Source: Spirochaetia bacterium (GTDB lineage Bacteria; Spirochaetota; Spirochaetia; UBA9216). Taken from it: a stretch of 64,000 bases of DNA. The notes below the pieces were generated by a model. It was not told where the DNA came from. It saw only the letters and a list, made by a program, of their open reading frames with translations, and ran no database searches. The DNA lies in contig OY776510.1 of assembly GCA_963675665.1 (NCBI GenBank), forward strand, positions 3,136,001-3,200,000. Reading direction: 5' to 3'. Made by a program: the position numbers and the translations under genes. Shown one piece after another: positions 1 through 64,000 of this stretch (within the stretch, counting starts at the first letter, position 1; the number at the start of each line of letters is the position of its first letter).

Positions 1-42
1 GAAATAATTGAACTTATAAAAGAATATTATAATCAGGAGTAA
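1..42 (+). CDS. 3' end of an upstream CDS (partial, ...EIIELIKEYYNQE*)
   Basis: Frame 1 is open from base 1 to TAA at 40-42 with protein-like composition; too short to identify. Confidence 0.5.
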   Translation, partial: EIIELIKEYYNQE

Positions 43-100
43 TTATTTTAAAAAGATTTGAGGATTGGAATAAATATAATTTTTAATATATAATATTAAA

Positions 101-1564
101 ATGAAACTAACGGAACATTTTAAACCTTTCAGGGAAAATAGTATCGGTAATGATGCTGAAATGACTTTAAGTACCGGGGTTAAGGCTCCGGTCATATACG
201 CCGACTGGGTTGCAAGCGGCCGGCTATATAAAACTGTTGAAAAATTCATGGCTGAAACTGTAGGACCGCTGGTTGCCAATACTCACACCGAAACTACGCT
301 TACCGGAACTACCATGACTCATGCCTATCACCATGCCCGGGATATAATAAAGAAACATGTTAATGCCGGGAGTGAAGATCTTCTTTTTCTTGCCGGATTC
401 GGAATGACTGCAGCTGTAAATAAACTCCAGCGAATTCTTGGGCTGCGCATGCCGGAAGGCTGCCCCGCTTCCTGCAAGGACTATGACAGGCCGCTGGTGA
501 TAATTACACATATGGAACATCACTCAAACCAGATAACATGGGAAGAATGTCTATGTGATGTCGTTATTCTTCCGCGTGTCGATGAAACAGGGCTTCCGGA
601 TCTTGAAACGCTTCAGTTTCTGCTTGATGAGAACAAAAACAGAAAGCTTATAGGGGCATTTACAGCCTGCAGTAATGTTACCGGCATCATTACGCCTTAC
701 CATAAAATGGCGAAAATGATGCATAAGGCCGGAGGTCTTTGCTTTATAGATTTTGCCGCGTCGGCTCCTTATGTCGATATCAATATGCACCCTGCTGATA
801 AGGATGAGGCGCTTGACGTAATATACTTTTCACCGCATAAATTTCTGGGTGGGCCGGGGGCGTCCGGAATCCTGGTAATGAATAAAGCTCTTTATAAACG
901 GAACGTCCCCGATCACCCGGGCGGCGGAACAGTAAAGTGGACTACGCCGTTCGGCCGGCACAGTTATATTGACGAGATTGAACTTCGCGAAGACGGCGGC
1001 ACGCCAGGATTTCTGCAGGCAATAAGAGGAGCTCTTGCAATTAAAATCAAGAATGCCATGGGAACGGCCAATATCCTGAAACGGGAAGAGCAGCTTAAAA
1101 TAATACTTCTTGAAGAGCTTAAAAAGGAAGCCGGAGTCTTTTTACTTGAACCGCAGAATATGAACAGGTTGGGGATAATATCAGTTTATGCGCCCGGAGA
1201 ACATCACAATCTTATTGTAAAGCTTCTTAATGACAGGTTTGGAATACAAACACGGGGCGGCTGCAGCTGCGCGGGCACATATGGGCACCTTCTGTTTTCC
1301 ATAGATGAAAAAACATCGCACAAGATAACCGATATGATAGAGAGCGGAGATCTGACTGAAAAACCTGGCTGGGTACGGATATCGCTTCATCCATTGATGA
1401 CTGATGATGAAGTGCGTTTTATCGGAAAAGCAGTTGTTGAAGTTATCAGGAATTATAAACAGTGGCAGACAGACTATATTTTTCATCCTGAATCGGGAGA
1501 ATTTACGCTGAAAGAAGGAGAACCCGATTGCCGGAATTTACTTGATGAATTTCATCCAGCCTGA
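101..1564 (+). CDS. Class V PLP-dependent aminotransferase (cysteine desulfurase/selenocysteine lyase-like)
   Basis: YADWVASGR, ANTHT, EHHSN, SNVTG, DFAA, FSPHKFLGGPG (PLP Lys) and RGGCSCAG motifs. Confidence 0.85.
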   Translation: MKLTEHFKPFRENSIGNDAEMTLSTGVKAPVIYADWVASGRLYKTVEKFMAETVGPLVANTHTETTLTGTTMTHAYHHARDIIKKHVNAGSEDLLFLAGFGMTAAVNKLQRILGLRMPEGCPASCKDYDRPLVIITHMEHHSNQITWEECLCDVVILPRVDETGLPDLETLQFLLDENKNRKLIGAFTACSNVTGIITPYHKMAKMMHKAGGLCFIDFAASAPYVDINMHPADKDEALDVIYFSPHKFLGGPGASGILVMNKALYKRNVPDHPGGGTVKWTTPFGRHSYIDEIELREDGGTPGFLQAIRGALAIKIKNAMGTANILKREEQLKIILLEELKKEAGVFLLEPQNMNRLGIISVYAPGEHHNLIVKLLNDRFGIQTRGGCSCAGTYGHLLFSIDEKTSHKITDMIESGDLTEKPGWVRISLHPLMTDDEVRFIGKAVVEVIRNYKQWQTDYIFHPESGEFTLKEGEPDCRNLLDEFHPA

Positions 1565-1583
1565 AGGATATTTAGCAGGCCCC

Positions 1584-1619
1584 AAAAAAGGGGAGTCCGG
1601 ATTCGGATCGGACTCCCCT
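1584..1619 (-). terminator. Intrinsic terminator between convergent genes (U-tract on minus strand, ends patA)
   Basis: 11-bp stem AGGGGAGTCCG/CGGACTCCCCT preceded by an A-run on the plus strand. Confidence 0.8.
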
Positions 1620-1651
1620 CTAACATACAATTACCTGGTATGAAATTGCAG

Positions 1652-2992
1652 CTATACAACTTCTTTCAGAGTATCTTCAAGTCTGTTGAGAACTTCGTCA
1701 ATCTCTTCTTTTGTTATTATCAGAGCCGGTTCGAAGCGTATTGTATTTGCACTGATCAGTGTGCCCGCTACAAGAACTTTTCGTTTAAAGAGGCCTGAGG
1801 CCACCTTGTAACCGACCTTTGGATCATTAAAGTGCTGACCTATAAGAAGACCTTTTCCCGTGATTCTGTTGTATACTCCGGGATATTTCTTTGCAAGGTC
1901 TTCAATTTTCCCAATCATATATGCACCGTTTTCCGCTGCTTTCCGGGGAAGGTCGTCGCGAAGGGTTACATTAATAGCAGCTATGGCTGCTGCGCAGGCC
2001 ATAGGATTTCCTCCGGTTGTTGTTGTATGAATAAACGGGTTCGGATCCTCAAATGCTTTCCAGATTTTACTGCTTCCCATGAAGGCTCCAATAGGCATAA
2101 CGCCGCCTCCGAGAGATTTAGCGGTACAGAGTATATCCGGAGTTACATCCCAATGGTTTACTCCCCATAATTTACCTGTACGTCCCATACCTGTCTGAAC
2201 TTCATCGGCGATTAATAGAATTCCGTATTTATCGCAGATTTGACGTGCTCTGGGCCAGAAGTCATCCGGCGGAACAATGGCTCCGGCTTCTCCCTGTATG
2301 GGTTCAGCTATAAAACCGGCTATATCAATACCTACGATGTCGCAGATTTCAAGTTGCTTTTCAAGAGCATCAGCATCTCCGTAGGGAACATAAAAAGTCT
2401 GGCCGCCGTAGGGCTGAAGGCCTTTTCGATAGTCCTTTTTCCCCATAACCGATAATGAGCCCTGGGTTTTACCGTGAAAAGCCTTGACTGTAGATATAAA
2501 ATTGAATTTGCCTGTGTAAAGTTTTGCTATCTTAAGCGCACCTTCTATGGTTTCAGTTCCGCTGTTTACAAAAAAGGAATGGTCAATATCGCCGGGAGTA
2601 ATCTTTGCCATGAGAGCGGCAAGTGCTCCTCTGAGCGGATCCATAAGTTCCTGTGTCGGAATACCTGATCTGCCGGCCTGTGCTTTAACAGCTGCCACTA
2701 CTTCCGGATGAGACCAGCCAAGATCAAGCGCGCCGTAACCGCCGAGACAATCGATATATTCATTATCGAAGACATCGTAATATTTGGCTCCGGAGCCGCG
2801 CCATTCCGTTCCGGCATAGTCGCCTGCTTCTGTTACGGATTTTCTGTATTCAACCCATCCCTTGTTGAAATGATCCACAAAGTTGGTAACTGTTTCTTTG
2901 GAAATCATTTTCGCAGTTTCTTCGGTAATTTTATCGCTTAAAACGATGTCATACCATTTTTGTGCAAACTGCTGTGCGTTCTGTGAACTCAT
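1652..2992 (-). CDS. patA: Putrescine aminotransferase (class III PLP aminotransferase)
   Basis: EYRKSVT-GDY-EW, IDCLGGYG, FHGK, EPIQGEAG, DEVQTGMGRTG, AKSLGGG and IHTTTTGGNP closely follow PatA/YgjG. Confidence 0.85.
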   Translation of the reverse strand: MSSQNAQQFAQKWYDIVLSDKITEETAKMISKETVTNFVDHFNKGWVEYRKSVTEAGDYAGTEWRGSGAKYYDVFDNEYIDCLGGYGALDLGWSHPEVVAAVKAQAGRSGIPTQELMDPLRGALAALMAKITPGDIDHSFFVNSGTETIEGALKIAKLYTGKFNFISTVKAFHGKTQGSLSVMGKKDYRKGLQPYGGQTFYVPYGDADALEKQLEICDIVGIDIAGFIAEPIQGEAGAIVPPDDFWPRARQICDKYGILLIADEVQTGMGRTGKLWGVNHWDVTPDILCTAKSLGGGVMPIGAFMGSSKIWKAFEDPNPFIHTTTTGGNPMACAAAIAAINVTLRDDLPRKAAENGAYMIGKIEDLAKKYPGVYNRITGKGLLIGQHFNDPKVGYKVASGLFKRKVLVAGTLISANTIRFEPALIITKEEIDEVLNRLEDTLKEVV

Positions 2993-3077
2993 TTTATTCT
3001 CCTTTGAGTCTTGTAAAACAGGGGCTGAGGTAATTATTCAGCACCTGCTTTATTTTGATTTATACTTTACCGGTTAT

Positions 3078-4589
3078 TTAAATAGCGACAAAACCGGTGA
3101 TTAAAAATGCGATAGCTGCTATAAAAGCCCCAAGTATACCGTAAGGGGCCTGGGTAAATGCATGTCTGAGGTTGTCACATCCTGTTGCTGCAGAAGTAAG
3201 GATAGTAGCGTCGGAATAAAAACAGATATGAGATCCCCATCCGCCTGCAGCTGCTACAGCTCCGATAACAATTAAGGGGTTTACACCCAGGTTCAGGGCT
3301 ATAGGAATAACCATCGGTATGGCTATTACATACATTCCCCAGGAAAGGCCCATAATGAATTCGGTAATACCGAGAATAATAAATACTACGAAAGGAAGCA
3401 TCTGCGGTGTTACGTTAGCGGTTGCGCTTGTGATGACATAGTCGAGGAACCCTATTGCTTCGTTTCCTGCTGCAAACATGTATGCAAGCACTACCATAAT
3501 CAAAGGAAGAAGCATATTCTTGACACCTTCAATAACAAGATCAAAGAATTCCATTTCATCAATAATTCCCTGGAAAACATAGAAGAAGAAGGTGAATGCC
3601 AGGGTGATTAAAACTCCGGCCTGCATATCTACATCAGTAAGAATAGTGGCAACTACAAGTACTATAATCGGAAGAAAGAAATTGATGAGTTTGGGGTTAT
3701 CGGGAATCTTGAGTTCCTTATCACCGCGGATATCAATCTTTTCGGAACCGTCCGGTGCAAGCTGTCCTGTTTCTTTTGCACGTTTGTAAGCGCCTTTCAT
3801 CGGCCCGAAAATTGGAATAATACCGATAATTACAAGCGGTACAATCAATGCCGCTGCCCAGGCGTAATAGTTATAAGGTATTGAACCTATAAAATATTTC
3901 AGACCTTCGCCGTCGGCGGTAAGACCCTGTTGCTCAATAAGGCTGCCTATAAAAATTGCCCAGGTAGATATCGGTACAAGCAGACAAACCGGAGCAGCGG
4001 TTGAGTCTACAATATATGCAAGCATCTCTCTCGGAACTTTGTGTTTGTCGGTACAGGGCGCCATGCTCGATCCAACGGTAAGCGAGTTTAAATAATCATC
4101 AATAAAGATAACTACACCGAGCAGCCAGCTCCAGAGCAGTGTGCCTTTTTCTGTTTTAGCTTTGCTGGCAACAAAATTGCCGAAAGCATAAGCTCCGCCC
4201 GCTCTTTCAATAAGTGCTATTAAAGAACCCATCAAACCGCAGACGATAAACAGCCACCCGATGTCTTCGTTTATCATCGTTTCAAGAAGCGCATCGCTCC
4301 AGGGCCAGAAAAACCCTGTTTTGTATGCCAAAATAAATCCGAACACGGACCCGAGAACCAGAGATTCAAGTATGCGTTTTGTCCAGAAAATGTAGAAGAG
4401 CAGAAAAGCCGAGGGAAGTATTGTAAGTATCCCAAGATTCTCAGCGTCAGGTACGACAGCGCCTATTATAAAAAAGGCTGCAATAAGAATTACCCAGGTC
4501 AGGACCTTCTTTTTGATGTTTCCGTTGCCTTTACCGTTTAAAAACGATTGCTTTAAGGCCGATTCGGAACTTGGTTTGGTATTATCCAT
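3078..4589 (-). CDS. Na+/H+ antiporter NhaC family transporter (probable amino acid/polyamine transporter)
   Basis: Multi-TM protein with IFIDDY, DSTAAP..P.STW, GLSWG and SDATILTS motifs; SD GGAGG upstream. Confidence 0.85.
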   Translation of the reverse strand: MDNTKPSSESALKQSFLNGKGNGNIKKKVLTWVILIAAFFIIGAVVPDAENLGILTILPSAFLLFYIFWTKRILESLVLGSVFGFILAYKTGFFWPWSDALLETMINEDIGWLFIVCGLMGSLIALIERAGGAYAFGNFVASKAKTEKGTLLWSWLLGVVIFIDDYLNSLTVGSSMAPCTDKHKVPREMLAYIVDSTAAPVCLLVPISTWAIFIGSLIEQQGLTADGEGLKYFIGSIPYNYYAWAAALIVPLVIIGIIPIFGPMKGAYKRAKETGQLAPDGSEKIDIRGDKELKIPDNPKLINFFLPIIVLVVATILTDVDMQAGVLITLAFTFFFYVFQGIIDEMEFFDLVIEGVKNMLLPLIMVVLAYMFAAGNEAIGFLDYVITSATANVTPQMLPFVVFIILGITEFIMGLSWGMYVIAIPMVIPIALNLGVNPLIVIGAVAAAGGWGSHICFYSDATILTSAATGCDNLRHAFTQAPYGILGAFIAAIAFLITGFVAI

Positions 4590-4740
4590 CTCATAAACCT
4601 CCTAAAAAACATAAAATAAGAATAAATTATGTTTATAAGTGTTGTCAAGGAAAAAATAAAAGTAAAATAGGAACACATATAAGAGGAAAAGTTTGATTTA
4701 GGAGCCGATTAGTGCTATATAATAAATAGGTGGTATTACG

Positions 4741-4768
4741 TTGACAAAGGAGATTTAATAAATAAAAT
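4741..4768 (+). promoter_or_regulatory. Sigma70-type promoter for Lrp gene (probably leaderless transcript)
   Basis: TTGACA-16nt-TAAAAT; ATG lies 7 nt after the -10 box. Confidence 0.6.
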
Positions 4769-4774
4769 AGAACT

Positions 4775-5254
4775 ATGTTCAGTCCGTATGATGAGCTTGA
4801 TTATAGAATACTCGTTAAGTTGCGTGAGAACTGCAGAAAGTCAGCTTCAGATATTGCCCGGGAACTTGGTGAGAATGAACGTAAGGTGCGAAAGAGAATT
4901 GATCGCATGATATCGCTGGGAATCGGAAAATTCACTGTTGTTATCGATCCGAAAACTTTCGGATATGGTATAACTGTCGATATTTTTCTTGAAATTGAGC
5001 CGGAAAAAGAAAAAAGTATTATGGATACCCTGGCGTCGATTCCCGAATTGACTTATATTGCAAACGCCCAGGAATCGAATATTATATCAATTGAAGGTTA
5101 TTTCAGAACCAACGAAGAGATGTATGATTTTCTCCGCGAAAGGCTTCCAGGTATTGAAGGCGTAAGCATAAAAAGTTATGCGCTTGTACCGAGGATACTG
5201 AGGGATATAGACAGCTGGATGCCTGATCCGGAATCATTCGGCATAACGGAATAA
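4775..5254 (+). CDS. Lrp/AsnC family transcriptional regulator
   Basis: N-terminal HTH (DELDYRIL..L....RKSASDIARELG....VRKRI) and RAM-like C-terminus; divergent from transporter-patA. Confidence 0.9.
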   Translation: MFSPYDELDYRILVKLRENCRKSASDIARELGENERKVRKRIDRMISLGIGKFTVVIDPKTFGYGITVDIFLEIEPEKEKSIMDTLASIPELTYIANAQESNIISIEGYFRTNEEMYDFLRERLPGIEGVSIKSYALVPRILRDIDSWMPDPESFGITE

Positions 5255-5257
5255 CTG

Positions 5258-6445
5258 TTAAGCTTTCTTTCTTACGATAAAACCTTCTTCCACAGGGGCG
5301 TTCGTTGTAATTGTATAAATCTTGCCGTGATCGGCCTGGTCAACCGGCAAGCCTTCCTCGTCGTAGATCATATAGAAATCGTCTTCCACGAACAAAACAT
5401 CCGGACCGATAAATTCAAGCGTTTCGCCTGGTTTTATCTGGTTTTTTACTATCAGCTCCCACTGGTTCTCACTGATTTTCCGGCCGATAATTCCCATGAA
5501 AATATACTGCCGCAGATATGACTTTTCAGTAGGAACTTCAATATCGTCTTTACCGAAATAAAATCCGGTTGAAAATTCGCGATGGCTGACTTTATAAAGT
5601 TCATCTTTATACCCGGTAATATCTTCGCCGATGCCGGCCAGTGCGTCTACAGCTTTGCGATAGGCGCGGGTTACAACGGCTGTATAGTATATAGATTTCA
5701 TGCGGCCTTCAATTTTCAGCGAATCAACTCCGGCATCACGAAGTTCTGCAAGATGATCGATCATACAGATATCTTTTGATGAAAGAATGCTTGTAAACCC
5801 GTCTCCTTCATAGACTGGATAGTATTCTCCCGGGCGTTTTGCTTCTTCGAGAACTCTGTAGTCCCAGCGGCAGGAATGCGAACAGTTTCCCTGATTGCCG
5901 CTGCGGTCAGCCATCCAGGCACTCAGGAAGCATCGGCCCGAATATGCAAGGCACATGGCACCGTGGACAAAGCATTCAAGCTCAACCTCAGGAACGGCGT
6001 TTTTAATCCTGCTTATCTCGGACAGTGAAGTTTCCCGGCCAAGCACGACTCTTGTAAAACCCATATCCCGGTACATTTTAACAGCTTCGGAGTTAACGCA
6101 ATTAGCCTGAGTACTCAGGTGAAGCTCGGTATCAGGAAAGTGTTTTTGAAGCCTGCGGACAATTCCGATATCGCTTATAATAAATGCATCAAACGGGTAG
6201 TTGGCAATATATTCAAGGTTGTCATCAAGAGCGTCGAGGTCGCCCTCGTGAAAATAGATATTCAGGGCTCCGTAAAGTTTTTTGGAACCCTTGATAGCAC
6301 GGATGATTTTGTATTCTTCGTCATTAAAGTTATCAGCCTTCTGGCGCAGTGAAAAATTTCTTATGCCTATATATGCTGCATCAGCGCCGTAAAGATAAGC
6401 GTATTTAAGTTTTTCGACATTTCCTGCCGGTGCAAGTACTTCCAT
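5258..6445 (-). CDS. U32 family peptidase-like protein (TrhP/YegQ-like RNA hydroxylation family)
   Basis: EVLAPAG, GADA.Y.G, HLSTQAN, FVHGAMCLAYSGRC, C..SCR and SLKIEGR motifs; start re-called to ATG 6445. Confidence 0.88.
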   Translation of the reverse strand: MEVLAPAGNVEKLKYAYLYGADAAYIGIRNFSLRQKADNFNDEEYKIIRAIKGSKKLYGALNIYFHEGDLDALDDNLEYIANYPFDAFIISDIGIVRRLQKHFPDTELHLSTQANCVNSEAVKMYRDMGFTRVVLGRETSLSEISRIKNAVPEVELECFVHGAMCLAYSGRCFLSAWMADRSGNQGNCSHSCRWDYRVLEEAKRPGEYYPVYEGDGFTSILSSKDICMIDHLAELRDAGVDSLKIEGRMKSIYYTAVVTRAYRKAVDALAGIGEDITGYKDELYKVSHREFSTGFYFGKDDIEVPTEKSYLRQYIFMGIIGRKISENQWELIVKNQIKPGETLEFIGPDVLFVEDDFYMIYDEEGLPVDQADHGKIYTITTNAPVEEGFIVRKKA

Positions 6446-6452
6446 AAAACGC

Positions 6453-6481
6453 AGAATATCAGGAAAACAGCGACTCGGCAA
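6453..6481 (-). promoter_or_regulatory. Sigma70-type promoter directly upstream of U32 start codon
   Basis: TTGCCG-17nt-TATTCT with extended TG; 7-nt gap to ATG. Confidence 0.5.
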
Positions 6482-6564
6482 TGATGAATACTGCATGAAA
6501 CGGTTTATTATAAAATAATCCGGTATACAAAACTTCAGTCATTATTTAAAATACTGATGAAATC

Positions 6565-7482
6565 ATGAATATAAAATATGGATTCTTACTGATATTATGT
6601 CTCTTTTATCTATGTGTTTCGGACATTTTGTCTGCAGAGCAGCTTACAAAAGTTACCGGCAATGAAATATCAGGCTATCAGTGGCCTGAATCCATTTTTC
6701 CTACTGCACCGCCAGTCGGGAGTGTTAAGGCAATTACTGAAACAGCATTTTCACTTCAGGAGAATGGAGGGAGTTTCAGCAGAGAATTAAAGTATACGCT
6801 GATTTTACGATACGGCAAAGACGGCCTTCTTCAGTCGGAGGAGTATTTCAACAGCGACGGAAGCCCGGCTAACAGTATAAACTATACCTATGAAAACGGT
6901 CGACTCGTATTGAAAACACAAAACCATCCAAGTGTTCAGAACCCCGATCGCGAAATCTTTATAATATCGGAAGACGGCAGAATAGTTGAAGCGGAAAAGA
7001 TTTTTTCAAAGGGAAATTACGGCTGGAAGTACCGGAACTCTTATGACAACCATGGACGAATAGTGCTTACAAGCAAATATGACCGGTACTGGAAATGGCA
7101 GCTGGTATACAGCAGGTTGTTTGAGTATGATGAATCAGGCAGGCTCATAGCCACTGAAGGTTACGGTATGAAAAGCGAACTTTTATGGCGTGATGAACAC
7201 AGTTACGATTCTGACGGCCGTGAAATTGAATCTGTAAAATACAATCCCGACGGAGAGCTGGTTGTCAGAATTGTAAATGAATATACCAACTCCGGGCAAT
7301 ATTCCCGCAGGGAGTTTTTTGATCATAATAATACAAGTTATGCCGTTTATACATACGGATGGAATCATGATGAAAAAGGAAACTGGACCGCAAAGATAAC
7401 AGGAAGAGAAGTGCAGGGCAGCTGTTCTTCATATATTCTGCCTGATTCCATGATTAGCCGTGAAATTGAGTATTATAAATAG
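6565..7482 (+). CDS. Secreted YD/RHS-like repeat protein
   Basis: Signal peptide; repeated YxYDxxGR(L/I) units (YENGRL, YDNHGRI, YDESGRL, YDSDGRE, HDEKGNW). Confidence 0.7.
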   Translation: MNIKYGFLLILCLFYLCVSDILSAEQLTKVTGNEISGYQWPESIFPTAPPVGSVKAITETAFSLQENGGSFSRELKYTLILRYGKDGLLQSEEYFNSDGSPANSINYTYENGRLVLKTQNHPSVQNPDREIFIISEDGRIVEAEKIFSKGNYGWKYRNSYDNHGRIVLTSKYDRYWKWQLVYSRLFEYDESGRLIATEGYGMKSELLWRDEHSYDSDGREIESVKYNPDGELVVRIVNEYTNSGQYSRREFFDHNNTSYAVYTYGWNHDEKGNWTAKITGREVQGSCSSYILPDSMISREIEYYK

Positions 7483-7546
7483 TCTTACCTGATTTTGTAT
7501 TCAGCAAGACTGACGACTCATATTTTTAAATTATATGCGGACATTT

Positions 7547-7575
7547 AAAAGATCCCGCCCTAAAGGCGGGACTGA
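7547..7575. terminator. Terminator hairpin between convergent genes
   Basis: TCCCGCC-ctaaa-GGCGGGA with a flanking A-run. Confidence 0.6.
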
Positions 7576-7578
7576 TTT

Positions 7579-9216
7579 CTATTCAAATATTGCGGCGTAA
7601 ATCTTTTCACTGCTCTGGAAAGAAAGCACGGCCTTTCCGTTTGAACTGACGGCAAGCGTCGGGTTCGAATCTATGTAATCAGCTCCGGCAAAGGTTGTAA
7701 AAGTTGAGCTGGTTTCGTCAGCTATCCAGCTGTCCCAAGCGGCATTATACTTGTATCTTTTTACTTTAACAGACGTTTCCGCATAATTAACATAAACTAT
7801 AAAACCGTTTCCCGTCTGATCAAGAGCAACTTCGGGAGAGAAATTGTCCGTAGCGTCGCCTATAGTTTCAAGGGTTGAAGCGTATGAACTGCTCCAGACG
7901 TCCCATCCTCCGGCTTCTATTTTGCCCGCATACATATTGCCGTCTGCAAACCATATGGACATTATGTTACCGTTTCCGTCGAATGCTGCTTCGGGGTTTT
8001 TACACCATTCTATCGGGTCCCACAGGGTTTTTGCCGAACTCAGCGTGTCGGCAGAAGCGTCGTAAAATCCGGCTTTTATGAGTTCACTACCGACATACCA
8101 CATAAGAATCGCGTTGCCGTCGGCATCACATGCCACACTCGTGTTATACGTGTTTAAACTGCTCAGCTGGTTCACGTCGCTCCATGCTTTTGTCGAGGCA
8201 TTGTATCTGCTCATGTAGGCATCCTGATCGTAGATCCATACTGCGAAAGCGTTGCCGTTTCCGTCCATGGCGCAATGCGGATCAGTTATGCCGTTATGGG
8301 AGCAGAGCTGTGAAGCACCGCCCCATTCGCCGTTTGAATAAATATCAGTCCAGATATAATTTGTTTCGTCGTCAAATACGCCCCAGACCAGGGCGGCCGA
8401 TTCGAGAGAGCCCTTTGCGGCGGCAGCGCTGATAAGCGTATCGGTATGTTCGTGAGAGGTAAGGCCGGATGCCGTACCCCAGTTGCCGTCGTCAAGGATT
8501 GAAGAAAACAGTTTCTCATCGGCTATTTCGTCGTATTCGGCCCATGCTGAAATACCGAAGCCGTTACCGTTGGATGCTGCCACGGGATATGTGAAGTTGC
8601 CTTCCATGGCATAAGTTGACGACCGTGCTCCGGGATTACTCCACGCGCTGCCGTTCCAGAAGGACGAGTAGGCCCAATAACGAGCATCGTTTACTATAAC
8701 GTCGAAAACAGCGACAGCCCGGTCGGGCGTGTAAAAAGCAACCTGCGGGTTATAACTGCCGTAGTAAATGTCGCTTACGGTCATAAGGCTGCTCCACTGT
8801 CCGTCTCGAATGCGGAAACTGTAGTTCTTTTCAAGGCTCTGAGTTGCACGGCTGTCTGTGTGGGTAATATTAATCGAGATGCTGTATGAAGTATATAGCG
8901 AGAGCTCGGAGGAAGGGGTAAAGGTAATAATTTTACCGGTGCTGTCAAGCGAAAGGCTGCCTGAAACCGGGCCTGCTTCGGTTGATACTGTAACGCTGCC
9001 CGAGGGAATAAGCGATTCGGTGATGGCTCCGTCGAGAGTAATAACAACATCTGTTCCGGGGTCAACATCCACGTCGTTGTCCGCAGGGCTGACGGAAACA
9101 ACCGAAGGCATTGTAAATGACGGGGTTTCGGTGTCTCCGTCATCCTGGGAACAGCCGATGATAAAAACAGCAATTAAAACAATTAGAAAAAATGAGGTAA
9201 CAGAACTATTTTTCAT
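7579..9216 (-). CDS. Lipoprotein with N-terminal Ig-like (Big_5-type) domain and beta-rich repeat region
   Basis: Lipobox IIGC; PSVVSVSPADN..V...T.V.IT...FTP...L...TSY is Big_5-like; repeated DxxGNxxxxW units; start re-called to 9216 behind SD AGAGGA. Confidence 0.7.
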   Translation of the reverse strand: MKNSSVTSFFLIVLIAVFIIGCSQDDGDTETPSFTMPSVVSVSPADNDVDVDPGTDVVITLDGAITESLIPSGSVTVSTEAGPVSGSLSLDSTGKIITFTPSSELSLYTSYSISINITHTDSRATQSLEKNYSFRIRDGQWSSLMTVSDIYYGSYNPQVAFYTPDRAVAVFDVIVNDARYWAYSSFWNGSAWSNPGARSSTYAMEGNFTYPVAASNGNGFGISAWAEYDEIADEKLFSSILDDGNWGTASGLTSHEHTDTLISAAAAKGSLESAALVWGVFDDETNYIWTDIYSNGEWGGASQLCSHNGITDPHCAMDGNGNAFAVWIYDQDAYMSRYNASTKAWSDVNQLSSLNTYNTSVACDADGNAILMWYVGSELIKAGFYDASADTLSSAKTLWDPIEWCKNPEAAFDGNGNIMSIWFADGNMYAGKIEAGGWDVWSSSYASTLETIGDATDNFSPEVALDQTGNGFIVYVNYAETSVKVKRYKYNAAWDSWIADETSSTFTTFAGADYIDSNPTLAVSSNGKAVLSFQSSEKIYAAIFE

Positions 9217-9305
9217 AAAATCCTCTTTATTCAATAAAAATACAATATATTATAATTTACAGCAGTTTGTTTGAGCTTTCAATTTATTTTATCTGTAACT
9301 TGTGT

Positions 9306-10478
9306 TTATTCGATAGTTGACACTTCACGTATATTACGAATGAAATAATCATGCATCAGGATGAACCTTTCAAGGAAGAATGACATCCAGGGTTCCGGTA
9401 CAGCCTGATGGGTCAGTTCTTCGAGCGGAGTAATTACAACTTCCCGGTTTGTGGTCATAATGTTTGCTATCGGAACAGCTGTTACCTTTCCGAGAACGGG
9501 ATTGCCGTTATTATAAGAGAATTCAGCCTGAATAATTGCCGAATCGCCTGTATACGACCATTCTTCCTCGGGCAGATCCGGGTCCGCAATGCGCCCCTGT
9601 CCCGAAATGAAATTGCCGAGAGAGTTCATTATAAGCGAGCTGTTTGTGCCGGAGTCGTCGTCATAACGGAAAATTTCAACAGGCTGAACAACATGAGGGT
9701 GATGGCCCCAAATAACATCCACGCCGGCCGCTGCAAGTTCATGGAAAAACTCTGTTTTACGTTTGACTGGCTCAGTATAGTATTCAACTCCGCCGTGATA
9801 GCCAAGTATGAAAAGATCATAGTTACCAGTCTGTTTTCCGATCCAGCTGATGAATTCGTCGGATTGTTCCCTGTTTCTGAAATCAACCAGCAGCATATGT
9901 CCCGGTTCAGGGATTACATTGGAAAACTGGGTAACGGCAAGATATCCGATCTTCCAGCCGTTTTTGTATATTGTAACGGGTCTGAACTCTGTCTGCGGAT
10001 TACTCTTGGCTCCGGAATAATATACTTTTCTGTCATGATCACGGCGGTATTCCCAGGTTATTGCTTCCATTGAGCCGACCGTTGATTTAAGCCCCCCGGT
10101 GCCCTGATCTCCGCTGTGATTGTTTGCCAGAGACAACACGTCGACACCTGCATCAATTGCCGCCTTGACATATTCCGGGTGGATATTAAACACCGGGTAA
10201 CTGGCCTGCGGGATGTCGCGGTTAACGGGAAATTCAACGTTGCAGAAGGTAAGGCTGTCGTTCAGCATTATTTTTTCGATGTCGCGGTAGATCATGGAAT
10301 AATCCGGCATAGAATAATTAATTATATGCGCCATCATATCTCCCGTGAAACTCAGCAGAAGATCTGTTTTATTCCCGGGGATATAAACCGGGCCTTCCTC
10401 AATCTCAAGGGCTGCAAGGCTGTAAGCTGAGATAAAAAATGCAGCAGTAAAAACGATTATGCTAAAAAATCTTTTCAA
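9306..10478 (-). CDS. CapA family metallophosphoesterase (PGA_cap)
   Basis: GDMM, NVEFP, SLANNHSGD, HGGVEY, GHHPHVVQ and SLGNF motifs; signal peptide. Confidence 0.9.
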   Translation of the reverse strand: MKRFFSIIVFTAAFFISAYSLAALEIEEGPVYIPGNKTDLLLSFTGDMMAHIINYSMPDYSMIYRDIEKIMLNDSLTFCNVEFPVNRDIPQASYPVFNIHPEYVKAAIDAGVDVLSLANNHSGDQGTGGLKSTVGSMEAITWEYRRDHDRKVYYSGAKSNPQTEFRPVTIYKNGWKIGYLAVTQFSNVIPEPGHMLLVDFRNREQSDEFISWIGKQTGNYDLFILGYHGGVEYYTEPVKRKTEFFHELAAAGVDVIWGHHPHVVQPVEIFRYDDDSGTNSSLIMNSLGNFISGQGRIADPDLPEEEWSYTGDSAIIQAEFSYNNGNPVLGKVTAVPIANIMTTNREVVITPLEELTHQAVPEPWMSFFLERFILMHDYFIRNIREVSTIE

Positions 10479-12801
10479 TTACCTCTTCCATTGTTTCTAC
10501 CGGATAAAACCTGATTCCTTTTTTGATATGGTCGGGTATTTCTGATAAATCCCTCTCATTCGCTTTTGGAATCAGTATAGTTTTAATACCGGCGCGCCTT
10601 GCGGCTATGGTTTTTTCCTTCAACCCGCCGATAGGCAGGACCTTTCCTATCAACGACATTTCGCCAGTCATTGCCAGTTTCTTTTTAAGCATCTTTCCGG
10701 TTGCCAGTGATAACAGTGCCGATGCCATTGTGATGCCTGCCGACGGTCCGTCTTTTGGCGTGGCGCCTTCAGGTATATGCAAGTGTATCATGTTGCTGTT
10801 GAAAAAGTTAGAGTCCGCGCCGTGTTTTTCTGCAATGTGGCGTACATATGTAAAGGCAATTCCGGCTGATTCCTGCATGACATTGCCCATTTGTCCGGTA
10901 AGTTTCAGTCCCTCCTTTCCGGGAACGTTTATTGCCTCAATCATCAGCGTGTCGCCGCCGAAGTTTGTCCAGGCCAGGCCTATGGCGGTTCCGGGCTGTG
11001 TAACAACCTTGACGTCGTCTTCACGGAAAACAGGTTTGCCGAGATATTCCTCAAGGGTTTCAGGCTCAATGCTGAAAGGCGGTGCGGCTTCTTCCAGAAC
11101 GATCTTTCTGGCAATTTTACGGTGAATTCTGTCGAGCGCTTTTTCATAGTTCCTCATGCCGGCTTCGCGTGCATAATTTACAGCTATCGCAGAAAGTGTA
11201 TTTGTAGAGTATTTCACATCCCGGCGTTTCAGCCCGGTTTTCTGGACGGATTTCGGTATCAGGTATTTTTTTGCGATCATTATTTTTTCTTTTTCGATGT
11301 ACCCCGACAGCCTGATTATTTCCATCCTGTCAAGAAGCGGACGCGGTACGGTGTCGAGCGTATTTGCGGTTGCTATGAAAAGGATATTGCTGATGTCGAA
11401 CGGAAGGTCGAGGTAATGATCACGGAAGGCTATATTCTGCTCGGGATCAAGCACTTCAAGCAGCGCCGATGAAGGATCTCCCTGATACGAAGCTCCCATC
11501 TTGTCGATTTCATCTATCATGAATACAGGGTTGCCGGTTTTAACAATCTTGAGTCCCTGTATGATCTTGCCGGGCATGGCCCCGACGTATGTTCTGCGGT
11601 GGCCTTTTATCTCGGCTTCATCGCGCATGCCCCCGACGCTGAAACGGAAAAACTCCTTGTTGAGAGCGCTTGCAATTGATTTGCCTATCGAGGTTTTTCC
11701 AACTCCCGGGGCGCCAACCAGACAGATTATCGAACCTTTGTTGTCCTTTTTCAGTTTCCTGACGGCCAGGTATTCAAGAATACGTTCTTTAACATCTTCA
11801 AGACCGTAATGGTCGCGCTCAAGAATTTCCGAAGCTTCTTTCATATCATAATTTTCCGGTTCAGGATCATTCCAGGGCAAAGATATTATTGTATCGAGAT
11901 AATTTCTCGTAACGACGAATTCAGATGAATTGGGATCCATCAGCTTGAATTTCTCAAGCTCCTGCTCAACCTGTTCCTTGATTTCACCGGTAAATTTGAA
12001 TTTATCGATTGCTTCCGAGAAACGGAGATATTCTCCGCTTTTTGCATCCACAGGCATTCCAAGTTCTTCCTTGATTGCCTTGAGTTCTTCTTTAAGGAAG
12101 TATTCTCTCTGGTTTTTTTCTATTTTTTCGTTGATCTGTTTTTGAATTTTCCGCTGAATCTTCATAAGTTCCTGTTCTTTCTTTATATAAACAAGAACAG
12201 ACTCAAGTCGTGCCTGAACATCAAGCGTTTCAAGAATTTTCTGCTGGTCCTGACGATCTATGTTTAAAATTGAACTGAAAAAATCGGCAATTTTTCCGGG
12301 CTGGTCTATATTGACCATGGACAGTCTCATTTCTTCCGAGAACAACGGGTTATTTTCAGACAGCTGTTTCATCTCGTTTATTATTGAGCGGGTCAAAGCC
12401 TTGACTTCTATGGTGTCATCATTAACATCATCAAGGTATTCGACTGCAGCCGTATAAGGCGCGGAATCAGTGAGAAATTTTTTAACCTTGAACCTTTTCA
12501 GGGTTGAGATAAATACATTGATACCGCCGTCAGGCAGATTTATTTTTTTTACGATCTTGCCTACCGTGCCTATTTTGCATAAATCTTCAGTTGAGGGTGT
12601 TTCATTATCATCATCTTTAATCATAAGAAGTCCGATTAGGCTGTTTTGCGACAGGCTCTGATCAACAACGGAAATATCCTGTTCGGATTCAATCATCATC
12701 GGGGTAAAAATTCCCGGGAAAACAGGCTTTCCGATTGTCGGAATCACAAACAGGCGGTTGGGAAGCAACTGATCAGCTGGAACAATTTGTTTTTCTGGCA
12801 T
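10462..12801 (-). CDS. lon: ATP-dependent protease La (Lon)
   Basis: DHYGLEDVKERILE, GAPGVGKTS, GHRRTYVGAMPG, DEIDK, PKDGPSAG and GGLKEK motifs. Confidence 0.98.
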   Translation of the reverse strand: MPEKQIVPADQLLPNRLFVIPTIGKPVFPGIFTPMMIESEQDISVVDQSLSQNSLIGLLMIKDDDNETPSTEDLCKIGTVGKIVKKINLPDGGINVFISTLKRFKVKKFLTDSAPYTAAVEYLDDVNDDTIEVKALTRSIINEMKQLSENNPLFSEEMRLSMVNIDQPGKIADFFSSILNIDRQDQQKILETLDVQARLESVLVYIKKEQELMKIQRKIQKQINEKIEKNQREYFLKEELKAIKEELGMPVDAKSGEYLRFSEAIDKFKFTGEIKEQVEQELEKFKLMDPNSSEFVVTRNYLDTIISLPWNDPEPENYDMKEASEILERDHYGLEDVKERILEYLAVRKLKKDNKGSIICLVGAPGVGKTSIGKSIASALNKEFFRFSVGGMRDEAEIKGHRRTYVGAMPGKIIQGLKIVKTGNPVFMIDEIDKMGASYQGDPSSALLEVLDPEQNIAFRDHYLDLPFDISNILFIATANTLDTVPRPLLDRMEIIRLSGYIEKEKIMIAKKYLIPKSVQKTGLKRRDVKYSTNTLSAIAVNYAREAGMRNYEKALDRIHRKIARKIVLEEAAPPFSIEPETLEEYLGKPVFREDDVKVVTQPGTAIGLAWTNFGGDTLMIEAINVPGKEGLKLTGQMGNVMQESAGIAFTYVRHIAEKHGADSNFFNSNMIHLHIPEGATPKDGPSAGITMASALLSLATGKMLKKKLAMTGEMSLIGKVLPIGGLKEKTIAARRAGIKTILIPKANERDLSEIPDHIKKGIRFYPVETMEEVIEKIF

Positions 12802-12829
12802 TCTCTACCTCTATATTTTTATTGGTTAA

Positions 12830-12857
12830 ATTATAATACTTTTTCTAAAATATGCAA
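12830..12857 (-). promoter_or_regulatory. Sigma70-type promoter for lon
   Basis: TTGCAT-16nt-TATAAT on minus strand, upstream of SD AGAGG. Confidence 0.55.
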
Positions 12858-12899
12858 AATTTCCCCAAAAGGCAAATGAATGCTGTATAATAACGGGCA

Positions 12900-13652
12900 A
12901 TGAATCGCAATTATTCAACTGAAGCTGTGGTCCTTAAAACCAGACGTTTCGGCGATTTCCATAAAGCGGTTACGATACTCAGTCCTGATTGCGGAATAAT
13001 TAACGCGGTAGCGCATGGAGCATATAAAGGGAAGAGCAGGATCAGCAGTATTACCGATCCTTTCTGTGTGTCGGCTTTTGAACTTTACCATAACCCCGTA
13101 AAGGATGTCTGGAAGATAAACGGCTGTGAATCAATCGATCTGAATGAACGAATCAGGGAAAACCTGAACGCGCACTATAACGCTTCTTTCTGGTCCGAGC
13201 TGATTATAAAAAGCTATGCCTCCGGAGCAGATTTTATTTCGGTTTTTTCCCTGTATACATCCGCTCTGACAGGACTTAATGCAGATAACAGCGCCGGACT
13301 GTCGGTAACCTTGCATTTTCTGTACCGGTTTCTCCTGAATTCGGGTTTTATTACCGATTTTTCCGAATGCGGACATTGCGGAAAGCTTATTGCAGGTGAA
13401 GATGTTTACTTCTCTCCTGCCGAAGGTTGTTTTTTATGTGCCTCATGCGCATCGAAGGGCCTGCCTGTGATAAAGGGCGCAGCGGCAGAATATCTTGAAG
13501 AATCATCTGCTGTTCACCTTGAAGAAGCGGTTAAAAAAAGGTTAGATATACAGACTGAAAAAGAAGTAAGAAATACACTGTTGGCGGTTCTGAAAACTAT
13601 CATTGATGCTCCGTTGAACACCCTGGATTATATAGATTATGGTATGGAATAA
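12900..13652 (+). CDS. recO: DNA repair protein RecO
   Basis: N-terminal OB fold (EAVVLK...GDFHK.VTILS...G.I.A.A.GA) and Zn-finger CGHC...CASC. Confidence 0.92.
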   Translation: MNRNYSTEAVVLKTRRFGDFHKAVTILSPDCGIINAVAHGAYKGKSRISSITDPFCVSAFELYHNPVKDVWKINGCESIDLNERIRENLNAHYNASFWSELIIKSYASGADFISVFSLYTSALTGLNADNSAGLSVTLHFLYRFLLNSGFITDFSECGHCGKLIAGEDVYFSPAEGCFLCASCASKGLPVIKGAAAEYLEESSAVHLEEAVKKRLDIQTEKEVRNTLLAVLKTIIDAPLNTLDYIDYGME

Positions 13653-15747
13653 AAAAGACATAAATCCGGATAAGGTCCGTGAAATATCGGAAAGGTTCGG
13701 TATAGATCTTATGCCCGCATCGGTTTTTGTCAGGCGCGGCATTACTGACTATGAAAAACTCAAATTCTTTCTTGAAGATGATCTTCAGTATCTGCACAGT
13801 CCGTTCAATTTCTCCGAGATGGAAGATATTGTAGACCGAATCAGGCTTGCAGTTTCCGAAGGCGAGAAGGTGAAGATTTTCGGAGATCGGGACGTAGACG
13901 GAATAACCTCGACGGTTTTGCTTTATAATGAGCTGAAAAAGATGGGTATGGACGTCGAATGGCGCCTTCCCGAAGGGGATGACCCTTACGGGCTTACAAT
14001 AACTGCTGTTGATGATTTTGCTGATCGTCACGGAAGTCTGCTGATCACGGTAGACTGCGGTATTTCAAATTATTCAGAAATCGAACATGCACTGGAACGC
14101 GGTGTAGATACAATTGTAATTGATCATCACAACAGTCCTGAAAACCTGCCTTCGGCTTTCGGAATAATCAATCCCAAAATGGAAGACAGCTGCTATCCGT
14201 TCATGCATCTGGCCGGATGCGGTGTTGTCGCCAAAGTAATATGGGCGTTGAGGTTTTCCGCTCTTGATATTTATAATCAGGAATTCTGCATGCTGAATAT
14301 CCGGCCGGGGAACGAGTCGTATATTCTTGAAGCCGTTAAAATGAAAAACCTGGTTGCCGAGGATAAAATTACGGAAACGCTTGTTCCGGGAATGGTAAAC
14401 CTTGAGAATTCCAGGCTTCTTGACTTTCTTCAGCTTCAGATAATTGTCTATGACGCCGAGCCGCAAAAAAGAATGTTGCAGAAAATATTCGGAAATAATA
14501 CGGATATTCATCTGATCGATTCAGCCCCGGAGATTTGGAAGGCCTTTCCGTCTCTTCAGGGCAAGAGTCTTCTCAAGATGCGCGACGGCAGCAGAATGGT
14601 AAGGTACAGCACTGAATCTCCCGGAGAAATTGATGTTTTTATTAATCTTTTTACAGCGTTTATCCTGAGGAAAGAAGCTTCATTATCTACGGAATATGAA
14701 AAAGAACTTGATCTGGTTGCACTAGGGACAATAGCCGATCTGATGCCGCTTGAAGATGAAAACCGGATAATTGTAAAACGGGGTATGAAGCAGCTGATAA
14801 AAACCGAAAGAAAAGGGTTGCGGAATCTGCTTGCAACACGCAACCTGCTTTCAAAGACTTTAAGCACCACCGACATAGGATGGCAGGTAACCCCTATTAT
14901 AAATGCTACCGGAAGAATGGGTGTTCCGTCGAAAGCGGTTGAACTGCTTTTAAGCAGCGAAACAGAAGAGATTAACAGGCTGACCGAAGAAGTTACAAGT
15001 CTCAACCGGCAGAGGAAAAAGCTGGGAGAAGATGTATGGAGCCGGATTATTCCGCAGGCCAAACAGAGTTATCAGGATTTTGAAGCAAGGCTTGTTATGG
15101 TTGCCGACAAGGCAATGAACCGCGGAATTACCGGAATCATGGCATCAAGACTGGCAAGTTTTTTCGGGGTGCCGGCAATTGCAATATCGATAATGGGTGA
15201 CAAGGCTGTAGGCTCTATAAGAAGTGCAATGGATATCAATGTAAAAGATTTTATTTCAGGCGCATCAGATTTGTTTATTGATTACGGAGGCCATGATTTT
15301 GCCGCGGGTTTCAGTATTGAACTGTCCGATTTTGCCGGTTTCACGGCCCGGATTGAAAAACTGGCGCCTGAACTTAAAGGTGCGGACACAACAGAAGCTT
15401 CAATTAACATTGATGCGGAGCTTCCTTCCGGTTATTTGAATCCGGAATTGATAAAAACTGTTGAAATGTTCGAACCATACGGCGAAAATAATCCTCCGCT
15501 GGTTTTTCTTTCGCGCGGCGTCAGGATTGAAACCATGGAGCTTATCGGTAAAAATGAACAGAACCATCTTCGGCTGCTGCTGGCTTCGGGAAATTATAAG
15601 TGGCCGGCTGTTTACTGGAATGCGGCCGAGCGCGCAAACCGGGATTTCAGCCGCGGCGATAATGTTGATATTGTTTTCAGACTCGGAAGGAATTACTATA
15701 TGAACAAGGAAAGCCTTCAGCTTACTATTCTGGACATAAAAAAATGA
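13639..15747 (+). CDS. recJ: Single-stranded DNA exonuclease RecJ
   Basis: GDRDVDG, TVDCG, IDHH, GTIAD, INATGR, GSIRS, GGHDFAAG and EPYGENNP motifs. Confidence 0.96.
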   Translation: MVWNKKDINPDKVREISERFGIDLMPASVFVRRGITDYEKLKFFLEDDLQYLHSPFNFSEMEDIVDRIRLAVSEGEKVKIFGDRDVDGITSTVLLYNELKKMGMDVEWRLPEGDDPYGLTITAVDDFADRHGSLLITVDCGISNYSEIEHALERGVDTIVIDHHNSPENLPSAFGIINPKMEDSCYPFMHLAGCGVVAKVIWALRFSALDIYNQEFCMLNIRPGNESYILEAVKMKNLVAEDKITETLVPGMVNLENSRLLDFLQLQIIVYDAEPQKRMLQKIFGNNTDIHLIDSAPEIWKAFPSLQGKSLLKMRDGSRMVRYSTESPGEIDVFINLFTAFILRKEASLSTEYEKELDLVALGTIADLMPLEDENRIIVKRGMKQLIKTERKGLRNLLATRNLLSKTLSTTDIGWQVTPIINATGRMGVPSKAVELLLSSETEEINRLTEEVTSLNRQRKKLGEDVWSRIIPQAKQSYQDFEARLVMVADKAMNRGITGIMASRLASFFGVPAIAISIMGDKAVGSIRSAMDINVKDFISGASDLFIDYGGHDFAAGFSIELSDFAGFTARIEKLAPELKGADTTEASINIDAELPSGYLNPELIKTVEMFEPYGENNPPLVFLSRGVRIETMELIGKNEQNHLRLLLASGNYKWPAVYWNAAERANRDFSRGDNVDIVFRLGRNYYMNKESLQLTILDIKK

Positions 15748-16676
15748 GGATTTCTAAAATGATAAAAAGAACAGCTTTTTGTCTATTATTTATTTTTACG
15801 GTCTTTTTTACATTTACCCTTGATCTTGAAATACCTGAATCCGTTGAACAGGGCGGAGTGCTGACAGTCGTTACGGATTCCTCCGGGGTAAAACTGAGCT
15901 TCGGATCAGACGATGAGATACATTCCAGGACTGAATCTTTTAAAACCGATATTGACGGACAGCAGGTTTATATAGCGCTGCTCGGTGTTCCTTCGACCCT
16001 TGCTCCGGGCACATATGCGGTCAATGCGTTCGGTTCGCCGGATGACGGGGAAGAAAGCCGAACAGAAGCTATAATTGTTAAATCAAGGGATTTTATAAAC
16101 GAGGATATTCCGCTCGGAAATTCAATGTCCGAACTCAGGCAGTCCGATGATGCCAGGAAAGCCGAGCAATGGAGGACCCTTCTTGAAATACTTAAAAATG
16201 TCGACAGTACGCATGTTTATGAAAGCGAAAAACTTGCTGTTCCGGTAACTGACTACATTCGTACCTCATCGTTTTATGGAGACCGAAGACGGTTTCTTTA
16301 CGACGACGGAACCTCCGCGCGGTCAATACACAACGGTATTGATTATTCGGCTGAACCCGGAACACCAGTATATGCTGCAGGTTCAGGCCGGGTCGTATTC
16401 TCCGGGGAACGGATAATATCAGGCAATACAATTGTTATCGAACACCTGCCAGGCGTATATTCGCTTTATTATCACATGAACAGTCTGAAAGCGGGTGAAG
16501 GGAGTTTTATTGAAGCCGGGACACAGATAGGCGCTGTAGGTGCAACCGGACTTGTAACCGGCGCACATCTTCACTGGGAAATACGTGTGGCGGGTGTTGC
16601 GGTTGATCCCGGACAGTTGACCGGCGACTGTATTATTGACAAAGACTTTATTTTAGGTAATATTGGTAACCAATAA
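15744..16676 (+). CDS. M23 family metallopeptidase
   Basis: HNGID and HLH zinc motifs, YYHM; signal peptide. Confidence 0.92.
   Translation: MRISKMIKRTAFCLLFIFTVFFTFTLDLEIPESVEQGGVLTVVTDSSGVKLSFGSDDEIHSRTESFKTDIDGQQVYIALLGVPSTLAPGTYAVNAFGSPDDGEESRTEAIIVKSRDFINEDIPLGNSMSELRQSDDARKAEQWRTLLEILKNVDSTHVYESEKLAVPVTDYIRTSSFYGDRRRFLYDDGTSARSIHNGIDYSAEPGTPVYAAGSGRVVFSGERIISGNTIVIEHLPGVYSLYYHMNSLKAGEGSFIEAGTQIGAVGATGLVTGAHLHWEIRVAGVAVDPGQLTGDCIIDKDFILGNIGNQ
16636..16663 (+). promoter_or_regulatory. Internal sigma70-type promoter for rpsU
   Basis: TTGACA-16nt-TAATAT within the 3' end of the M23 gene. Confidence 0.5.
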
Positions 16677-16688
16677 ATATACAAGGGG

Positions 16689-16907
16689 GTGATTGCTATC
16701 GCTCATGTTAATATTGATGAAGGTGAACCGTTAGAAAAAGCCATCAAGCGCTTTAAAAGAATGGTTGAGAAAGAAGGTATTATACGTGAATGGAAGAAGC
16801 GTGAATACTTCGAGAAACCTTCTACCATTAAGAATCGAAAGAAGAAAGCGATGGAGCGCAAGCAGATGAAAAAGCAGCGCAAAATCCAGAACATGAAGAA
16901 TTACTAG
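16689..16907 (+). CDS. rpsU: 30S ribosomal protein S21 (true start possibly ATC at 16698)
   Basis: [31 protein letters not shown] signature. Confidence 0.97.
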
Positions 16908-16940
16908 CAATCTGCCGTAATTTTACGGTATCTTGAGACC

Positions 16941-16973
16941 AGGGGTCCCGCTTAATGCAGGATCCCTTTTTTT
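16941..16973 (+). terminator. Intrinsic terminator after rpsU
   Basis: AGGGGTCC...GGATCCCT stem followed by a T-run. Confidence 0.8.
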
Positions 16974-17100
16974 ATTAAATTATTTGGTGTTAATTGTAAT
17001 GAATAGACTGTATGATTGAAGATATCAACAGCTTTTCTGTATTGCGTTACAATGCGGATATGAGATAAAATCAGGTAGTTTTTAATATCGGAGAGAAGAT

Positions 17101-18177
17101 ATGCGCAAATATAACTTTTTTGCAGGGCCGTCGACCCTTCCTGTAGAAGTCCTTGAAGAACTTAAAGAAAATATGGTGGACTATAAAGGCATGGGAATGT
17201 CATTGATTGAGACGAGCCACAGAAGCAAAGAATATGATGAGGTTCATAATGATGCTGTAGCCCTTGTGAAAGAGCTTCTCGGTCTGCCTGCAAACTACCG
17301 GGTGATGTTTCTCGGCGGAGGGGCAACGCTTCAGTTTACAATGGTGCCGGCGAACCTTTTGACCGGTCCCCGCATAGCAGATTATGCAGTTACCGGTTCC
17401 TGGGCCCAAAAAGCATATGAAGATGCCGCCAGGCTCGGAAATCCGGTTATTGTCTACGACGGAAAGGATAACAAGTATACACAGCTTCCGGCCAATTTGA
17501 CTCCCGGCGAAGATTCATCTTACCTGCATGTTACGTCAAACGAAACTATCGGAGGTTTGCAGTGGCAGAAATGGCCGGAAACAGGCAATGTTCCTCTTGT
17601 AGCGGATATGTCAAGCGATATCATGTCGAGGCCTGTCCCTGTAGAAAGATTCGGACTTATATATGCAGGCGCACAGAAGAACCTCGGCCCCGCCGGCGTA
17701 ACTCTTGTAATTATACGTGAGGATCTGCTGGAACGCAGTACAGCCAACAACCTTACCGCTTATCTTGATTACTCTATCCATGCAGACAAGAATTCATTAT
17801 ATAACACTCCTCCCGTTTTCAGCATATATGCTGTTATGCTGGTGCTGAAAAGACTTAAAGCCCTCGGCGGGCTTGAAGCGGTTGAGAAAGTTAACAGAGA
17901 AAAAGCCGGTATAATATATGATGTAATTGATTCAAGCAACGGGTTTTTCAACTGTCCCGTACAGAAAGAAAATCGCTCAATGATGAATATTGTATTTACA
18001 ATGGAAAATGAAGAACTTGAAAAGGATTTTATAGCAAAAGCCTCTGAAAAAGGTATGGTCGGGCTTAAAGGCCACAGAAGTGTTGGCGGATGCCGCGCTT
18101 CGGTGTATAATTCCATGCCTATGGAAGGCGTAAATGCGCTTGCCGATTTTATGAAGGAATTTGCAGCCGGAAAATGA
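17101..18177 (+). CDS. serC: Phosphoserine aminotransferase
   Basis: NFFAGP, SHRS, GGGATLQF, SNETI.G, DMSSD, AGAQKNLGPAG, NTPP and GHRSVGG motifs. Confidence 0.97.
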   Translation: MRKYNFFAGPSTLPVEVLEELKENMVDYKGMGMSLIETSHRSKEYDEVHNDAVALVKELLGLPANYRVMFLGGGATLQFTMVPANLLTGPRIADYAVTGSWAQKAYEDAARLGNPVIVYDGKDNKYTQLPANLTPGEDSSYLHVTSNETIGGLQWQKWPETGNVPLVADMSSDIMSRPVPVERFGLIYAGAQKNLGPAGVTLVIIREDLLERSTANNLTAYLDYSIHADKNSLYNTPPVFSIYAVMLVLKRLKALGGLEAVEKVNREKAGIIYDVIDSSNGFFNCPVQKENRSMMNIVFTMENEELEKDFIAKASEKGMVGLKGHRSVGGCRASVYNSMPMEGVNALADFMKEFAAGK

Positions 18178-18617
18178 AATTTGATGAAATAAATCTTCAG
18201 ATAATCAAACATCTGAGAGATGGAAGAAAATCATTTAAAGTAATCGCGGATGAATTGTCTATCACCGAGAACACTGTAAGGGCAAGAGTGAACAGACTGA
18301 TCGACGAAGGAGTTCTGAATATCAGCGGACTGGTAGATCCTGAAAATATACCGGGCCATCAGACCGCCATAATCGGCGTTAAAATCAAGAACATGCGTCT
18401 TGTTGAAAAAGGCGAGGAATTCAGCAACCTGAAGGGAGTGCATAGTGTTGCGGTTGTGACCGGACGCTACGATCTTATAGTGCAGGTTCTGCTGAATGAG
18501 GAATTCAGCCTTCTTGAATTTTATACAAGTGAAGTGACTAAAATTGATGATGTTCAGGATGTCGAGACCTTTATAGTGTATAAAGGCTATAATATAAACG
18601 TACCCTATATTCTTTAA
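18174..18617 (+). CDS. Lrp/AsnC family transcriptional regulator
   Basis: HTH DGRKSF..IA..L.ITENTVRARV and VTGRYD motif. Confidence 0.92.
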   Translation: MKFDEINLQIIKHLRDGRKSFKVIADELSITENTVRARVNRLIDEGVLNISGLVDPENIPGHQTAIIGVKIKNMRLVEKGEEFSNLKGVHSVAVVTGRYDLIVQVLLNEEFSLLEFYTSEVTKIDDVQDVETFIVYKGYNINVPYIL

Positions 18618-18630
18618 CTGGAGAAGTATC

Positions 18631-19614
18631 ATGGCGGAACTTAAAACGAAGTACATGGGAATTGAACTGGACTCACCTGTAATAGCAGCAAGTTCGGGTT
18701 TAACAGCAACAGTAGATAAGGTGAAAGAGCTTGAACAGGCCGGGGCCGGTGCAGTAGTTCTGAAATCTTTATTCGAAGAGCAGATACTGTTCGACAGTAA
18801 TAAAATGACCGAAGGTTATAATTCTGAAGTGCATGCCGATGCTCTGGATTTTTTCAACGGAATGAGCAGTAACTATTTTCTGGATGAATATCTCGGGTTG
18901 GTTGAGGACTGTAAAAAATCGGTCAACATTCCGGTTATTGCAAGTGTTAACTGTGTTACAAACGGCGCATGGATTAAATATGCAAAAAGATTTGAAAATG
19001 TAGGGGCCGATGCTTTGGAACTTAATGTTTTCAGTCTTCCTGTAAACAAGAAGATGAGCAGTGAAGATTATGAAAATCTTTATTACAATATTGCCAAAGA
19101 GATTAAAGTCGCGGTAGATATTCCCGTAGCCTTAAAAATCAGTCCCCATTTTACCAGCCTTGCGAGGGTGATTGAGAATTTCGCTGATCTTGATATTAAC
19201 GGGCTGGTTCTTTTTAACCGTTTTTACAGGCCTGACATTGATATAGAAAAGCTGAAAATGACGCATGCACCTATTTTAAGCGCAAGCGAAGAGATGTCCC
19301 TTGCGCTGCAATGGATTGCGCTTCTCTCCGGAGAGATAAAGATCGATTTTGCCGCAACGACCGGAATTCACGATGCAAAAGGCGTTATCAAGCAGCTTCT
19401 TGCCGGCGCAAAGGCGGTTCAGCTGTGTACTACTTTGTATAAAAACGGCGCGGGCGTTATTACAAATATTAATAATGAATTAAAAGAATGGATGAAATCA
19501 AAGAATTTCAGCTCTGTAAGCGACTTCAACGGGATGCTCTGTCAGGAAGAGAGCGGCAGTCCCGAGGCCTATGAACGCACACAATACATGAAAGCCGCCG
19601 TTGGAATAAGCTGA
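18631..19614 (+). CDS. Dihydroorotate dehydrogenase-like FMN protein
   Basis: GAGAVVLKSLFEEQI, IPVIASVN, ADALELN, KISP, GLVLFNRF, ATTGIHD and LLAGA.AVQ motifs. Confidence 0.88.
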   Translation: MAELKTKYMGIELDSPVIAASSGLTATVDKVKELEQAGAGAVVLKSLFEEQILFDSNKMTEGYNSEVHADALDFFNGMSSNYFLDEYLGLVEDCKKSVNIPVIASVNCVTNGAWIKYAKRFENVGADALELNVFSLPVNKKMSSEDYENLYYNIAKEIKVAVDIPVALKISPHFTSLARVIENFADLDINGLVLFNRFYRPDIDIEKLKMTHAPILSASEEMSLALQWIALLSGEIKIDFAATTGIHDAKGVIKQLLAGAKAVQLCTTLYKNGAGVITNINNELKEWMKSKNFSSVSDFNGMLCQEESGSPEAYERTQYMKAAVGIS

Positions 19615-19889
19615 TGAATCTCAGCATTTTTGAAATGCTGATGCTGATATGTTTCGGGGCTGCCTGGCCCCTGAACATATACAAATCAATTCGATCAAAA
19701 TCGACCCAGGGCAAAAGCGTATTTTTTTTGTTTGTAATAAATATCGGCTATATCTCCGGCATGATACACAAGATAGTTTTTAACTATGATCCGGTAATAT
19801 TTCTGTATTTACTGAACTTCGTTATGGTAAGTATAGATATAGTCCTGTTTTATCGGAACCGAAAAATAGAAAAATCATCAGAATGTTAA
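19614..19889 (+). CDS. Small 3-TM PQ-loop/SemiSWEET-like membrane protein
   Basis: 91 aa; CFGAAWP..I.KS..SKST.GKS..F..... pattern and three hydrophobic helices. Confidence 0.7.
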   Translation: MNLSIFEMLMLICFGAAWPLNIYKSIRSKSTQGKSVFFLFVINIGYISGMIHKIVFNYDPVIFLYLLNFVMVSIDIVLFYRNRKIEKSSEC

Positions 19890-19907
19890 CATCTCCGGGA
19901 GGTTAAA

Positions 19908-20852
19908 ATGAATATTGCAGTTATAGGAATCGGCGGAGTAGGCGGTTATTACGGCGGAAAAATCGCCATGCTTCTGGAAAAGCATGGCGATCTGAATTTG
20001 TATTTTATTGCCAGGGGCCGGCATCTTGAAGAAATTAAAAAGAACGGTCTGCTTCTGGAAACTTCAGACGGCACAATAAAATGCGTACCGTCTCTGGCTA
20101 CGGATAATTTTGATGAACTTCCGGTGCTTGACCTTTGTATAATAACGGTAAAAAGCTACGAACTTGAGAATGTACTTGTAAGATTAACAACGAAAGTGGT
20201 TGCCGGCACGGTGGTGATACCGTTGTTAAACGGTGCGGATATTCATGAACGGGTTAGAAAAATCATCAAAACCGGTGTTGTATTGCCGTCCTGCGTTTAC
20301 ATAATTTCATATATTGAAAAACCGGGGAAGGTTGTTCATAAAAATCCGTCATGTGTTATTCATACCGGAAATGATAATTTGGCGGGTGAAGCTGATAAAA
20401 CCGGAATTACGCGTATCCTTAAGCTTTTCGATAATGCCGGAATTAATTACAAATGGCATGACGACCCTTTTCCTGAGATTTGGAGAAAGTTCCTGTTTAT
20501 TGCATCATTTGCGCTGGTTACTGCAAGGTATAATGCCGTTATCGGAAAGGTCATGGAATCGGAAGAAATGAGCAACAGCGTTAAAGGAATCATTAATGAG
20601 ATTTTCAGGATAGCTGAAGCAAAAGGAATAGCCCTTTCTGCGGAAGCATGCGAAAAAGCTTTCTCCCTGGGCGCCAAATTTGATTATGATTCAACAACGT
20701 CTTTTCAGCGGGATTACAGACAAAATGATAAGCAGGACGAAAGGGATATATTCGGTTCCGCGATAATCCGGATGGGAAGAGAATACAGCGTGGATACCGG
20801 GGAAACAGAGCGAATATTCAGTGAAATAGAAAAAAACAAACCGCAGAAGTAG
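19908..20852 (+). CDS. panE: Ketopantoate reductase family protein
   Basis: GIGGVGG Rossmann motif, VKSY, PLLNG, IW.KF and SFQRD. Confidence 0.85.
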   Translation: MNIAVIGIGGVGGYYGGKIAMLLEKHGDLNLYFIARGRHLEEIKKNGLLLETSDGTIKCVPSLATDNFDELPVLDLCIITVKSYELENVLVRLTTKVVAGTVVIPLLNGADIHERVRKIIKTGVVLPSCVYIISYIEKPGKVVHKNPSCVIHTGNDNLAGEADKTGITRILKLFDNAGINYKWHDDPFPEIWRKFLFIASFALVTARYNAVIGKVMESEEMSNSVKGIINEIFRIAEAKGIALSAEACEKAFSLGAKFDYDSTTSFQRDYRQNDKQDERDIFGSAIIRMGREYSVDTGETERIFSEIEKNKPQK

Positions 20853-20888
20853 GAAAAAGATAAGTTTGGGTATATTCTTTTTCTCAGG

Positions 20889-21860
20889 ATGAACAAAAAA
20901 TCTTTCACAGTATGTTATCTCACGGTTTTTTTAGTGCTTGTCAGTTCATGTTCAATGAAAGAAGACATTGATTACAGAACAGAAATGCGGAGTTTTGTTG
21001 TCGGTATCAGCAGTTACGCAAAAGAAATGAGCGAAGGTTTTATAATTATTCCGCAGAACGGGATTGAGCTGATTAGTCTAAACGGTGAACCGGAAGGGAA
21101 TTTGGCAACTGCTTATCTTGAGGCAATAGACGGAGCAGGGCAGGAAGATTTATTTTTCGGATACCTGAGCGATGATATTGTAACACCTGCTGACGAGAGT
21201 GAATATTTAAATTCCTTTTTAAACAAGGCCAGGGATAATTCTTTAAAAATCCTTGTTACAGATTATTGTTCGTCGAATACCAATATGGACATTTCGTATT
21301 CATTGAATAATGCCGAAGGTTATATTTCATTTGCCGCAGACAACCGGGAATTGAACAATATTCCCGATTATCCTGCACAAATTTACTCGGAAAACGCAAA
21401 TCAGATATCGGATTTGAATCAGGCCGGAAATTTTCTTTATCTGATAAATACGGAAAATTACGGTTCCAGGAACGATTTTATCAATTCCGTTGAATCCACC
21501 AATTATGATTTAATAATTATGGATTTCTTTTTTAACGACGGCACATCATATTCCAACGCTGAAATTGCGGCAATGAGACAGAAGGCCAACGGCGCTCAAA
21601 GACTTGTAGTTTGCTATTTATCAATCGGTGAGGCCGAAGATTACCGTTACTATTGGAATGAAGACTGGAACAGTAATCCGCCGGCATGGCTTGATGAAGA
21701 AAATCCGGATTGGGACGGAAATTACAAGGTTAAATACTGGCATTCGGACTGGCAGGATATTATTTACGGAAATAACCAGTCATATGTTCAGAGGATTATA
21801 GATGCAGGTTTTGACGGGGCATATCTTGATATTATCGATGCATTTGAGTTTTTTGAATGA
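20889..21860 (+). CDS. Endo-alpha-1,4-polygalactosaminidase-like lipoprotein (GH114 / TM1410 family)
   Basis: Lipobox VSSC; IIIPQNG, CYLSIGEAEDYRYYW, ENPDWDGNY and GFDGAYLD motifs. Confidence 0.85.
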   Translation: MNKKSFTVCYLTVFLVLVSSCSMKEDIDYRTEMRSFVVGISSYAKEMSEGFIIIPQNGIELISLNGEPEGNLATAYLEAIDGAGQEDLFFGYLSDDIVTPADESEYLNSFLNKARDNSLKILVTDYCSSNTNMDISYSLNNAEGYISFAADNRELNNIPDYPAQIYSENANQISDLNQAGNFLYLINTENYGSRNDFINSVESTNYDLIIMDFFFNDGTSYSNAEIAAMRQKANGAQRLVVCYLSIGEAEDYRYYWNEDWNSNPPAWLDEENPDWDGNYKVKYWHSDWQDIIYGNNQSYVQRIIDAGFDGAYLDIIDAFEFFE

Positions 21861-21861
21861 A

Positions 21862-21885
21862 AAGCCGGAGAAAAATCTCCGGCTG
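21862..21885. terminator. Terminator hairpin between convergent genes
   Basis: AGCCGGAGA-aaaa-TCTCCGGCT. Confidence 0.7.
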
Positions 21886-21891
21886 ATAAGA

Positions 21892-23400
21892 TCAGATAAA
21901 TTTCTCCCGGATTTTTGAACTTACGTAATCCAGAATAGCAACCGTAATAGCAATGAACCATACGGCAATTCCGGCTGATTTATAATCGAGAAGCCTGATG
22001 TACTGAACAAGCAGAAAACCAATACCGCCGCCGCCGACCATACCGATTACGGTAGACATACGTACGTTTATATCCCACCGGTAAATGGTGAAGGACACAA
22101 AAGGCGGTATCATTTGCGGTACTACAGCGAACATTATCGTCTGCAGCCGGTTGGCGCCTGTCGCCTGAATAGCTTCAATCGGGCCCGGATCAATGCTTTC
22201 AATCGCTTCCGAATAAAGTTTCCCGAGGGCGGCAATTGTATGAATCGTAAGAGCAAGAATTCCCGCAAAAGGACCGAGCCCTACCCAAACGACAGCAATC
22301 AGCGCCCAAATCATCGGTTCAATCGAACGCGTAATGTTGAAAAGGGTTCTTACAATATAGTAAATGGTGATTGAAACCCAGGAGCTGGACATAAGGTTGC
22401 GCGCCGCAAGAAAACTCAGCGGTATGGCGAAAATTATACCGAAGAAGGTTGCCATCATCCCCATAAAGATTGTTTCAAGCATAAGCTCAATCGTAAGAAG
22501 CAGCGGTTCGCTGGCATGCAGGGAGCCAACAACCGAGGTCTGCCTGGCTTGAACATGGTGTATCTGCTGCCCGACGGCGCTGGGAGGAGTAAGCCTGTAA
22601 GGGATTACAAGATCAAGTGAGAAGTTTCCCTCGGAATCTGTGGTTAACCCTACATATTTACCGTCCTGGCGCGGTCTGAATTCGTTTCCAATTGAATCTT
22701 CCCAGTATATTTCGGTAAAGGTGTCGGGTTCAAACCCTTTACCTTCAAGATGAATTGTGTCGCCGGCAATCATGTTGTTTTTTTCATCAAGAGTCGACAT
22801 CTTTCCGAATGTAGGAGTTGATTTGATATAAGGTTCTCCTTCAACATATTCAGGCGGCGCAGGCGGATTCACAGTATCGTCAACAAGTATAGCTGCTTTG
22901 GCGCCTATCGAGGTGGTGTCCCTGGTAACGGCTGCTTCCCACGGCCATAAAATCTTGGAAAGAGGGGGCCATGCTTCAGGGAATTCGCGCAGCATCTTGC
23001 CGACATTTATTTCGCTTATCTGCCAGCCGAGCAGGAAGAACATAATCAGAATAAGGGCAAAAACCCCGGCGCCCTTCCTGTGTTTGCCGCCGGCCTCTTT
23101 ATATGAATCGAATATTATCCATATCCAGATTGCGGCAATACCGAGGCAGATGAAAATTATAAAAGCCGGTTGCCGGCTGAAAGATTTGACAAATTTTGCT
23201 GCAAGTCCTGTTTCCCTGTGTGCAATGATATTGAGCCGCCAGATAAAAAGTCCGATTATACTGACAAACGAAAACAGCATAAGCAGACCTCTTCTGAATT
23301 TGAAAGAAAGAATCTGGCCGAGGCCCGGTATTGCGGCTGAAACTACTGCAGCGGCAACCGGAGGAAGAACAGGTTTGTGTTTAGCTTTTTTGTTATCCAT
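21892..23400 (-). CDS. phnE: Phosphonate/phosphate ABC transporter permease with extra N-terminal TMs and periplasmic insert
   Basis: RSIEP..WAL, GLGPFAG, LGKLYSEAIE, EAIQATGA and YRWDINVR.STVIG.VGGGGIG; start re-called to ATG 23400 behind GGAGG. Confidence 0.9.
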   Translation of the reverse strand: MDNKKAKHKPVLPPVAAAVVSAAIPGLGQILSFKFRRGLLMLFSFVSIIGLFIWRLNIIAHRETGLAAKFVKSFSRQPAFIIFICLGIAAIWIWIIFDSYKEAGGKHRKGAGVFALILIMFFLLGWQISEINVGKMLREFPEAWPPLSKILWPWEAAVTRDTTSIGAKAAILVDDTVNPPAPPEYVEGEPYIKSTPTFGKMSTLDEKNNMIAGDTIHLEGKGFEPDTFTEIYWEDSIGNEFRPRQDGKYVGLTTDSEGNFSLDLVIPYRLTPPSAVGQQIHHVQARQTSVVGSLHASEPLLLTIELMLETIFMGMMATFFGIIFAIPLSFLAARNLMSSSWVSITIYYIVRTLFNITRSIEPMIWALIAVVWVGLGPFAGILALTIHTIAALGKLYSEAIESIDPGPIEAIQATGANRLQTIMFAVVPQMIPPFVSFTIYRWDINVRMSTVIGMVGGGGIGFLLVQYIRLLDYKSAGIAVWFIAITVAILDYVSSKIREKFI

Positions 23401-24184
23401 TTTTACCTCCGCTGATAGAGCCTGCATTAACACGTACAGCCTCTTCGCCGTATATCTCCTTGAATTCGGTATCGGTCATTTTTCTGATCTCCGCATTGCT
23501 TCCCTGGTAAACAAGATTGCCGTCTCTGAGACCTATCACCCTGGTCGAATACTGCTGAACAAGATCGAGATAATGAAGACTGCATAATATTGTAATATTG
23601 CGCTGCTTGTTTATGTCTTCAAGATAGCCGAGAATCGAGTGAGCAAGAACAGGATCCAGGCTTGCAACCGGCTCGTCAGCAAGAATCATCTTGGGTTCCT
23701 GCATAAGGGCCCTTGCTATGCCTACACGCTGCTGCTGGCCTCCTGAGAGCTCGTCAGCGCGTTTTTCAGCCTGATCTGCTATTCCTACCATTTTTAAAGC
23801 CTCAAACGCCCGCTTGCGGTCTTGTGAAGGGAAATGATGGAGCAGGCTTGAACTGGGATTTACATAACCGAGCCGCCCCGACAAAACATTTGTTAAAACG
23901 CTTGAACGCTTAACAAGGTTAAAATGCTGAAAGATCATGCCTATCTGACGCCTGATTTCTCTCAGCATTTTATTGTCGGCTTTGGCCACATCAATACCGT
24001 TCCAAAGAATTTCACCTTCGGTAGGTTCTATCAGCCTATTAATGCATCTCAGCAGGGTAGATTTTCCTGAGCCGGACAGGCCGATGACAACAAGAAACTC
24101 TCCGTCTTCAACAGTAAAACTTACATTTTTAAGGGCTTCGGTTCCGTCGTCATATATTTTGGTAAGATTACGGATTTCAAGCAT
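23393..24184 (-). CDS. phnC: Phosphonate/phosphate ABC transporter ATP-binding protein
   Basis: [28 protein letters not shown] and NVLSGRLG motifs. Confidence 0.93.
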
Positions 24185-24193
24185 TATTCCTCC

Positions 24194-24224
24194 AAAAAAA
24201 AAGGACTGAATAAGAAAGCAGTCC
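24194..24224 (-). terminator. Terminator-like hairpin immediately upstream of phnC SD
   Basis: Minus strand GGACTG-10nt-CAGTCC-T9 followed directly by GGAGGAATAATG. Confidence 0.55.
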
Positions 24225-24246
24225 GGTTAAAATACTAATTTATGGA

Positions 24247-24496
24247 TGTTTCAGGTTTTCCGTTTCGGAAAACCTGAAACACCTTATTGAATTAAATAAG
24301 CTGCAGTACAGATTTTATTCAATTATTTGAGGCTCTTTCAAAACTCAAGAAACTTTAGTCTCAGAGTTTCTGAAAGAGCTTCCATAATGTAACTGAAGAA
24401 AAAATTACAACTTCTTATGCTGTAAATAAAAACTTAAAATTGTAATTTTTTTCTTCAAAGCTTCTTGCTAAACTAACCGAGTTTTGCAAGAAGCTC
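24247..24496. repeat. Array of long inverted repeats in phnD-phnC spacer
   Basis: Perfect 16-bp stem 24247-24281; further stems at 24329-24382, 24394-24457 and 24459-24495. Confidence 0.85.
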
Positions 24497-25400
24497 ACTT
24501 ATTAAGTTCTTCGATGCTTAATCCGGCAGCCTGGAGAACCTGTCTGAACGGATCATAGAAAGTATCATCATGCTTTTCAAGTTCAGTCCACTGGTATGCT
24601 GTATTAAGGGCTTCTTTGCCTTCTTCTGTTGCTGCAATTTTCAGCAGTGCTTCAACGATCTTGTCCTGGATCTCTTTATCAAGGCCGGGAATAAACTGTA
24701 CTCCGTCGTTAGGTATATTTTCAGTCAGGGCAATTACAACAACTTTTTCCATAACGTCGGGATAGTCTCCCTCTATTCTGGTTCGTGCGTCCACATATGA
24801 TGCTCCCGCATCCACGTCGCCGTTATAGATTGCAGCAACTACTCCGTCATGGCTTCCGCAGTCAACCACACCTGAAAGTCCGGTTTCCGGATCAACTCCG
24901 GCTGCGCGCATTGTAAGCATCGGTATAATCCAGCCGCTTGTAGACAGGGGGTCGGGCCGCCCGAATGTTTTGCCGTTAAGTTCGGAAACAGCAGAGATTC
25001 CGCTGTCGGCACGAACCATAAGCTGACCGTTATATGTCGGGCTGCCGTATCTGACGGATATGAGTCTGGCTTCGGCTACTCCACGTTCCGCCGCCATTAC
25101 ATAGGCAAAGGTTGCAAGTGAAGCCATATGGGCTTCGGGGGGATCGCTTGACATGGCTTCGATAACGCCTGCATATTCGGTAGCAACGTTTGTTTCGAAG
25201 AAAAGGCCGGTTTCGTCATGAAGCATGTCGGCTACAGCCTGAGCTCCGGACGAAACACGTTCCATCTCGCCCGAGGGTACGAACGACCATATAATCGGGT
25301 TTTCCTCACTCCCAAGGGGGATTTCCTGCTGTCCTCCGGCAAAGGAAACGCCGGTAAGTGCAATCATGATTAGAAGTGACAGTGTAAGAATTTTTTTCAT
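24495..25400 (-). CDS. phnD: Phosphonate/phosphate ABC transporter substrate-binding protein
   Basis: FVPS, Y.GVIEAM, DPLSTSG.I.P, SHD.VV.A.YNG.VDAG and IPND motifs; start re-called to ATG 25400 behind GGAGG. Confidence 0.9.
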   Translation of the reverse strand: MKKILTLSLLIMIALTGVSFAGGQQEIPLGSEENPIIWSFVPSGEMERVSSGAQAVADMLHDETGLFFETNVATEYAGVIEAMSSDPPEAHMASLATFAYVMAAERGVAEARLISVRYGSPTYNGQLMVRADSGISAVSELNGKTFGRPDPLSTSGWIIPMLTMRAAGVDPETGLSGVVDCGSHDGVVAAIYNGDVDAGASYVDARTRIEGDYPDVMEKVVVIALTENIPNDGVQFIPGLDKEIQDKIVEALLKIAATEEGKEALNTAYQWTELEKHDDTFYDPFRQVLQAAGLSIEELNK

Positions 25401-25430
25401 TTTTGCCTCCATTTGAATTTTTAACATTTA

Positions 25431-25459
25431 ATTATATGCCCGCCTCATTAAAAGTGCAA
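25431..25459 (-). promoter_or_regulatory. Sigma70-type promoter for phnD operon
   Basis: TTGCAC-17nt-TATAAT. Confidence 0.65.
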
Positions 25460-25492
25460 TCTGAATATCCAAATTATTGAAAAAAGGCGGTA

Positions 25493-25521
25493 TTGCAGTA
25501 GAGATACTAATGCGCTATTAT
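25493..25521 (+). promoter_or_regulatory. Sigma70-type promoter directly upstream of acyltransferase ATG
   Basis: TTGCAG-17nt-TATTAT; 7-nt gap to ATG; no SD. Confidence 0.5.
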
Positions 25522-25528
25522 TCAGTTT

Positions 25529-26683
25529 ATGACCAATAATGAAGATCTGTTTGAATTTGAAGATATAAGACCGTACACTGATGCCGAGTATCCGGAGATA
25601 ACGAAGCGACTGGCGCGAAACAAATATTTGCAGGATTTTTTAAGAAACCTGAGATGGCCGAACTGTCCGAAGATGTTCAAGGTGCCGGCAGGAAAACTTG
25701 TTGAATTATTCATAAGGTATGAACTCGGGAAGGTCAGCACTATAGCTGCCTTTCAGAAAGAACTTGTAGTCGGACGGCTTGTACAGTGGATAGTCGACAA
25801 GACAACGGACGGTGTAAGTTGTTCAGGACTTGAAAAGCTTGACAGAAATAAAGCATACCTGTTTATCTCAAACCATCGCGATATTGTTCTTGATGCAACA
25901 CTGATAAATTATTTTATTGTGCATGAAGATTTTGCTACAACCCAGATTGCATTCGGAGATAACCTGCTTATAAACGAATTTGTAAGTGATCTGATAAGAA
26001 TAAATAAATCTTTCATCGTTAAAAGAAATCTGCCTCCGAGAGAACAGTTGCAGGCTTCAATTACGTTATCGAAATATATCAATCATACTCTTGAAACAGG
26101 TGATTCAATCTGGATAGCTCAAAAGGAAGGCAGGTCAAAGGACGGAGCCGATCAAACCAACCCTGCGGTTATAAAAATGTTTTATCTTTCACAGAGAAAA
26201 AGCGGTGTGGAGTTTTCCGATTTTATCAACAAATGCAAAATTGTGCCTGTATCGATCTCATATGAACTGGATCCATGTGATACCCTGAAAGGCTGGGAAG
26301 TTCATAGAAAGGAAACCCGGGAGTTTATAGAAAAAACAAAAACAATGGATCTTGTAAGTATGTGGACCGGTATGAAAGGCTCAAAAGGCAGGGTGCATAT
26401 CCATTATGGTGAACCTTTAAACGGAGAATTCAAAAACGACAAAGATGTTGCTCTTGCGCTGGATCGTGAAATACATCGTGGTTACAGGCTGTGGCCCAGC
26501 AACTACATATCATATGATGAAATTAATAAAACCGGTAAATATGCAGAACATTACAGTGAAGATGAACGCCAGAAGTTTCTGCATCGTTACAGAAAGCTCG
26601 GGCAGCCGGTTCTTGAAAAAGTTCTGGCAATGTATGCAAGGCCTGTTCTTAATCAGGAAGAAGCTGTATTTACAAATGAATAG
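25529..26683 (+). CDS. Glycerolipid acyltransferase (PlsC/LPLAT family)
   Basis: SNHRDIVLD (HX4D), WIAQKEGRSKDG and IVPVSISYE motifs. Confidence 0.9.
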   Translation: MTNNEDLFEFEDIRPYTDAEYPEITKRLARNKYLQDFLRNLRWPNCPKMFKVPAGKLVELFIRYELGKVSTIAAFQKELVVGRLVQWIVDKTTDGVSCSGLEKLDRNKAYLFISNHRDIVLDATLINYFIVHEDFATTQIAFGDNLLINEFVSDLIRINKSFIVKRNLPPREQLQASITLSKYINHTLETGDSIWIAQKEGRSKDGADQTNPAVIKMFYLSQRKSGVEFSDFINKCKIVPVSISYELDPCDTLKGWEVHRKETREFIEKTKTMDLVSMWTGMKGSKGRVHIHYGEPLNGEFKNDKDVALALDREIHRGYRLWPSNYISYDEINKTGKYAEHYSEDERQKFLHRYRKLGQPVLEKVLAMYARPVLNQEEAVFTNE

Positions 26684-27356
26684 AAGGTTTCTTGCTGTCG
26701 CCGCTGTATTAATTCTTTTATTGGCGGCAGGATGCGGCAACAGCCCCCCGGAATTAAACCAGATTTACAGTCAGCTTAATTTTCTTAATGAGCCCGGATC
26801 GGAGCGAGTTTGGGCGGAGCTGCTTGTGCTGATGAACGCCGATGATGAAGACGGCTATGACAATCTGGAGTTTATCCATGTTATAAACGAGAAGCAGCAG
26901 CTTTTCTGGACTGTAGACAGCGACAGCAGATCGGAAAGGGACAACCGCGGGATGAAATGGATAGGCGGGCAGCGTTTTATGATGACTGAAGGTGAAATTC
27001 CGCCTCCTGGAGAGTACAGGGTTATAATTACTGACAAAGCGGGGGAAAGAGCTGAAGACGGGATATTTTTGCCGATAGTAAAGGAAATTCCTGCGGCTGA
27101 AGATTTTCCTGAAATAGCTTTTACTGAAGATGATAACATCTTTATTATAAAGAGCGCTGAAAAACGTAATATTATCTCTTTTTACGATTCAGCCGGAAAG
27201 CTTCTTTCTGCTTATGCATCAACCCCCGGAGAGGTTAATATAAGAGCACTAAAAGAGAATGATATATTAACGGATAACTGGAGAAGTATGAGAATATCGT
27301 TTTACAGCGATGCGACAGGAGCCGGTTTAATCTCCGGCCCGTATCAACGGCGGTAG
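26676..27356 (+). CDS. Hypothetical lipoprotein
   Basis: MNRRFLAVAAVLILLLAAGC lipoprotein signal; start re-called to 26676, overlapping the upstream gene end. Confidence 0.75.
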   Translation: MNRRFLAVAAVLILLLAAGCGNSPPELNQIYSQLNFLNEPGSERVWAELLVLMNADDEDGYDNLEFIHVINEKQQLFWTVDSDSRSERDNRGMKWIGGQRFMMTEGEIPPPGEYRVIITDKAGERAEDGIFLPIVKEIPAAEDFPEIAFTEDDNIFIIKSAEKRNIISFYDSAGKLLSAYASTPGEVNIRALKENDILTDNWRSMRISFYSDATGAGLISGPYQRR

Positions 27357-27400
27357 GTGAAAAGCTAAATACTTTTTATACATACGACAATGTTAAAAAG

Positions 27401-28750
27401 TTACAAACTTTTTAACATTGCTTGCAGTTTTTCTTTGCCTATCAGGTTGACAGGCCTGCTTTCAGTGAATTCGCGGGCCTTTCTGGAAAAACCTGAACTT
27501 GTTACAATCAAGCCCCGGCTTACCGAAGCTTTTTTCATTGCTTCGTGAATTGATCTGGCGGTGGATTCCTGTATTAGTTCGGGAACGCGGAGATACCAGA
27601 TCATCAAAGGTATTTTTTTGGCTCCTCGCCATTTTGACTCGGATTCGACGGCGATTATCTGGCAGCCGTTTTGTACGTCACCAATGTCCCTGATGCTCAT
27701 ATTCATTTCCGCTGTAAGTTTCTTGCATATTTCGAAGAATTCATCCCGCCCGGCAGTCAGGTAATCTTTCATTCTGTCGTCAGTTCGAAGGTCCTGGTAC
27801 TGGCTGAGTTTTTCTCCGACATCCTTGAAAGTAGGCTTCTTTGCATAAATAAGTTCCCACTGTTCAATCGCCTTGTCAATATCGCGTCTTTGTTCAAAGC
27901 AATGGGCAAGAAAGTACCTGGCAAAGAGGATTTCCTGGCCCGTGTTGTCGGAGTTTGCAATGGCCCTTTCCAGTTCTGTTACGGCACGTTCGTAATTCTT
28001 TGTGCTTATATAGCATATGCCCCGTTCAAGCAATGATTTTACCTTGAGATCGGGATCTCTCTGTGATTTTTCAAATGAATTCAAAGCGCCTGCGTAGTCT
28101 TTTTTGTCTTTTAGTATTTTGCCTATATAGAAATTGGCCTTATGATTTTCCTGGTTGTAACGAAGGGCCAAATCAAGCTCGGCTTTTGCCTCTCCCTGCC
28201 TTTTGTTGCGGTAATATATGCTTCCAAGTTTGAAATGCGCATCAGTATGCTGGGGATTAAGCTCAATGGCTTTTTTGAAGTGATTGACGGCACTGTCGGT
28301 TTTATTCCGGTATTCAAAAAGACTTCCGGCAAGAAAATACCATTCCGGTTCTTCGGGTTCGAGTCTGATTAAAAGCAGGTACTCTTTAAGAGCTTCTTCA
28401 GGCTGATTAAAATCGTTATAGAGTTTTGCTATGGTTTTTCTGAATTCAATCTCTTTAAGAAGCCCGGAAAAGTCGCCGTACTCGTTTATTTTTTTCATTT
28501 CCATAAGCGCAAGTTCGGATTTACCGTCGGCCAGATATGATTTGCCGAGCAGATAATGAACCTCGAAATTTCTCGGTTCGCCTGCAAGTATCTGTTTTGC
28601 CTGTTTAATGGCGGCGGAATATTTACCCTGCTTGTAGAGATCCTGAATTCCTGCTACCTTTCTAGGGGCAAGAGTAGATCTGAGAATAAAAATTAATGCA
28701 ACGGTTAATGCAATGCCGATTATTATTATAACAAGTACTATTGGTGCCAT
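27401..28750 (-). CDS. Membrane-anchored TPR protein with C-terminal Mrr-like (restriction endonuclease fold) domain
   Basis: N-terminal TM; multiple TPRs; C-terminal FFEIC..L...RGLIVTSSGFSRKA.EF...RPV.LI pattern of Mrr_cat. Confidence 0.8.
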   Translation of the reverse strand: MAPIVLVIIIIGIALTVALIFILRSTLAPRKVAGIQDLYKQGKYSAAIKQAKQILAGEPRNFEVHYLLGKSYLADGKSELALMEMKKINEYGDFSGLLKEIEFRKTIAKLYNDFNQPEEALKEYLLLIRLEPEEPEWYFLAGSLFEYRNKTDSAVNHFKKAIELNPQHTDAHFKLGSIYYRNKRQGEAKAELDLALRYNQENHKANFYIGKILKDKKDYAGALNSFEKSQRDPDLKVKSLLERGICYISTKNYERAVTELERAIANSDNTGQEILFARYFLAHCFEQRRDIDKAIEQWELIYAKKPTFKDVGEKLSQYQDLRTDDRMKDYLTAGRDEFFEICKKLTAEMNMSIRDIGDVQNGCQIIAVESESKWRGAKKIPLMIWYLRVPELIQESTARSIHEAMKKASVSRGLIVTSSGFSRKAREFTESRPVNLIGKEKLQAMLKSL

Positions 28751-28823
28751 AAAAACTCCAGTTAAAGATTAATCTGTAATTTAAGGAGTGTCAAATGATA
28801 TGCCGTAAAAAATGGGGTTTGCA

Positions 28824-29525
28824 ATGAAAAAATATGCGATTGTTATCTCTGCTGTATTTTTGTTGATTGTTCAGGCAGGCGCGCAGTCGATTTTTAAGGA
28901 TGGAGAGACCCTTTTGAGTAATAATCAGCTTAGCGAATCAGCTTTGCTGTTCGAAGAGGTTATTGAACAGGAACCGAAAAACGAGAAGGCTTATCTTTAT
29001 CTCGGTTACATATATGAAATTAAAATGGATTACAACTCGGCAATATCCGTGTTGACAAAAGGTCTCGAAAATACTTCAGGCAGCAAGGATAAGTTTTATT
29101 TCAATATAGCCAACAACTATTTCAAGGCAGGTGATTACGACACCGCAGCTGCAATGTATTCAAAAGCGCTGCAGAACAGCCGGGGATTTGCAGAACCGTA
29201 TCTGAACAGGGCAAACTGCAGGGTAAAAACCGGCGAATATTCTCTTGCCGTGAGGGATTACAATCTTTTTTTAAACATGAAGCCGAATGATCCTCAGCGG
29301 CCGGAAATTGAGAAAATGATTTCAATGCTTGAACTTACCATGGCTGAAGAAGAGACTCTTCGACAACAGGAAGAACAGAGAAGGCTGGCACAGGAAGCCC
29401 GTCAGAAAGCGCTTCTTGATTCGGTATTGAATTCACTCAGTAATGCCGGGGAAGATACTACAAATCTTTCGGCTGAATCGGAGAATATTGAGGATATTGA
29501 GATAGAATTAGGTATAGAAGATTAA
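28824..29525 (+). CDS. Secreted TPR protein with C-terminal coiled coil (alternative start 28812)
   Basis: Signal peptide; TPR motifs (AYLYLGYIY, YFNIANNY, YLNRAN); EEQRRLAQE coiled coil. Confidence 0.8.
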   Translation: MKKYAIVISAVFLLIVQAGAQSIFKDGETLLSNNQLSESALLFEEVIEQEPKNEKAYLYLGYIYEIKMDYNSAISVLTKGLENTSGSKDKFYFNIANNYFKAGDYDTAAAMYSKALQNSRGFAEPYLNRANCRVKTGEYSLAVRDYNLFLNMKPNDPQRPEIEKMISMLELTMAEEETLRQQEEQRRLAQEARQKALLDSVLNSLSNAGEDTTNLSAESENIEDIEIELGIED

Positions 29526-29538
29526 AAAGAGGATATTG

Positions 29539-31467
29539 ATGGATAGGCGTTATATAATAATCATCGCAGCTGTATTAGTCGTTGCTGCAGCTTTAATACT
29601 GTTTTTAACATTAAGACCGGGTGACGGCGGAGAAGACGTTCAGATTGAGGGTCAGCTGACGGAAGCACAGAAAATAAGGAATAATACTCTTATTCTTGCG
29701 GAAGACTATATGCAGAAAGGCGATTACCAGCGAGCACTTGACCTGCTTGACGGGCTGCTGATCAAGGACGCGTCGGATGAAGAAGTTCGGGCCCTTCGCG
29801 ACAGGGTCCTTCAGGCCCGTGAAACAGCTTCTTCCGAAGAAAAGCTGGAAGAGAAAAAACAGCAGGATGATCTTGTTGAGACGCTTGAGGAGCTTGGAGA
29901 AAGTTTCAGCCAGAATGCTCCGGTTATAAACCTTTCCGCGCAAAAGGAAGATTCGGAGGAAGAAAAACGCAGGCTTGAAGAACAACTTGCTCAGCTCGAA
30001 GAGCAGAAGAGGCTGGCCGAAGAACGCAGAAAAGAAGAAGAAGCAAGGCTCGCCGCTCTTTCCGAGGCGGAACGTCAGAAAGCTGAAAAAGTCCGTAAAT
30101 TGATTGACGAAGGCGTCAGAAAGATGGCGGATAAAAACTACTCTGACGCAAGAACCAATTTTGATGAAGCGATAAGCCTGAGCCCGAGGGAAGCCGAGGC
30201 ATTCGCCCAGAAAGGCGAATCATATTTTCAGGAAGATAAAACAAACCAGATTAATATACGGGAAGCTGTTGAATATGCGAATAAAGCGGTTGATTATGAT
30301 AAATCGCTATGGATTCCGCATAATACTCTCGGCAAGATCTATGTTGAAACAAAGAATTATTCCGAAGCGATAAAAGAATTCAAGGAAGCTACCAGGCTGA
30401 ATCCGGATAACGCGGATATTCTGTATGAACTTGGTAAAGTACAATATCGGGCCGGGCAGTTTAATGATTCGAGAATGTCTTTTGAAGGGGTAATCCATCT
30501 GGACCCTCAGCATTACAGAGCTTATTACAATTTGGGCGCTTCATTCATAAAGCTCGGAAAGGCCGGCTCGGCCCTGGATGCCTATAAAAAAGCCGTTGCG
30601 GTAAACCCGTCCTATGATTCGGCATATTTTGCCGCCGGTAATTTATTAAATCAGGCCGGCAAACTGGGCGATGCAGAAACTTATCTAAAAAAGGCGGCAA
30701 CGCTGCAACCCTCTAATGCCAGCTATCTTGATGTACTTTCCGTAGTTCTTTATAAACAGGGTAAATATACCGATGCCGAGAAATATCTGCTGAAGTCAAT
30801 TGAAATCGAACCCGACTCTGCTGAATCAAATTATAATATGGCTCTTACACTTTATAAACTGAACAGGTATTCGGAGGCTCTAGAGTATTCCGTTAAGTCC
30901 ATACAGCTTGACAATTCAAATGCTCCATACCTCTATACTCTCGGACAGATCAGTGAAGCGCTTGGAGACAAAACAAATGCGGCAGCAGTATATGAGAAAG
31001 CCGTATCAATAGACAGCAGATATATCCTGCCGAGAATTAATCTCGGAAAGATTTATGATGAAACCGGAGAATATGATAAAGCGCTTGAGCATCTTGCAAC
31101 AGCCTACAAAATGGAGCCTGAATCACTGGAAGTTAATAATAACCTGGGAAATGTTTATCTTCATACGGAGTTGTATGAAGACAGTATACGACATTACAAA
31201 AAGGCAATTGAAAAGAAACCGAACGCAACATTAATTCGCTATCACCTTGCAATTGCGTATATTGAAACCAGGCAGGAGAGCCTTGCCATAAAAACACTTG
31301 ATGAATTAATCAAGATTGACCCTAATTACTGGGACGCGTATTACAGGCTTGGAAATCTTATGTATAAATCCGGTGATGAGGAAGGGGCTTCAGCAGTTTT
31401 CAAGGCCCTTCTTGATAAAAAACCCGATTATAAAAATCGTGCCGAGATTGAAGCCCTGATAATGTAA
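29539..31467 (+). CDS. Membrane-anchored coiled-coil / multi-TPR protein
   Basis: N-terminal TM; E/K/R-rich coiled coil; more than 10 TPR repeats (NTLG, YELG, YNLG, NNLG); SD AGAGGA. Confidence 0.85.
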   Translation: MDRRYIIIIAAVLVVAAALILFLTLRPGDGGEDVQIEGQLTEAQKIRNNTLILAEDYMQKGDYQRALDLLDGLLIKDASDEEVRALRDRVLQARETASSEEKLEEKKQQDDLVETLEELGESFSQNAPVINLSAQKEDSEEEKRRLEEQLAQLEEQKRLAEERRKEEEARLAALSEAERQKAEKVRKLIDEGVRKMADKNYSDARTNFDEAISLSPREAEAFAQKGESYFQEDKTNQINIREAVEYANKAVDYDKSLWIPHNTLGKIYVETKNYSEAIKEFKEATRLNPDNADILYELGKVQYRAGQFNDSRMSFEGVIHLDPQHYRAYYNLGASFIKLGKAGSALDAYKKAVAVNPSYDSAYFAAGNLLNQAGKLGDAETYLKKAATLQPSNASYLDVLSVVLYKQGKYTDAEKYLLKSIEIEPDSAESNYNMALTLYKLNRYSEALEYSVKSIQLDNSNAPYLYTLGQISEALGDKTNAAAVYEKAVSIDSRYILPRINLGKIYDETGEYDKALEHLATAYKMEPESLEVNNNLGNVYLHTELYEDSIRHYKKAIEKKPNATLIRYHLAIAYIETRQESLAIKTLDELIKIDPNYWDAYYRLGNLMYKSGDEEGASAVFKALLDKKPDYKNRAEIEALIM

Positions 31468-31479
31468 TCTGTGCCGGGC

Positions 31480-33291
31480 TCAGAATGTCCGGCCGAACAT
31501 CCTGAATAGCTGCTCGCGCGTGATTTGCTGTATAACCGGCCTTCCGTGCGGGCATCTTGGATTTTCAAGTTTAAGAACAGCACCGGCCAGTTCCAGCGCC
31601 GTTATACTGCTGATACTGTCTCCGTCCCTGATAGCGGACCGGCATGACATCATGGCGTAGAGTTCCTTTTTAAGTTCAGATATGTTTTTTATCCCTCTGC
31701 TGAAAAAGGCGGTTAACTCATCTTCCATACCGCTGCAGATGGACGGCATGGAATTGAGCATCCATTCCCCGTCATCGGCCTGCTGAAGATCAAAACCCAT
31801 TTGTTTAAATTGTTCAATCGAATTCAGCAGAAAATGCTCCCTGGCTGATTCTACACAGAAAATGACGGGGACAAGGAGTTCCTGAACTTGTGGTTTTTCT
31901 TCGCTCAGCCTGTCGAAAATAATGCGCTCATGAGCGGCATGCTGATCTATCAGCAGGAGAGTATCACCGTGTTCGAAAAGTAAAAAAAGATTGAAAAGCT
32001 GACCGAGGTAAACAAGCGGAGCTCCCGGCGCTGCAGGATGAGGGCTCCGTGAAGGTTCGGTTATATTCCCTTTCTTTATAACCGGAGCGGCTTCGGCTGC
32101 AATTTCAGAGGAAATTTCAGAGGAAATTTCCTCAAGAGTCTGCTTGCGGAAGATGCTGTCTTTTGCAGGAGAAGAAGGAAATGCTGCAGATGTAACTGCA
32201 GCTGCAGGTCTGCCGATATCGAGGCTTTTTTGTTTTTCAGAATAAAACTGTTTACCGGTCAGGGGCGCGGAAACCCGGAATGAATTACGTTTGCCGAGAT
32301 ATGAGCCCAAAGTATCGGTAACAATATGATGAATTTCCGGCAGATTTCTGAATTTTACTTCTCGTTTGGCCGGATGAATATTAAAATCGACGTGTTCAGG
32401 AGGAATATCAATAAATAAGAAACAGACAGGATGACACCCCCCGGGAAGGAATGATGAATAGGCATAATCAACAGCCTGTACAAGGGCAAAATCGCTGATT
32501 CTGCGGTTATTTATAAATATCTGAATATACTTTCTGTCTTTCCGGTAGAGAGAAGGAGTGCCTGCAGCTGCAGTTATTGAGATTCCGTCAGTTTCAGCAG
32601 AGAAAGTATCAATAAAATTCTGATGAAACAGTCCTGCGAAGGCTGAGACTATCCTGGTTTTAAGATCTGAGGCCGGCAAAAAAAGTTTAAGCTTGTCTTC
32701 GGCGAAGTATCTGAACCCTGTTTCAAGCTGTGGAAGAGCTTTCTCTATAAAAGTTGACCTGCAAAGTGCGGATTCGGCAGAAGGACTTTTTAGAAAATTT
32801 CTGCGGCCCGGCATGGAATAAAAAAGGTCACGAGCGCTTATCAGAGTTCCTTGTGGGCCCCGAAAGGGAGAAAGATCGCGCAGTTTACCGTCCTGTATTT
32901 CCAGTTTAAAGGCTGAGCCGTCGTCTGAGACAGAACTGGTTATGCTGAGTCTCGAACAAGCTGCAATACTTGAAAGAGCTTCACCCCTGAAGCCCAGGCT
33001 TTTGGTACTGTAAATATCTTCAAAATCAGTAATTTTACTTGTGGCATGAGGAAGAAAACATTTTTGAAGATTCTCCTCATCCATTCCGCTGCCGTTGTCG
33101 ACTACACGGATTTCTTCAATACCTCCGCCGTGGATATACAGATTAATCTCGCTCGAACCGGCGTCGATTGAATTATCAAGAAGTTCCCGGACAACCGCCT
33201 GTGGACGATCAATAACTTCTCCGGCGGCTATTCTTCTTGCAACGGAGTCCCGGAGAATATTAATTCTCCGGGAATTATAAATGTCTGTCAT
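31480..33291 (-). CDS. mutL: DNA mismatch repair endonuclease MutL
   Basis: IAAGEVI.RP..VVREL.DNSIDAG, DNGSGM, HATSK, GFRGEAL, NIHPAKREV, DQHAAHER and CPHGRP motifs. Confidence 0.97.
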   Translation of the reverse strand: MTDIYNSRRINILRDSVARRIAAGEVIDRPQAVVRELLDNSIDAGSSEINLYIHGGGIEEIRVVDNGSGMDEENLQKCFLPHATSKITDFEDIYSTKSLGFRGEALSSIAACSRLSITSSVSDDGSAFKLEIQDGKLRDLSPFRGPQGTLISARDLFYSMPGRRNFLKSPSAESALCRSTFIEKALPQLETGFRYFAEDKLKLFLPASDLKTRIVSAFAGLFHQNFIDTFSAETDGISITAAAGTPSLYRKDRKYIQIFINNRRISDFALVQAVDYAYSSFLPGGCHPVCFLFIDIPPEHVDFNIHPAKREVKFRNLPEIHHIVTDTLGSYLGKRNSFRVSAPLTGKQFYSEKQKSLDIGRPAAAVTSAAFPSSPAKDSIFRKQTLEEISSEISSEIAAEAAPVIKKGNITEPSRSPHPAAPGAPLVYLGQLFNLFLLFEHGDTLLLIDQHAAHERIIFDRLSEEKPQVQELLVPVIFCVESAREHFLLNSIEQFKQMGFDLQQADDGEWMLNSMPSICSGMEDELTAFFSRGIKNISELKKELYAMMSCRSAIRDGDSISSITALELAGAVLKLENPRCPHGRPVIQQITREQLFRMFGRTF

Positions 33292-33298
33292 ATCTGAA

Positions 33299-34705
33299 CT
33301 AAAAATGGATTCTCATGTCAATCGACATGGCAAAATACGGGTTGTCAAGAACATGGGTAATTTCATCCATTGCAAGAGCACCCGTTTCCTCATCACGCGG
33401 AAGCGCGGTTGTGAACATAAGCGCTATATCGAGAGAAGGATCGAAAGGATACACTATCTCGCCGCTGATAAGGGTGTCAGGGTTCAGGAATGTGAAAGCT
33501 TCTGTCTTGTTAACTGCATTCTTTATGGAGCTGACAAGTCTTGATCTGGTGTACGACACAGAACCGTAAATTCCGGCAACCGGTATTATATCCGGCATCA
33601 GGGCTGCAGAAAGGGTGAAATAATCGTTTTCCGAAAAATCTATTGTTCCGGAAGAACTCAGTTCCCACGGCCACAGATAACCTCCTGTAAGGGTTACCGC
33701 GTCGAAAATGTTCATTGCAAGTTCACCGTATACGCCCATCGTGATGTCCTGATATGCGGAGCCTGTCGGATCTGCTTCAAGATCCTCTATGTAGCCCGTC
33801 AGGGCATCATACTGAAGTGTTTTATTTAAAAGATAATTGTTACCGTAGAATGCAGGTGTAAATATACCCTTGCTGAGACGATATTCAAGCCTGTAGTCAA
33901 GAGAGAACAGGTTGCCGAAAATACCGGCTGATACGCCGTAATTATTAAGAGACGCAAGAAAGTCTCCGGCTGAGGGGTTGTAAAAGGTTTCGGTGTACCA
34001 TGTTGAATCTTTATAAACGGTAAGCCCGGCAAAATCCGTGAAAATAGTCATATTCAGCAGGCTTATCGGCAGGCCCAAATCGAAGGCTGCGTTCAGTATC
34101 AGCGGATCGAAAAGTTTGGGTGAATCTTCAATTTCGGAATCGGGATTAATATCGGTAATTCCTGAAAGCGCTATCTGCATTGGAAAGCTGCTGCCGAACG
34201 GAATAAAAGCAAGTCTTCCGCCGAAAATGGTCGGATCGGCTGCATTGTCGAGAACCGCTTCAAAACCGAAATTCTCAAGGAATAGCCCTGTGTTGATACC
34301 GACTTTACGGACTGCAGGAAATTCAAAGTTGTTACTGAAATTGCGCATAAGAATTCCATGACCTATAGTCATGTTGTTGAGATTGCCGAATTTCAGATAG
34401 AAATCGTCGCCGTTATCGCCCCACTGGATGTATTCAATTTTGAGAAACAGATCATTAAATATGTCAAATGCAATATCCTGGGCCGTGTCCTGATCGGTTC
34501 CGAAGGACCATTCGTTATTTTCAGCGGGTTTGTACCAGCTGGACGGTTCAAAAAGATTGTCCTGGTAAATTACCGGAAGATAAAGGCTGGCCTTGAGTTT
34601 GCCTATTTCAAATTCCGGCTTGACAACAGCCTTTGCATATGTGGTCCCGTCGATAATTATTGAACCTACCTCAAAACCGAAAATGTCGCCCAGTCCGGAA
34701 AGCAT
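33299..34705 (-). CDS. Putative outer-membrane beta-barrel domain (C-terminal part of a frameshifted FecR-barrel gene)
   Basis: Amphipathic beta-strand pattern; terminal Phe; homologous to 35736-37169; frame open upstream to ~34916 with acidic linker sequence; no signal peptide of its own. Confidence 0.65.
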   Translation of the reverse strand: MLSGLGDIFGFEVGSIIIDGTTYAKAVVKPEFEIGKLKASLYLPVIYQDNLFEPSSWYKPAENNEWSFGTDQDTAQDIAFDIFNDLFLKIEYIQWGDNGDDFYLKFGNLNNMTIGHGILMRNFSNNFEFPAVRKVGINTGLFLENFGFEAVLDNAADPTIFGGRLAFIPFGSSFPMQIALSGITDINPDSEIEDSPKLFDPLILNAAFDLGLPISLLNMTIFTDFAGLTVYKDSTWYTETFYNPSAGDFLASLNNYGVSAGIFGNLFSLDYRLEYRLSKGIFTPAFYGNNYLLNKTLQYDALTGYIEDLEADPTGSAYQDITMGVYGELAMNIFDAVTLTGGYLWPWELSSSGTIDFSENDYFTLSAALMPDIIPVAGIYGSVSYTRSRLVSSIKNAVNKTEAFTFLNPDTLISGEIVYPFDPSLDIALMFTTALPRDEETGALAMDEITHVLDNPYFAMSIDMRIHF

Positions 34706-35721
34706 ATTTTCGAGAGGTCCGGATTTGGAATCTTTTTCTTCAGCATCTGCATCAGTATCGGCAGCTGCCGACGCGTCCGGAATTTTGCCTGCTGTAATTG
34801 CAGAAGCGGCAGAGCCGGTCCTGGACGCCCTGGGCGGGGATTTGGGTTTGTCTGTTTCCGTATCATCAGCGGCAGCAGCGTCGGCTGTTCCGTCTGAAGC
34901 TTTGTATCTGCAGTTTCATCATCAGCAGTACCATCGTCGGTCGCTTCATCATCAGCCGTATCGTCAGTAGTCTCTTCTACGGCCTCATCGTCACCGGTAT
35001 CTCCATCGTCTGAACCGTCATCAGCAGTTTCGTCCGTTCCGGTATCAAGCGCGGAAGAGGTATGCCCGGGAACCTGCCCCGGGTCGGTTCCGTTAAAGTC
35101 CATACCGCTGAAAATGGATGCCAGGCTTTGTGCGGATGCAGCCGTTGCAGCGAACGTATCGGCAAATACATCTGCAATCTGGCCCGAAATAACACTGATA
35201 GTGTCGCCGCTTAAAAGGCTTGAAAAAGCAACTTCGCCGTCGCGGACAGCGAGTACGCCGATAGAGTCTATGACAAAATCTGTGCCGCGGACTCCGCATA
35301 CGGCGGACTGGGTAATAATTGAATAATTTTCATATCCAAGTCCGGCCCGGGCCGCAATTACTCTGAGTTTCCCGTTGAAAAGAGAAAAATCATTGGATTC
35401 ATCGGCTGTGGTCTGAAATGCTTCAATCTGAAAGACTGAATTTTCTGAAATCTTTAGTATGGATCCGTTGGGATCAAGCTGGATTTCTGCCGAAGTATTG
35501 TAGGTTTTGATTGTGCTGCCCGGAAAAAGTTCCATGCCTATAAACACTTCGCCTATGTAATCTCCGGTGCTGTCGAAAACTTCAAGTTCGAAATCATCAT
35601 CATAATATACAAGAAATGCCGTCGGGTTTGAACTTTGCTGGGCCGTAACAGGTACGGTAAATAAAATAAGGGCGGTGAGAACAAGTCCGAAAGCTGTTAA
35701 AAATTTTGTTTTACTCTTCAT
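34666..35721 (-). CDS. FecR-domain protein (N-terminal part of a frameshifted FecR-barrel gene)
   Basis: Signal peptide; GSTIKT...AEI...GS.LKI.ENS, G.LR and T.SAVCGVRGTDF...V.DGEV FecR motifs; D/E/T-rich linker becomes out-of-frame-looking after ~34900. Confidence 0.8.
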   Translation of the reverse strand: MKSKTKFLTAFGLVLTALILFTVPVTAQQSSNPTAFLVYYDDDFELEVFDSTGDYIGEVFIGMELFPGSTIKTYNTSAEIQLDPNGSILKISENSVFQIEAFQTTADESNDFSLFNGKLRVIAARAGLGYENYSIITQSAVCGVRGTDFVIDSIGVLAVRDGEVAFSSLLSGDTISVISGQIADVFADTFAATAASAQSLASIFSGMDFNGTDPGQVPGHTSSALDTGTDETADDGSDDGDTGDDEAVEETTDDTADDEATDDGTADDETADTKLQTEQPTLLPLMIRKQTNPNPRPGRPGPALPLLQLQQAKFRTRRQLPILMQMLKKKIPNPDLSKICFPDWATFSVLR

Positions 35722-35735
35722 ATTCTATCTCCTGC

Positions 35736-37169
35736 CTAAAAAAAGTTAATAGAGCAGCTGAGGGATGAGCTTACGTCAAAATCATCCCAGGTGACTCCGA
35801 TATTGCCGTCTTCAATGTAAATCATGTCGTAAGATAAAGTGATAACGGCGGCACCGGCATTATAGTTAATAGCCAGGTTGGCCATGCTGTTTTCAGCCAA
35901 CAACAGATCAACCGGCTCGTTGATAAATCGCTTGTCATAAGACGCAGAGAAAGAGAAAGAAGGGATTAATCCGTCGTTAACAGCAAACATTGCATACAGA
36001 TGCGGGTATTCGAGAAAGTTGTGTCCTTCGGTGCTGCCTGAAGGCGGGGCTGAAAAAGGTCCGTCAACGGTGGCTGTAAAAACCAAAAGATCATCAAGAA
36101 TGGAAATACCCGTGCTTGCAAGCCAGGATATGCTGCTTTCAATATAAGGCGGATCATTTGCGTCGTAGGTATCGTTATAGATATCGTATTTAACTCCGCG
36201 GTAAAGATCATACATGTTGTCAAAATAGGCTGGTATGAAGTTATCGCCGAGAAATCTCAGCTGAAAGATGTATGGAATAATATTAAACAATCGTCCGCCG
36301 AACCCTGTCATGCCGCCTTTATTTGATCCCTGAAATGCAAGATCGCCGAAAAGCGCTAAAGTTGCAAGGTCCATGTTCAGTATCGGCAGAATGAGGTCGG
36401 AGCCCCAGACAAGAACAGGGGTAGCCGGATCTCCGTTGTTTATTGCCGTTTCATAGAAATCGGCCCGGTAGTCCGGATCAATATCGGCTGCTGCAGTGAT
36501 TCCCCACTCAAGTTCCTTGATAATCGGAACCCCGCTCCATAGAAGCGGCCTGGAATATAATCTGGCTCCGAAAACGTCGAAATGCGCCAGGTTTCCGGCA
36601 AAAGTTTCGATGCCCAGGTATGGGAAATTGAAAAGCTGGCCGTCCAGATCAAAATTCAGGCCGACAATTTTTTCATCGGGTTGAAATAAAGTATTCGAAT
36701 ACTGGCTTACAATAAAGCCGGTGCCTATTAATGCATTATCAATCTGTCCAACCTTTGCATACAGGGTATCACCTTTATTTCCCCAACGCATATATGTGAT
36801 TTTGGGCAGATATAGCTCAAGGAAGTTTGCGAAGGACCATCCTTCGGCCGGGACCCAGTCCTCTTCACGTATATCAAAACCGCTGCCGTCCGAAACAAAC
36901 CGGTAATGAAGAACAAGATCAAGACCTATGCCGAATTTGCCGATTGCAAGATCGGGTTTAAGGGCAAGAGTCTGAAAAGTTTCAGGATCTCCGCCTTCTT
37001 CTATCGGGTCGAAGGTTTCGACACCGAGCAGCAGTCCGAGTCCAAAATCAGTATTCATGCCTGATTCGGGTTCGGATTCAGTCCCGGTATTGTCCTGTGC
37101 GGTAACGGAAAAGTTCAGAACAAACATGCCGAGAAATATTAATAGAAACAATATTCTGTTTGGTCTCAT
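35736..37169 (-). CDS. Putative outer-membrane beta-barrel protein
   Basis: Signal peptide; alternating hydrophobic beta-strands; C-terminal ...SCSINFF; paralog of 33299-34705 (KP.L.IGK, KI.Y..WG..GD..Y.K.G......IG.G......SN, F.PAYF...Y). Confidence 0.7.
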   Translation of the reverse strand: MRPNRILFLLIFLGMFVLNFSVTAQDNTGTESEPESGMNTDFGLGLLLGVETFDPIEEGGDPETFQTLALKPDLAIGKFGIGLDLVLHYRFVSDGSGFDIREEDWVPAEGWSFANFLELYLPKITYMRWGNKGDTLYAKVGQIDNALIGTGFIVSQYSNTLFQPDEKIVGLNFDLDGQLFNFPYLGIETFAGNLAHFDVFGARLYSRPLLWSGVPIIKELEWGITAAADIDPDYRADFYETAINNGDPATPVLVWGSDLILPILNMDLATLALFGDLAFQGSNKGGMTGFGGRLFNIIPYIFQLRFLGDNFIPAYFDNMYDLYRGVKYDIYNDTYDANDPPYIESSISWLASTGISILDDLLVFTATVDGPFSAPPSGSTEGHNFLEYPHLYAMFAVNDGLIPSFSFSASYDKRFINEPVDLLLAENSMANLAINYNAGAAVITLSYDMIYIEDGNIGVTWDDFDVSSSLSCSINFF

Positions 37170-37227
37170 AGTAAATTCTCCTTATTGTAAAGTATATACC
37201 TTTGGTAATAATTAAACAATTTACACC

Positions 37228-40200
37228 CTAATAAATGATACTGCCGGTTAGCCCTAAACTCAAGCCGTACAGCAGGGTTTTATTTTCTGAAACGTTATTA
37301 TATTCAACTCCGAAAAGGCCGAATGCGGACAGCGTAAATATCCGGGGCAGCACAAGAGATGTTGTATGTCTGAATTCGGTACTTATCGAGGCTTCAACAT
37401 CGACAGACAGTTTTTCCTCATGAATAATAAGCTGGAAATTTTCCTCTTCTGAATCAAACAGGGGGAGATTAAACGGTGTTGCCGGGTGTTCAGTTCTTAC
37501 ATATATAAGATCTGTTTTAAATTCGGACTGCAGGTCTTCATATCCGACGGGCAGAAAAAATGAACTGTCTACTGATAAAATCTGTTCTTCGTGTCCGAAA
37601 AAAGAGCAGCCCGTGCTGAAAATGTATTTCTGTAGTATTGATTCGGAAAAGGGGTCGGCCAAAGCGGCTTCAACTGACCAGTTGAATTCATCAGAGAAGT
37701 AAAAGTCGAAAAACGAATAGACACCGGCTGCTCCGAAAAGGTTAAGGGCAGCAGACCGCCATACAAGATCAAAATCAAGACTGTCTTCGAGATCGTCGTA
37801 ATCCTTTAGTGAATTTCTTTCCAGCCCGGTACTTACCGAAAACGGTACAAGCAGATCAATAAGCCGGCTGCTGTAGTTTCTGGAAAATTCCGCGCGGATT
37901 GAGTTGTTCAGCTTGGCCTGGTCAATTTCGGCGGCAGTGCAGTCGTCGAAAACTGTTTCGGGAAGTGCGGGATCAAACAACTCACAACCTGGAATTGATG
38001 TATAAAGATAGTCCCGGCGGGAAAGCAGGTAGAACATATCGGATATATCATCCGTAAACCCGGAACTTTCCGTTGTGTGGGTAAAATCAGCTGAACGGGA
38101 AAATTCAAGCCGGGCTGAAATTGTTCCGCCTGAGGTTGATATTGATACGGGAAAGCCTGCGCTGATTTCCGCAGAATCGGTTTTTGTATTCTCGTCGTTG
38201 ATATCCGAATTTGTTTTTATTCCAAATTCAAATCCGACGGGAATTGTAAGTATTGCCGGTGAAAGTTGTATTTCTATTTTACGCTGTTCAAGCTGAAACG
38301 GGGTGAAATTAACAGCAAGGGCCGTGGCATCTGCCCATCCACTGAAATAATTGTTCCAGTCGAAAGACGAGGTGCTGTCTGAGAGCAGCATTTTATAACC
38401 GGCATCAAGGCTGAACAGGGTAGTCGACATGGTAATGTCTGAAGACCATTTGCGAAGCAGGTTTCCTTCATTATCTGCGGTTGAAAATTCTGCCGGAGTT
38501 CCGGAGAATACACCGGCATTCAGCCTGAGACTTCCGGTCTTTGAAAAGTCCCCTCCGGATGCCGACTCTGTTCTGAATGAATCGCAGAGATGCAGATAAC
38601 TGCCGACTACCGGGATATCGATTGTGTGCCCGGCGGCAAGCAGGTTAACGCCGCCGGCGTCTTTCAGGTTGCAGTCTGCTGATACTGAAGTCCCCAATAT
38701 CTCACTGCTGATTTTTGAATAGAGATTTACAACTCCGGTGTTATAATCAGCAGATGCAGACAGCGCGGCAGGACCTATAATTTCCAGATTGCCGGCAGTG
38801 AGCAGCGGCCCGGATGAACTGATTTCGATATCTCCGCCGACGCCGGCGGTAGTATGCAAAACGGGATCTGACAGCGAGACTTCATCCAGATAGAGGACCC
38901 CGCCGGAGGCATTCTCGGTTCCCGTTTCAATAAACGAAAGATCTCCCGAATCCGAGTCAAAGGTCAATTCAGCCTGTGTATTCTCAACATTATTAACAAG
39001 AACTGTTCCCGTCCCGCCGTCAGCGCCCGGTAAAAGCTCAATTTTGTTCCAGGCGGTACCGGAACCAAGCGGTATTTTCGACTTGATTCCCGAACCTTCC
39101 GAATCAACCATATTGAAAATAAGAAGAGGGGGGGCTGCTCCGGATGGTGTAAGTTCGGGACAATAGGCATGGAAAGTCACTTTGCCGTATTCCGTCGGCG
39201 GTACCGGGTAAATAACTGTGCGGATTTTCCAGTCGTCAGTCCATTCGATTCGCAGGACTTTGTTTGACTCACCCGCTGAAAGCGTATCGGCCGTAAGCGC
39301 CGCCGAGGGTGTTTCGGCGGCAGGAATCAGAGCTTCGCTTATCTCGGAAAAATCCGGTTTTACTGCGATATCAGGATCAGCATACATTACAGATCCTTCA
39401 AATGTGAAATCATCAAACATAATGCGGCCGGATGTTTCGCCGGTTCCGTTGTTTACAGCGGTTATACGAATAAACCCGGCATTTCCAAGGCGGCTGCGCG
39501 CCGCATCGCTTAAGTATAGCCTTACGGTTTTCCATCCTGTACCGGGTTTTACAAAATCTGCGGAGGAAGAAAAAAGAACCGACGCATCTGTTTTTTCGGA
39601 ATCAAGAAAACCGTTGCCGTTAAAATCTTCACTGTCCTCAATCCCGTTACTTTTTTCAAGATTATCACCGCCGATAAGTGTTCCCGATTCGGAATTCGGA
39701 TCGTTGAATATATATCCTGAAGAATAAGCGGATGTTTCAGCATCCAGGTTTCCGTCGTCGTCAAGATCTTCCGAAAGAGAGCCTGTTTCGATATAAAGAG
39801 TGATATTGCTTAAATCAGAGTCGGTTTTGCAGTCGAACGACAGCGCCCTGCTGGCGCTGAGGTCGGGGTTCTCTGAACCGTAGGCAAGAGGAATCTGTAC
39901 GCCGGCCCAACTGTTGCTTTCGGGGAGGATGTAATCCATAGCAAGGATTTCTCCGGAACGACTGTCTGTAACGGCAGAAGCAGTATAAGGGCCTGCCTTG
40001 AGCTGCCCGGAGGCTGACGAATCGGATGGCGAAAAGATCATTGATTCATCAATCTCGGCAGTATAATCCTGAAGATAATAGGAGCCGAAACTGGTCGGGA
40101 CACGATAATCCTTGTAAAGAAGAAGCCCTCTATCCTCCGGGGCAAGGCCGATATTTTCCGAAGCGGAAGCAGGGAAAACGGTATTTCTGTTAAGAGGAAC

Positions 40201-41841
40201 GCTGTACCCGTCAGCCGACATGCTTAAAAGCAGCAGGCGTCCCGCCGAGTTTTGAGACAGAAGTTTTACCCCTCCGGAAATACCGGCATTCAATTGGTAT
40301 GCATCTGTCTGATTTTCATCGGAATTCGAAAAACTCAAACCTGCAGTTATACCGCCGTATCCGCTTGTTTCTTCCCCCGGAAGCGCATACGAATCCGAGA
40401 TGTTCCAGCGTACTCCGCCGTTAAGATATGCCGAAAGATGATCGGTAATTATGAAGCTGTTGGATGATGCAAAAAGAATATCGCCGCCCGTACTGCCGGA
40501 AGATTTTTTACGGTAGTAAATTTCAATCCGGTCTTCGGAGCCGGGCCGGGTATCAAAGGTAATAACACCGTTCGATTCAGTCCATGCAGAGGTCTCAATT
40601 TCGTTTATGTATATTCTAACGGTGCCGTCGACAGGATCGTCGATCGAATATGACGAGCTTTCTTCGCGTATTACAAAAAGAAGTTTACGGTCGTCATAGC
40701 TGCCGTAAACCGAAGAATCGAGGATGATAATTCCTTTATCCGGAATTATGTCGGATGCGAGTTCAATTCGTGAGGCTGATGAGGAGGCAGCATCCGTGAT
40801 ATAAACCTTTGTTCTCCAGTATTCATCCGGAAGAACGGTGCCGAGGTTATAAGCTGCTGAATTCTCAAAAGGAGACAATATCCCCGGTTCATAAAGCATC
40901 AGCATAGTGCCCTTGACTGAATTAATAATCCAACCGGGGTCAATTCCGCTCCAGTCCGGATCCTCCGCCAGAACAAGTAGTGCCCCGGGAGATTTTTCTT
41001 CCAGAACCAGACTCCCTGTAGACGGAGACCATGAATATTCCTGATCTGACAGCAGTGAATAATATCGGCCTTCATGAAGAAATGCCTGAGTGCCGTCGGA
41101 CCCTGACTCGATATAAAAAACAGAAGCGGAAGGGCTTCCGGGAACTTCAAAATAGCGGCCTTTTACATAGTCGGATAATTCCATTTCGATTTCCGTTACC
41201 GAATCGGAACCGATATAAACCTGGCGCTGCTCTTCTTCAGGGTCAAAACGGAATAGCAGTTCGTGTTCGGAGAACGGACTGCATAAAACTGAATGAATTC
41301 CGAATGAGGAAGGGCCTCCGCCCGGAACATGGAAATAATCATTCATTGGGACATCTTCAGACATGTTTATTCCCATATTGCCGACGGAAACGGACTGGAC
41401 GATTTCTCCCTCCTGTCCAATATATCCTAATCTGAAAGTCGAATCATCAAATTCATCGCTGAAAGCCGCTTCAAAAAGGTAGCGGTTTAAAATCAGAACT
41501 GAAGCTGTAAAATCAGGTGACTGGGAAAAAGCAAAACCGGAAGAAATACCGGGGTAGGTAAGCGCCGGATTAAACCCGGTATCAGACGTCCAGCCCGTGC
41601 CGAAAGATGCAGAAGTTTCAATTTTCCAGCTTCCTGTGAAAAACATCTGTACATCTTCGCTGTCCTGTCGGGCTTCGAGAAAAGCGGAAGGGCTTTCCTC
41701 TTCCGGCAGGAGCGGTTCATCCGCGGAAAATGCCTGTTTCGGGAATAGAATAAAAATAATTAAAAACAACAGTGAAATATATTTGAAAGCATATTCGGTT
41801 GTCCGCAACATTAACGCAAAGTATATCCTGTTTTTATTCAT
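37228..41841 (-). CDS. Large outer-membrane protein with SprA/Sov-like motifs
   Basis: Signal peptide; beta-rich; terminal aromatic residue; collinear SprA-like motifs (see findings); SD GGGAG. Confidence 0.6.
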   Translation of the reverse strand: MNKNRIYFALMLRTTEYAFKYISLLFLIIFILFPKQAFSADEPLLPEEESPSAFLEARQDSEDVQMFFTGSWKIETSASFGTGWTSDTGFNPALTYPGISSGFAFSQSPDFTASVLILNRYLFEAAFSDEFDDSTFRLGYIGQEGEIVQSVSVGNMGINMSEDVPMNDYFHVPGGGPSSFGIHSVLCSPFSEHELLFRFDPEEEQRQVYIGSDSVTEIEMELSDYVKGRYFEVPGSPSASVFYIESGSDGTQAFLHEGRYYSLLSDQEYSWSPSTGSLVLEEKSPGALLVLAEDPDWSGIDPGWIINSVKGTMLMLYEPGILSPFENSAAYNLGTVLPDEYWRTKVYITDAASSSASRIELASDIIPDKGIIILDSSVYGSYDDRKLLFVIREESSSYSIDDPVDGTVRIYINEIETSAWTESNGVITFDTRPGSEDRIEIYYRKKSSGSTGGDILFASSNSFIITDHLSAYLNGGVRWNISDSYALPGEETSGYGGITAGLSFSNSDENQTDAYQLNAGISGGVKLLSQNSAGRLLLLSMSADGYSVPLNRNTVFPASASENIGLAPEDRGLLLYKDYRVPTSFGSYYLQDYTAEIDESMIFSPSDSSASGQLKAGPYTASAVTDSRSGEILAMDYILPESNSWAGVQIPLAYGSENPDLSASRALSFDCKTDSDLSNITLYIETGSLSEDLDDDGNLDAETSAYSSGYIFNDPNSESGTLIGGDNLEKSNGIEDSEDFNGNGFLDSEKTDASVLFSSSADFVKPGTGWKTVRLYLSDAARSRLGNAGFIRITAVNNGTGETSGRIMFDDFTFEGSVMYADPDIAVKPDFSEISEALIPAAETPSAALTADTLSAGESNKVLRIEWTDDWKIRTVIYPVPPTEYGKVTFHAYCPELTPSGAAPPLLIFNMVDSEGSGIKSKIPLGSGTAWNKIELLPGADGGTGTVLVNNVENTQAELTFDSDSGDLSFIETGTENASGGVLYLDEVSLSDPVLHTTAGVGGDIEISSSGPLLTAGNLEIIGPAALSASADYNTGVVNLYSKISSEILGTSVSADCNLKDAGGVNLLAAGHTIDIPVVGSYLHLCDSFRTESASGGDFSKTGSLRLNAGVFSGTPAEFSTADNEGNLLRKWSSDITMSTTLFSLDAGYKMLLSDSTSSFDWNNYFSGWADATALAVNFTPFQLEQRKIEIQLSPAILTIPVGFEFGIKTNSDINDENTKTDSAEISAGFPVSISTSGGTISARLEFSRSADFTHTTESSGFTDDISDMFYLLSRRDYLYTSIPGCELFDPALPETVFDDCTAAEIDQAKLNNSIRAEFSRNYSSRLIDLLVPFSVSTGLERNSLKDYDDLEDSLDFDLVWRSAALNLFGAAGVYSFFDFYFSDEFNWSVEAALADPFSESILQKYIFSTGCSFFGHEEQILSVDSSFFLPVGYEDLQSEFKTDLIYVRTEHPATPFNLPLFDSEEENFQLIIHEEKLSVDVEASISTEFRHTTSLVLPRIFTLSAFGLFGVEYNNVSENKTLLYGLSLGLTGSIIY

Positions 41842-41893
41842 TTTACTCCCACATTATTGATTTTTTGGCACATTTGGACGAGAATGAAACCAA

Positions 41894-42829
41894 ATGGATA
41901 TTAATGAAACAGACAAATTGAAGGCGGCTGCGTTTATACAGAGATTGATGGCTAATCCTGCCCTTAAAAGTTTTTCACCGCTGCAGCGGGAAGAACAGAT
42001 ACTTCAGTTTCTTACCGTAAATGCATCACAACTTTATCCCACCCTGTCATCCGGCTCTTTTTTTGCAGGCAAAAACTGGGAATCGATATGCAGAATACTG
42101 TTCAATGTTCTTTATGAAACAATAAACAAGGAAGTAGTTCCCGAGGCAGGATTACTGATCAACAGGCTTGATTTTACTTTCTTTACTTTTCTCAGGCAGG
42201 CTAATATCGATGAAGGCAGCGCCAAGCAGACTGTAATAAGCCTGATTGAAAAGATGTTGGCCAATGAACAGGCAAGAAGAATTCTGGCCGGATCTCTGGC
42301 TGCAATCACCAACAATATTGTAAAAAAATATATTGCTGAAATTTATCAACGGCGCAAATACGTTCATTTTGAAATTATGAAAGTAGAACGTCTTAAGATT
42401 GGAGAGAAAGAAGCGGAAAATATGATTTCGCTGGTTATGCTTCTTAAACCGCTTGTTTATCTGTTTGCTCCGCAGGGGCAGTCTGTAAAAAATACCGCTA
42501 ACGGACAGCTTTTTCCTGTTCATTTTACGGCAAATATTGCGCAGAACCTTGCACAGAAAACACCGGCTATTCCGGAAAAAGTTTTTTTAAGCGCCATGAA
42601 TTCCAATTCGTCATTTGCCGACTACAATAAACTTGAAGCAACAGCAAGGATGGGGAATGTTCTTGTTTCAATGTGCCGGAATTACAAACCTGAAGCAAAG
42701 AAAGACCGGGGCGCAGATACTGCGATAAAAAGCTGGATAAATGTTGCCAGAAAGAATTACAAATTTTATGGATATGATATAAAAATGCTGGATGAACTTT
42801 ATAATATAGCTGCAGATAACGGATGGTAG
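41894..42829 (+). CDS. Hypothetical cytoplasmic alpha-helical protein
   Basis: 311-aa ORF with no TM; conserved-looking C-terminus DRGADT...SW..VAR.NYKFYG.D..ML.ELY.IA..NGW. Confidence 0.75.
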   Translation: MDINETDKLKAAAFIQRLMANPALKSFSPLQREEQILQFLTVNASQLYPTLSSGSFFAGKNWESICRILFNVLYETINKEVVPEAGLLINRLDFTFFTFLRQANIDEGSAKQTVISLIEKMLANEQARRILAGSLAAITNNIVKKYIAEIYQRRKYVHFEIMKVERLKIGEKEAENMISLVMLLKPLVYLFAPQGQSVKNTANGQLFPVHFTANIAQNLAQKTPAIPEKVFLSAMNSNSSFADYNKLEATARMGNVLVSMCRNYKPEAKKDRGADTAIKSWINVARKNYKFYGYDIKMLDELYNIAADNGW

Positions 42830-42836
42830 GGGCGAA

Positions 42837-43934
42837 ATGGAAAAGAAGAATAACGAAATTATAGAGAATATTGTTATGGCCGCGATTTTTCTTGTTCTTG
42901 TACAGACTTTCCTGGAAGATCTTGCGGTTGTTGCCGGATGGACCTGGACCGTTAGAAAAACTCTTGTTTTAACGGGGTTCTGTTTTGATCTTTTTTTCAC
43001 AATCGAATTTCTTTCCAGATTATACCGAGCTGTAGAAAGAGGAAACGTCAGGGAATATCTGATATTAAAAAGAGGATGGATAGATCTGCTTGCTTCAATA
43101 CCGCTGCTTCTGCTTAATTCGGGACCTTCGGCACTGGCTGTTATTCTCGGCGGAGGAGCAATCAGCGGAGCGGCCGGTATCCTGAATGTTCTGAAGGTAA
43201 TTAAGGCAGTACGGATTGCCAGAATTCTAAGACTTTTGAGAGTGTTAAAAATCTTCAGACAGATAAAAAATACTGAGTCTGTTATGGCCCAGAGGCATGT
43301 AACTATGGTTACTACCATGGGTGTTTCGGTTTTTGTTTTTGTTCTGCTGATTGCGTCGGTATTCACCCAAATGCTTCCTGTAACAACGGTTGAAAAAGAA
43401 AATGAGAAAAAGGTTATTGAAATAATGATGGCATGGGCCGAAGGAGATGAATCGGCTGCCGTGAATTACTCGGATCTGCTGATTGTTAAAAAAGACGGTG
43501 AAACTGTTTTTTCACGTTATGATAATGAGTATTATACGGAAAACTTCGGTTACAGTGATTACCTGTATTCGGAATATCTCGGAAATGAATATTTTTTCGA
43601 TTTAAGAGGTACATCCGGGATCCAGTCAATGAACAATCTGATTTATTTCATCATCATTCTTGTACTTGTAATGGCCTTTACTTTTATATACAGTCCGCAT
43701 TTCGCAATGACCGTCAGCGATCCAATTCATGTAATGCGGAGAGGCTTTGATGAGAATTCATATAACTATGAAGTCAGGATTATCAGGGAGTATGAAAACG
43801 ACGATATTTTCCGGCTGGCTGAAGGGTATAACGACACTTATCTTCCGATGAAGGACCGTAACCAGGCTGAAAACGGTGAAATTGATGCGGATTCGCTTGA
43901 ACTTAAAATGGATGATATCCAGAACATGTTCTGA
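42837..43934 (+). CDS. Ion_trans-type voltage-sensor membrane protein with HAMP-like tail
   Basis: S2 FDLFFTIEFLSR, S3 WIDLLASIP, S4 with K/R at every third residue, two more TMs, then SDPI..M....DDIFRLAEGYN. Confidence 0.8.
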   Translation: MEKKNNEIIENIVMAAIFLVLVQTFLEDLAVVAGWTWTVRKTLVLTGFCFDLFFTIEFLSRLYRAVERGNVREYLILKRGWIDLLASIPLLLLNSGPSALAVILGGGAISGAAGILNVLKVIKAVRIARILRLLRVLKIFRQIKNTESVMAQRHVTMVTTMGVSVFVFVLLIASVFTQMLPVTTVEKENEKKVIEIMMAWAEGDESAAVNYSDLLIVKKDGETVFSRYDNEYYTENFGYSDYLYSEYLGNEYFFDLRGTSGIQSMNNLIYFIIILVLVMAFTFIYSPHFAMTVSDPIHVMRRGFDENSYNYEVRIIREYENDDIFRLAEGYNDTYLPMKDRNQAENGEIDADSLELKMDDIQNMF

Positions 43935-44221
43935 TGATTGTTTCCATGATACAATTTGTTTTTGAACTTCCTGAAGTCGAAAACATAAAAGATAAAAGAC
44001 GAATTGTAAAATCCTTCCGTGATAAACTAATCAAGAAATTTCATGTTACTGCTGCAGAAGTAGATCTTCAGGATTCTTTGAGATTTACACAGATTGGTGC
44101 AGCATTGGTTTCAAATTCAAAAATCTACGGCGAGTCCGTAATGCAGAAGATCCTGAAATTTGCTGAAGATGAAGTGCCGGGGCGCCTTCATGATGTCGAG
44201 ATTTATTCGGAAAGTTATTGA
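43934..44221 (+). CDS. DUF503 (YlxP-like) family protein
   Basis: KDKRRIVKS..DKL..KF.V.AAEV..QD......IG.A.VSNS pattern. Confidence 0.88.
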   Translation: MIVSMIQFVFELPEVENIKDKRRIVKSFRDKLIKKFHVTAAEVDLQDSLRFTQIGAALVSNSKIYGESVMQKILKFAEDEVPGRLHDVEIYSESY

Positions 44222-44260
44222 GCCGCTTTCAAAACTCTCCGGGTTTTGAAAGAGCCTCAA
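44218..44260. repeat. Palindromic REP-like repeat / bidirectional terminator
   Basis: TTGAGCCGCTTTCAAAACTC-tcc-GGGTTTTGAAAGAGCCTCAA; reverse complement of the right arm matches 24327-24346 at 19/20. Confidence 0.75.
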
Positions 44261-44261
44261 T

Positions 44262-44972
44262 TTAATCCGGAATTATTTCTTCAGGATCGTCAATGTTAAA
44301 AAGATAAATGGATTCAACTTTAAAAATTCTGTCGACTTCCATTGAATTGATAAACTTGTCATCAGCCTTAAGTTCAAAATCAAGAAAATGCTTAACAGGC
44401 TTGTAACCTGAGGCGGAAAGAGAAAGTTCAAATGAAAAAGATTTTTGCTCGCCAATCTTTTCAGCTTTTATCGGTAAGGGCCAGAACAGAAAATTGCCGT
44501 CGGTTTCCGCAATCAGCTCGCAGGGATTGTTCCAGCGGAGGCCATTCATCTTTACGAGTTCTCCGTTCATTTTCAGGGAGATTGACGATCCGCTGTACGG
44601 CGCAAATGTTTTGCCGTCGACAACCTTGCCCTTTATAATGGGAAAGTTGAAAATAGGAGGTTCAGGCAGGTTAGAGGTTGTTTCGGAGGCGACGGGGCGC
44701 AGGTGTGTGCCTACCTGCCTGATGCCTTCGTTCACCAGGGCGGTAATATCCGCAATGCTCTGGGGTTCGTCAATAAATGTTTTGCCAAGATGGGCAAGAC
44801 CCCGGGACGAGGTGGTATAGATGGGCTGAATTCGGTTAAGAACGTAACAGACTACATCCGTCCGGCATGCATCTGAATTATTACAGCCTGTACGTTCTAT
44901 GAAAACTTTATCAGAGAAGATATCATCAACGACATCAATTACCATTTTTTCCATCAGATTATGAATTTCCAT
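44262..44972 (-). CDS. ComFB family protein with C-terminal beta-sandwich domain
   Basis: HNLME..V...V....C...CRTDV.CYVLNRI.P.Y..S.RG motif. Confidence 0.88.
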   Translation of the reverse strand: MEIHNLMEKMVIDVVDDIFSDKVFIERTGCNNSDACRTDVVCYVLNRIQPIYTTSSRGLAHLGKTFIDEPQSIADITALVNEGIRQVGTHLRPVASETTSNLPEPPIFNFPIIKGKVVDGKTFAPYSGSSISLKMNGELVKMNGLRWNNPCELIAETDGNFLFWPLPIKAEKIGEQKSFSFELSLSASGYKPVKHFLDFELKADDKFINSMEVDRIFKVESIYLFNIDDPEEIIPD

Positions 44973-45411
44973 CTAAATCCTCCTTGTCTCCGGAGTTTAT
45001 TTCTATAATTTCTTTTATGTCTTCAACACAGTAAAGAAAGTCTTTAATCGTTTCCTTTAAAGAATAGTAGTTAAGACCGGCAAAGTAAACCTTTGAGAAA
45101 ACGGAAAAGTTAAAATCGTCAAATTTCTGAATATTCATATAGCAGCCGTATTCGTAACAGATTTTAAGCATTTCCTCCAGCCGCTCCTGTATAAATGAAG
45201 CCATTCTGGGAGAAAAAGAGAAGGTAAAAGCAATTTCAAGAAACTTGCTGTCGTCGTCAATAAAGAAACCGCCGCAGAATTCGGAGTCTTTTTCAAAACC
45301 CGATGAGTATGTATTTTCGCTCATATCGCCTTCCGTCATCTCATACCCGAGTTCCCTGAAAAGAACTGTAACTCTTCTGATTCTTTCTTTCATCAATTTG
45401 GTGTATTTCAT
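44959..45411 (-). CDS. Hypothetical protein (possibly YbjN/T3SS-chaperone-like fold)
   Basis: 150-aa acidic alpha/beta ORF with SD GGGG; overlaps the ComFB start. Confidence 0.7.
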   Translation of the reverse strand: MKYTKLMKERIRRVTVLFRELGYEMTEGDMSENTYSSGFEKDSEFCGGFFIDDDSKFLEIAFTFSFSPRMASFIQERLEEMLKICYEYGCYMNIQKFDDFNFSVFSKVYFAGLNYYSLKETIKDFLYCVEDIKEIIEINSGDKEDLDGNS

Positions 45412-45554
45412 CTGATTCCCCTATTGTTAATGTATTATTTAATCCGCTGAATGTCGAGCAAAAATCGAAAGTCAGGGATATCTAAATTCAGTTTATACTC
45501 TGCGAAAGAGAGTTCGACTTGTTTGGTAATTTAAAATTTGAAAAATTGAGTTTT

Positions 45555-46310
45555 TTATAAATCATTAAAATCGTCTTTTTCATTCCAGAAAGCGTTATAA
45601 ATATGTTCCCGGGTCAGCTTGTCGATATGGCTCAGGTTGCTGACTATCGGTTTGACCCGGCTTCTAATATTGGTATCGTTATATGGACACGGCGACTTGC
45701 AGACAGGAAACCCGAGGTTGTCGGAAAGTCTCTCAACCGCGCTTTCTCTCACTTCACACATCGGCCTGATTATGTGAAGCTTTCCCTTAAAAAACTCCTG
45801 CATCGGCAGCATTGTTGTAAAACGGCTTCTGAAACAGAGGTTTATCAGGGCTGTTTCAATTATATCATCAAGATGATGGCCGAGCGCTATTTTGGAATAT
45901 CCTTTTTCTTCAGCGATATCAAAAAGAACCTTTTTACGGTTTCTAGAGCACAGGTAACAGTTGAAATTATCGCTGTAACTTCCCGGAAACATCTTTACAT
46001 CAACAGTCTGCAAAGGGATTCCAAGAATGTCAAAGAAATCATGTAAATTTTTTAGCTGCATGGATGTAACGGGATATTCAATCCAGTTTATATGAACCGC
46101 AAAAAGTTCATAATCAATTGGCAGCCAGCGTTTGCGAAGTGCAAGAGCAAAAGCAAGCGCGAGAGAATCCTTGCCGCCTGATATGCCGAGAAGCACTTTG
46201 TCGTTTTTCTGAATCATGTTAAAGCGGTTGATTCCCTTGCCGGTCTGTTTAACAAAACGCATAACCCACGGGGGAATACTGCCGTTTATTATTTCAGCTG
46301 TTTTTGTCAT
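45555..46310 (-). CDS. ttcA: tRNA 2-thiocytidine biosynthesis TtcA family protein
   Basis: PP-loop SGGKDS, CYLCSR, ALGHHLDD and IIRP motifs. Confidence 0.85.
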   Translation of the reverse strand: MTKTAEIINGSIPPWVMRFVKQTGKGINRFNMIQKNDKVLLGISGGKDSLALAFALALRKRWLPIDYELFAVHINWIEYPVTSMQLKNLHDFFDILGIPLQTVDVKMFPGSYSDNFNCYLCSRNRKKVLFDIAEEKGYSKIALGHHLDDIIETALINLCFRSRFTTMLPMQEFFKGKLHIIRPMCEVRESAVERLSDNLGFPVCKSPCPYNDTNIRSRVKPIVSNLSHIDKLTREHIYNAFWNEKDDFNDL

Positions 46311-47545
46311 GGCACAAGAAAATCCAGTGGCGCCTTAAAAAGAGAAGTATCCTGCCCGGGCACATAAAGTCTTATCTTTCTAAGCGATGAAGTGAAGCTT
46401 TTTATTACAGGACCGGAAAATACCGATTCAGAATCGATATAGGGTGTTCTGCGGGATTCAGAAACAACAGGAAGATTAACTTCAAATGAAATCGGCTCCG
46501 GAATATCTATGATAAGATCGCTGCAGCCAAATTCTGAAGAATGCTGTTTTTCGAAAGAAACCCGTTCGTCAAGATTGCAGAGCCTGATATGAAGAGGATT
46601 ATCGTCAGAAAACGGAACTTCGTACACGCATTTATAGAGATTTCGGGTATTCACCATTTCGATCAATTTCATCACAGGATGAGAATCTCCGGTGTAACGT
46701 GAAAAGAACTCATTATCATCAAGTCCGTAAAGATCTTCTTTCCGGATAAATCCTTCCAAAAGGCCGGTGATAACAGCCTTCTTTATCATTGCTGTAGCTA
46801 TTCTGACGGTCTTATGCCAGTAAACAGTTTTATACATCAAATACTTTGAGAAAAGAATATTCTCAACGGCAGTAATACCCTGATTATTTATTCCGATACC
46901 ATGCTCGGTCGGGACTATCTTTGAGATGGCATAATCAGTGTCCTGAATACCGTAGGGTACTCCGCAAAAAAAAGCGTCGCGGTTCAGATAGTCAAGTTTA
47001 TCGGGGTCGAGAACTCCGGAAAGTATGTTTCTGAAAAAAATAATCTGAGCATCGTTGTTATGAGGCATTTCAAAGTTTACTATTGCGGCAGCCGTTTCTG
47101 CCGAAGCCCCGACTTCCTTTTCGATACAGCTTTTCAACGGTTCCTGCAAAATAAGTTCCCCGGTTATCACTTCATGGTCCTTTAACGGAAGTTCCTTCAG
47201 CGAATGTGCATAAGGAAAATGTCCCAGGTCATGAAGGATTGACGCACAGAGAAAGGATTTTACGCCGGTTTCAGTCAGCGGTATACAGTCAGGATGGTTG
47301 ATAAGCCTGCTTATTATTCTCTTTGAAAGGTGAAAAACTCCAAGACTGTGACTCAGCCGGGTATGGGTGGCCCCGGGATAAACATGATAAGACGGCCCAA
47401 GCTGTTTGATCCCGGCAAGTCGCTGAAAGGGTTCAAGACTAATAAGCTTTTTAAACCCTTTGGAAAGAAAGATATTCTGCCAGAGCGGGTCCCGAACAGG
47501 TTCGGTATAATCGTTATTAAGATGTTTTAATATGCTTTCTTTCAA
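46307..47545 (-). CDS. HD-domain phosphohydrolase (SAMHD1-like dNTPase family)
   Basis: QRL..IKQLG, YPGATHTR..HSLGV, LHDLGH.P..H, D.DKLDYL.RD and VYWHK motifs. Confidence 0.9.
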   Translation of the reverse strand: MKESILKHLNNDYTEPVRDPLWQNIFLSKGFKKLISLEPFQRLAGIKQLGPSYHVYPGATHTRLSHSLGVFHLSKRIISRLINHPDCIPLTETGVKSFLCASILHDLGHFPYAHSLKELPLKDHEVITGELILQEPLKSCIEKEVGASAETAAAIVNFEMPHNNDAQIIFFRNILSGVLDPDKLDYLNRDAFFCGVPYGIQDTDYAISKIVPTEHGIGINNQGITAVENILFSKYLMYKTVYWHKTVRIATAMIKKAVITGLLEGFIRKEDLYGLDDNEFFSRYTGDSHPVMKLIEMVNTRNLYKCVYEVPFSDDNPLHIRLCNLDERVSFEKQHSSEFGCSDLIIDIPEPISFEVNLPVVSESRRTPYIDSESVFSGPVIKSFTSSLRKIRLYVPGQDTSLFKAPLDFLVP

Positions 47546-47552
47546 CTCAATA

Positions 47553-49484
47553 TCAACTTCTGTTCCGGGTATAATTAAGCAAACCGCCTTCGAGAATCAC
47601 CTCAAGCTGCCGGTCTGCCATATCATGAACAATTTCAAATTCCTGTCCGGTAGTTTTATTAACCGCCTTAAGGACCTTCGATATCTGAATGTTCTTTCTG
47701 AGATTGTCAATGAAAATTATATCATTTTCTGAAATACCGTCATAGGCGGCAGGATCTGCAAAGGTGAACGGAATAATACCAAAATTAATCAGATTGGCTT
47801 TATGAATACGGGCAAAGCTCTTCGTAATAACGGCTTTAACACCAAGATACATGGGAGCAAGGGCCGCGTGCTCACGGCTTGAGCCCTGGCCGTAGTTTTC
47901 ACCGCCGATTATTACGCCTTTTCCGGCTTTCCGGGCTTTCTGGTAGAAGTCCGGATCTACAGCTTCAAAAACATGTTTGGAAATCTCGGGAATATTTGAC
48001 CTGAGCGGAAGTATTTTTGATCCTGCAGGCATAATGTGATCGGTTGTAATATTATCTTCGGTTTTGATAAGAACCGCGGCTTCAAGATTTTCAGCCATCG
48101 GGTCTGCCTTCGGGCAGGGTTTTATATTCGGTCCGCGTACTATTTCAACTGCAGACGCAGATGCTTCATCAAGCGGTTTAATTATCATATTATCGTCAAT
48201 TTCAACCCAGGATGTATAATCCTTCTTTGTAACGCCACGGATGTCGCGCGGATCAGTCAGAACTCCGGTGAGCGCCGTGGCTGCGGCTGTTTCCGGTGAA
48301 ACAAGGTAAACTTCGGCATCAGCTGTTCCGCTGCGGCCTTTAAAGTTACGGTTGAAAGTCCTGACGGATACTCCGCCGCTGGACGGAGAAAAACCCATAC
48401 CGATGCAGGCTCCGCAGGCGCTTTCGAGAATTCTGGCTCCGGCGGAAACAAGTTTCTTAATTATTCCTGCTTCGATACCGCTGTTAATTACCTGCCTGGA
48501 ACCCGGTGAGATTCCGAGCGACAGATTTTCGGCAACGGTTTTACCGTCAAGTATATCCGCAGCTATTCCGAGGTCGTTAATCGATGAATTCGTGCACGAA
48601 CCGATTGCTACCTGCTGAACATTTTTTCCTGCAACTTCGCTGACCTTTTTTACGTTGTCGGGCATATGGGGCAGCGCAACCATCGGAACTACTTCATCAA
48701 GGTTGATTTCTATAATCCTGGAATATTCAGCATCGTCGTCGGCCGACATTTCCCGCCACAGTTCTTCACGCTTCTGTAACGACAGAAACATGCGTGTTAT
48801 ATCGTCGGACGGGAAGACGGAGGTTGTGGCGCCCAGTTCTGCACCCATATTGGTTATCGTAGAACGTTCAGGTACGTTCAGCGTTTTTACGCCCGGCCCG
48901 TAATATTCATAAACCCTTCCTACGCCGCCTTTTACCGTCTCAAGCTGAAGAACAGTAAGGATTATATCCTTGGCGCTGCACATCGTCTGCAGCGAACCGG
49001 TAAGTTTTACTCCGATTACTTCCGGTGATCTCAGATAAAAAGGCGCCCCCGCCATTGCCGCGGCAATATCAAGTCCGCCGGCGCCTATTGCAATCATCCC
49101 AATGCCGCCTCCGGTAGGTGTATGCGAATCCGAGCCGAGCAGCGTCTTTCCGGGAACGCCGAACCTTTCAAGGTGAATCTGGTGACAAATACCGTTGCCG
49201 GGCCTTGAAAAGTGCAGGCCGAACTTGGCAGCAGCCGATTGAAGAAAACGGTGATCGTCCATATTGCGGTAATCGGTCTGCAGTGTGTTATGATCGACAT
49301 ATGAAACCGAGAGTTCGGTTTTAATTCCTGGAATGTCCATGGATTCGAACTGAAGATATACCATGGTTCCGGTAGCATCCTGGGTAAGTGTCTGATCAAT
49401 TTTAATACCGATTTCATTTCCGGGTTTGATTTCTCCGGATAAAAGATGCTCATTAAGTATTTTTTCAGTTAGAGTTTTTCCCAC
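47553..49484 (-). CDS. Aconitate hydratase (~640-aa type)
   Basis: QDATG, DHN, GICHQ, DSHT, GSCTN, CGACIG, NRNF.GR, TTDHI and NYGQGSSREHA motifs; start re-called to GTG 49484 behind GGGAG. Confidence 0.93.
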   Translation of the reverse strand: MGKTLTEKILNEHLLSGEIKPGNEIGIKIDQTLTQDATGTMVYLQFESMDIPGIKTELSVSYVDHNTLQTDYRNMDDHRFLQSAAAKFGLHFSRPGNGICHQIHLERFGVPGKTLLGSDSHTPTGGGIGMIAIGAGGLDIAAAMAGAPFYLRSPEVIGVKLTGSLQTMCSAKDIILTVLQLETVKGGVGRVYEYYGPGVKTLNVPERSTITNMGAELGATTSVFPSDDITRMFLSLQKREELWREMSADDDAEYSRIIEINLDEVVPMVALPHMPDNVKKVSEVAGKNVQQVAIGSCTNSSINDLGIAADILDGKTVAENLSLGISPGSRQVINSGIEAGIIKKLVSAGARILESACGACIGMGFSPSSGGVSVRTFNRNFKGRSGTADAEVYLVSPETAAATALTGVLTDPRDIRGVTKKDYTSWVEIDDNMIIKPLDEASASAVEIVRGPNIKPCPKADPMAENLEAAVLIKTEDNITTDHIMPAGSKILPLRSNIPEISKHVFEAVDPDFYQKARKAGKGVIIGGENYGQGSSREHAALAPMYLGVKAVITKSFARIHKANLINFGIIPFTFADPAAYDGISENDIIFIDNLRKNIQISKVLKAVNKTTGQEFEIVHDMADRQLEVILEGGLLNYTRNRS

Positions 49485-49532
49485 TGTATGTCTCCCTGGA
49501 TTTTTTTCAATTACTATAATATAGATCAAGTA

Positions 49533-49561
49533 TTGACGAGTCAATTCGCTTCTGGTAGCAT
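49533..49561 (+). promoter_or_regulatory. Sigma70-type promoter directly upstream of lipoprotein ATG
   Basis: TTGACG-17nt-TAGCAT with extended TG; 7-nt gap to ATG 49569; no SD. Confidence 0.55.
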
Positions 49562-49568
49562 TTTTTTC

Positions 49569-50240
49569 ATGAAAAAGAGTGTGACAAAATCCCTTTTTAT
49601 TCTTAATATACTTATAGTTACAGTTTTTATAACGGTTTCGTGCAATCGAAGCGGCGAAGAAGACCCGGTGAAAGCGGAAGCTGCCGGCGACAAGATCGTC
49701 AATTCGGAAAATAAAAAGAAGCCTGAGCAACAGGGAACCGGCGGAAACGAAGGTGTTGAACAGAAAGCCGTAATAAGTGAAACGGAAGGCCGTGATTTTT
49801 TATTATTCTATGATGATATGCCGGATATCGTAGTTCCCCGGGATTATAAAATAGGGCAGCTGCAGCAAAAAACCGGTATTGATCCGGTAATTTCAGATAT
49901 AATAAATACAGCTTCGGCTTTCCTGGAATCTATAAAAAACGGAGATCCGGATTACAAACTTGTAGCTGTCGAGAAAAGAGATTTTGTTGAACGAAATCTT
50001 GAAAGGCAGATGCAGATTATTCTTCCGGAGGATTTCAGAATAGGAATCATAATGACGGAAGCCGAGCCTGTTAATGCGGCGGTCAGGTTTATTAATAATG
50101 GCCGATATTCGGAAGGTATGCTTTATTTTGTAAATAAGGGCCAGTGGAAGATTTATGATTTTCAAATGGATTTTAAAAAAATGACGGTTCCTGAAGAGGG
50201 AAAAGAGGAAAATTTATGGGAAACAGTATCAGCAGAATAG
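49569..50240 (+). CDS. Hypothetical lipoprotein
   Basis: MKKSVTK...ITVSC lipobox; start re-called to 49569. Confidence 0.7.
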   Translation: MKKSVTKSLFILNILIVTVFITVSCNRSGEEDPVKAEAAGDKIVNSENKKKPEQQGTGGNEGVEQKAVISETEGRDFLLFYDDMPDIVVPRDYKIGQLQQKTGIDPVISDIINTASAFLESIKNGDPDYKLVAVEKRDFVERNLERQMQIILPEDFRIGIIMTEAEPVNAAVRFINNGRYSEGMLYFVNKGQWKIYDFQMDFKKMTVPEEGKEENLWETVSAE

Positions 50241-51430
50241 AGCGGGAGTTCATAATAAAAGCCCTTGACGACAATAAATTTGTGCTGAGTATGCATGGTT
50301 TAAAAAAGGAAGCTGATGTAGTAATCCTTAATTACGAGGAAGAGGATTTCGTTGATGTTTATTCAAAAAACCGCGACCTTGATGAATTTGAAATTGGCGA
50401 AAAAGTTCGATTGTTTTTTTCCTATTACGGCCATGTGATGACATTTAATTCAAAAATTCTTTCCTGCGACGAAGAAAAAGTACGGCTGGCCTACCCGGAA
50501 GGAATCCTGAAAAACCTGCAGCGTAAATTTGAGCGGGTAAATCCGCCCAAAGGTGTAGGGCTGCAGTTTACTGTTGATAATGTTAAAGTTGAATTAAGAT
50601 TTCCGGAATCCGGAAGATTTGTAAGGCTTGAAGAACATAGCAGTAACGGAAAATTCGATACAACCAGTATTAACAAACTGGTTTCGGATTTTAAGGAGAT
50701 TATATCAAGTCACTGCGACGAAAACAGGATTACAATGTTCAGGGATCGGGAACCGGAAAGCTTTGAAGAAAAACTGATATCAAGTACCGGTTCTGTTTTT
50801 TTTATGCAGTCTATTTATGAGGGGATGACCGTTCCCGAAACGAAATCAGATATTCCTGTTGTCAGCAAAGAAGAGCTGGAACCTGAAGAAATTGAGCAGC
50901 TGATATCAGACATGAAAAGGGCAGGCGAATATTCAGTTTTATATTGCCCGATTCTTTATCATGAATATACGGCAGGATACATATTCCTCTGTAATGAAAA
51001 AAATAAAAAAATTGAAGTAGATACGCTTGAATACGTATATGAATTTTCAAAAATACTTGCGTGGTCTCTTAATAAAAATAATTATTTTTCAGGTGGACAA
51101 ACCAAGGCCCAGCAGTTTAAATCGCAGATTATTGATATCAGCGCGTCGGGGCTTTTGTTTGCGGATACTTCAGAGAATTTAAGCGATGTTCTTAATATTT
51201 ACACCGACATTAATCTTGAACTGAAAATAAACAAGCGTAAAATGGTGGTTTATTCCAGAATAATGAGAAAGTATCATAATAAAGGCACTACATTTTACGG
51301 TGTTCAGTTTATGGATATTAACCCGGAAGACTTCAGATACCTCTTTGAATATGTATACGGCAGGGTTTTTACGGAAACAGACAGCAACATGTGGGAAGGC
51401 GGCTCAAGGCCTCCTACACTTGAGTTGTAG
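50216..51430 (+). CDS. PilZ-domain c-di-GMP receptor (spirochete PlzA-like with inserted domain)
   Basis: RKFER (RxxxR) and DISASG (DxSxxG) motifs; C-terminal YGVQF; N-terminal PilZN-like barrel. Confidence 0.88.
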   Translation: MGNSISRIEREFIIKALDDNKFVLSMHGLKKEADVVILNYEEEDFVDVYSKNRDLDEFEIGEKVRLFFSYYGHVMTFNSKILSCDEEKVRLAYPEGILKNLQRKFERVNPPKGVGLQFTVDNVKVELRFPESGRFVRLEEHSSNGKFDTTSINKLVSDFKEIISSHCDENRITMFRDREPESFEEKLISSTGSVFFMQSIYEGMTVPETKSDIPVVSKEELEPEEIEQLISDMKRAGEYSVLYCPILYHEYTAGYIFLCNEKNKKIEVDTLEYVYEFSKILAWSLNKNNYFSGGQTKAQQFKSQIIDISASGLLFADTSENLSDVLNIYTDINLELKINKRKMVVYSRIMRKYHNKGTTFYGVQFMDINPEDFRYLFEYVYGRVFTETDSNMWEGGSRPPTLEL

Positions 51431-51432
51431 AA

Positions 51433-54201
51433 TTGCCGATAATTAACGGTATGAACGGCTTTTTCATTATCATAGAGATAAGCGGACTTCAACAATTCCT
51501 TAATGTTAAAGAACCTGCAGTCGAAGACTTGATTCAAAACTGCAACCGAAGTTTGAACAATACAATGAGGGCGGAGGCTGATGTATACGGCTCATTTATA
51601 ATCTTCGCAATAGATTCAGAGATGAGCAATGGCCGGGCCGTTTATGAATCCGCAGTTAACCTTCTTGAGATAGTCGGAAGCTACAGCGAAGATATTCATG
51701 AATATACACTGATGCTGATATACCGCAGTAATATCACAACGGGAAAAGTTGCTGCTGAAATGAGGCAGAATTACTTCATGTTGTGTACCGAATCAGCTTT
51801 GATGGTTGAGAATAAAATTGCTGAAGCAGCGGGACTTGATAATAATCAGGAAGATGATTCAGGGTTTTATATACAGAACTATAGTGAGCAGCCCACCGAA
51901 ACTGTGGATTATGACATTAAAAAACTTTTAAAGCAGTCCGAGATTCAGAAAATAACAAACATTATTGTTCCGGAAATAGACAGTGATTACAATCCTGATA
52001 AAATTATTCTTCAGGGCGATTCCGAGCTTGTGATAAGAACGAACCTGCGTGAAGCAGTAAAAGATTATATTATCTATATCGACTTTCTCGGGAATGAAAC
52101 GGAAGTTATTATGCCGTTTGCAAGAAGTGTCGACCCTGAAATGATTCCGATAATTGAGAAATACCTCGATGGAGTTGAGTTGAAAACCTGGAATGAAGGG
52201 CTGGAGCGCATTGTAAATATCAACTCTGATTTCCCTGAAGAATATTTTTTCGGTATTTACTGTCTTTATCTGAAAGGTGTACTGAAATACCTGCAAAATG
52301 AACTCAAGCCGCAATTGATTGTTATTTCCGGAATCAATCAAAAATCCGGTTTGTATATGGAATATGCGGCCCGCATTATGGAGTTTCTTTACGGCAGTTG
52401 CAGTCCTGTTGTTTTTATAATTGACAGTGAAGAAAGTGAAAACCGATACCCTTTTCTGAAAGATGATTTCTTCAGAAATGCAGTAAAAACTGATTGCTGC
52501 CGGAAGATAAATCCTTCAGAGAACCTTAAAAAGATAAACTATCAGCTGACCAGGCTGTTTTTTACCATCAGCCTTACGGAAGGTTTGTTTAACAGAGGCA
52601 TTCTCTTTGATTTCCTCACGGATTCCGGTTATAATTCTGCCGAAATTTCTTCCGGCATCAGGGAACTTCAGAGTTGCGGATGTATTATAGACGACAGATT
52701 TATACGTATAATTTCCGGCCTGGGGCTTGAAGAAGCGTTTAATCGTATAAATGAAAAAGAGGACATTTACAATTCACTTGCGACATATATAAGCCGGAAA
52801 ATAAACAAAAATGTTTTTTTTGATTATGGTCTGGCTGCACGTCGTCTTGCTGTGATGTGTTCGGAAAATAATGTAAGCACTGCGGTTTACCTGTGCCTTA
52901 ACAGAATGCTTGATTTGGGTAAAACTGACTTTGTTATAGAATTTCTGGATTATGAAGAGTTTGCAAAGGATTTTCAGCATGAACTTGCCTCTGCTCTAAA
53001 ACTGCGAGCATATATGCTGAAAAATGAAAAAGCCGGATGTCTGGATGTACTGAATTCCATGCCGGAAATGGTCGACTCTCCGGAGAATATGAATACGGCA
53101 ATGCTGATGCTTGAAACCTCACGATATTTTCATGCGGCAAATGATTATAAACGTTCTCTCGAGCTGATAAAAAAGGTTTTGATATATCTGCAGGATGCAG
53201 ACAGGCCCGAAGCGGAGGGTACTGCTTTTATTGAGCTGGGGTTTCTGATGCTGTGCAAGGGCAAACTTCTTGAGTCTTCAGAGTATCTCAATCTGGCAGT
53301 TGAACGGCTGACGAACAGCGGTGAGTCATTTAATTATATGAAAGCGCTTATTTATTCTGCGGTCAATCAGTACCTATGGGGCGGTCTGGATACAGCTGAA
53401 GATTTTGCCGAAAAGGCGCTTGGGATCGCCGACGCAAAAGGGTATGAGGAGTGGAGTTTCTATATCAGGTTTTTTATCTGCAGGCTTTATTTTGAACTGG
53501 GACGTTATTATGATGCCGAACGGCTCTTATCCGATTGCCTTTTGGGAACGGAGCTTTTCAGAAACGATAAACGCAGGAAAATATTTTCAGCATGGACAGC
53601 CAGGGCCTGTATCTACCAGGGTAAAATATATCGCGGAATAAATATGCTGTTGTCGCTTGACGAGGACCCTGAGGTTCTTTTCTTTCTTGCCGAAGCATAT
53701 TATTTCAACGGAAGTATGGAAAAAGCTGTAAGCAGCATAGAAAAGGCTTCCGCCGTTGATGATTATTTTGATTTGGGATTTCTGCCGCTGGAGCACATCA
53801 GCTGGAAGAACGGTTTTTCTTCTGTCGAAGGACGGGTCCTGAGGACCGAGAAAGGAACAGGCGTACTTTTACATAATATAAGAGCTCTGCATGCCTTTAT
53901 GCTTGGTCTGACCGGGAACCGTGAGTACGGCATGGAGATCCTTTTCAGTCTTACCCGTGACGAGAGAATATCAGAAAATGATCCTTTCAACAGGTTATAT
54001 TTCTATTTCTATTGTCAATTGATGGAGAGGAGACAGAATGTCGATATGGTTGATAAATTAACGCTTATCAGCAAGGCGCTGAAGTATCTTCAGCAGACTT
54101 CAAGCAGAATAATTAAACCTCAGGTAAGAAAACAGTTTATGACGCAAAATTACTGGAATTCGAAACTTGTAAGCGAGGCGAAGCGGGAAAAACTTCTCTG
54201 A
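51433..54201 (+). CDS. Large hypothetical protein with C-terminal TPR-like helical repeats (alternative start ATG 51451)
   Basis: 922-aa ORF; C-terminal half has MalT/TPR-like repeats; no intact catalytic motif recognised. Confidence 0.75.
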   Translation: MPIINGMNGFFIIIEISGLQQFLNVKEPAVEDLIQNCNRSLNNTMRAEADVYGSFIIFAIDSEMSNGRAVYESAVNLLEIVGSYSEDIHEYTLMLIYRSNITTGKVAAEMRQNYFMLCTESALMVENKIAEAAGLDNNQEDDSGFYIQNYSEQPTETVDYDIKKLLKQSEIQKITNIIVPEIDSDYNPDKIILQGDSELVIRTNLREAVKDYIIYIDFLGNETEVIMPFARSVDPEMIPIIEKYLDGVELKTWNEGLERIVNINSDFPEEYFFGIYCLYLKGVLKYLQNELKPQLIVISGINQKSGLYMEYAARIMEFLYGSCSPVVFIIDSEESENRYPFLKDDFFRNAVKTDCCRKINPSENLKKINYQLTRLFFTISLTEGLFNRGILFDFLTDSGYNSAEISSGIRELQSCGCIIDDRFIRIISGLGLEEAFNRINEKEDIYNSLATYISRKINKNVFFDYGLAARRLAVMCSENNVSTAVYLCLNRMLDLGKTDFVIEFLDYEEFAKDFQHELASALKLRAYMLKNEKAGCLDVLNSMPEMVDSPENMNTAMLMLETSRYFHAANDYKRSLELIKKVLIYLQDADRPEAEGTAFIELGFLMLCKGKLLESSEYLNLAVERLTNSGESFNYMKALIYSAVNQYLWGGLDTAEDFAEKALGIADAKGYEEWSFYIRFFICRLYFELGRYYDAERLLSDCLLGTELFRNDKRRKIFSAWTARACIYQGKIYRGINMLLSLDEDPEVLFFLAEAYYFNGSMEKAVSSIEKASAVDDYFDLGFLPLEHISWKNGFSSVEGRVLRTEKGTGVLLHNIRALHAFMLGLTGNREYGMEILFSLTRDERISENDPFNRLYFYFYCQLMERRQNVDMVDKLTLISKALKYLQQTSSRIIKPQVRKQFMTQNYWNSKLVSEAKREKLL

Positions 54202-54207
54202 TTCTTA

Positions 54208-54237
54208 TTGACATGAAAAGCAGTTTTCCGGTATATT
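54208..54237 (+). promoter_or_regulatory. Promoter for tRNA gene
   Basis: TTGACA-18nt-TATATT. Confidence 0.55.
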
Positions 54238-54268
54238 TTGGAGGCTTCCTGATTTATATGAAGCTTGC

Positions 54269-54341
54269 GGTGGTGTAGCTCAGTTGGTAGAGCATTCGGC
54301 TCATATCCGAACGGTCAGGGGTTCAAGTCCCTTCGCCACTA
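54269..54341 (+). tRNA. tRNA-Met (CAT), elongator type; CCA not encoded
   Basis: Cloverleaf: GGTGGTG/CGCCACT acceptor, GCTC/GAGC D-arm, TTCGG-CTCATAT-CCGAA anticodon arm, GGTTCAAGTCC T-arm. Confidence 0.93.
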
Positions 54342-54374
54342 TAAAATCTGAAAACCGAAGACTTTTAGAAAATT

Positions 54375-54405
54375 ACGTTCCGGCAGTTCCGGAACGTTTT
54401 TTTTT
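54375..54405 (+). terminator. Intrinsic terminator after tRNA
   Basis: ACGTTCCGG-cagtt-CCGGAACGT followed by a T-run. Confidence 0.85.
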
Positions 54406-54429
54406 GCTTTTTAATAAAACAGACGGGAC

Positions 54430-54457
54430 AAAAAAGGGGCGTTCCGAAGAACACCCC
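54430..54457 (-). terminator. Intrinsic terminator for PEGA operon
   Basis: GGGGCGTTC-cgaa-GAACACCCC preceded by an A-run on the plus strand. Confidence 0.7.
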
Positions 54458-54488
54458 AGTAAAAAATCATAAAAAATAATTTAAAGCT

Positions 54489-55511
54489 TTATTCCCTGAT
54501 AAGAGCAAAACCGAAATTGAGCTCAATTCGGTATGATTCACCTGCATTGACGTTAATCGTCTGCTGGCTTGCAAGGCCTCCGGAAGTAATACGGATTGTG
54601 TGCTGTCCCGGATCAAGCTGAAGACTGGTTCCGTTGACCTTTATGCCGTTATCATAAATGGTTATCTTGTTTGCAGGATTAGGCTGTGAATAATCCAGCA
54701 TATTATTCGGAATTATAATATCAAGACGACCTGTCCGGGGCTGAAGCTGAAAATTAACCGTTGTCGACTGGGTAAATACAACAGTTTGATCTTCGGCCGC
54801 ATAGCCCGGGGCGTTTACCTTTATCCGGTAGGTTCCCTGAGGAAGCACAGTCGTCATATTGGACGTTCCGGTTAATTGACCGTTTATATCGCCGCCTTTT
54901 ATAAATACCTTTGCGCCGGGGACATTGCAGGTAACAGTCAGGCTGTATGATTCGGCATCAAGACTTATATTCAGAGTCTGGTTTGAATCAAGGTTTACCT
55001 GTCTGCTGGCGGAAAGAAATCCCGGAGCAGTAACATTTATGCTGTAGCTGCCTTTACCGAGCCGGGCCGTAAAAGGCGCTGAGCCGATAAGCTGGCCGCT
55101 GATGCCTCCGCCGGTAATAACGACTTTGGCGTCCCGGACGTTGCATTGTACTGTGAGATTTGCCTTCTCCTGGCCCAGGTTGAAATTGACGGTTTGGTTT
55201 CCGTTAAGCTGTATTGTCTGCTGCTGCTGTTCATAACCCGGAGCGGTTACGGTTACGACGTAGGCGTCTTTGTTCAGCTGCACAGTAAAGGGTGCGTTGC
55301 CGGATGCTATTGAACTGTTTTTTTGATAGAGAGTGCTGATTGAAACGAAAGCGTTTCTAATATTACAGTTTACAGTTAAAGTTGGTTGAGAAGATGAAGA
55401 ACTGCTGTTGGTGCCTCCGCTTGCAGGACCGGTCCTCTGAGCGAGGACCGGATATAATATTGATGTCAACAATAACAGGATAAAAATTATCTTTTTTGTT
55501 TTTGATGTCAT
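54489..55511 (-). CDS. Secreted PEGA-domain repeat protein
   Basis: Signal peptide; three to four ~70-aa repeats LTVxCN(I/V)xxAxV.....G..P.....L..G.Y.I.V.APG(Y/F). Confidence 0.88.
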   Translation of the reverse strand: MTSKTKKIIFILLLLTSILYPVLAQRTGPASGGTNSSSSSSQPTLTVNCNIRNAFVSISTLYQKNSSIASGNAPFTVQLNKDAYVVTVTAPGYEQQQQTIQLNGNQTVNFNLGQEKANLTVQCNVRDAKVVITGGGISGQLIGSAPFTARLGKGSYSINVTAPGFLSASRQVNLDSNQTLNISLDAESYSLTVTCNVPGAKVFIKGGDINGQLTGTSNMTTVLPQGTYRIKVNAPGYAAEDQTVVFTQSTTVNFQLQPRTGRLDIIIPNNMLDYSQPNPANKITIYDNGIKVNGTSLQLDPGQHTIRITSGGLASQQTINVNAGESYRIELNFGFALIRE

Positions 55512-55512
55512 T

Positions 55513-56496
55513 CTAATTCTCCCAGATTATACTCTTGATTGAGGAAACACTGTTCGGAGTATTCATAGTATATGTATGCGTATCCAGATCATACCGTATA
55601 TCAAGAATTTGAAGCGTTGTCTCGGCAGTATTCCATGGGGCATACCATGTTCCGTAGTGAATGCTTGTTTTGGTAACATTATTGTAATACATAAGATCTA
55701 CCTGGGCGTAGGCCGAAGGATTATCGCCTTCTTCCCCTGTCAAAGTGGCGCCGGCAGTCGATGTATTGGTAGAATCGATATAGACTTTTATAGTATCTTC
55801 ATCGGCAAACCATGCCGCTGAATAAAGGCTGATTGTTTCAACACGGGGAAGAGCATCATCATCGTTCTCAGTTATATCCATATCATGATAAACAGTAGAT
55901 TTGCTTCCGCGTGCAGAGTGATGAATATGCAGGCGTTCAGCTGGTGAGGTAGGAGCAAATGTATCGCCGGACAGCCATGAGCGGGTTGTTGCAGCGGAAT
56001 CGGAGCCGTATGTAAGGCTTAGATCAAGATCGATGCTGGTAGTTTCCCAGCTTGCTATAATTGTCCATTCGCCGGCTGTATCCGCAGGAAAAGCGTAAAG
56101 GTCTTTTGCTGAAGCTCCATTGTTTGTTACCTCAATATACTGGGGAATAAAAACCCAGTCGGGAGAGGTTGCAGTAAGTTTATATCTGTTTGATTCAGGC
56201 GAGTAGAAAGTAAATGATCCGTCAACAACTTCAGCCGTGGCGTAAGCATCAGTTTCATAACTGCCGCCAACAGGATCATAGGCATAGAGGCTGACTTCAA
56301 CGCCGTCAAGAGTATCTCCCGAGGCATCTTTCCAGTATTCCGTGCTGTCGGCAGCCTTGATGTTAACCGCTTTCCCGGTGTAATCGTTAAAAGTAACCGA
56401 GCATCCGCCGATGGTGCACTGGGCCCCGGTTAAAAAAACTATGAGTATTGCAAATGTTACGTACAGTGCAATAGATTTCTTTGTAAATCGTTTCAT
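55513..56496 (-). CDS. Secreted/lipoprotein with prealbumin-like domain and YfaP(DUF2135)-like domain
   Basis: Signal ending LTGAQC; L.GVEVSLY...DGSF.F.....Y.L; SW....IDLDL...D.......ETI; start re-called to ATG 56496 behind GGAGG. Confidence 0.65.
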   Translation of the reverse strand: MKRFTKKSIALYVTFAILIVFLTGAQCTIGGCSVTFNDYTGKAVNIKAADSTEYWKDASGDTLDGVEVSLYAYDPVGGSYETDAYATAEVVDGSFTFYSPESNRYKLTATSPDWVFIPQYIEVTNNGASAKDLYAFPADTAGEWTIIASWETTSIDLDLSLTYGSDSAATTRSWLSGDTFAPTSPAERLHIHHSARGSKSTVYHDMDITENDDDALPRVETISLYSAAWFADEDTIKVYIDSTNTSTAGATLTGEEGDNPSAYAQVDLMYYNNVTKTSIHYGTWYAPWNTAETTLQILDIRYDLDTHTYTMNTPNSVSSIKSIIWEN

Positions 56497-56609
56497 ATCT
56501 ACAGTTTCCTCCTGATATAAAATAATAATATGTAAATTATAACACTTTGTTGGTTCAATATCGTTACCGCATATTGAAAAAAATCCAAAAAAAGGAAAAA
56601 AATGAAGGA

Positions 56610-57167
56610 ATGAATAAGGAAATTGAATTAAAAGCACATGTTGACGAACCTGACTTGTTGAAAGACCGGCTATCAGGTATTTACGGCAGTCCTGTTTTGA
56701 TAAATAAAAATGATATTTACTATTTATACGATACGGATAAACAATCAGGGAAAGGCCAGCCTGTCAGATTACGTACGGAAAACGGAGTGAATACAGTAAC
56801 CGTAAAACGCAAATCCGTCTCAAACGGCATTGAGATTAATGATGAATTGGAATTTAATGTAGACAACGGAGAAAATTTTATAAAATTTCTACAATTGACC
56901 GGAGCCGGGAAATGGGTTGATAAAAGCAAGCACGGCTGGAAATTTACCGCCGATGTCGGAGCGGAGAAGGCTGTTATAGAGCTTTGCGAAGTCAGCCGGT
57001 TGGGATGGTTTATCGAAATTGAAATTGTTGTTGAGTCTCCGGACGACAAGCTGATTGCAACGGCTCAAGAGCAGATACTGGATATTTTGAAGATCGCAGG
57101 TATTTCCAGGGAAAAAATAGAACAGAGGTATTATTCCGATATGCTGCTTGAAAAAAACTGTCTTTGA
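56610..57167 (+). CDS. CYTH domain protein (class IV adenylate cyclase CyaB-like)
   Basis: EIELK, D.YY, VRLR, E...E.E, LG.F.EIE and terminal YSD motifs; start re-called to 56610. Confidence 0.9.
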   Translation: MNKEIELKAHVDEPDLLKDRLSGIYGSPVLINKNDIYYLYDTDKQSGKGQPVRLRTENGVNTVTVKRKSVSNGIEINDELEFNVDNGENFIKFLQLTGAGKWVDKSKHGWKFTADVGAEKAVIELCEVSRLGWFIEIEIVVESPDDKLIATAQEQILDILKIAGISREKIEQRYYSDMLLEKNCL

Positions 57168-57174
57168 TAAAGAC

Positions 57175-57297
57175 AGAAAAAAAGACCCGCCCGATTCAAC
57201 GAACCGGACGGGAAAAGGAGGTTGATTAAAAAAGGAGGTGTTTAGAAAACAGCAGGTAATGCAACCTGCTTCGCTGAAATGTATAAAACATTCAGCG
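57175..57297 (-). ncRNA. Candidate small RNA with two anti-SD motifs
   Basis: Promoter TTGAAC-16-TATATT, two hairpins, two ACCTCCTTTT motifs, intrinsic terminator. Confidence 0.45.
57177..57212 (-). terminator. Intrinsic terminator
   Basis: Minus strand CCCGTCCGGTTC-gtt-GAATCGGGCGGG-TC-T7. Confidence 0.75.
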
Positions 57298-57374
57298 TTC
57301 TCAATATATAAAAACTATAAAGGTGTTCAACGAACGACCTCTCAAGTGTTTACAGATAAAAATATATCAATTTT

Positions 57375-58061
57375 TTACCCTTTTATCAATATCCGAAGCA
57401 CATCTTTTGCCGATTTAGCGGTTAAAAACTCGTTAAAATCGACATTATTTCTTAAAAAGGTGTTAATTTTAGCGATTATGCGCAAATGTGCAATCTCGTT
57501 GTTTGTATATATAAGGAAAAATAATTTTACGGGTTTTCCGTCAATAGCTCCGAATTCAATACCGTCTTTACAGATACCGATTACTATTACAGGTCTGTGT
57601 GAAGTATTTTCCCTGGGATTCCTGATGTGGGGCATTGCTACGCCGTTGCCAAGCCCGGTGCTTATCATATTTTCACGTGACAGAAGTTTGATAACGAAAG
57701 CGTCATGATCATTAACAAGACCTGCCTCAACAAGGGGTTTTGACAGGGCTCTAAGAACTGATTCAGCATCACCGGGGGCCAGTTCAGTAAGAATGAATTC
57801 TTCACTTGTAAGTCTGGATAACGGAACGCTGTCTGGATCCATCTGCATCAGATTTGTTAAATCATCAGTATGGATTGTATTCATTTTATTTAAAATCCAG
57901 TCGTCTATAAGACCTTTATCGAATCGCCACTGACTTGCAATTTTAACGCAAGGTATTTCATCTTTCTGAATCATCCTTAAAACTGTTTTTTCGGCAACTT
58001 TTAGATAATTTGCAATTTCAGCAAGAGTAAGTAAATTACCGGATAATACCTTGTTTTCCAT
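57375..58061 (-). CDS. HTH_17 (excisionase-like) fused PTS EIIA (Fru/Ntr-type) protein
   Basis: LT..EIA.YLKV.EKTV.R......IP..KI...WRF; RE...STG.G.GVAMPH; F.A.DGKPV...F. Confidence 0.9.
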   Translation of the reverse strand: MENKVLSGNLLTLAEIANYLKVAEKTVLRMIQKDEIPCVKIASQWRFDKGLIDDWILNKMNTIHTDDLTNLMQMDPDSVPLSRLTSEEFILTELAPGDAESVLRALSKPLVEAGLVNDHDAFVIKLLSRENMISTGLGNGVAMPHIRNPRENTSHRPVIVIGICKDGIEFGAIDGKPVKLFFLIYTNNEIAHLRIIAKINTFLRNNVDFNEFLTAKSAKDVLRILIKG

Positions 58062-58114
58062 GAAAGCCCCTTTATAGTCTTGTGATGTCCATTATAGTCT
58101 ATTTTTGTACTTAG

Positions 58115-59191
58115 TCAAGTATTAGAGAACCTGATCATTGTACTATGAACATATTTTTCTCCGGGGCGGAGAATACAGGACGGAAAAGAAGGCTGGTTCG
58201 GGGCATCGGGAAAATTCTGGGTTTCAAGACACAGACCGGAATGTATCTGATAAACACCGCTTCTTCCGTGTTCATTATTGATAAAATTACCTGTATAGAA
58301 CTGAACTCCAGGCTGGCTTGTAAAAAACTCAAGTTTTCTTCCTGTTGATGGACAGACAAGAACTGCAAAAGGATCGGCTTTTTTTACAGCGGAAGCTGCT
58401 TCAGCGGAACCTGTGCCGACAGTGTTTTTATCGTAATTTCCGGTAACCCAGCAGTGGTCATACCCTCCGGCTTCTGCAATGTCGGTTCCGATACGTTTGG
58501 GCTTCTGAAAGTCAAAAGGTGTCCCTGCCGTTTCGTGAAGTTTGCCTATAGGTATCTGAACATCGTTGACCGGAATATACCGGCTGCAGTCAAGAGCGAT
58601 TTCGTGATCAAGAATATCGGTTTTTTCAGGGTCATCAAGGTTCCAGTAAACATGATTGGTAAGATTAATCGGGGTTGCCTTTTGGGTAATTGCCTCATAA
58701 TCGAAAAATAATTCGTTATTTTCAGTAAGTGTATATGATGCTGTAACTTCCAGAGTTCCCGGAAATCCTTCTTCTCCGTCATCACTTACATAAGTGAAAC
58801 GAACACCGGCTTTTGAATCTTCTTTAAACGGAAAAATATCCCAGATTTGTTTGTCGAAACCGCCGGGACCACCGTGAAGGCTGTTGGGACCGTTATTTGC
58901 CGCAAGTTTGTAATCAATACCGTCGAGATTAAATTTCGCATCCGCAATACGATTGCCGAAACGCCCGATGGTGCTTCCGAAGTATGGGTGTCCGGCTTCA
59001 TATGATGCAAGATCCGCCTTGCCCAGGGTTACCTCGCCTGAATTGCCGTTTTTATCCGGGCATTTAACCGAAATAAGCGTAGCCCCGTAACTTATGACTG
59101 AAAAGGAAATTTTATTACTGTTTGATACAGTTACTATATCAATCCGATCTCCGGATTTTGTTTTTCCATATGTGTTACCTTCAATTTTCAT
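58115..59191 (-). CDS. galM: Aldose 1-epimerase (galactose mutarotase)
   Basis: GRFGNRI, SLHGG, EEGFPG, NLTNH.YWNL, YDH, QFYTGN and CLETQ..PD motifs; start re-called to 59191. Confidence 0.93.
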   Translation of the reverse strand: MKIEGNTYGKTKSGDRIDIVTVSNSNKISFSVISYGATLISVKCPDKNGNSGEVTLGKADLASYEAGHPYFGSTIGRFGNRIADAKFNLDGIDYKLAANNGPNSLHGGPGGFDKQIWDIFPFKEDSKAGVRFTYVSDDGEEGFPGTLEVTASYTLTENNELFFDYEAITQKATPINLTNHVYWNLDDPEKTDILDHEIALDCSRYIPVNDVQIPIGKLHETAGTPFDFQKPKRIGTDIAEAGGYDHCWVTGNYDKNTVGTGSAEAASAVKKADPFAVLVCPSTGRKLEFFTSQPGVQFYTGNFINNEHGRSGVYQIHSGLCLETQNFPDAPNQPSFPSCILRPGEKYVHSTMIRFSNT

Positions 59192-60929
59192 TTTTAATCT
59201 CTCCAAGTAATATTTTAAGCTGTTTAATTTCATTGACGATTTTATTTTTATCCATGTTACGAAAGCTTTCAGGTATCATTTCACGGCTTGTACATTCAAG
59301 CACTGCAGCGAGGTTCTGTAGATCGATCTCATGGGGGTAGGTAGGAGGAAGAAATTCGCGGGCGGTGTTTTCAATATCGTTATCGTTGATAACAACACGG
59401 TTATCAAGCGCCGCGCTGAACCTGGCCCTGATAAGAATTGCTTCAAGATCTGCCCCGGAAAGAGTCAGGTGATATTTTCGGAGCATCCGCGAAACGGCAA
59501 ATCCCGTTGTTTTAAGTTTAAGTTTCTGTAGCAGAATATTAAAAAGTTCGTCAATCTCGGTATCGTTCTGGGGGAAAAACAGTGCAAGGTGTTCTTCGGC
59601 GCGGCCCTGGCGTTTCAGGTCTATAGGGATTAGATCGGGCCGGTTTGTTGCAATAAACCATATGATCTTGCCGCGAAAGGCCGTGTTTCCCATGAAATCG
59701 GCTATCCGCGCGAAAAGGCTTCCCGACTGGCTTCTGCTGCTCTTGCTTCCATGACCCAGAAGAGTGTCGGCTTCATCAATAAGTACGCCGACCGGAGCCA
59801 TCGCCTTAATTATATTCATTACCTTGTCGAAGTTTGAATCGGTAGCGCCGGCCCAGCCTGCCTTGAACTTGACAATAGGTATGCCGACCTCTCCGGCAAA
59901 GGCTGTTACCAGGAAAGTTTTACCGGTGCCTACGGGTCCTGAAATCAGGTAACCCATGGGCAGAACTTCAAGCTGACCTTTTTTGATGGCTTTCGCTGCA
60001 TTTTTTAGCCTTGATTTAACGAATTTCTGACCTGCTATCATTGAAAGATCATACTCGGTTTCGATAAATTCAAGCAGTCCGGCCGCTTCGTTTTCTATAA
60101 TCTCCTTCTTTTTATCGCGGAGATAATCTATGGTTATGGTTCTGTCTTCCTGAAATGATTCCGCCGCAATCTGGTTGAGATTCATCAGGTTGAGACCGCT
60201 GGTTACGGATGCAACCCTGTCGGTGTTTAACCTGCTTTCAAGCAGAAGGTAATCGCGGTTTGCGGTAAAATTGAGAAAAGCTTTGCGAACATTAAAATCG
60301 GGAAGGGGAATGCTGAGTTTAACAGTATTCGGGGAACGTACAAGACGACTGTTTACATCGGAAAGTGTTTCCGACAGCAGCATAATCGAAATATCGCCCT
60401 GGGTAAAAATGGGATCATGCGCCCAGCGGTTGAGGGTAACCAGACAGAAGCGGTCTTCTTCGGATAATTCCGAAATTTCCGCATTGGGAACGATGGTCTC
60501 GGCAAAATCGATGATGAGTACAATCCTGAGTTTCTTTGAAATATTCATAAGAAAATATTTTTCAAGATTACTGAAAGCCTCTGAAGGTCCGGACGACATA
60601 AGTTCCTGTTCCGTTTTTTCAGGAAAGGTTTTACGCATCATATTAATATAATTATTCTGCATTTCCCGATCGCAGAAATTAATACCGGAAGATCGGTCGT
60701 AAAATACTATTATATCCTTGTTGCCGAACAGAACCTCGGAAATGAACTCCTGTATCCGGACAAAAACAAATTCACCCTCATACATTTTGTTCGGAAGAAA
60801 ATCCCTGATATTTCCGTGAATAAGATAAAGGTTGGCTGTTTCAGAACAGTATTTGTAAGACAATTCCTGGGCCCAGCCCGGAAGAACCTTTATGAACTCA
60901 AGATTTTTTAAAATAAGCTGTTCTGCCAT
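59181..60929 (-). CDS. AAA+ ATPase (degenerate N-terminal AAA module plus active C-terminal module)
   Basis: GPVGTGKT Walker A, IDEAD Walker B, ATNRPD...DLKRQGR second region of homology. Confidence 0.88.
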   Translation of the reverse strand: MAEQLILKNLEFIKVLPGWAQELSYKYCSETANLYLIHGNIRDFLPNKMYEGEFVFVRIQEFISEVLFGNKDIIVFYDRSSGINFCDREMQNNYINMMRKTFPEKTEQELMSSGPSEAFSNLEKYFLMNISKKLRIVLIIDFAETIVPNAEISELSEEDRFCLVTLNRWAHDPIFTQGDISIMLLSETLSDVNSRLVRSPNTVKLSIPLPDFNVRKAFLNFTANRDYLLLESRLNTDRVASVTSGLNLMNLNQIAAESFQEDRTITIDYLRDKKKEIIENEAAGLLEFIETEYDLSMIAGQKFVKSRLKNAAKAIKKGQLEVLPMGYLISGPVGTGKTFLVTAFAGEVGIPIVKFKAGWAGATDSNFDKVMNIIKAMAPVGVLIDEADTLLGHGSKSSRSQSGSLFARIADFMGNTAFRGKIIWFIATNRPDLIPIDLKRQGRAEEHLALFFPQNDTEIDELFNILLQKLKLKTTGFAVSRMLRKYHLTLSGADLEAILIRARFSAALDNRVVINDNDIENTAREFLPPTYPHEIDLQNLAAVLECTSREMIPESFRNMDKNKIVNEIKQLKILLGEIKNEN

Positions 60930-60962
60930 TTCCCCTCCGTGGATTATGATAATATTATATGC

Positions 60963-62807
60963 TCATTGGGGCTTTTTGTCAGCAGAGTAAATTACAACTT
61001 TGTTCCGTCCACTGTTTTTCGCACGATAAAGGGCGGAATCGGCATGCTGGAGTGTTTTTTCAAGGCTTCCGTCCGGTTCAGCTGCGGCTATCCCTATACT
61101 TACTGTCAGCCCGGGAACCCCTTCTGTATTTTTTACTGTACTGGTTTCGGTTCTGAGCCTGATCCTTTCAGCGGCAAGGAACGCTTTTTCAAGATCTGTA
61201 TCTGGCAAAATCACTGAAAACTCTTCTCCTCCAAGCCGTCCGGCAATATCCTGGGACCTGAGGTTTTCCCTGCATATTTGTGCAAAATGTTTCAGGGCTT
61301 TGTCGCCGGTTGAGTGTCCATGGATATCATTAATCATTTTGAAATTATCCAGATCGAACATTAAAACAGATAATTTACGTCCGCTTCGCTGGTAAATTGA
61401 GAATTCGCGTTCGCCCAGATGCATAAAATATCTTCTGTTGTAAAAACCCGTAAGAAAATCTGTAGAAGCCATTTCCTTCAGCTTGAGAGAGGCTTCACGG
61501 CGTTCGCTTATATCCTCAAAGATCCAGACAACACCTTTATCCGGATCGGGCGGATCATTCTGATCTATTGCTTTTCCCGAGACACTCATCCATATATGAG
61601 AACCGTTTTTATGCTTAAAGGGATATTCTACCTGAATTACCTCGCGATTTATCAGCGCCTGATAATATTTTTGACCGAACTCTTCCGCGTTTTCTTTGGA
61701 AATATGAAACTCTTCAACCAGTTTGCCTTTTAAATAATCCGGGTCGTCATAACCGAAAATATCAGCTATTCTCCGGTTTACCCTGTATATTTTTCTGCCG
61801 CCGCGGAGAATCACTATCCCGACAAGGCTGTTTGAAAAATAAATATCAAGCTCGTTAAGGGCTTCCTGAAGCTCACTGTTTGTTTTCAGTTGAGAAAGAT
61901 GTGCATTAAGAATAAAAACCCCAAGAATGTGAACGACAACCAGACTTAAAAGAATAATAAAGAGTGTAAACCATATGTCGCTTAAAGGATAACTTTCATC
62001 TTCAATTATGATGTAAAGGGGTAAATCGGCTATTTTCCTGCTGCCTGTATATCCGGCTTTTATATTGAATTTGTAGCCCGGTGAATATTCCAGGTATTCA
62101 TTATTATCATCCGGTAAAAGAATGTTTTCGAATCCGGAATATTTTTCACCGATAGCTGAGTGGTTTTCGGAATTATTTGCAAGCAGGATTCCTTCTGAAT
62201 CGATTATTGTAATCAGCCCCGAGCCTTCATAATCAAGTTTTGAGATCCATTCGGCGAAAGATTCAAGGTTGATAGCTATAATTACCATAGCGGTGAATCC
62301 ATTGTTAATTAATTCGTAGTTTAACCCCTGGGCAATTAAAAGATAGCCCTCCGGAGATTTAAAGGCGCTGCTTATGATATACTTCGTCTCCGGATTATCT
62401 TTCATTTCTTTGAAGAATGTATTATCACCGAGATCGAAACCGTCGACCGAAGTCGAATACGACAGTATACCGTTCATGTCGATTACACCTGAAAATGCGG
62501 TGTGTGGAAATGAAGAAGAAATAAGGTTCAGTATTCGGGTATATGATTTATATATTGATATATTTTCCGGAGGGTAATGGATTTCTTCCGAAGGCAATTG
62601 CATACGCATTTTCTCAAGAATAAACCTGTTTGACTGGAAATACTCATTTATCCACTCGCCGAGGATATAAGAATTATTTTTTAATTCTATGCTTCTGTCG
62701 GTTTTTGCTTTGGAATAGGAGATCAAAAAGAACAAAATTGCGAAGAGGATGGAAATAAATGAAAATATGATAAAAATAAGGTAACTTGCCTGTTTCTGCC
62801 TTGCCAT
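60963..62807 (-). CDS. Membrane sensor diguanylate cyclase (dCache-like - PAS - GGDEF)
   Basis: Two TMs flanking a periplasmic domain; PAS/PAC (HKNGSHIW); DFLTG.YNRR, DLDNFK.IND.HGH..GD, RSQD I-site and GGEEF. Confidence 0.95.
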   Translation of the reverse strand: MARQKQASYLIFIIFSFISILFAILFFLISYSKAKTDRSIELKNNSYILGEWINEYFQSNRFILEKMRMQLPSEEIHYPPENISIYKSYTRILNLISSSFPHTAFSGVIDMNGILSYSTSVDGFDLGDNTFFKEMKDNPETKYIISSAFKSPEGYLLIAQGLNYELINNGFTAMVIIAINLESFAEWISKLDYEGSGLITIIDSEGILLANNSENHSAIGEKYSGFENILLPDDNNEYLEYSPGYKFNIKAGYTGSRKIADLPLYIIIEDESYPLSDIWFTLFIILLSLVVVHILGVFILNAHLSQLKTNSELQEALNELDIYFSNSLVGIVILRGGRKIYRVNRRIADIFGYDDPDYLKGKLVEEFHISKENAEEFGQKYYQALINREVIQVEYPFKHKNGSHIWMSVSGKAIDQNDPPDPDKGVVWIFEDISERREASLKLKEMASTDFLTGFYNRRYFMHLGEREFSIYQRSGRKLSVLMFDLDNFKMINDIHGHSTGDKALKHFAQICRENLRSQDIAGRLGGEEFSVILPDTDLEKAFLAAERIRLRTETSTVKNTEGVPGLTVSIGIAAAEPDGSLEKTLQHADSALYRAKNSGRNKVVIYSADKKPQ

Positions 62808-62886
62808 GATCTTGATTATAATTGACTATAAGTTAAATTTAAATAAAACACTTGAAAATAATTTAACTAACAGAGAGGTTTTCTTC

Positions 62887-63336
62887 ATGATTGAAATATA
62901 TACCGACGGAGGATGTTCGGGAAATCCGGGGCCGGGCGGGTGGGCTTTTGTTCTGACCGTCGGAGATGTTCAGATAAGGAAATCCGGGGGAGAACCTGAT
63001 ACGACAAACAACCGGATGGAGCTTTCAGCGGTTATTAATGCGCTTAAAGATGTGAAAGCAAGCCCTCAGTGGAGCGCGCAGACGGTAATGATTTTTACTG
63101 ATTCCCAGTATGTCAAGAACGGAATAACCTTATGGATAAACAACTGGGTCAGAAACGGCTGGAAAACATCCGCGAAAAAACCGGTTAAAAATAAAGAATA
63201 CTGGGTTGAGCTTAAAGAGCTTACCGATTCTTTACAGGTTGAATGGCGATGGGTTAAGGGGCACGCCGGAAATGAACTGAATGAAGAGTGCGATTCAATG
63301 GTCGGAGCCGAAATGGCCAAATACACCGCTAAATAA
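62887..63336 (+). CDS. rnhA: Ribonuclease HI
   Basis: IYTDG.CSGNPGPGGW, TTNNRMEL, TDSQYV and WVKGHAG...NE.CD motifs; start re-called to 62887 behind GAGG. Confidence 0.97.
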   Translation: MIEIYTDGGCSGNPGPGGWAFVLTVGDVQIRKSGGEPDTTNNRMELSAVINALKDVKASPQWSAQTVMIFTDSQYVKNGITLWINNWVRNGWKTSAKKPVKNKEYWVELKELTDSLQVEWRWVKGHAGNELNEECDSMVGAEMAKYTAK

Positions 63337-63409
63337 ATAACCAGGAAGCAGCATATATAAATCGGAAGCATGAAGAAAAAACAGTGTTATAGAATGTTAA
63401 GGACGAATA

Positions 63410-64000
63410 ATGACTATAACCAGTTTTACTTCCAACAGCTTTGACGGAAAACTTGTCAGGGTTGAAGTTGATATCAGACGCGGAATTCCCGGGGTTGATA
63501 TTATCGGCCTGCCCGACGGTGCAGTTCTTGAATCCAGGGACAGGCTGCGCGCCGCGCTGCGCAACAGCGGTTTTGAAGTGCCGAAAGGCAGAATACTTAT
63601 CAACCTGGCTCCTGCGGGAATACGTAAAGAGGGAGCATCGTTTGATCTTGCCATTGCGGCAGCCGTGCTTGTGCAGTCCGGAGTTATAAGTACTGTTCCG
63701 TCCTGCGAAGTAATGATCCTGGGAGAACTGATGCTGTCGGGTGAAATACGACCTGTAACCGGGGTACTTTCAGCCGTTGCCGCGGCAGCAAAGGCTGATA
63801 TCAGTCTTGTTATTGTGCCCGGTCAGAACCTGGCTGAAGCCTGTTCTTTGGGGCGTAAAGATATTTACGGTATAAAAACCATATCCGAACTTCCTTCTCT
63901 TCTCACCGCGTTTGTTCACGGCGCCGGCCTGAAGGATTTTGAAAATGAGGAAACGCATCAAGAAAATGAAACAGAAGACAGAATAAAGCCCCAGGTGGAT
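63410..64000 (+). CDS. comM: YifB/ComM family Mg-chelatase-like AAA ATPase (partial, runs off window)
   Basis: Not in the ORF track (no stop in window); translates VEVDIRRGIPGVDIIGLPD.AV.ESRDR.RAA..NSGF.....I.INLAPA..RKEG..FDLAIA, GEL.L.G. Confidence 0.9.
   Translation, partial: MTITSFTSNSFDGKLVRVEVDIRRGIPGVDIIGLPDGAVLESRDRLRAALRNSGFEVPKGRILINLAPAGIRKEGASFDLAIAAAVLVQSGVISTVPSCEVMILGELMLSGEIRPVTGVLSAVAAAAKADISLVIVPGQNLAEACSLGRKDIYGIKTISELPSLLTAFVHGAGLKDFENEETHQENETEDRIKPQVD

Follow-up and report, generated by a model that had tools for sequence, protein, structure and literature searches.

A Spirochaetota gene cluster encoding a remote SprA homologue, two paralogous predicted barrels and a tethered FecR-like domain

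SprA (Sov) is the outer-membrane translocon of Bacteroidota's type IX secretion system (T9SS), a capped barrel of 36 strands that opens laterally. PorV, a carrier barrel of the FadL family, docks on it; the FadL fold has 14 strands. One genome survey reports the T9SS only from Bacteroidetes (PMC4793230). Other envelope proteins also bear on the locus described here. The self-cleavage site of FecR is given as Gly181-Thr182 (PMC12036975), and leptospiral FecR-domain envelope proteins with a GT motif, the LipL45 type, have been described (PMC13719327). ImpL63 is used in one study as an inner-membrane-associated marker; there it is little surface-biotinylated and fractionates with the protoplasmic cylinder (PMC2698987). 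Finally, AlgE is reported to be the nearest match in structure to 18-strand barrels of the EpsX type (bioRxiv 10.1101/2022.04.04.486985).

The locus lies on the minus strand of a 64,000-nt stretch of DNA from a Spirochaetia bacterium (GCA_963675665.1 OY776510.1:3136001-3200000), which we call the window. ORF calling gives the order G1, G2, G3 and mutL, all co-directional, and the ORF coordinates confirm gaps of 58, 14 and 7 nt between successive genes. This four-gene arrangement agrees with the original prediction; however, G3, which had been read as a single FecR-beta-barrel gene, is represented here by two ORFs. A convergent TPR gene ending at 31467 flanks the cluster on one side and a divergent gene starting at 41894 on the other. 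Shine-Dalgarno-like sequences precede G1 (GGGAG), G2 (AAGGAG) and G3 (AGGAG). No terminator-like site falls within any intergenic gap of the cluster, as had been remarked, and neither the terminator count (17, against 12.3 +/- 3.0 in shuffles) nor the promoter count (19, against 16.6 +/- 4.6) rises above shuffled sequence. The signal peptides and aromatic C-termini (IIY, NFF, IHF) noted before on the first three products were seen again: all three N-termini resemble Sec signal peptides, as judged by reading the sequence, and the proteins end in SIIY (G1), INFF (G2) and RIHF (G3). The final residue is F or Y in 30/30, 28/30 and 30/32 members of the respective families.

G1 (37228..41841) encodes a secreted protein of 1537 aa, in a family whose members range from 1352 to 1727 aa. 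A search of 5.8e9 sequences with the G1 profile (hmmsearch) returned 22 family proteins together with three true SprA proteins, P0143, P0144 and P0145, at E values of 1.5e-13, 1.8e-9 and 4.5e-6. The latter pass the curated SprA model TIGR04189 (446, 1032 and 979 bits; cut-off 200) and match the solved SprA structure 6H3I_A (E 6.9e-193). Direct comparison of the G1 and SprA profiles with hhalign gave a probability of 99.46% and an E value of 3.2e-22 over 892 columns, spanning G1 HMM columns 92-1058 and columns 269-1422 of the 2266 in SprA. Mapped from columns to residues, the homologous part covers G1 aa ~103-1011 (38809..41535, ends approximate). It shares with SprA the motif GY.G.E.E..Q.V..GN and a beta-sandwich segment that weakly resembles phage tail proteins. 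An aromatic last residue and, by the look of the G1 signal peptide, export through Sec are further features common to the two proteins. In contrast, G1 is some 800 aa shorter than SprA (2053-2403 aa), and its last ~500 aa are unrelated to it by profile comparison. Moreover, G1 occurs in Spirochaetota and adjoins another barrel family, with no T9SS partner gene in the window. An NCBIfam scan of 50 window ORFs found no T9SS component, the core set including GldK/L/M/N or PorK/L/M/N, PorV, PorU and SprE/PorW, no CTD-bearing substrate and no T9SS-type family; matches to PorW/SprE stayed at the generic TPR level, below cut-off.

The G1 C-terminal part (37228..38808, ~520 aa, with the aromatic end) is family-specific: its profile aligns with SprA at a probability of 0.3%, it matches no PDB sequence at E<=10, and a search with it gave 637 representatives at E<=1e-3, of which the 150 listed are all G1-like. 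Within G1, segments of alternating hydrophobicity are densest here according to a crude script, which on G2 picks up only 9-12 of its 22 strands. Against TIGR04189 itself G1 scores 14.9 bits (cut-off 200; E 0.0028, aa 117-231), and 5/30 family members give any match at E<=0.1. Pfam SprA_N (PF14349) matches 0/30 members at E<=0.1, and the G1 profile does not directly reach the PDB SprA sequence at E<=1. The earlier label "SprA-like" thus holds for remote profile homology and fails for membership of the curated family: judged by its sequence, G1 is genuinely homologous to SprA, the T9SS pore, though remote and shortened, and it lies outside the curated family. PF14349 is present in 12% of the members of one Atlas cluster neighbouring G1.

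G2 (35736..37169) encodes a 477-aa signal-peptide protein predicted to form a large beta-barrel, as had been proposed. Its AF2 model (pLDDT 79.4, pTM 0.72) contains 22 strand elements and gave 161 Foldseek matches in the PDB at E<=1e-3, those listed being outer-membrane barrels. The best is AlgE (5d5d; E 5.7e-7, TMq 0.37, TMt 0.42); TM-scores this low, at most 0.42, indicate generic barrel likeness only. G2 combines the traits of a BAM substrate, namely a signal peptide, a C-terminal aromatic residue and, from the model, a barrel fold. For G1 and G3 the traits checked were the signal peptide and terminal aromatic; the G3 barrel is deduced from paralogy with G2, and that of G1 is presumed. The smaller barrels had been likened to PorV, and the likeness is one of analogy, a smaller outer-membrane barrel proposed as partner of a large pore. 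Strand elements are more numerous in G2 and G3 than in the 14-strand FadL fold, Toluene_X (PF03349) matches 1/30 G2-family members (E 0.041), and the TodX/FadL matches to G2 have TM-scores of 0.20-0.22. We therefore rejected a FadL/PorV-like identity for G2; the PorV analogy finds no support here.

NF047543, the ImpL63 model, is matched weakly by 21/30 G2-family members (best E 1.6e-9), the matches centring on a conserved W/Y-G-x-K-G-D...G-x-G-F block, although G2 itself, at 17.8 bits, is far below the cut-off of 1000. ImpL63, the closest named relative of G2, is treated as an inner-membrane-associated marker, which counts against an outer-membrane module, whereas G2 is a predicted barrel. Within the locus, G2 is 30% identical to the barrel part of G3 over 331 aa (BLASTP, E 2e-19). 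In a tree, a branch with SH-aLRT 100 parts the two, and Spirochaetaceae and Treponemataceae/Breznakiellaceae occur on both sides. By sequence and tree, G2 and the G3 barrel are paralogues from an ancient duplication in a family that is specific to Spirochaetota and distantly related to Leptospira ImpL63; both have been retained since before the Spirochaetaceae and Treponema-like families split. The Atlas neighbours of the barrels are all unnamed Spirochaetota clusters, with porins the nearest named ones. The original prediction did not mention this paralogy.

The 5' ORF of G3, G3a (34666..35721, 351 aa), comprises a signal peptide, a FecR domain, an acidic linker and an out-of-frame tail. The FecR-like domain (aa 71-164; 35230..35511) begins ~40 residues past a cleavable-looking signal peptide and scores above the PF04773 cut-off (E 5.1e-8, 33.7 bits against 24); precomputed PF04773 matches occur on nearly all G3 homologues. 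Gly146-Thr147, in GVRGTDF (35281..35286), is the positional equivalent of the E. coli FecR pair G181-T182, in a low-probability alignment, and the motif G[VIL][RK]GT is found in 62/63 G3 orthologues. A Pro/Glu/Asp-rich acidic tether (34706..35109, ends approximate) joins this domain to the barrel; in the 63 orthologues it is 44-160 aa long (median 77), with median contents of 27% D+E and 5% K+R. Unlike FecR and FoxR, anti-sigma factors of cell-surface signalling, G3 has neither a cytoplasmic anti-sigma part nor an inner-membrane anchor: its domain comes after a signal peptide, and the tether links it to a barrel of the outer-membrane type. No gene for an ECF sigma factor or a TonB-dependent transducer adjoins it. 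The LipL45 model NF033165 also matches G3 (E 2.4e-9), below cut-off at 36.7 bits against 350. With its type I signal peptide and C-terminal barrel, G3 differs from LipL45, which is a lipoprotein and lacks a barrel.

G3b, the barrel part, is read in a second frame (33299..34915 stop-to-stop; first ATG at 34705, giving an ORF of 33299..34705). It has no signal peptide of its own and corresponds to the 468-aa protein P0147 of the source assembly. An intact relative, P0146 (814 aa, 90% identical), aligns by tblastn in frame +2 to 34906 and in frame +1 from 34897, which locates a net -1 frame break at 34897..34906, within the tether, through which the earlier single-gene description had read. G3a accordingly ends in ~89 out-of-frame residues after the acidic linker. 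Elsewhere the two parts lie within one ORF in 68/70 loci; the other split genes, at L037 and, with two breaks, L034, are both from MAGs.

Since the break leaves the barrel half without an export signal, either this strain has an inactive G3 or the break stems from faulty assembly. We put an assembly or sequencing error, with the gene intact in the organism, at a little short of an even chance, the alternative being a real and recent inactivating mutation. An error would suit the position of the break in a low-complexity, repeat-containing linker, abutting an imperfect tandem repeat of 15 nt x 2 (34906-34935), and the break at L037 and the first of the two at L034 are also in or near the linker. 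Nor does the barrel half show decay: its identity to P0146 is that given above, and its end branch in the tree, 0.33, equals that of its sister L003. Against this, the other window genes that match curated models, such as lon, recJ, serC, aconitase and mutL, look full length, so errors do not abound in the assembly as a whole. Moreover, no intact ~99%-identical G3 surfaced, though there is a genome 99% identical in G1 and G2, which is a hint only of a shared break.

mutL (31480..33291), 7 nt downstream of G3, is well assigned: it exceeds the TIGR00585 cut-off of 180 with 431 bits (E 6.9e-129), and four Pfam domains were found, the required ATPase, DNA_mis_repair and MutL_C among them. We compared 80 loci, all from one phylum, Spirochaetota. 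Wherever there was room, a match to G3a (74/74 loci) or G3b (64/64) lay downstream of G2, and the distance from the G2 stop to the G3 start was 9-22 nt in 61/63 loci, about 14 nt. G1 lies directly upstream of G2-G3 in 66/74 loci, at a longer and more variable distance (median 82.5 nt, up to 1116). It is absent at four loci (L036, L048, L052, L080) despite ample upstream sequence, which holds housekeeping genes. mutL follows G3 in 50/53 loci with room (median gap 12 nt), and the order of up311, an Ion_trans ion channel, DUF503, the convergent TPR gene (TPR643) and mutL is conserved in most loci. Because the whole surrounding gene order is conserved in Spirochaetales, adjacency alone is weak evidence. 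Two Treponema-like loci (L060, L071) keep G1-G2-G3 together with no mutL after G3, and at two more (L063, L070) the trio runs to a contig end that falls inside G3; up311 and the ion-channel neighbours are absent from all four. The trio's neighbourhood is thus conserved across Spirochaetales and Treponema-like lineages, as opposed to the independent neighbourhoods named beforehand as counting against a common complex, and the loss of mutL from Treponema-like loci that keep the trio fits the earlier view of mutL as a passenger.

The locus is best read as a new outer-membrane module related to SprA. We give about an even chance to the view that it is an envelope gene module of Spirochaetota, inherited vertically and transcribed together with mutL, and the combination of a SprA relative with two related barrels, one bearing a tethered FecR-like domain, suggests an undescribed envelope machine. 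In such a machine, G1, G2 and G3 would be exported by Sec and then inserted into the outer membrane by BAM. G1 would form a large, capped SprA-type pore, and G2 and G3, made jointly at a fixed ratio, would form a hetero-pair beside or with it. The tethered FecR domain would cross the periplasm, grip a segment of a partner and gate or signal to the machine, possibly after self-cleavage as in FecR/FoxR; the module would work without the T9SS motor and hub.

The same data allow a self-contained G2-G3 device that works independently of G1, the latter being a distinct outer-membrane protein whose gene simply happens to be upstream. Such a device might be a hetero-barrel of the outer membrane in which the FecR-like domain, tethered and self-cleaving, provides an anchor or a signal to the periplasm or the protoplasmic cylinder. 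The invariant and tight G2-G3 junction, the looser G1-G2 spacing, the four roomy loci without G1 and the conserved GT motif and tether all agree with it, as does the reported presence of ImpL63 in the protoplasmic cylinder fraction (PMC2698987), where a tightly tethered barrel might be found. We nevertheless consider it unlikely, at about one chance in four, since G1 is directly upstream in most loci, including Treponema-like ones where other neighbours have changed. Less probable still is that the genes encode functionally unrelated outer-membrane proteins, kept together and near mutL only by descent-conserved gene order. The conserved order of the flanking genes and mutL and the restriction of all 80 loci to one phylum speak for it, but the narrow range of G2-G3 spacing argues for coupled expression, the paralogues predate the split between Spirochaetaceae and Treponema-like families, and the trio has outlasted the loss of mutL, up311 and the ion channel.

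Apart from the SprA-related module, we also weighed whether G2 and G3 are polysaccharide export barrels of the AlgE/EpsX type, and judge this very improbable. AlgE is the top structural match of the G2 model, as it is reported to be for EpsX-type barrels, but at TM-scores that many unrelated barrels reach alike. There is no sequence-family match, Pfam Alginate_exp finding 0/30 G2-family members at E<=0.1, and no glycan pathway context, with no polysaccharide synthesis or OPX gene within the window. One family member does carry the UniRef name "Alginate export domain-containing".

In the window, the genes under study lie together on the minus strand. The SprA-like gene, G1 (37228..41841, 1537 aa), is followed by the beta-barrel gene G2 (35736..37169, 477 aa), the FecR-barrel gene G3 and mutL (31480..33291, 603 aa). 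G3 is represented by two ORFs that overlap in different frames, a 5' ORF termed G3a (34666..35721, 351 aa) and a barrel ORF termed G3b (33299..34705, 468 aa; stop-to-stop 33299..34915). The original prediction described an operon with gaps of 58, 14 and 7 nt, and the ORF coordinates agree with these values and with a common direction of all the genes. The aromatic C-termini IIY, NFF and IHF were likewise read from the ORFs, and G1, G2 and the 351-aa ORF each start, by eye, with a signal-peptide-like sequence. A promoter and terminator scan placed 0 terminator-like hairpins inside the intergenic gaps, but was itself uninformative, its consensus counts being not above those of shuffles. An Rfam search of 31000-42400 returned no family. 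The motifs AAGGAG, AGGAG and GGGAG precede G2, G3 and G1, respectively, each 5-9 nt from the start, and no obvious motif of this kind is found upstream of the mutL start. The cluster is bordered by a convergent TPR gene that ends at 31467 and a divergent gene that starts at 41894.

These genes form a conserved module: an SprA-related protein, strictly paired paralogous barrels and a FecR-like domain that has the GT motif and is carried on a long acidic tether, with mutL tightly appended in Spirochaetales. A G2-profile scan of one genome per species yielded 152 confirmed relatives, and neighbours were detected by tblastn with the window proteins. Counts are from the best 80 of these 152 loci, 79 of them titled spirochaete and one (L030) only 'uncultured bacterium'. 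Within this set, a G3 FecR match is found downstream of G2 in 74/74 loci with >900 nt of room, and the G3 barrel in 64/64 loci with >2600 nt. G1 is upstream of G2 in 66/74 loci with >300 nt upstream, and mutL is downstream in 50/53 loci with >4500 nt, being missing in L056, L071 and L080. Conservation of the neighbourhood extends over Spirochaetales and Treponema-like lineages. Four of the eight G1 misses have just 330-1600 nt upstream, so a poorly conserved G1 C-terminus could go undetected there; the other four (L036, L048, L052 and L080) have ample room, and the genes found there encode DnaK, ComM-like, RNase H, UvrB or GGDEF proteins. The G2 stop and the G3 start are 9-22 nt apart in 61/63 loci (median 14), and the median gaps are 12 nt from G3 to mutL (n=58) and 82.5 nt from G1 to G2 (n=40). 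In most Spirochaetales loci, DUF503, ion channel and up311 genes are divergent from G1, followed by G1-G2-G3-mutL and a convergent TPR gene; since this wider order is likewise conserved, adjacency is weaker as an argument. The Treponema-like loci L060, L063, L070 and L071 have lost up311 and the ion channel but keep G1-G2-G3 side by side, along with DUF503. In L060 and L071, G3 is not followed by mutL; the contigs of L063 and L070 end inside G3 and have no bearing on mutL.

The flanking genes have features of their own. Window 41894..44221 (+) encodes three proteins: one of 311 aa that is unannotated and lacks a signal peptide, an Ion_trans channel and a DUF503 protein. These genes adjoin G1 in most of the best 80 of 152 loci. 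On the other side, a 643-aa TPR protein with an N-terminal membrane anchor (29536..31467, +) adjoins mutL in most loci, and a 237-aa TPR protein has a type I signal peptide (28812..29525, +). Both TPR genes are convergent on mutL and lie outside the operon.

The description of G1 as 'SprA-like' holds as remote homology by profile methods, but the protein falls below the curated SprA family cut-off. By itself, G1 matches TIGR04189 only marginally, at aa 117-231 (E 0.0028, 14.9 bits against a cut-off of 200). The same model weakly matches 5/30 orthologues of the G1 alignment (A2), and Pfam SprA_N matches 0/30 of them at E<=0.1. The A2 profile found no SprA chain among PDB sequences at E<=1. Against 5.8e9 proteins it gave 25 matches, 22 of which are G1-family proteins of 1352-1727 aa, the named ones all from Spirochaetales or Treponema sp. 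The remaining three (E 1.5e-13, 1.8e-9 and 4.5e-6) are 2053-2344 aa long and carry PF14349, and one has the name SprA, from a Bacteroidota bacterium. Each scores above the cut-off of the curated SprA model (446, 1032 and 979 bits), and a profile built from them matches the F. johnsoniae SprA structure 6H3I_A with E 6.9e-193. Profile-profile comparison of G1 with these SprA proteins gave 99.46% probability (E 3.2e-22, 892 columns), aligning G1 columns 92-1058 (aa ~103-1011) with SprA 269-1422 of 2266. Judged from its sequence, G1 is a remote SprA homologue outside the SprA family proper.

The last ~500 aa of G1 have no similarity to SprA (profile-profile probability 0.3%), and none to PDB sequences. 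Their profile drew 637 representatives at E<=1e-3 from 1.84e9 searched, the best 150 of 637 all being G1-like, and the region appears to define a large family of its own. A crude alternating-hydrophobicity script placed the peak of G1 segment density in this C-terminal part, near the G2 level; the evidence is weak, since of the 22 strand elements in the G2 model the script touches no more than 9-12. The arrangement might be read as a split SprA, with G2 and G3 as the missing C-terminal half, and we rejected this reading when the G2 family, compared by hhalign with SprA and with the C-terminus of G1, gave nothing. Searches of PDB sequences with G1, G2 and G3a, and with the profiles of the G2 family (A1), the G1 alignment (A2) and the G1 C-terminus (A4), gave no informative match, and PHROGs gave zero matches to G1, G2 and G3a.

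Two segments of G1 stand out. Right behind the signal peptide, at aa 42-61 (41659..41718, -), is an acidic motif with the consensus LPEEEAPxxLF, a candidate periplasmic docking segment; many G1 orthologues share it, and the strict pattern occurs in 25/51. Further along, aa 393-441 (40518..40664, -) form a short beta-sandwich-like segment that weakly resembles phage distal-tail/tail-tube families (DUF2460, E 0.0033; TIGR02217 in 3/30), and bona fide SprA has weak tail-tube family matches (NF052337, phrog_807) in the homologous place.

G2 and the G3 barrel share 30% identity over 331 aa (E 2e-19), which marks them as paralogues; there is no third copy within the window. A quick tree by maximum likelihood, with 29 barrels each of G2 and G3 (the window and 28 of the best 80 loci), splits the two sets at a branch whose SH-aLRT is 100. 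Spirochaetaceae and Treponemataceae/Breznakiellaceae both occur on either side, so the duplication is older than these lineages and both copies were retained. At E<=1e-3, a G2 search returned 225 proteins; where an organism is named it is a spirochaete, bar one entry labelled 'bacterium'. Cultivable, non-pathogenic relatives with the trio include Sediminispirochaeta smaragdinae (G2 homologue P0061) and Gracilinema caldarium. The 30 nearest Atlas clusters to G2 are unnamed and from Spirochaetota; the nearest named clusters are porin families, with scores of 0.90-0.91. Pfam assigned no family to 30 G2-family members, with the best matches at chance level, and 21/30 weakly matched the model of ImpL63 of Leptospira (best E 1.6e-9). 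A caveat is that Triton X-114 fractionation has employed ImpL63 to mark inner-membrane-associated material and that the protein is described as little surface-biotinylated; the outer-membrane proteins OmpL36 and OmpL37 are described in the same study as largely detergent-insoluble too (PMC2698987). An AF2 model of G2 from a 30-sequence alignment (pLDDT 79.4, pTM 0.72) has 22 strand elements. Foldseek against PDB gave 161 matches at E<=1e-3, those listed being outer-membrane barrels and the best being AlgE (E 5.7e-7, TMq 0.37, TMt 0.42). TodX/FadL reached a Foldseek TM of only 0.20; as modelled, G2 is a generic large barrel that does not resemble PorV. A C-terminal F/Y is present in 28/30 G2, 30/32 G3 and 30/30 G1 sequences.

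G3 had been presented as a single FecR-beta-barrel gene. This is so in 68/70 related loci, where the FecR-like and barrel matches are in one ORF, but in the window they are in two ORFs and two frames, a frameshift that had been overlooked. In the 351-aa ORF, a signal peptide, the FecR domain and an acidic stretch are followed by ~89 out-of-frame residues; the barrel resumes in another frame, the upstream extension of which still encodes acidic linker. An intact, 90%-identical relative of 814 aa with PF04773 (P0146) aligns in frame +2 as far as 34906 and, beginning at 34897, in frame +1. The net shift is -1, and an imperfect 15-nt x 2 repeat (34906-34935) abuts the break. Programmed frameshifting is unlikely, given the single frame of 68/70 orthologous loci and a break context that, by eye, is a weak A-AAG. 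The break is either an assembly error or a recent real mutation. The 468-aa product (P0147) is present in the source assembly itself, the remaining window genes with curated-model matches look full length, and for G1 and G2 a 99%-identical genome exists. The terminal branch of G3b, at 0.33, equals that of its sister L003, and the barrel half has no sign of decay. The two exceptions among the related loci, L034 (6561..8418; two breaks, the first in the linker) and L037 (11321..13553; breaks at the linker-barrel junction), are also split in or near the linker, so this low-complexity region looks indel-prone.

The FecR domain of the 351-aa ORF (PF04773, aa 71-164, E 5e-8) exceeds the family cut-off. 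In 63 complete G3 orthologues of 685-819 aa, the tether between this domain and the barrel spans 44-160 aa (median 77), with a median D+E content of 27% and K+R of 5%. It is commonly EP/PE-rich, KP/KE-rich in a few lineages, and preceded by a conserved 'DP..VPG'. By analogy, its composition resembles that of the spacer, rich in proline, with which TonB spans the periplasm. The motif G[VIL][RK]GT is present in 62/63 orthologues and corresponds in the window to Gly146-Thr147; it coincides with E. coli FecR Gly181-Thr182 at a low alignment probability, which reflects a template that is a single sequence; the homology of the domain rests on Pfam. FecR is reported to self-cleave between Gly181 and Thr182, and FoxR likewise, via an N-O acyl shift (PMC12036975), and a GT motif is reported also in LipL45 and LIC_20185 (PMC13719327). 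Unlike an anti-sigma factor, G3 has neither a cytoplasmic nor an inner-membrane part, and its surroundings contain neither a sigma factor gene nor one for a TonB-dependent transducer.

T9SS-type translocons are viewed as a speciality of Bacteroidota and the FCB group. In a genome survey, T9SS was reported as confined to Bacteroidetes (60/97 genomes, none elsewhere; PMC4793230). SprA is described as a capped barrel of 36 strands whose lateral opening is bound by PorV or a Plug, and which is extended by the TPR lipoprotein SprE and, on its N-terminus, by SkpA (PMC10994853). The module is not a T9SS. Other T9SS families are absent from the 50 window ORFs, and whereas SprE is a TPR lipoprotein, the TPR proteins beside the cluster are non-lipoproteins, either anchored or with a type I signal peptide. 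G1, G2 and G3 are all probably located in the outer membrane, with G1 as a putative SprA-like pore. We propose that G2 and G3 form a hetero-pair, that this pair may cooperate with G1 and that the FecR domain acts as a putative periplasm-spanning grip or gate. Unlikely as we consider it at present, the module could be an ancient Spirochaetota machine for secretion or envelope assembly, with an SprA-type pore that lacks the T9SS motor. A dedicated G2-G3 barrel hetero-pair would dock on the pore, and a self-cleaving FecR-like domain on the periplasm-spanning acidic tether would provide gating or coupling. If true, SprA-type transport would extend beyond the FCB group, and spirochaetes would have a new type of outer-membrane export system.

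What we rate as new is that a relative of the SprA fold occurs in a new phylum and with a new set of partners; the full-text literature searched, which covers few subscription journals, gave no description of an SprA homologue or a FecR-barrel fusion in spirochaetes. The range of the SprA fold family is widened, as is, on sequence grounds, that of the FecR self-cleaving domain, which would here sit on an outer-membrane barrel and not on an inner-membrane anti-sigma factor. In spirochaetes, the assembly of the unusual outer membrane and the movement of proteins to or across it are poorly understood, and a conserved homologue of the SprA pore, always accompanied by a barrel pair that is unique and by a FecR-like domain on a tether, is a concrete three-gene candidate.

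Three further window genes are of unusual composition. A 513-aa PhnE-type permease ORF (21892..23433, -) is covered by the PhnE model over its C-terminal 200 residues only, which leaves the N-terminal ~310 aa unexplained. A 449-aa protein (27401..28750, -) is an unusual fusion in which TPR repeats precede an Mrr_cat domain of the restriction-endonuclease type at the C-terminus (PF04471, E 1.6e-7, aa 337-446). In a 228-aa protein (57375..58061, -), an N-terminal excisionase/MAD1-like HTH (NF047737, E 7.7e-16, aa 10-56) is fused to a PTS EIIA-fructose/PtsN-like domain.

Follow-up and report, generated by a model that had tools for sequence, protein, structure and literature searches.

In alpha-rhizobia, the small RNAs (sRNAs) NfeR1/alpha-r14 ('cuckoo') and AbcR1/2 (alpha-r15) carry, according to passages of one published account, several identical and ultraconserved anti-Shine-Dalgarno (anti-SD) motifs that are left unpaired, with stems that differ between the RNAs (PMC10746234). 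The same passages describe these motifs as redundant seeds that occlude ribosome-binding sites, and NfeR1 itself as Hfq-independent and responsive to nitrogen status (PMC10746234). In Listeria monocytogenes, LhrC1-5 are presented, in sections of another paper, as multicopy sRNAs arranged in tandem in an intergenic location and induced by envelope stress and heme, which bear three redundant CU-rich sites with the motif UCCC, one of them in the terminator loop, and for which Hfq is dispensable; RsaE is named there among the UCCC-motif sRNAs (PMC4132741). The candidate sRNA that we describe here, from a spirochaete, has its closest known cases, as far as the working principle is concerned, in NfeR1/alpha-r14, AbcR and LhrC. 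The layouts nevertheless differ. In NfeR1 and AbcR, CCUCCUCCC sits in hairpin loops (three hairpins), whereas the element described here, which belongs to another phylum, carries ACCUCCUUUU twice in one linear unpaired stretch, and a search of positions 56900-57600 with ar14/ar15 (Rfam clan CL00108) gave no match at E-values up to 10. LhrC, a Firmicute RNA, combines the UCCC motif with multiple copies, whereas our element is single-copy, carries ACCUCCUUUU and had no Rfam match to LhrC; the LhrC layout is, on the other hand, exactly that of a second spirochaetal RNA, sRNA B, which is treated further below.

Other described systems share individual features with this locus. In RsaE/RoxS and other C-rich-seed sRNAs of Firmicutes, the seed targets the SD sequence and there is a link to central carbon metabolism; their C-rich motifs lie in loops, however, and they represent a different family, to which the element had no Rfam match. 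sRNAs embedded in 3'UTRs arise either from an internal promoter (DapZ, MicL) or by processing (CpxQ, SroC), and these enterobacterial examples are Hfq-dependent. The element occupies a DapZ/MicL-like position, namely behind a coding sequence whose terminator it shares and whose end overlaps a candidate promoter, but no Hfq was found. To our knowledge, hardly any regulatory RNAs of spirochaetes outside Borrelia have been described, and a literature search returned no paper combining spirochaetes, CCUCC and sRNA.

The window, that is, the whole stretch of 64,000 nucleotides that was analysed (positions 3136001-3200000 of contig C1 of genome G000, which measures 5.15 Mb), contains at 57168-57374 a convergent intergenic gap of 207 nt between a minus-strand gene for an HTH-PTS-EIIA protein (hereafter EIIA) and a plus-strand CYTH/CyaB gene (Table 1). 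When compared with NCBIfam, the EIIA protein matched fructose/PtsN-type EIIA models, every one of them under the cut-off, and orthologues of EIIA were found in all 11 genomes of the family. By converging on the EIIA gene, the cAMP-making CyaB gene adjoins a PTS-type regulator. The second terminator-like hairpin listed in Table 1 is present in G000 only, and aligning the seven genomic copies showed no conservation of it.

Table 1. Positions of the features discussed in the text (window numbering, unless given as genome:contig:positions)
Feature	Position	Strand	Basis or remark
CYTH/class IV adenylate cyclase (CyaB) gene, 206 aa	56547-57167	+	above NCBIfam cut-off
Second terminator-like hairpin and T-run (T7)	57151-57176	-	directly after the sRNA terminator, overlaps the cyaB stop
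Intrinsic terminator: 12-bp stem and 3-nt loop (57212-57186), then UCUUUUUUU (57185-57177)	57177-57212	-	terminator scan
Anti-SD motif 2	57222-57213	-	ACCTCCTTTT copy within the seed
Anti-SD motif 1	57239-57230	-	ACCTCCTTTT copy within the seed
Unpaired seed region GUUUUCUAAACACCUCCUUUUUUAAUCAACCUCCUUUU, 38 nt	57213-57250	-	fold of G000
SL2 hairpin, conserved CAGGU/ACCUG stem, variable loop	57251-57270	-	fold and covariation
SL1 hairpin	57272-57297	-	predicted in all 8 homologues
Originally predicted promoter TTGAAC-16-TATATT, inside SL0	57303-57330	-	9/12 match
SL0, 5' hairpin; loop carries GUUCGUUGAA	57307-57354	-	single-sequence folds
Invariant block TTTATCTGTAAA, predicted 5' end region of the RNA and start of SL0	57349-57360	-	invariant alignment columns
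Best-conserved candidate sRNA promoter: TTGATA (57389-84), 17-nt spacer ending in TG, TATATT (57366-61)	57361-57389	-	10/12 match with TG
Host gene, 228-aa HTH_17 (excisionase-type) and PTS EIIA type-2 protein	57375-58061	-	Pfam HTH_17 5.7e-12, PTS_EIIA_2 8.2e-32
Promoter-like site of the EIIA gene itself, TTGACT-16-TATAAT	58118-58091	-	consensus scan
Locus 2, intergenic region between a GGDEF gene and an Exo_endo_phos-family (phosphatase/nuclease) gene	G000:C1:4734109-4734510 (L142)		
sRNA B, terminator-bearing RNA	G000:C1:4734369-4734489 (L142:870-990)	-	outside the window

The 207-nt gap folds with -61.1 kcal/mol (z = -6.5), a stability that none of 200 shuffles equalled. Alignment figures given below refer to the seven genomic copies of the element, and single-sequence folds to eight homologues. 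SL1, SL2 and the terminator were recovered by folding and by a terminator scan exactly where the original prediction had placed them (57297-57272, 57270-57251 and 57212-57177). SL1 varies in sequence but keeps its pairing, with changes on both sides in four of its six modelled pairs. Among the cells of SL2, 98.2% are paired, with one compensatory pair as well as G.U variants, and in the terminator the proportion is 100%, including a compensatory change from C-G to U-A and an invariant U.G pair. The 5' hairpin SL0 is long in the genus of the window (g1) and short in the second genus carrying the element (g4); individual folding predicted it in six of the eight homologues, and in G004 and G005 the structure of lowest energy pairs the region otherwise. 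The covariation of SL0 is modest (81% of cells paired, three compensatory pairs, a score reached by 13 of 500 shuffles). Since GUUCGUUGAA is common to the SL0 loop and the terminator, SL0 in g1 looks like a partial copy of the terminator hairpin, and this shared sequence suggests that SL0 of g1 was derived from that hairpin by partial copying. Such an origin would explain the repeated 10-mer TTCAACGAAC, which had been noticed earlier both over a -35 hexamer and in the terminator and which indeed occurs at 57326-57335 and 57195-57204 (0.19 expected; 1 of 100 shuffles reaches two).

The seed holds the two anti-SD motifs, both of which carry ACCUCCUUUU. It is unpaired in six of the eight single-sequence folds, parts of it being paired in those of G004 and G005. 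The two motifs lie at the predicted positions and are the only copies of ACCTCCTTTT in the window (0.20 expected; none of 100 shuffles reaches two); the 5.15-Mb genome has 11 copies, and this locus provides its sole tandem of the form ACCTCCTT-N4-25-ACCTCCTT.

Conservation of the CCUCC motifs in relatives, on which the original prediction had been staked beforehand, was observed: motif 2 is invariant in all eight distinct homologues and motif 1 is intact in seven, CCUCC having become CCUCA in one species. Over its whole length the seed shows two changes across these homologues, namely one substitution (G003) and one U fewer at the 3' end (G004, G008 and G010). Between g1 and g4, the EIIA proteins are 63% identical and the seed together with the terminator 94%, whereas the hairpin sequences diverge. 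The covariation that had been proposed as a check was likewise found in the related genomes, with 98.4% of 188 cells paired over 25 modelled pairs, a compensatory change in six pairs and a covariation score that none of 500 shuffles reached; slid controls were 28-43% paired.

These data also bear on the strand. Seventeen G.U cells, including the invariant U.G of the terminator, fit the minus strand only, as they would be A.C on the plus strand, and the U-tract of the terminator exists on the minus strand only; the minus strand is fixed by these two features. The core is 117-129 nt long, with length differences that are not multiples of three, and a 156-aa plus-strand ORF (GTG start inside GGAGGTG) is present in G000 only, the frame being open for just 7-35 codons in the other seven homologues. 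We therefore consider the element to be non-coding, and this ORF was rejected as a gene for its lack of conservation. Among the hallmarks of a base-pairing sRNA, a conserved unpaired seed, a flanking structure that evolves by compensatory changes and an intrinsic terminator on the same strand are present. Judged from these comparisons, a structured minus-strand sRNA with an anti-SD seed at the tail of the EIIA gene is very likely real, and the G.U cells, the U-tract and the covariation bear out the structured minus-strand RNA, with its unpaired anti-SD region and own terminator, that had been predicted.

The element was found once per genome in seven of the 11 genomes of the order, which is represented here by 11 species genomes of one family, using a pattern search and R1, a covariance model built in this analysis (E-values of 1e-23 to 1e-27). 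Five of the six g1 genomes and both g4 genomes are carriers, both genera belonging to the Spirochaetia; in the sixth g1 genome (G002) a contig ends within the EIIA orthologue, so that the lack of a copy there carries no weight. Synteny with EIIA is kept in all seven carriers. In three other genera, the EIIA orthologues are 47% identical and directly followed by other genes, and the element is absent. When public metagenome contigs were searched with an 18-mer, 91 stretches matched. Of the 80 that were fetched, two were homologues, one sequence-identical to a known copy and one a new variant, and the other 78 were discarded as unrelated, being mostly ordinary ribosome-binding sites read backwards. 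Among 151 sampled genomes of the class, R1 gave a match at E <=1 in 27, with nothing convincing outside the family. The best match there (34.6 bits) reads as the reverse complement of an SD and ATG beside a terminator, and four others coincided with homologues of sRNA B; none of these was counted as a member. The comparison with Rfam that had been proposed together with the covariation check returned no family at gathering or permissive thresholds: Rfam 15 at gathering thresholds matched only a tRNA gene in the whole window (54269-54341, plus strand), and in a permissive scan of the region the best score was that of VqmR, with 17.5 bits against a threshold of 76. The element very probably constitutes a new family of sRNAs, of a type already known and confined to two genera.

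From the stop codon of EIIA up to the terminator of the sRNA no other terminator was found, the sole terminator-like site before 57212 being SL2, which lacks a clean U-tract, and this arrangement with a shared terminator downstream of EIIA is kept in all seven genomes. Transcription of EIIA must therefore continue across the element, which on these grounds is at least a part of the 3'UTR of EIIA; the origin from the EIIA 3'UTR that had been offered as one of two possibilities thus appears to be at least partly right. A wetland metatranscriptome contig from a ~93%-identical strain covers 57177-57900, i.e., EIIA through the element, and it stops at 57177, where the U-tract of the terminator ends. 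This gives no more than a weak hint, since a contig of this kind cannot show strand, ends or abundance, and the library may contain DNA. In a run of unrecorded kind (X7), a 184-nt contig corresponds exactly to 57194-57377, extending from the stop codon of EIIA as far as the terminator loop, with most of the flanking coding sequence left without cover, a pattern that could be due to chance at low depth and cannot show a transcript.

Besides this readthrough, the element is probably transcribed from a promoter of its own. The best-conserved candidate overlaps the EIIA stop codon (57377-75), with its -35 within the coding sequence, and is kept as TTG(A/C)T(A/T)-17-TGaTAT(ATT/TAA) in all seven genomes; promoter-like sites in general numbered six in 1.7 kb, compared with 5.0 expected from shuffles. 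A start near 57354, as implied by this candidate, would give an RNA of ~175 nt instead of the ~120 nt originally proposed. The promoter that had been put forward with the shorter length is present as described, but it reaches a match of only 9/12, lies inside SL0 and belongs to a segment missing in g4. Similar hexamers occur in five genomes of g1, in which it may still be functional and yield an RNA of ~120 nt.

An obligatory passage of EIIA transcripts through the element, with no terminator in between, is also what one would expect if the element acted purely in cis, as a 3'UTR whose hairpins and terminator stabilise the EIIA mRNA and whose anti-SD motifs fold onto the mRNA's own ribosome-binding site. 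It would then resemble icaR, for which pairing between 3'UTR and 5'UTR has reportedly been observed. We consider this unlikely. When 4589 start regions are ranked by their pairing with the seed, that of EIIA (AAAGGGGCUUUCAUG) comes only 970th, a promoter-like site and the invariant block stand just before SL0, and three genera have EIIA orthologues of 47% identity without the element; the synteny with EIIA in seven of seven genomes and the RNA-library contig, continuous from EIIA through the element, do agree with a cis-acting 3'UTR.

For the seed itself, pairing with GGAGG-rich sequences would be the natural reading. The 16S rRNA of G000 has a 3' tail ending in GGAUCACCUCCUUUCU, and motif 1, when extended by one base to CACCUCCUUU, is identical to 10 nt of this tail, nine of which are repeated in motif 2. 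SD sequences are in use in this genome, with GGAGG-N4-9-ATG occurring 1090 times, compared with 476 occurrences of the backwards pattern. Hfq was not found with the Pfam model in the genome, which is 96% complete, so that any pairing would be Hfq-independent; CsrA is present. A crude duplex scan of 4589 home-made predicted start regions gave no mRNA outlier, with a mean of -12.5 (sd 4.0) and a best value of -30.0, and the top matches rest on long interrupted pairings, RNAduplex allowing long interior loops.

The only extended complement of the seed in the genome was found on the plus strand of a second locus (locus 2; Table 1), in the putative leader of an Exo_endo_phos-family gene. Duplexes between the seed and the plus strand of this locus have predicted energies of -33.8 to -40.5 kcal/mol, with 26-36 predicted pairs, in eight of eight genomes, and shuffled controls averaged about -15, with a best value of -26.5. 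Locus 2 is conserved in all eight genomes examined from g1 and g4, and two units within it (G000:C1:4734190-4734360, plus strand) resemble the reverse complement of the seed. Upstream of these units, on the same strand, both hexamers of a TTGCAT-16-TA(G/A)AAT block are present in seven of the eight genomes, the row of G003 beginning inside the -35, and no space is left for a separate promoter of the Exo_endo_phos gene. From this promoter-like block and the gene order, which are the two grounds for plus-strand transcription at locus 2, we infer a long plus-strand leader. Such a leader could be bound by the sRNA, and it would run antisense through sRNA B. The units could alternatively be decayed minus-strand paralogues of the seed and not targets. 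The seed is more conserved than the complementary units; as it is invariant and the proposed sites vary, pairing with locus 2 alone cannot explain the constraint on the seed, and other partners must contribute to it. On the plus strand of the units we also noticed a frame of 14-16 codons, MF..(V/I)RRL.KKGCV, which is open in five of the six g1 genomes (with a GUG start in one), ends in a stop that varies between TGA, TAG and TAA, and has undergone two synonymous changes as well as a 6-nt insertion that preserves the frame; in g4 it begins with CUG, and the SD is directly adjacent to the start codon.

Considering the observed conservation, structure, strand and terminator, we lean, with moderate confidence, towards the element being a 3'UTR-embedded sRNA of ~175 or ~120 nt that would probably have its own promoter, accumulate as a discrete transcript and act in trans by pairing with GGAGG-rich RNA, including the locus-2 leader. 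The RNA would be made as the 3'UTR of EIIA, sharing the only terminator of that gene, and probably also from its own promoter. Its three hairpins would hold the 38-nt seed open and thereby expose the two anti-SD copies. The seed would then pair with GGAGG-rich RNA, which means ribosome-binding sites in general and, above all, the site of 26-36 pairs in the long putative leader of the Exo_endo_phos-family gene, and this pairing would block translation or trigger cleavage.

Some of the same features would also suit a decoy or sponge that titrates either a protein or a GGAGG-rich RNA (the locus-2 leader), or that mimics the 16S tail and so competes with the 30S subunit. The 16S anti-SD tail is represented twice, by ten bases of motif 1 and by nine of motif 2, a complement of 26-36 predicted pairs is conserved at locus 2, and the invariance of the seed exceeds the needs of any single variable target. 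We nonetheless hold a decoy to be quite unlikely: CsrA, which binds GGA, is present, but the GGA lies on the other strand, no protein partner is otherwise indicated, and the remainder of this explanation is purely inferential. Finally, we give very little credence to a function of the plus strand as an SD-rich element, a CsrA-binding GGA cluster or a seven-codon mini-ORF (TTG ATT AAA AAA GGA GGT GTT TAG), as this strand is without a U-tract and turns the 17 G.U cells into A.C, the TTG abuts GGAGG without a spacer, the changed motif 1 of one species converts the fifth codon of the mini-ORF into a stop and no conserved gene follows downstream on the plus strand, even though the mini-ORF frame is kept in seven of eight homologues, related locus-2 units keep a stop codon of varying identity and CsrA is present.

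The candidate sRNA at EIIA has a counterpart at locus 2, the terminator-bearing sRNA B, in which one copy of ACCUCCUUUU lies in a single-stranded stretch and another in the loop of the terminator. Matches to sRNA B were obtained by blastn in 88 of 301 sampled Spirochaetia genomes, mostly one per genome. Both of its motifs are invariant in 22 aligned sequences, and its stem has one compensatory pair; this alignment comprises seven of the eight family loci (the near-identical G010 copy was left out) and 15 regions from outside the family, where 20 had been fetched and 16 had matched a regular expression. At the 16 loci outside the family, the convergent neighbour was phosphoglucose isomerase in 10 and the upstream neighbour phosphofructokinase in 7, based on 22 ORFs that were picked by eye from these loci and searched with Pfam. 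In G000, phosphofructokinase is located upstream of sRNA B on the same strand. No Rfam family scored above threshold for sRNA B, and its assignment to ar15 was rejected, the score being 39.1 bits against a threshold of 40 in one of eight orthologous loci, with the true terminator misaligned.

In terms of importance, sRNA B may outweigh the EIIA-linked element. It is conceivable, albeit doubtful, that free-living spirochaetes possess a small network of sRNAs whose seeds copy the 16S anti-SD tail, with sRNA B as an ancient and the EIIA-3'UTR RNA as a younger, lineage-specific member; if this were true, both RNAs, together with the locus-2 leader that complements the younger one and runs antisense through the gene of the older, would be parts of a single circuit connecting sugar or PTS status with translation. 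Together with the class-wide sRNA B, the element suggests that anti-SD-seed sRNAs may be a common regulatory device in the phylum, like the CU-rich-seed sRNAs of Firmicutes and alpha-proteobacteria. The element itself represents a well-supported candidate for the bench, with a clear structure, a precise seed, a probable promoter and one specific candidate target, and the HTH-EIIA protein would be a linked candidate regulator of the sRNA.

A third locus of G000 (C1:1309814-1309974, minus strand; L157:515-675) combines two hairpins, an unpaired AAUCCUCCUUCAACCUCC and a terminator, and its fold has z = -7.1. It lies downstream of a gene that looks Hsp20-like when judged by eye. Blastn did not recover this locus from any of the 10 remaining family genomes, one of which gave a 27-nt partial match only.
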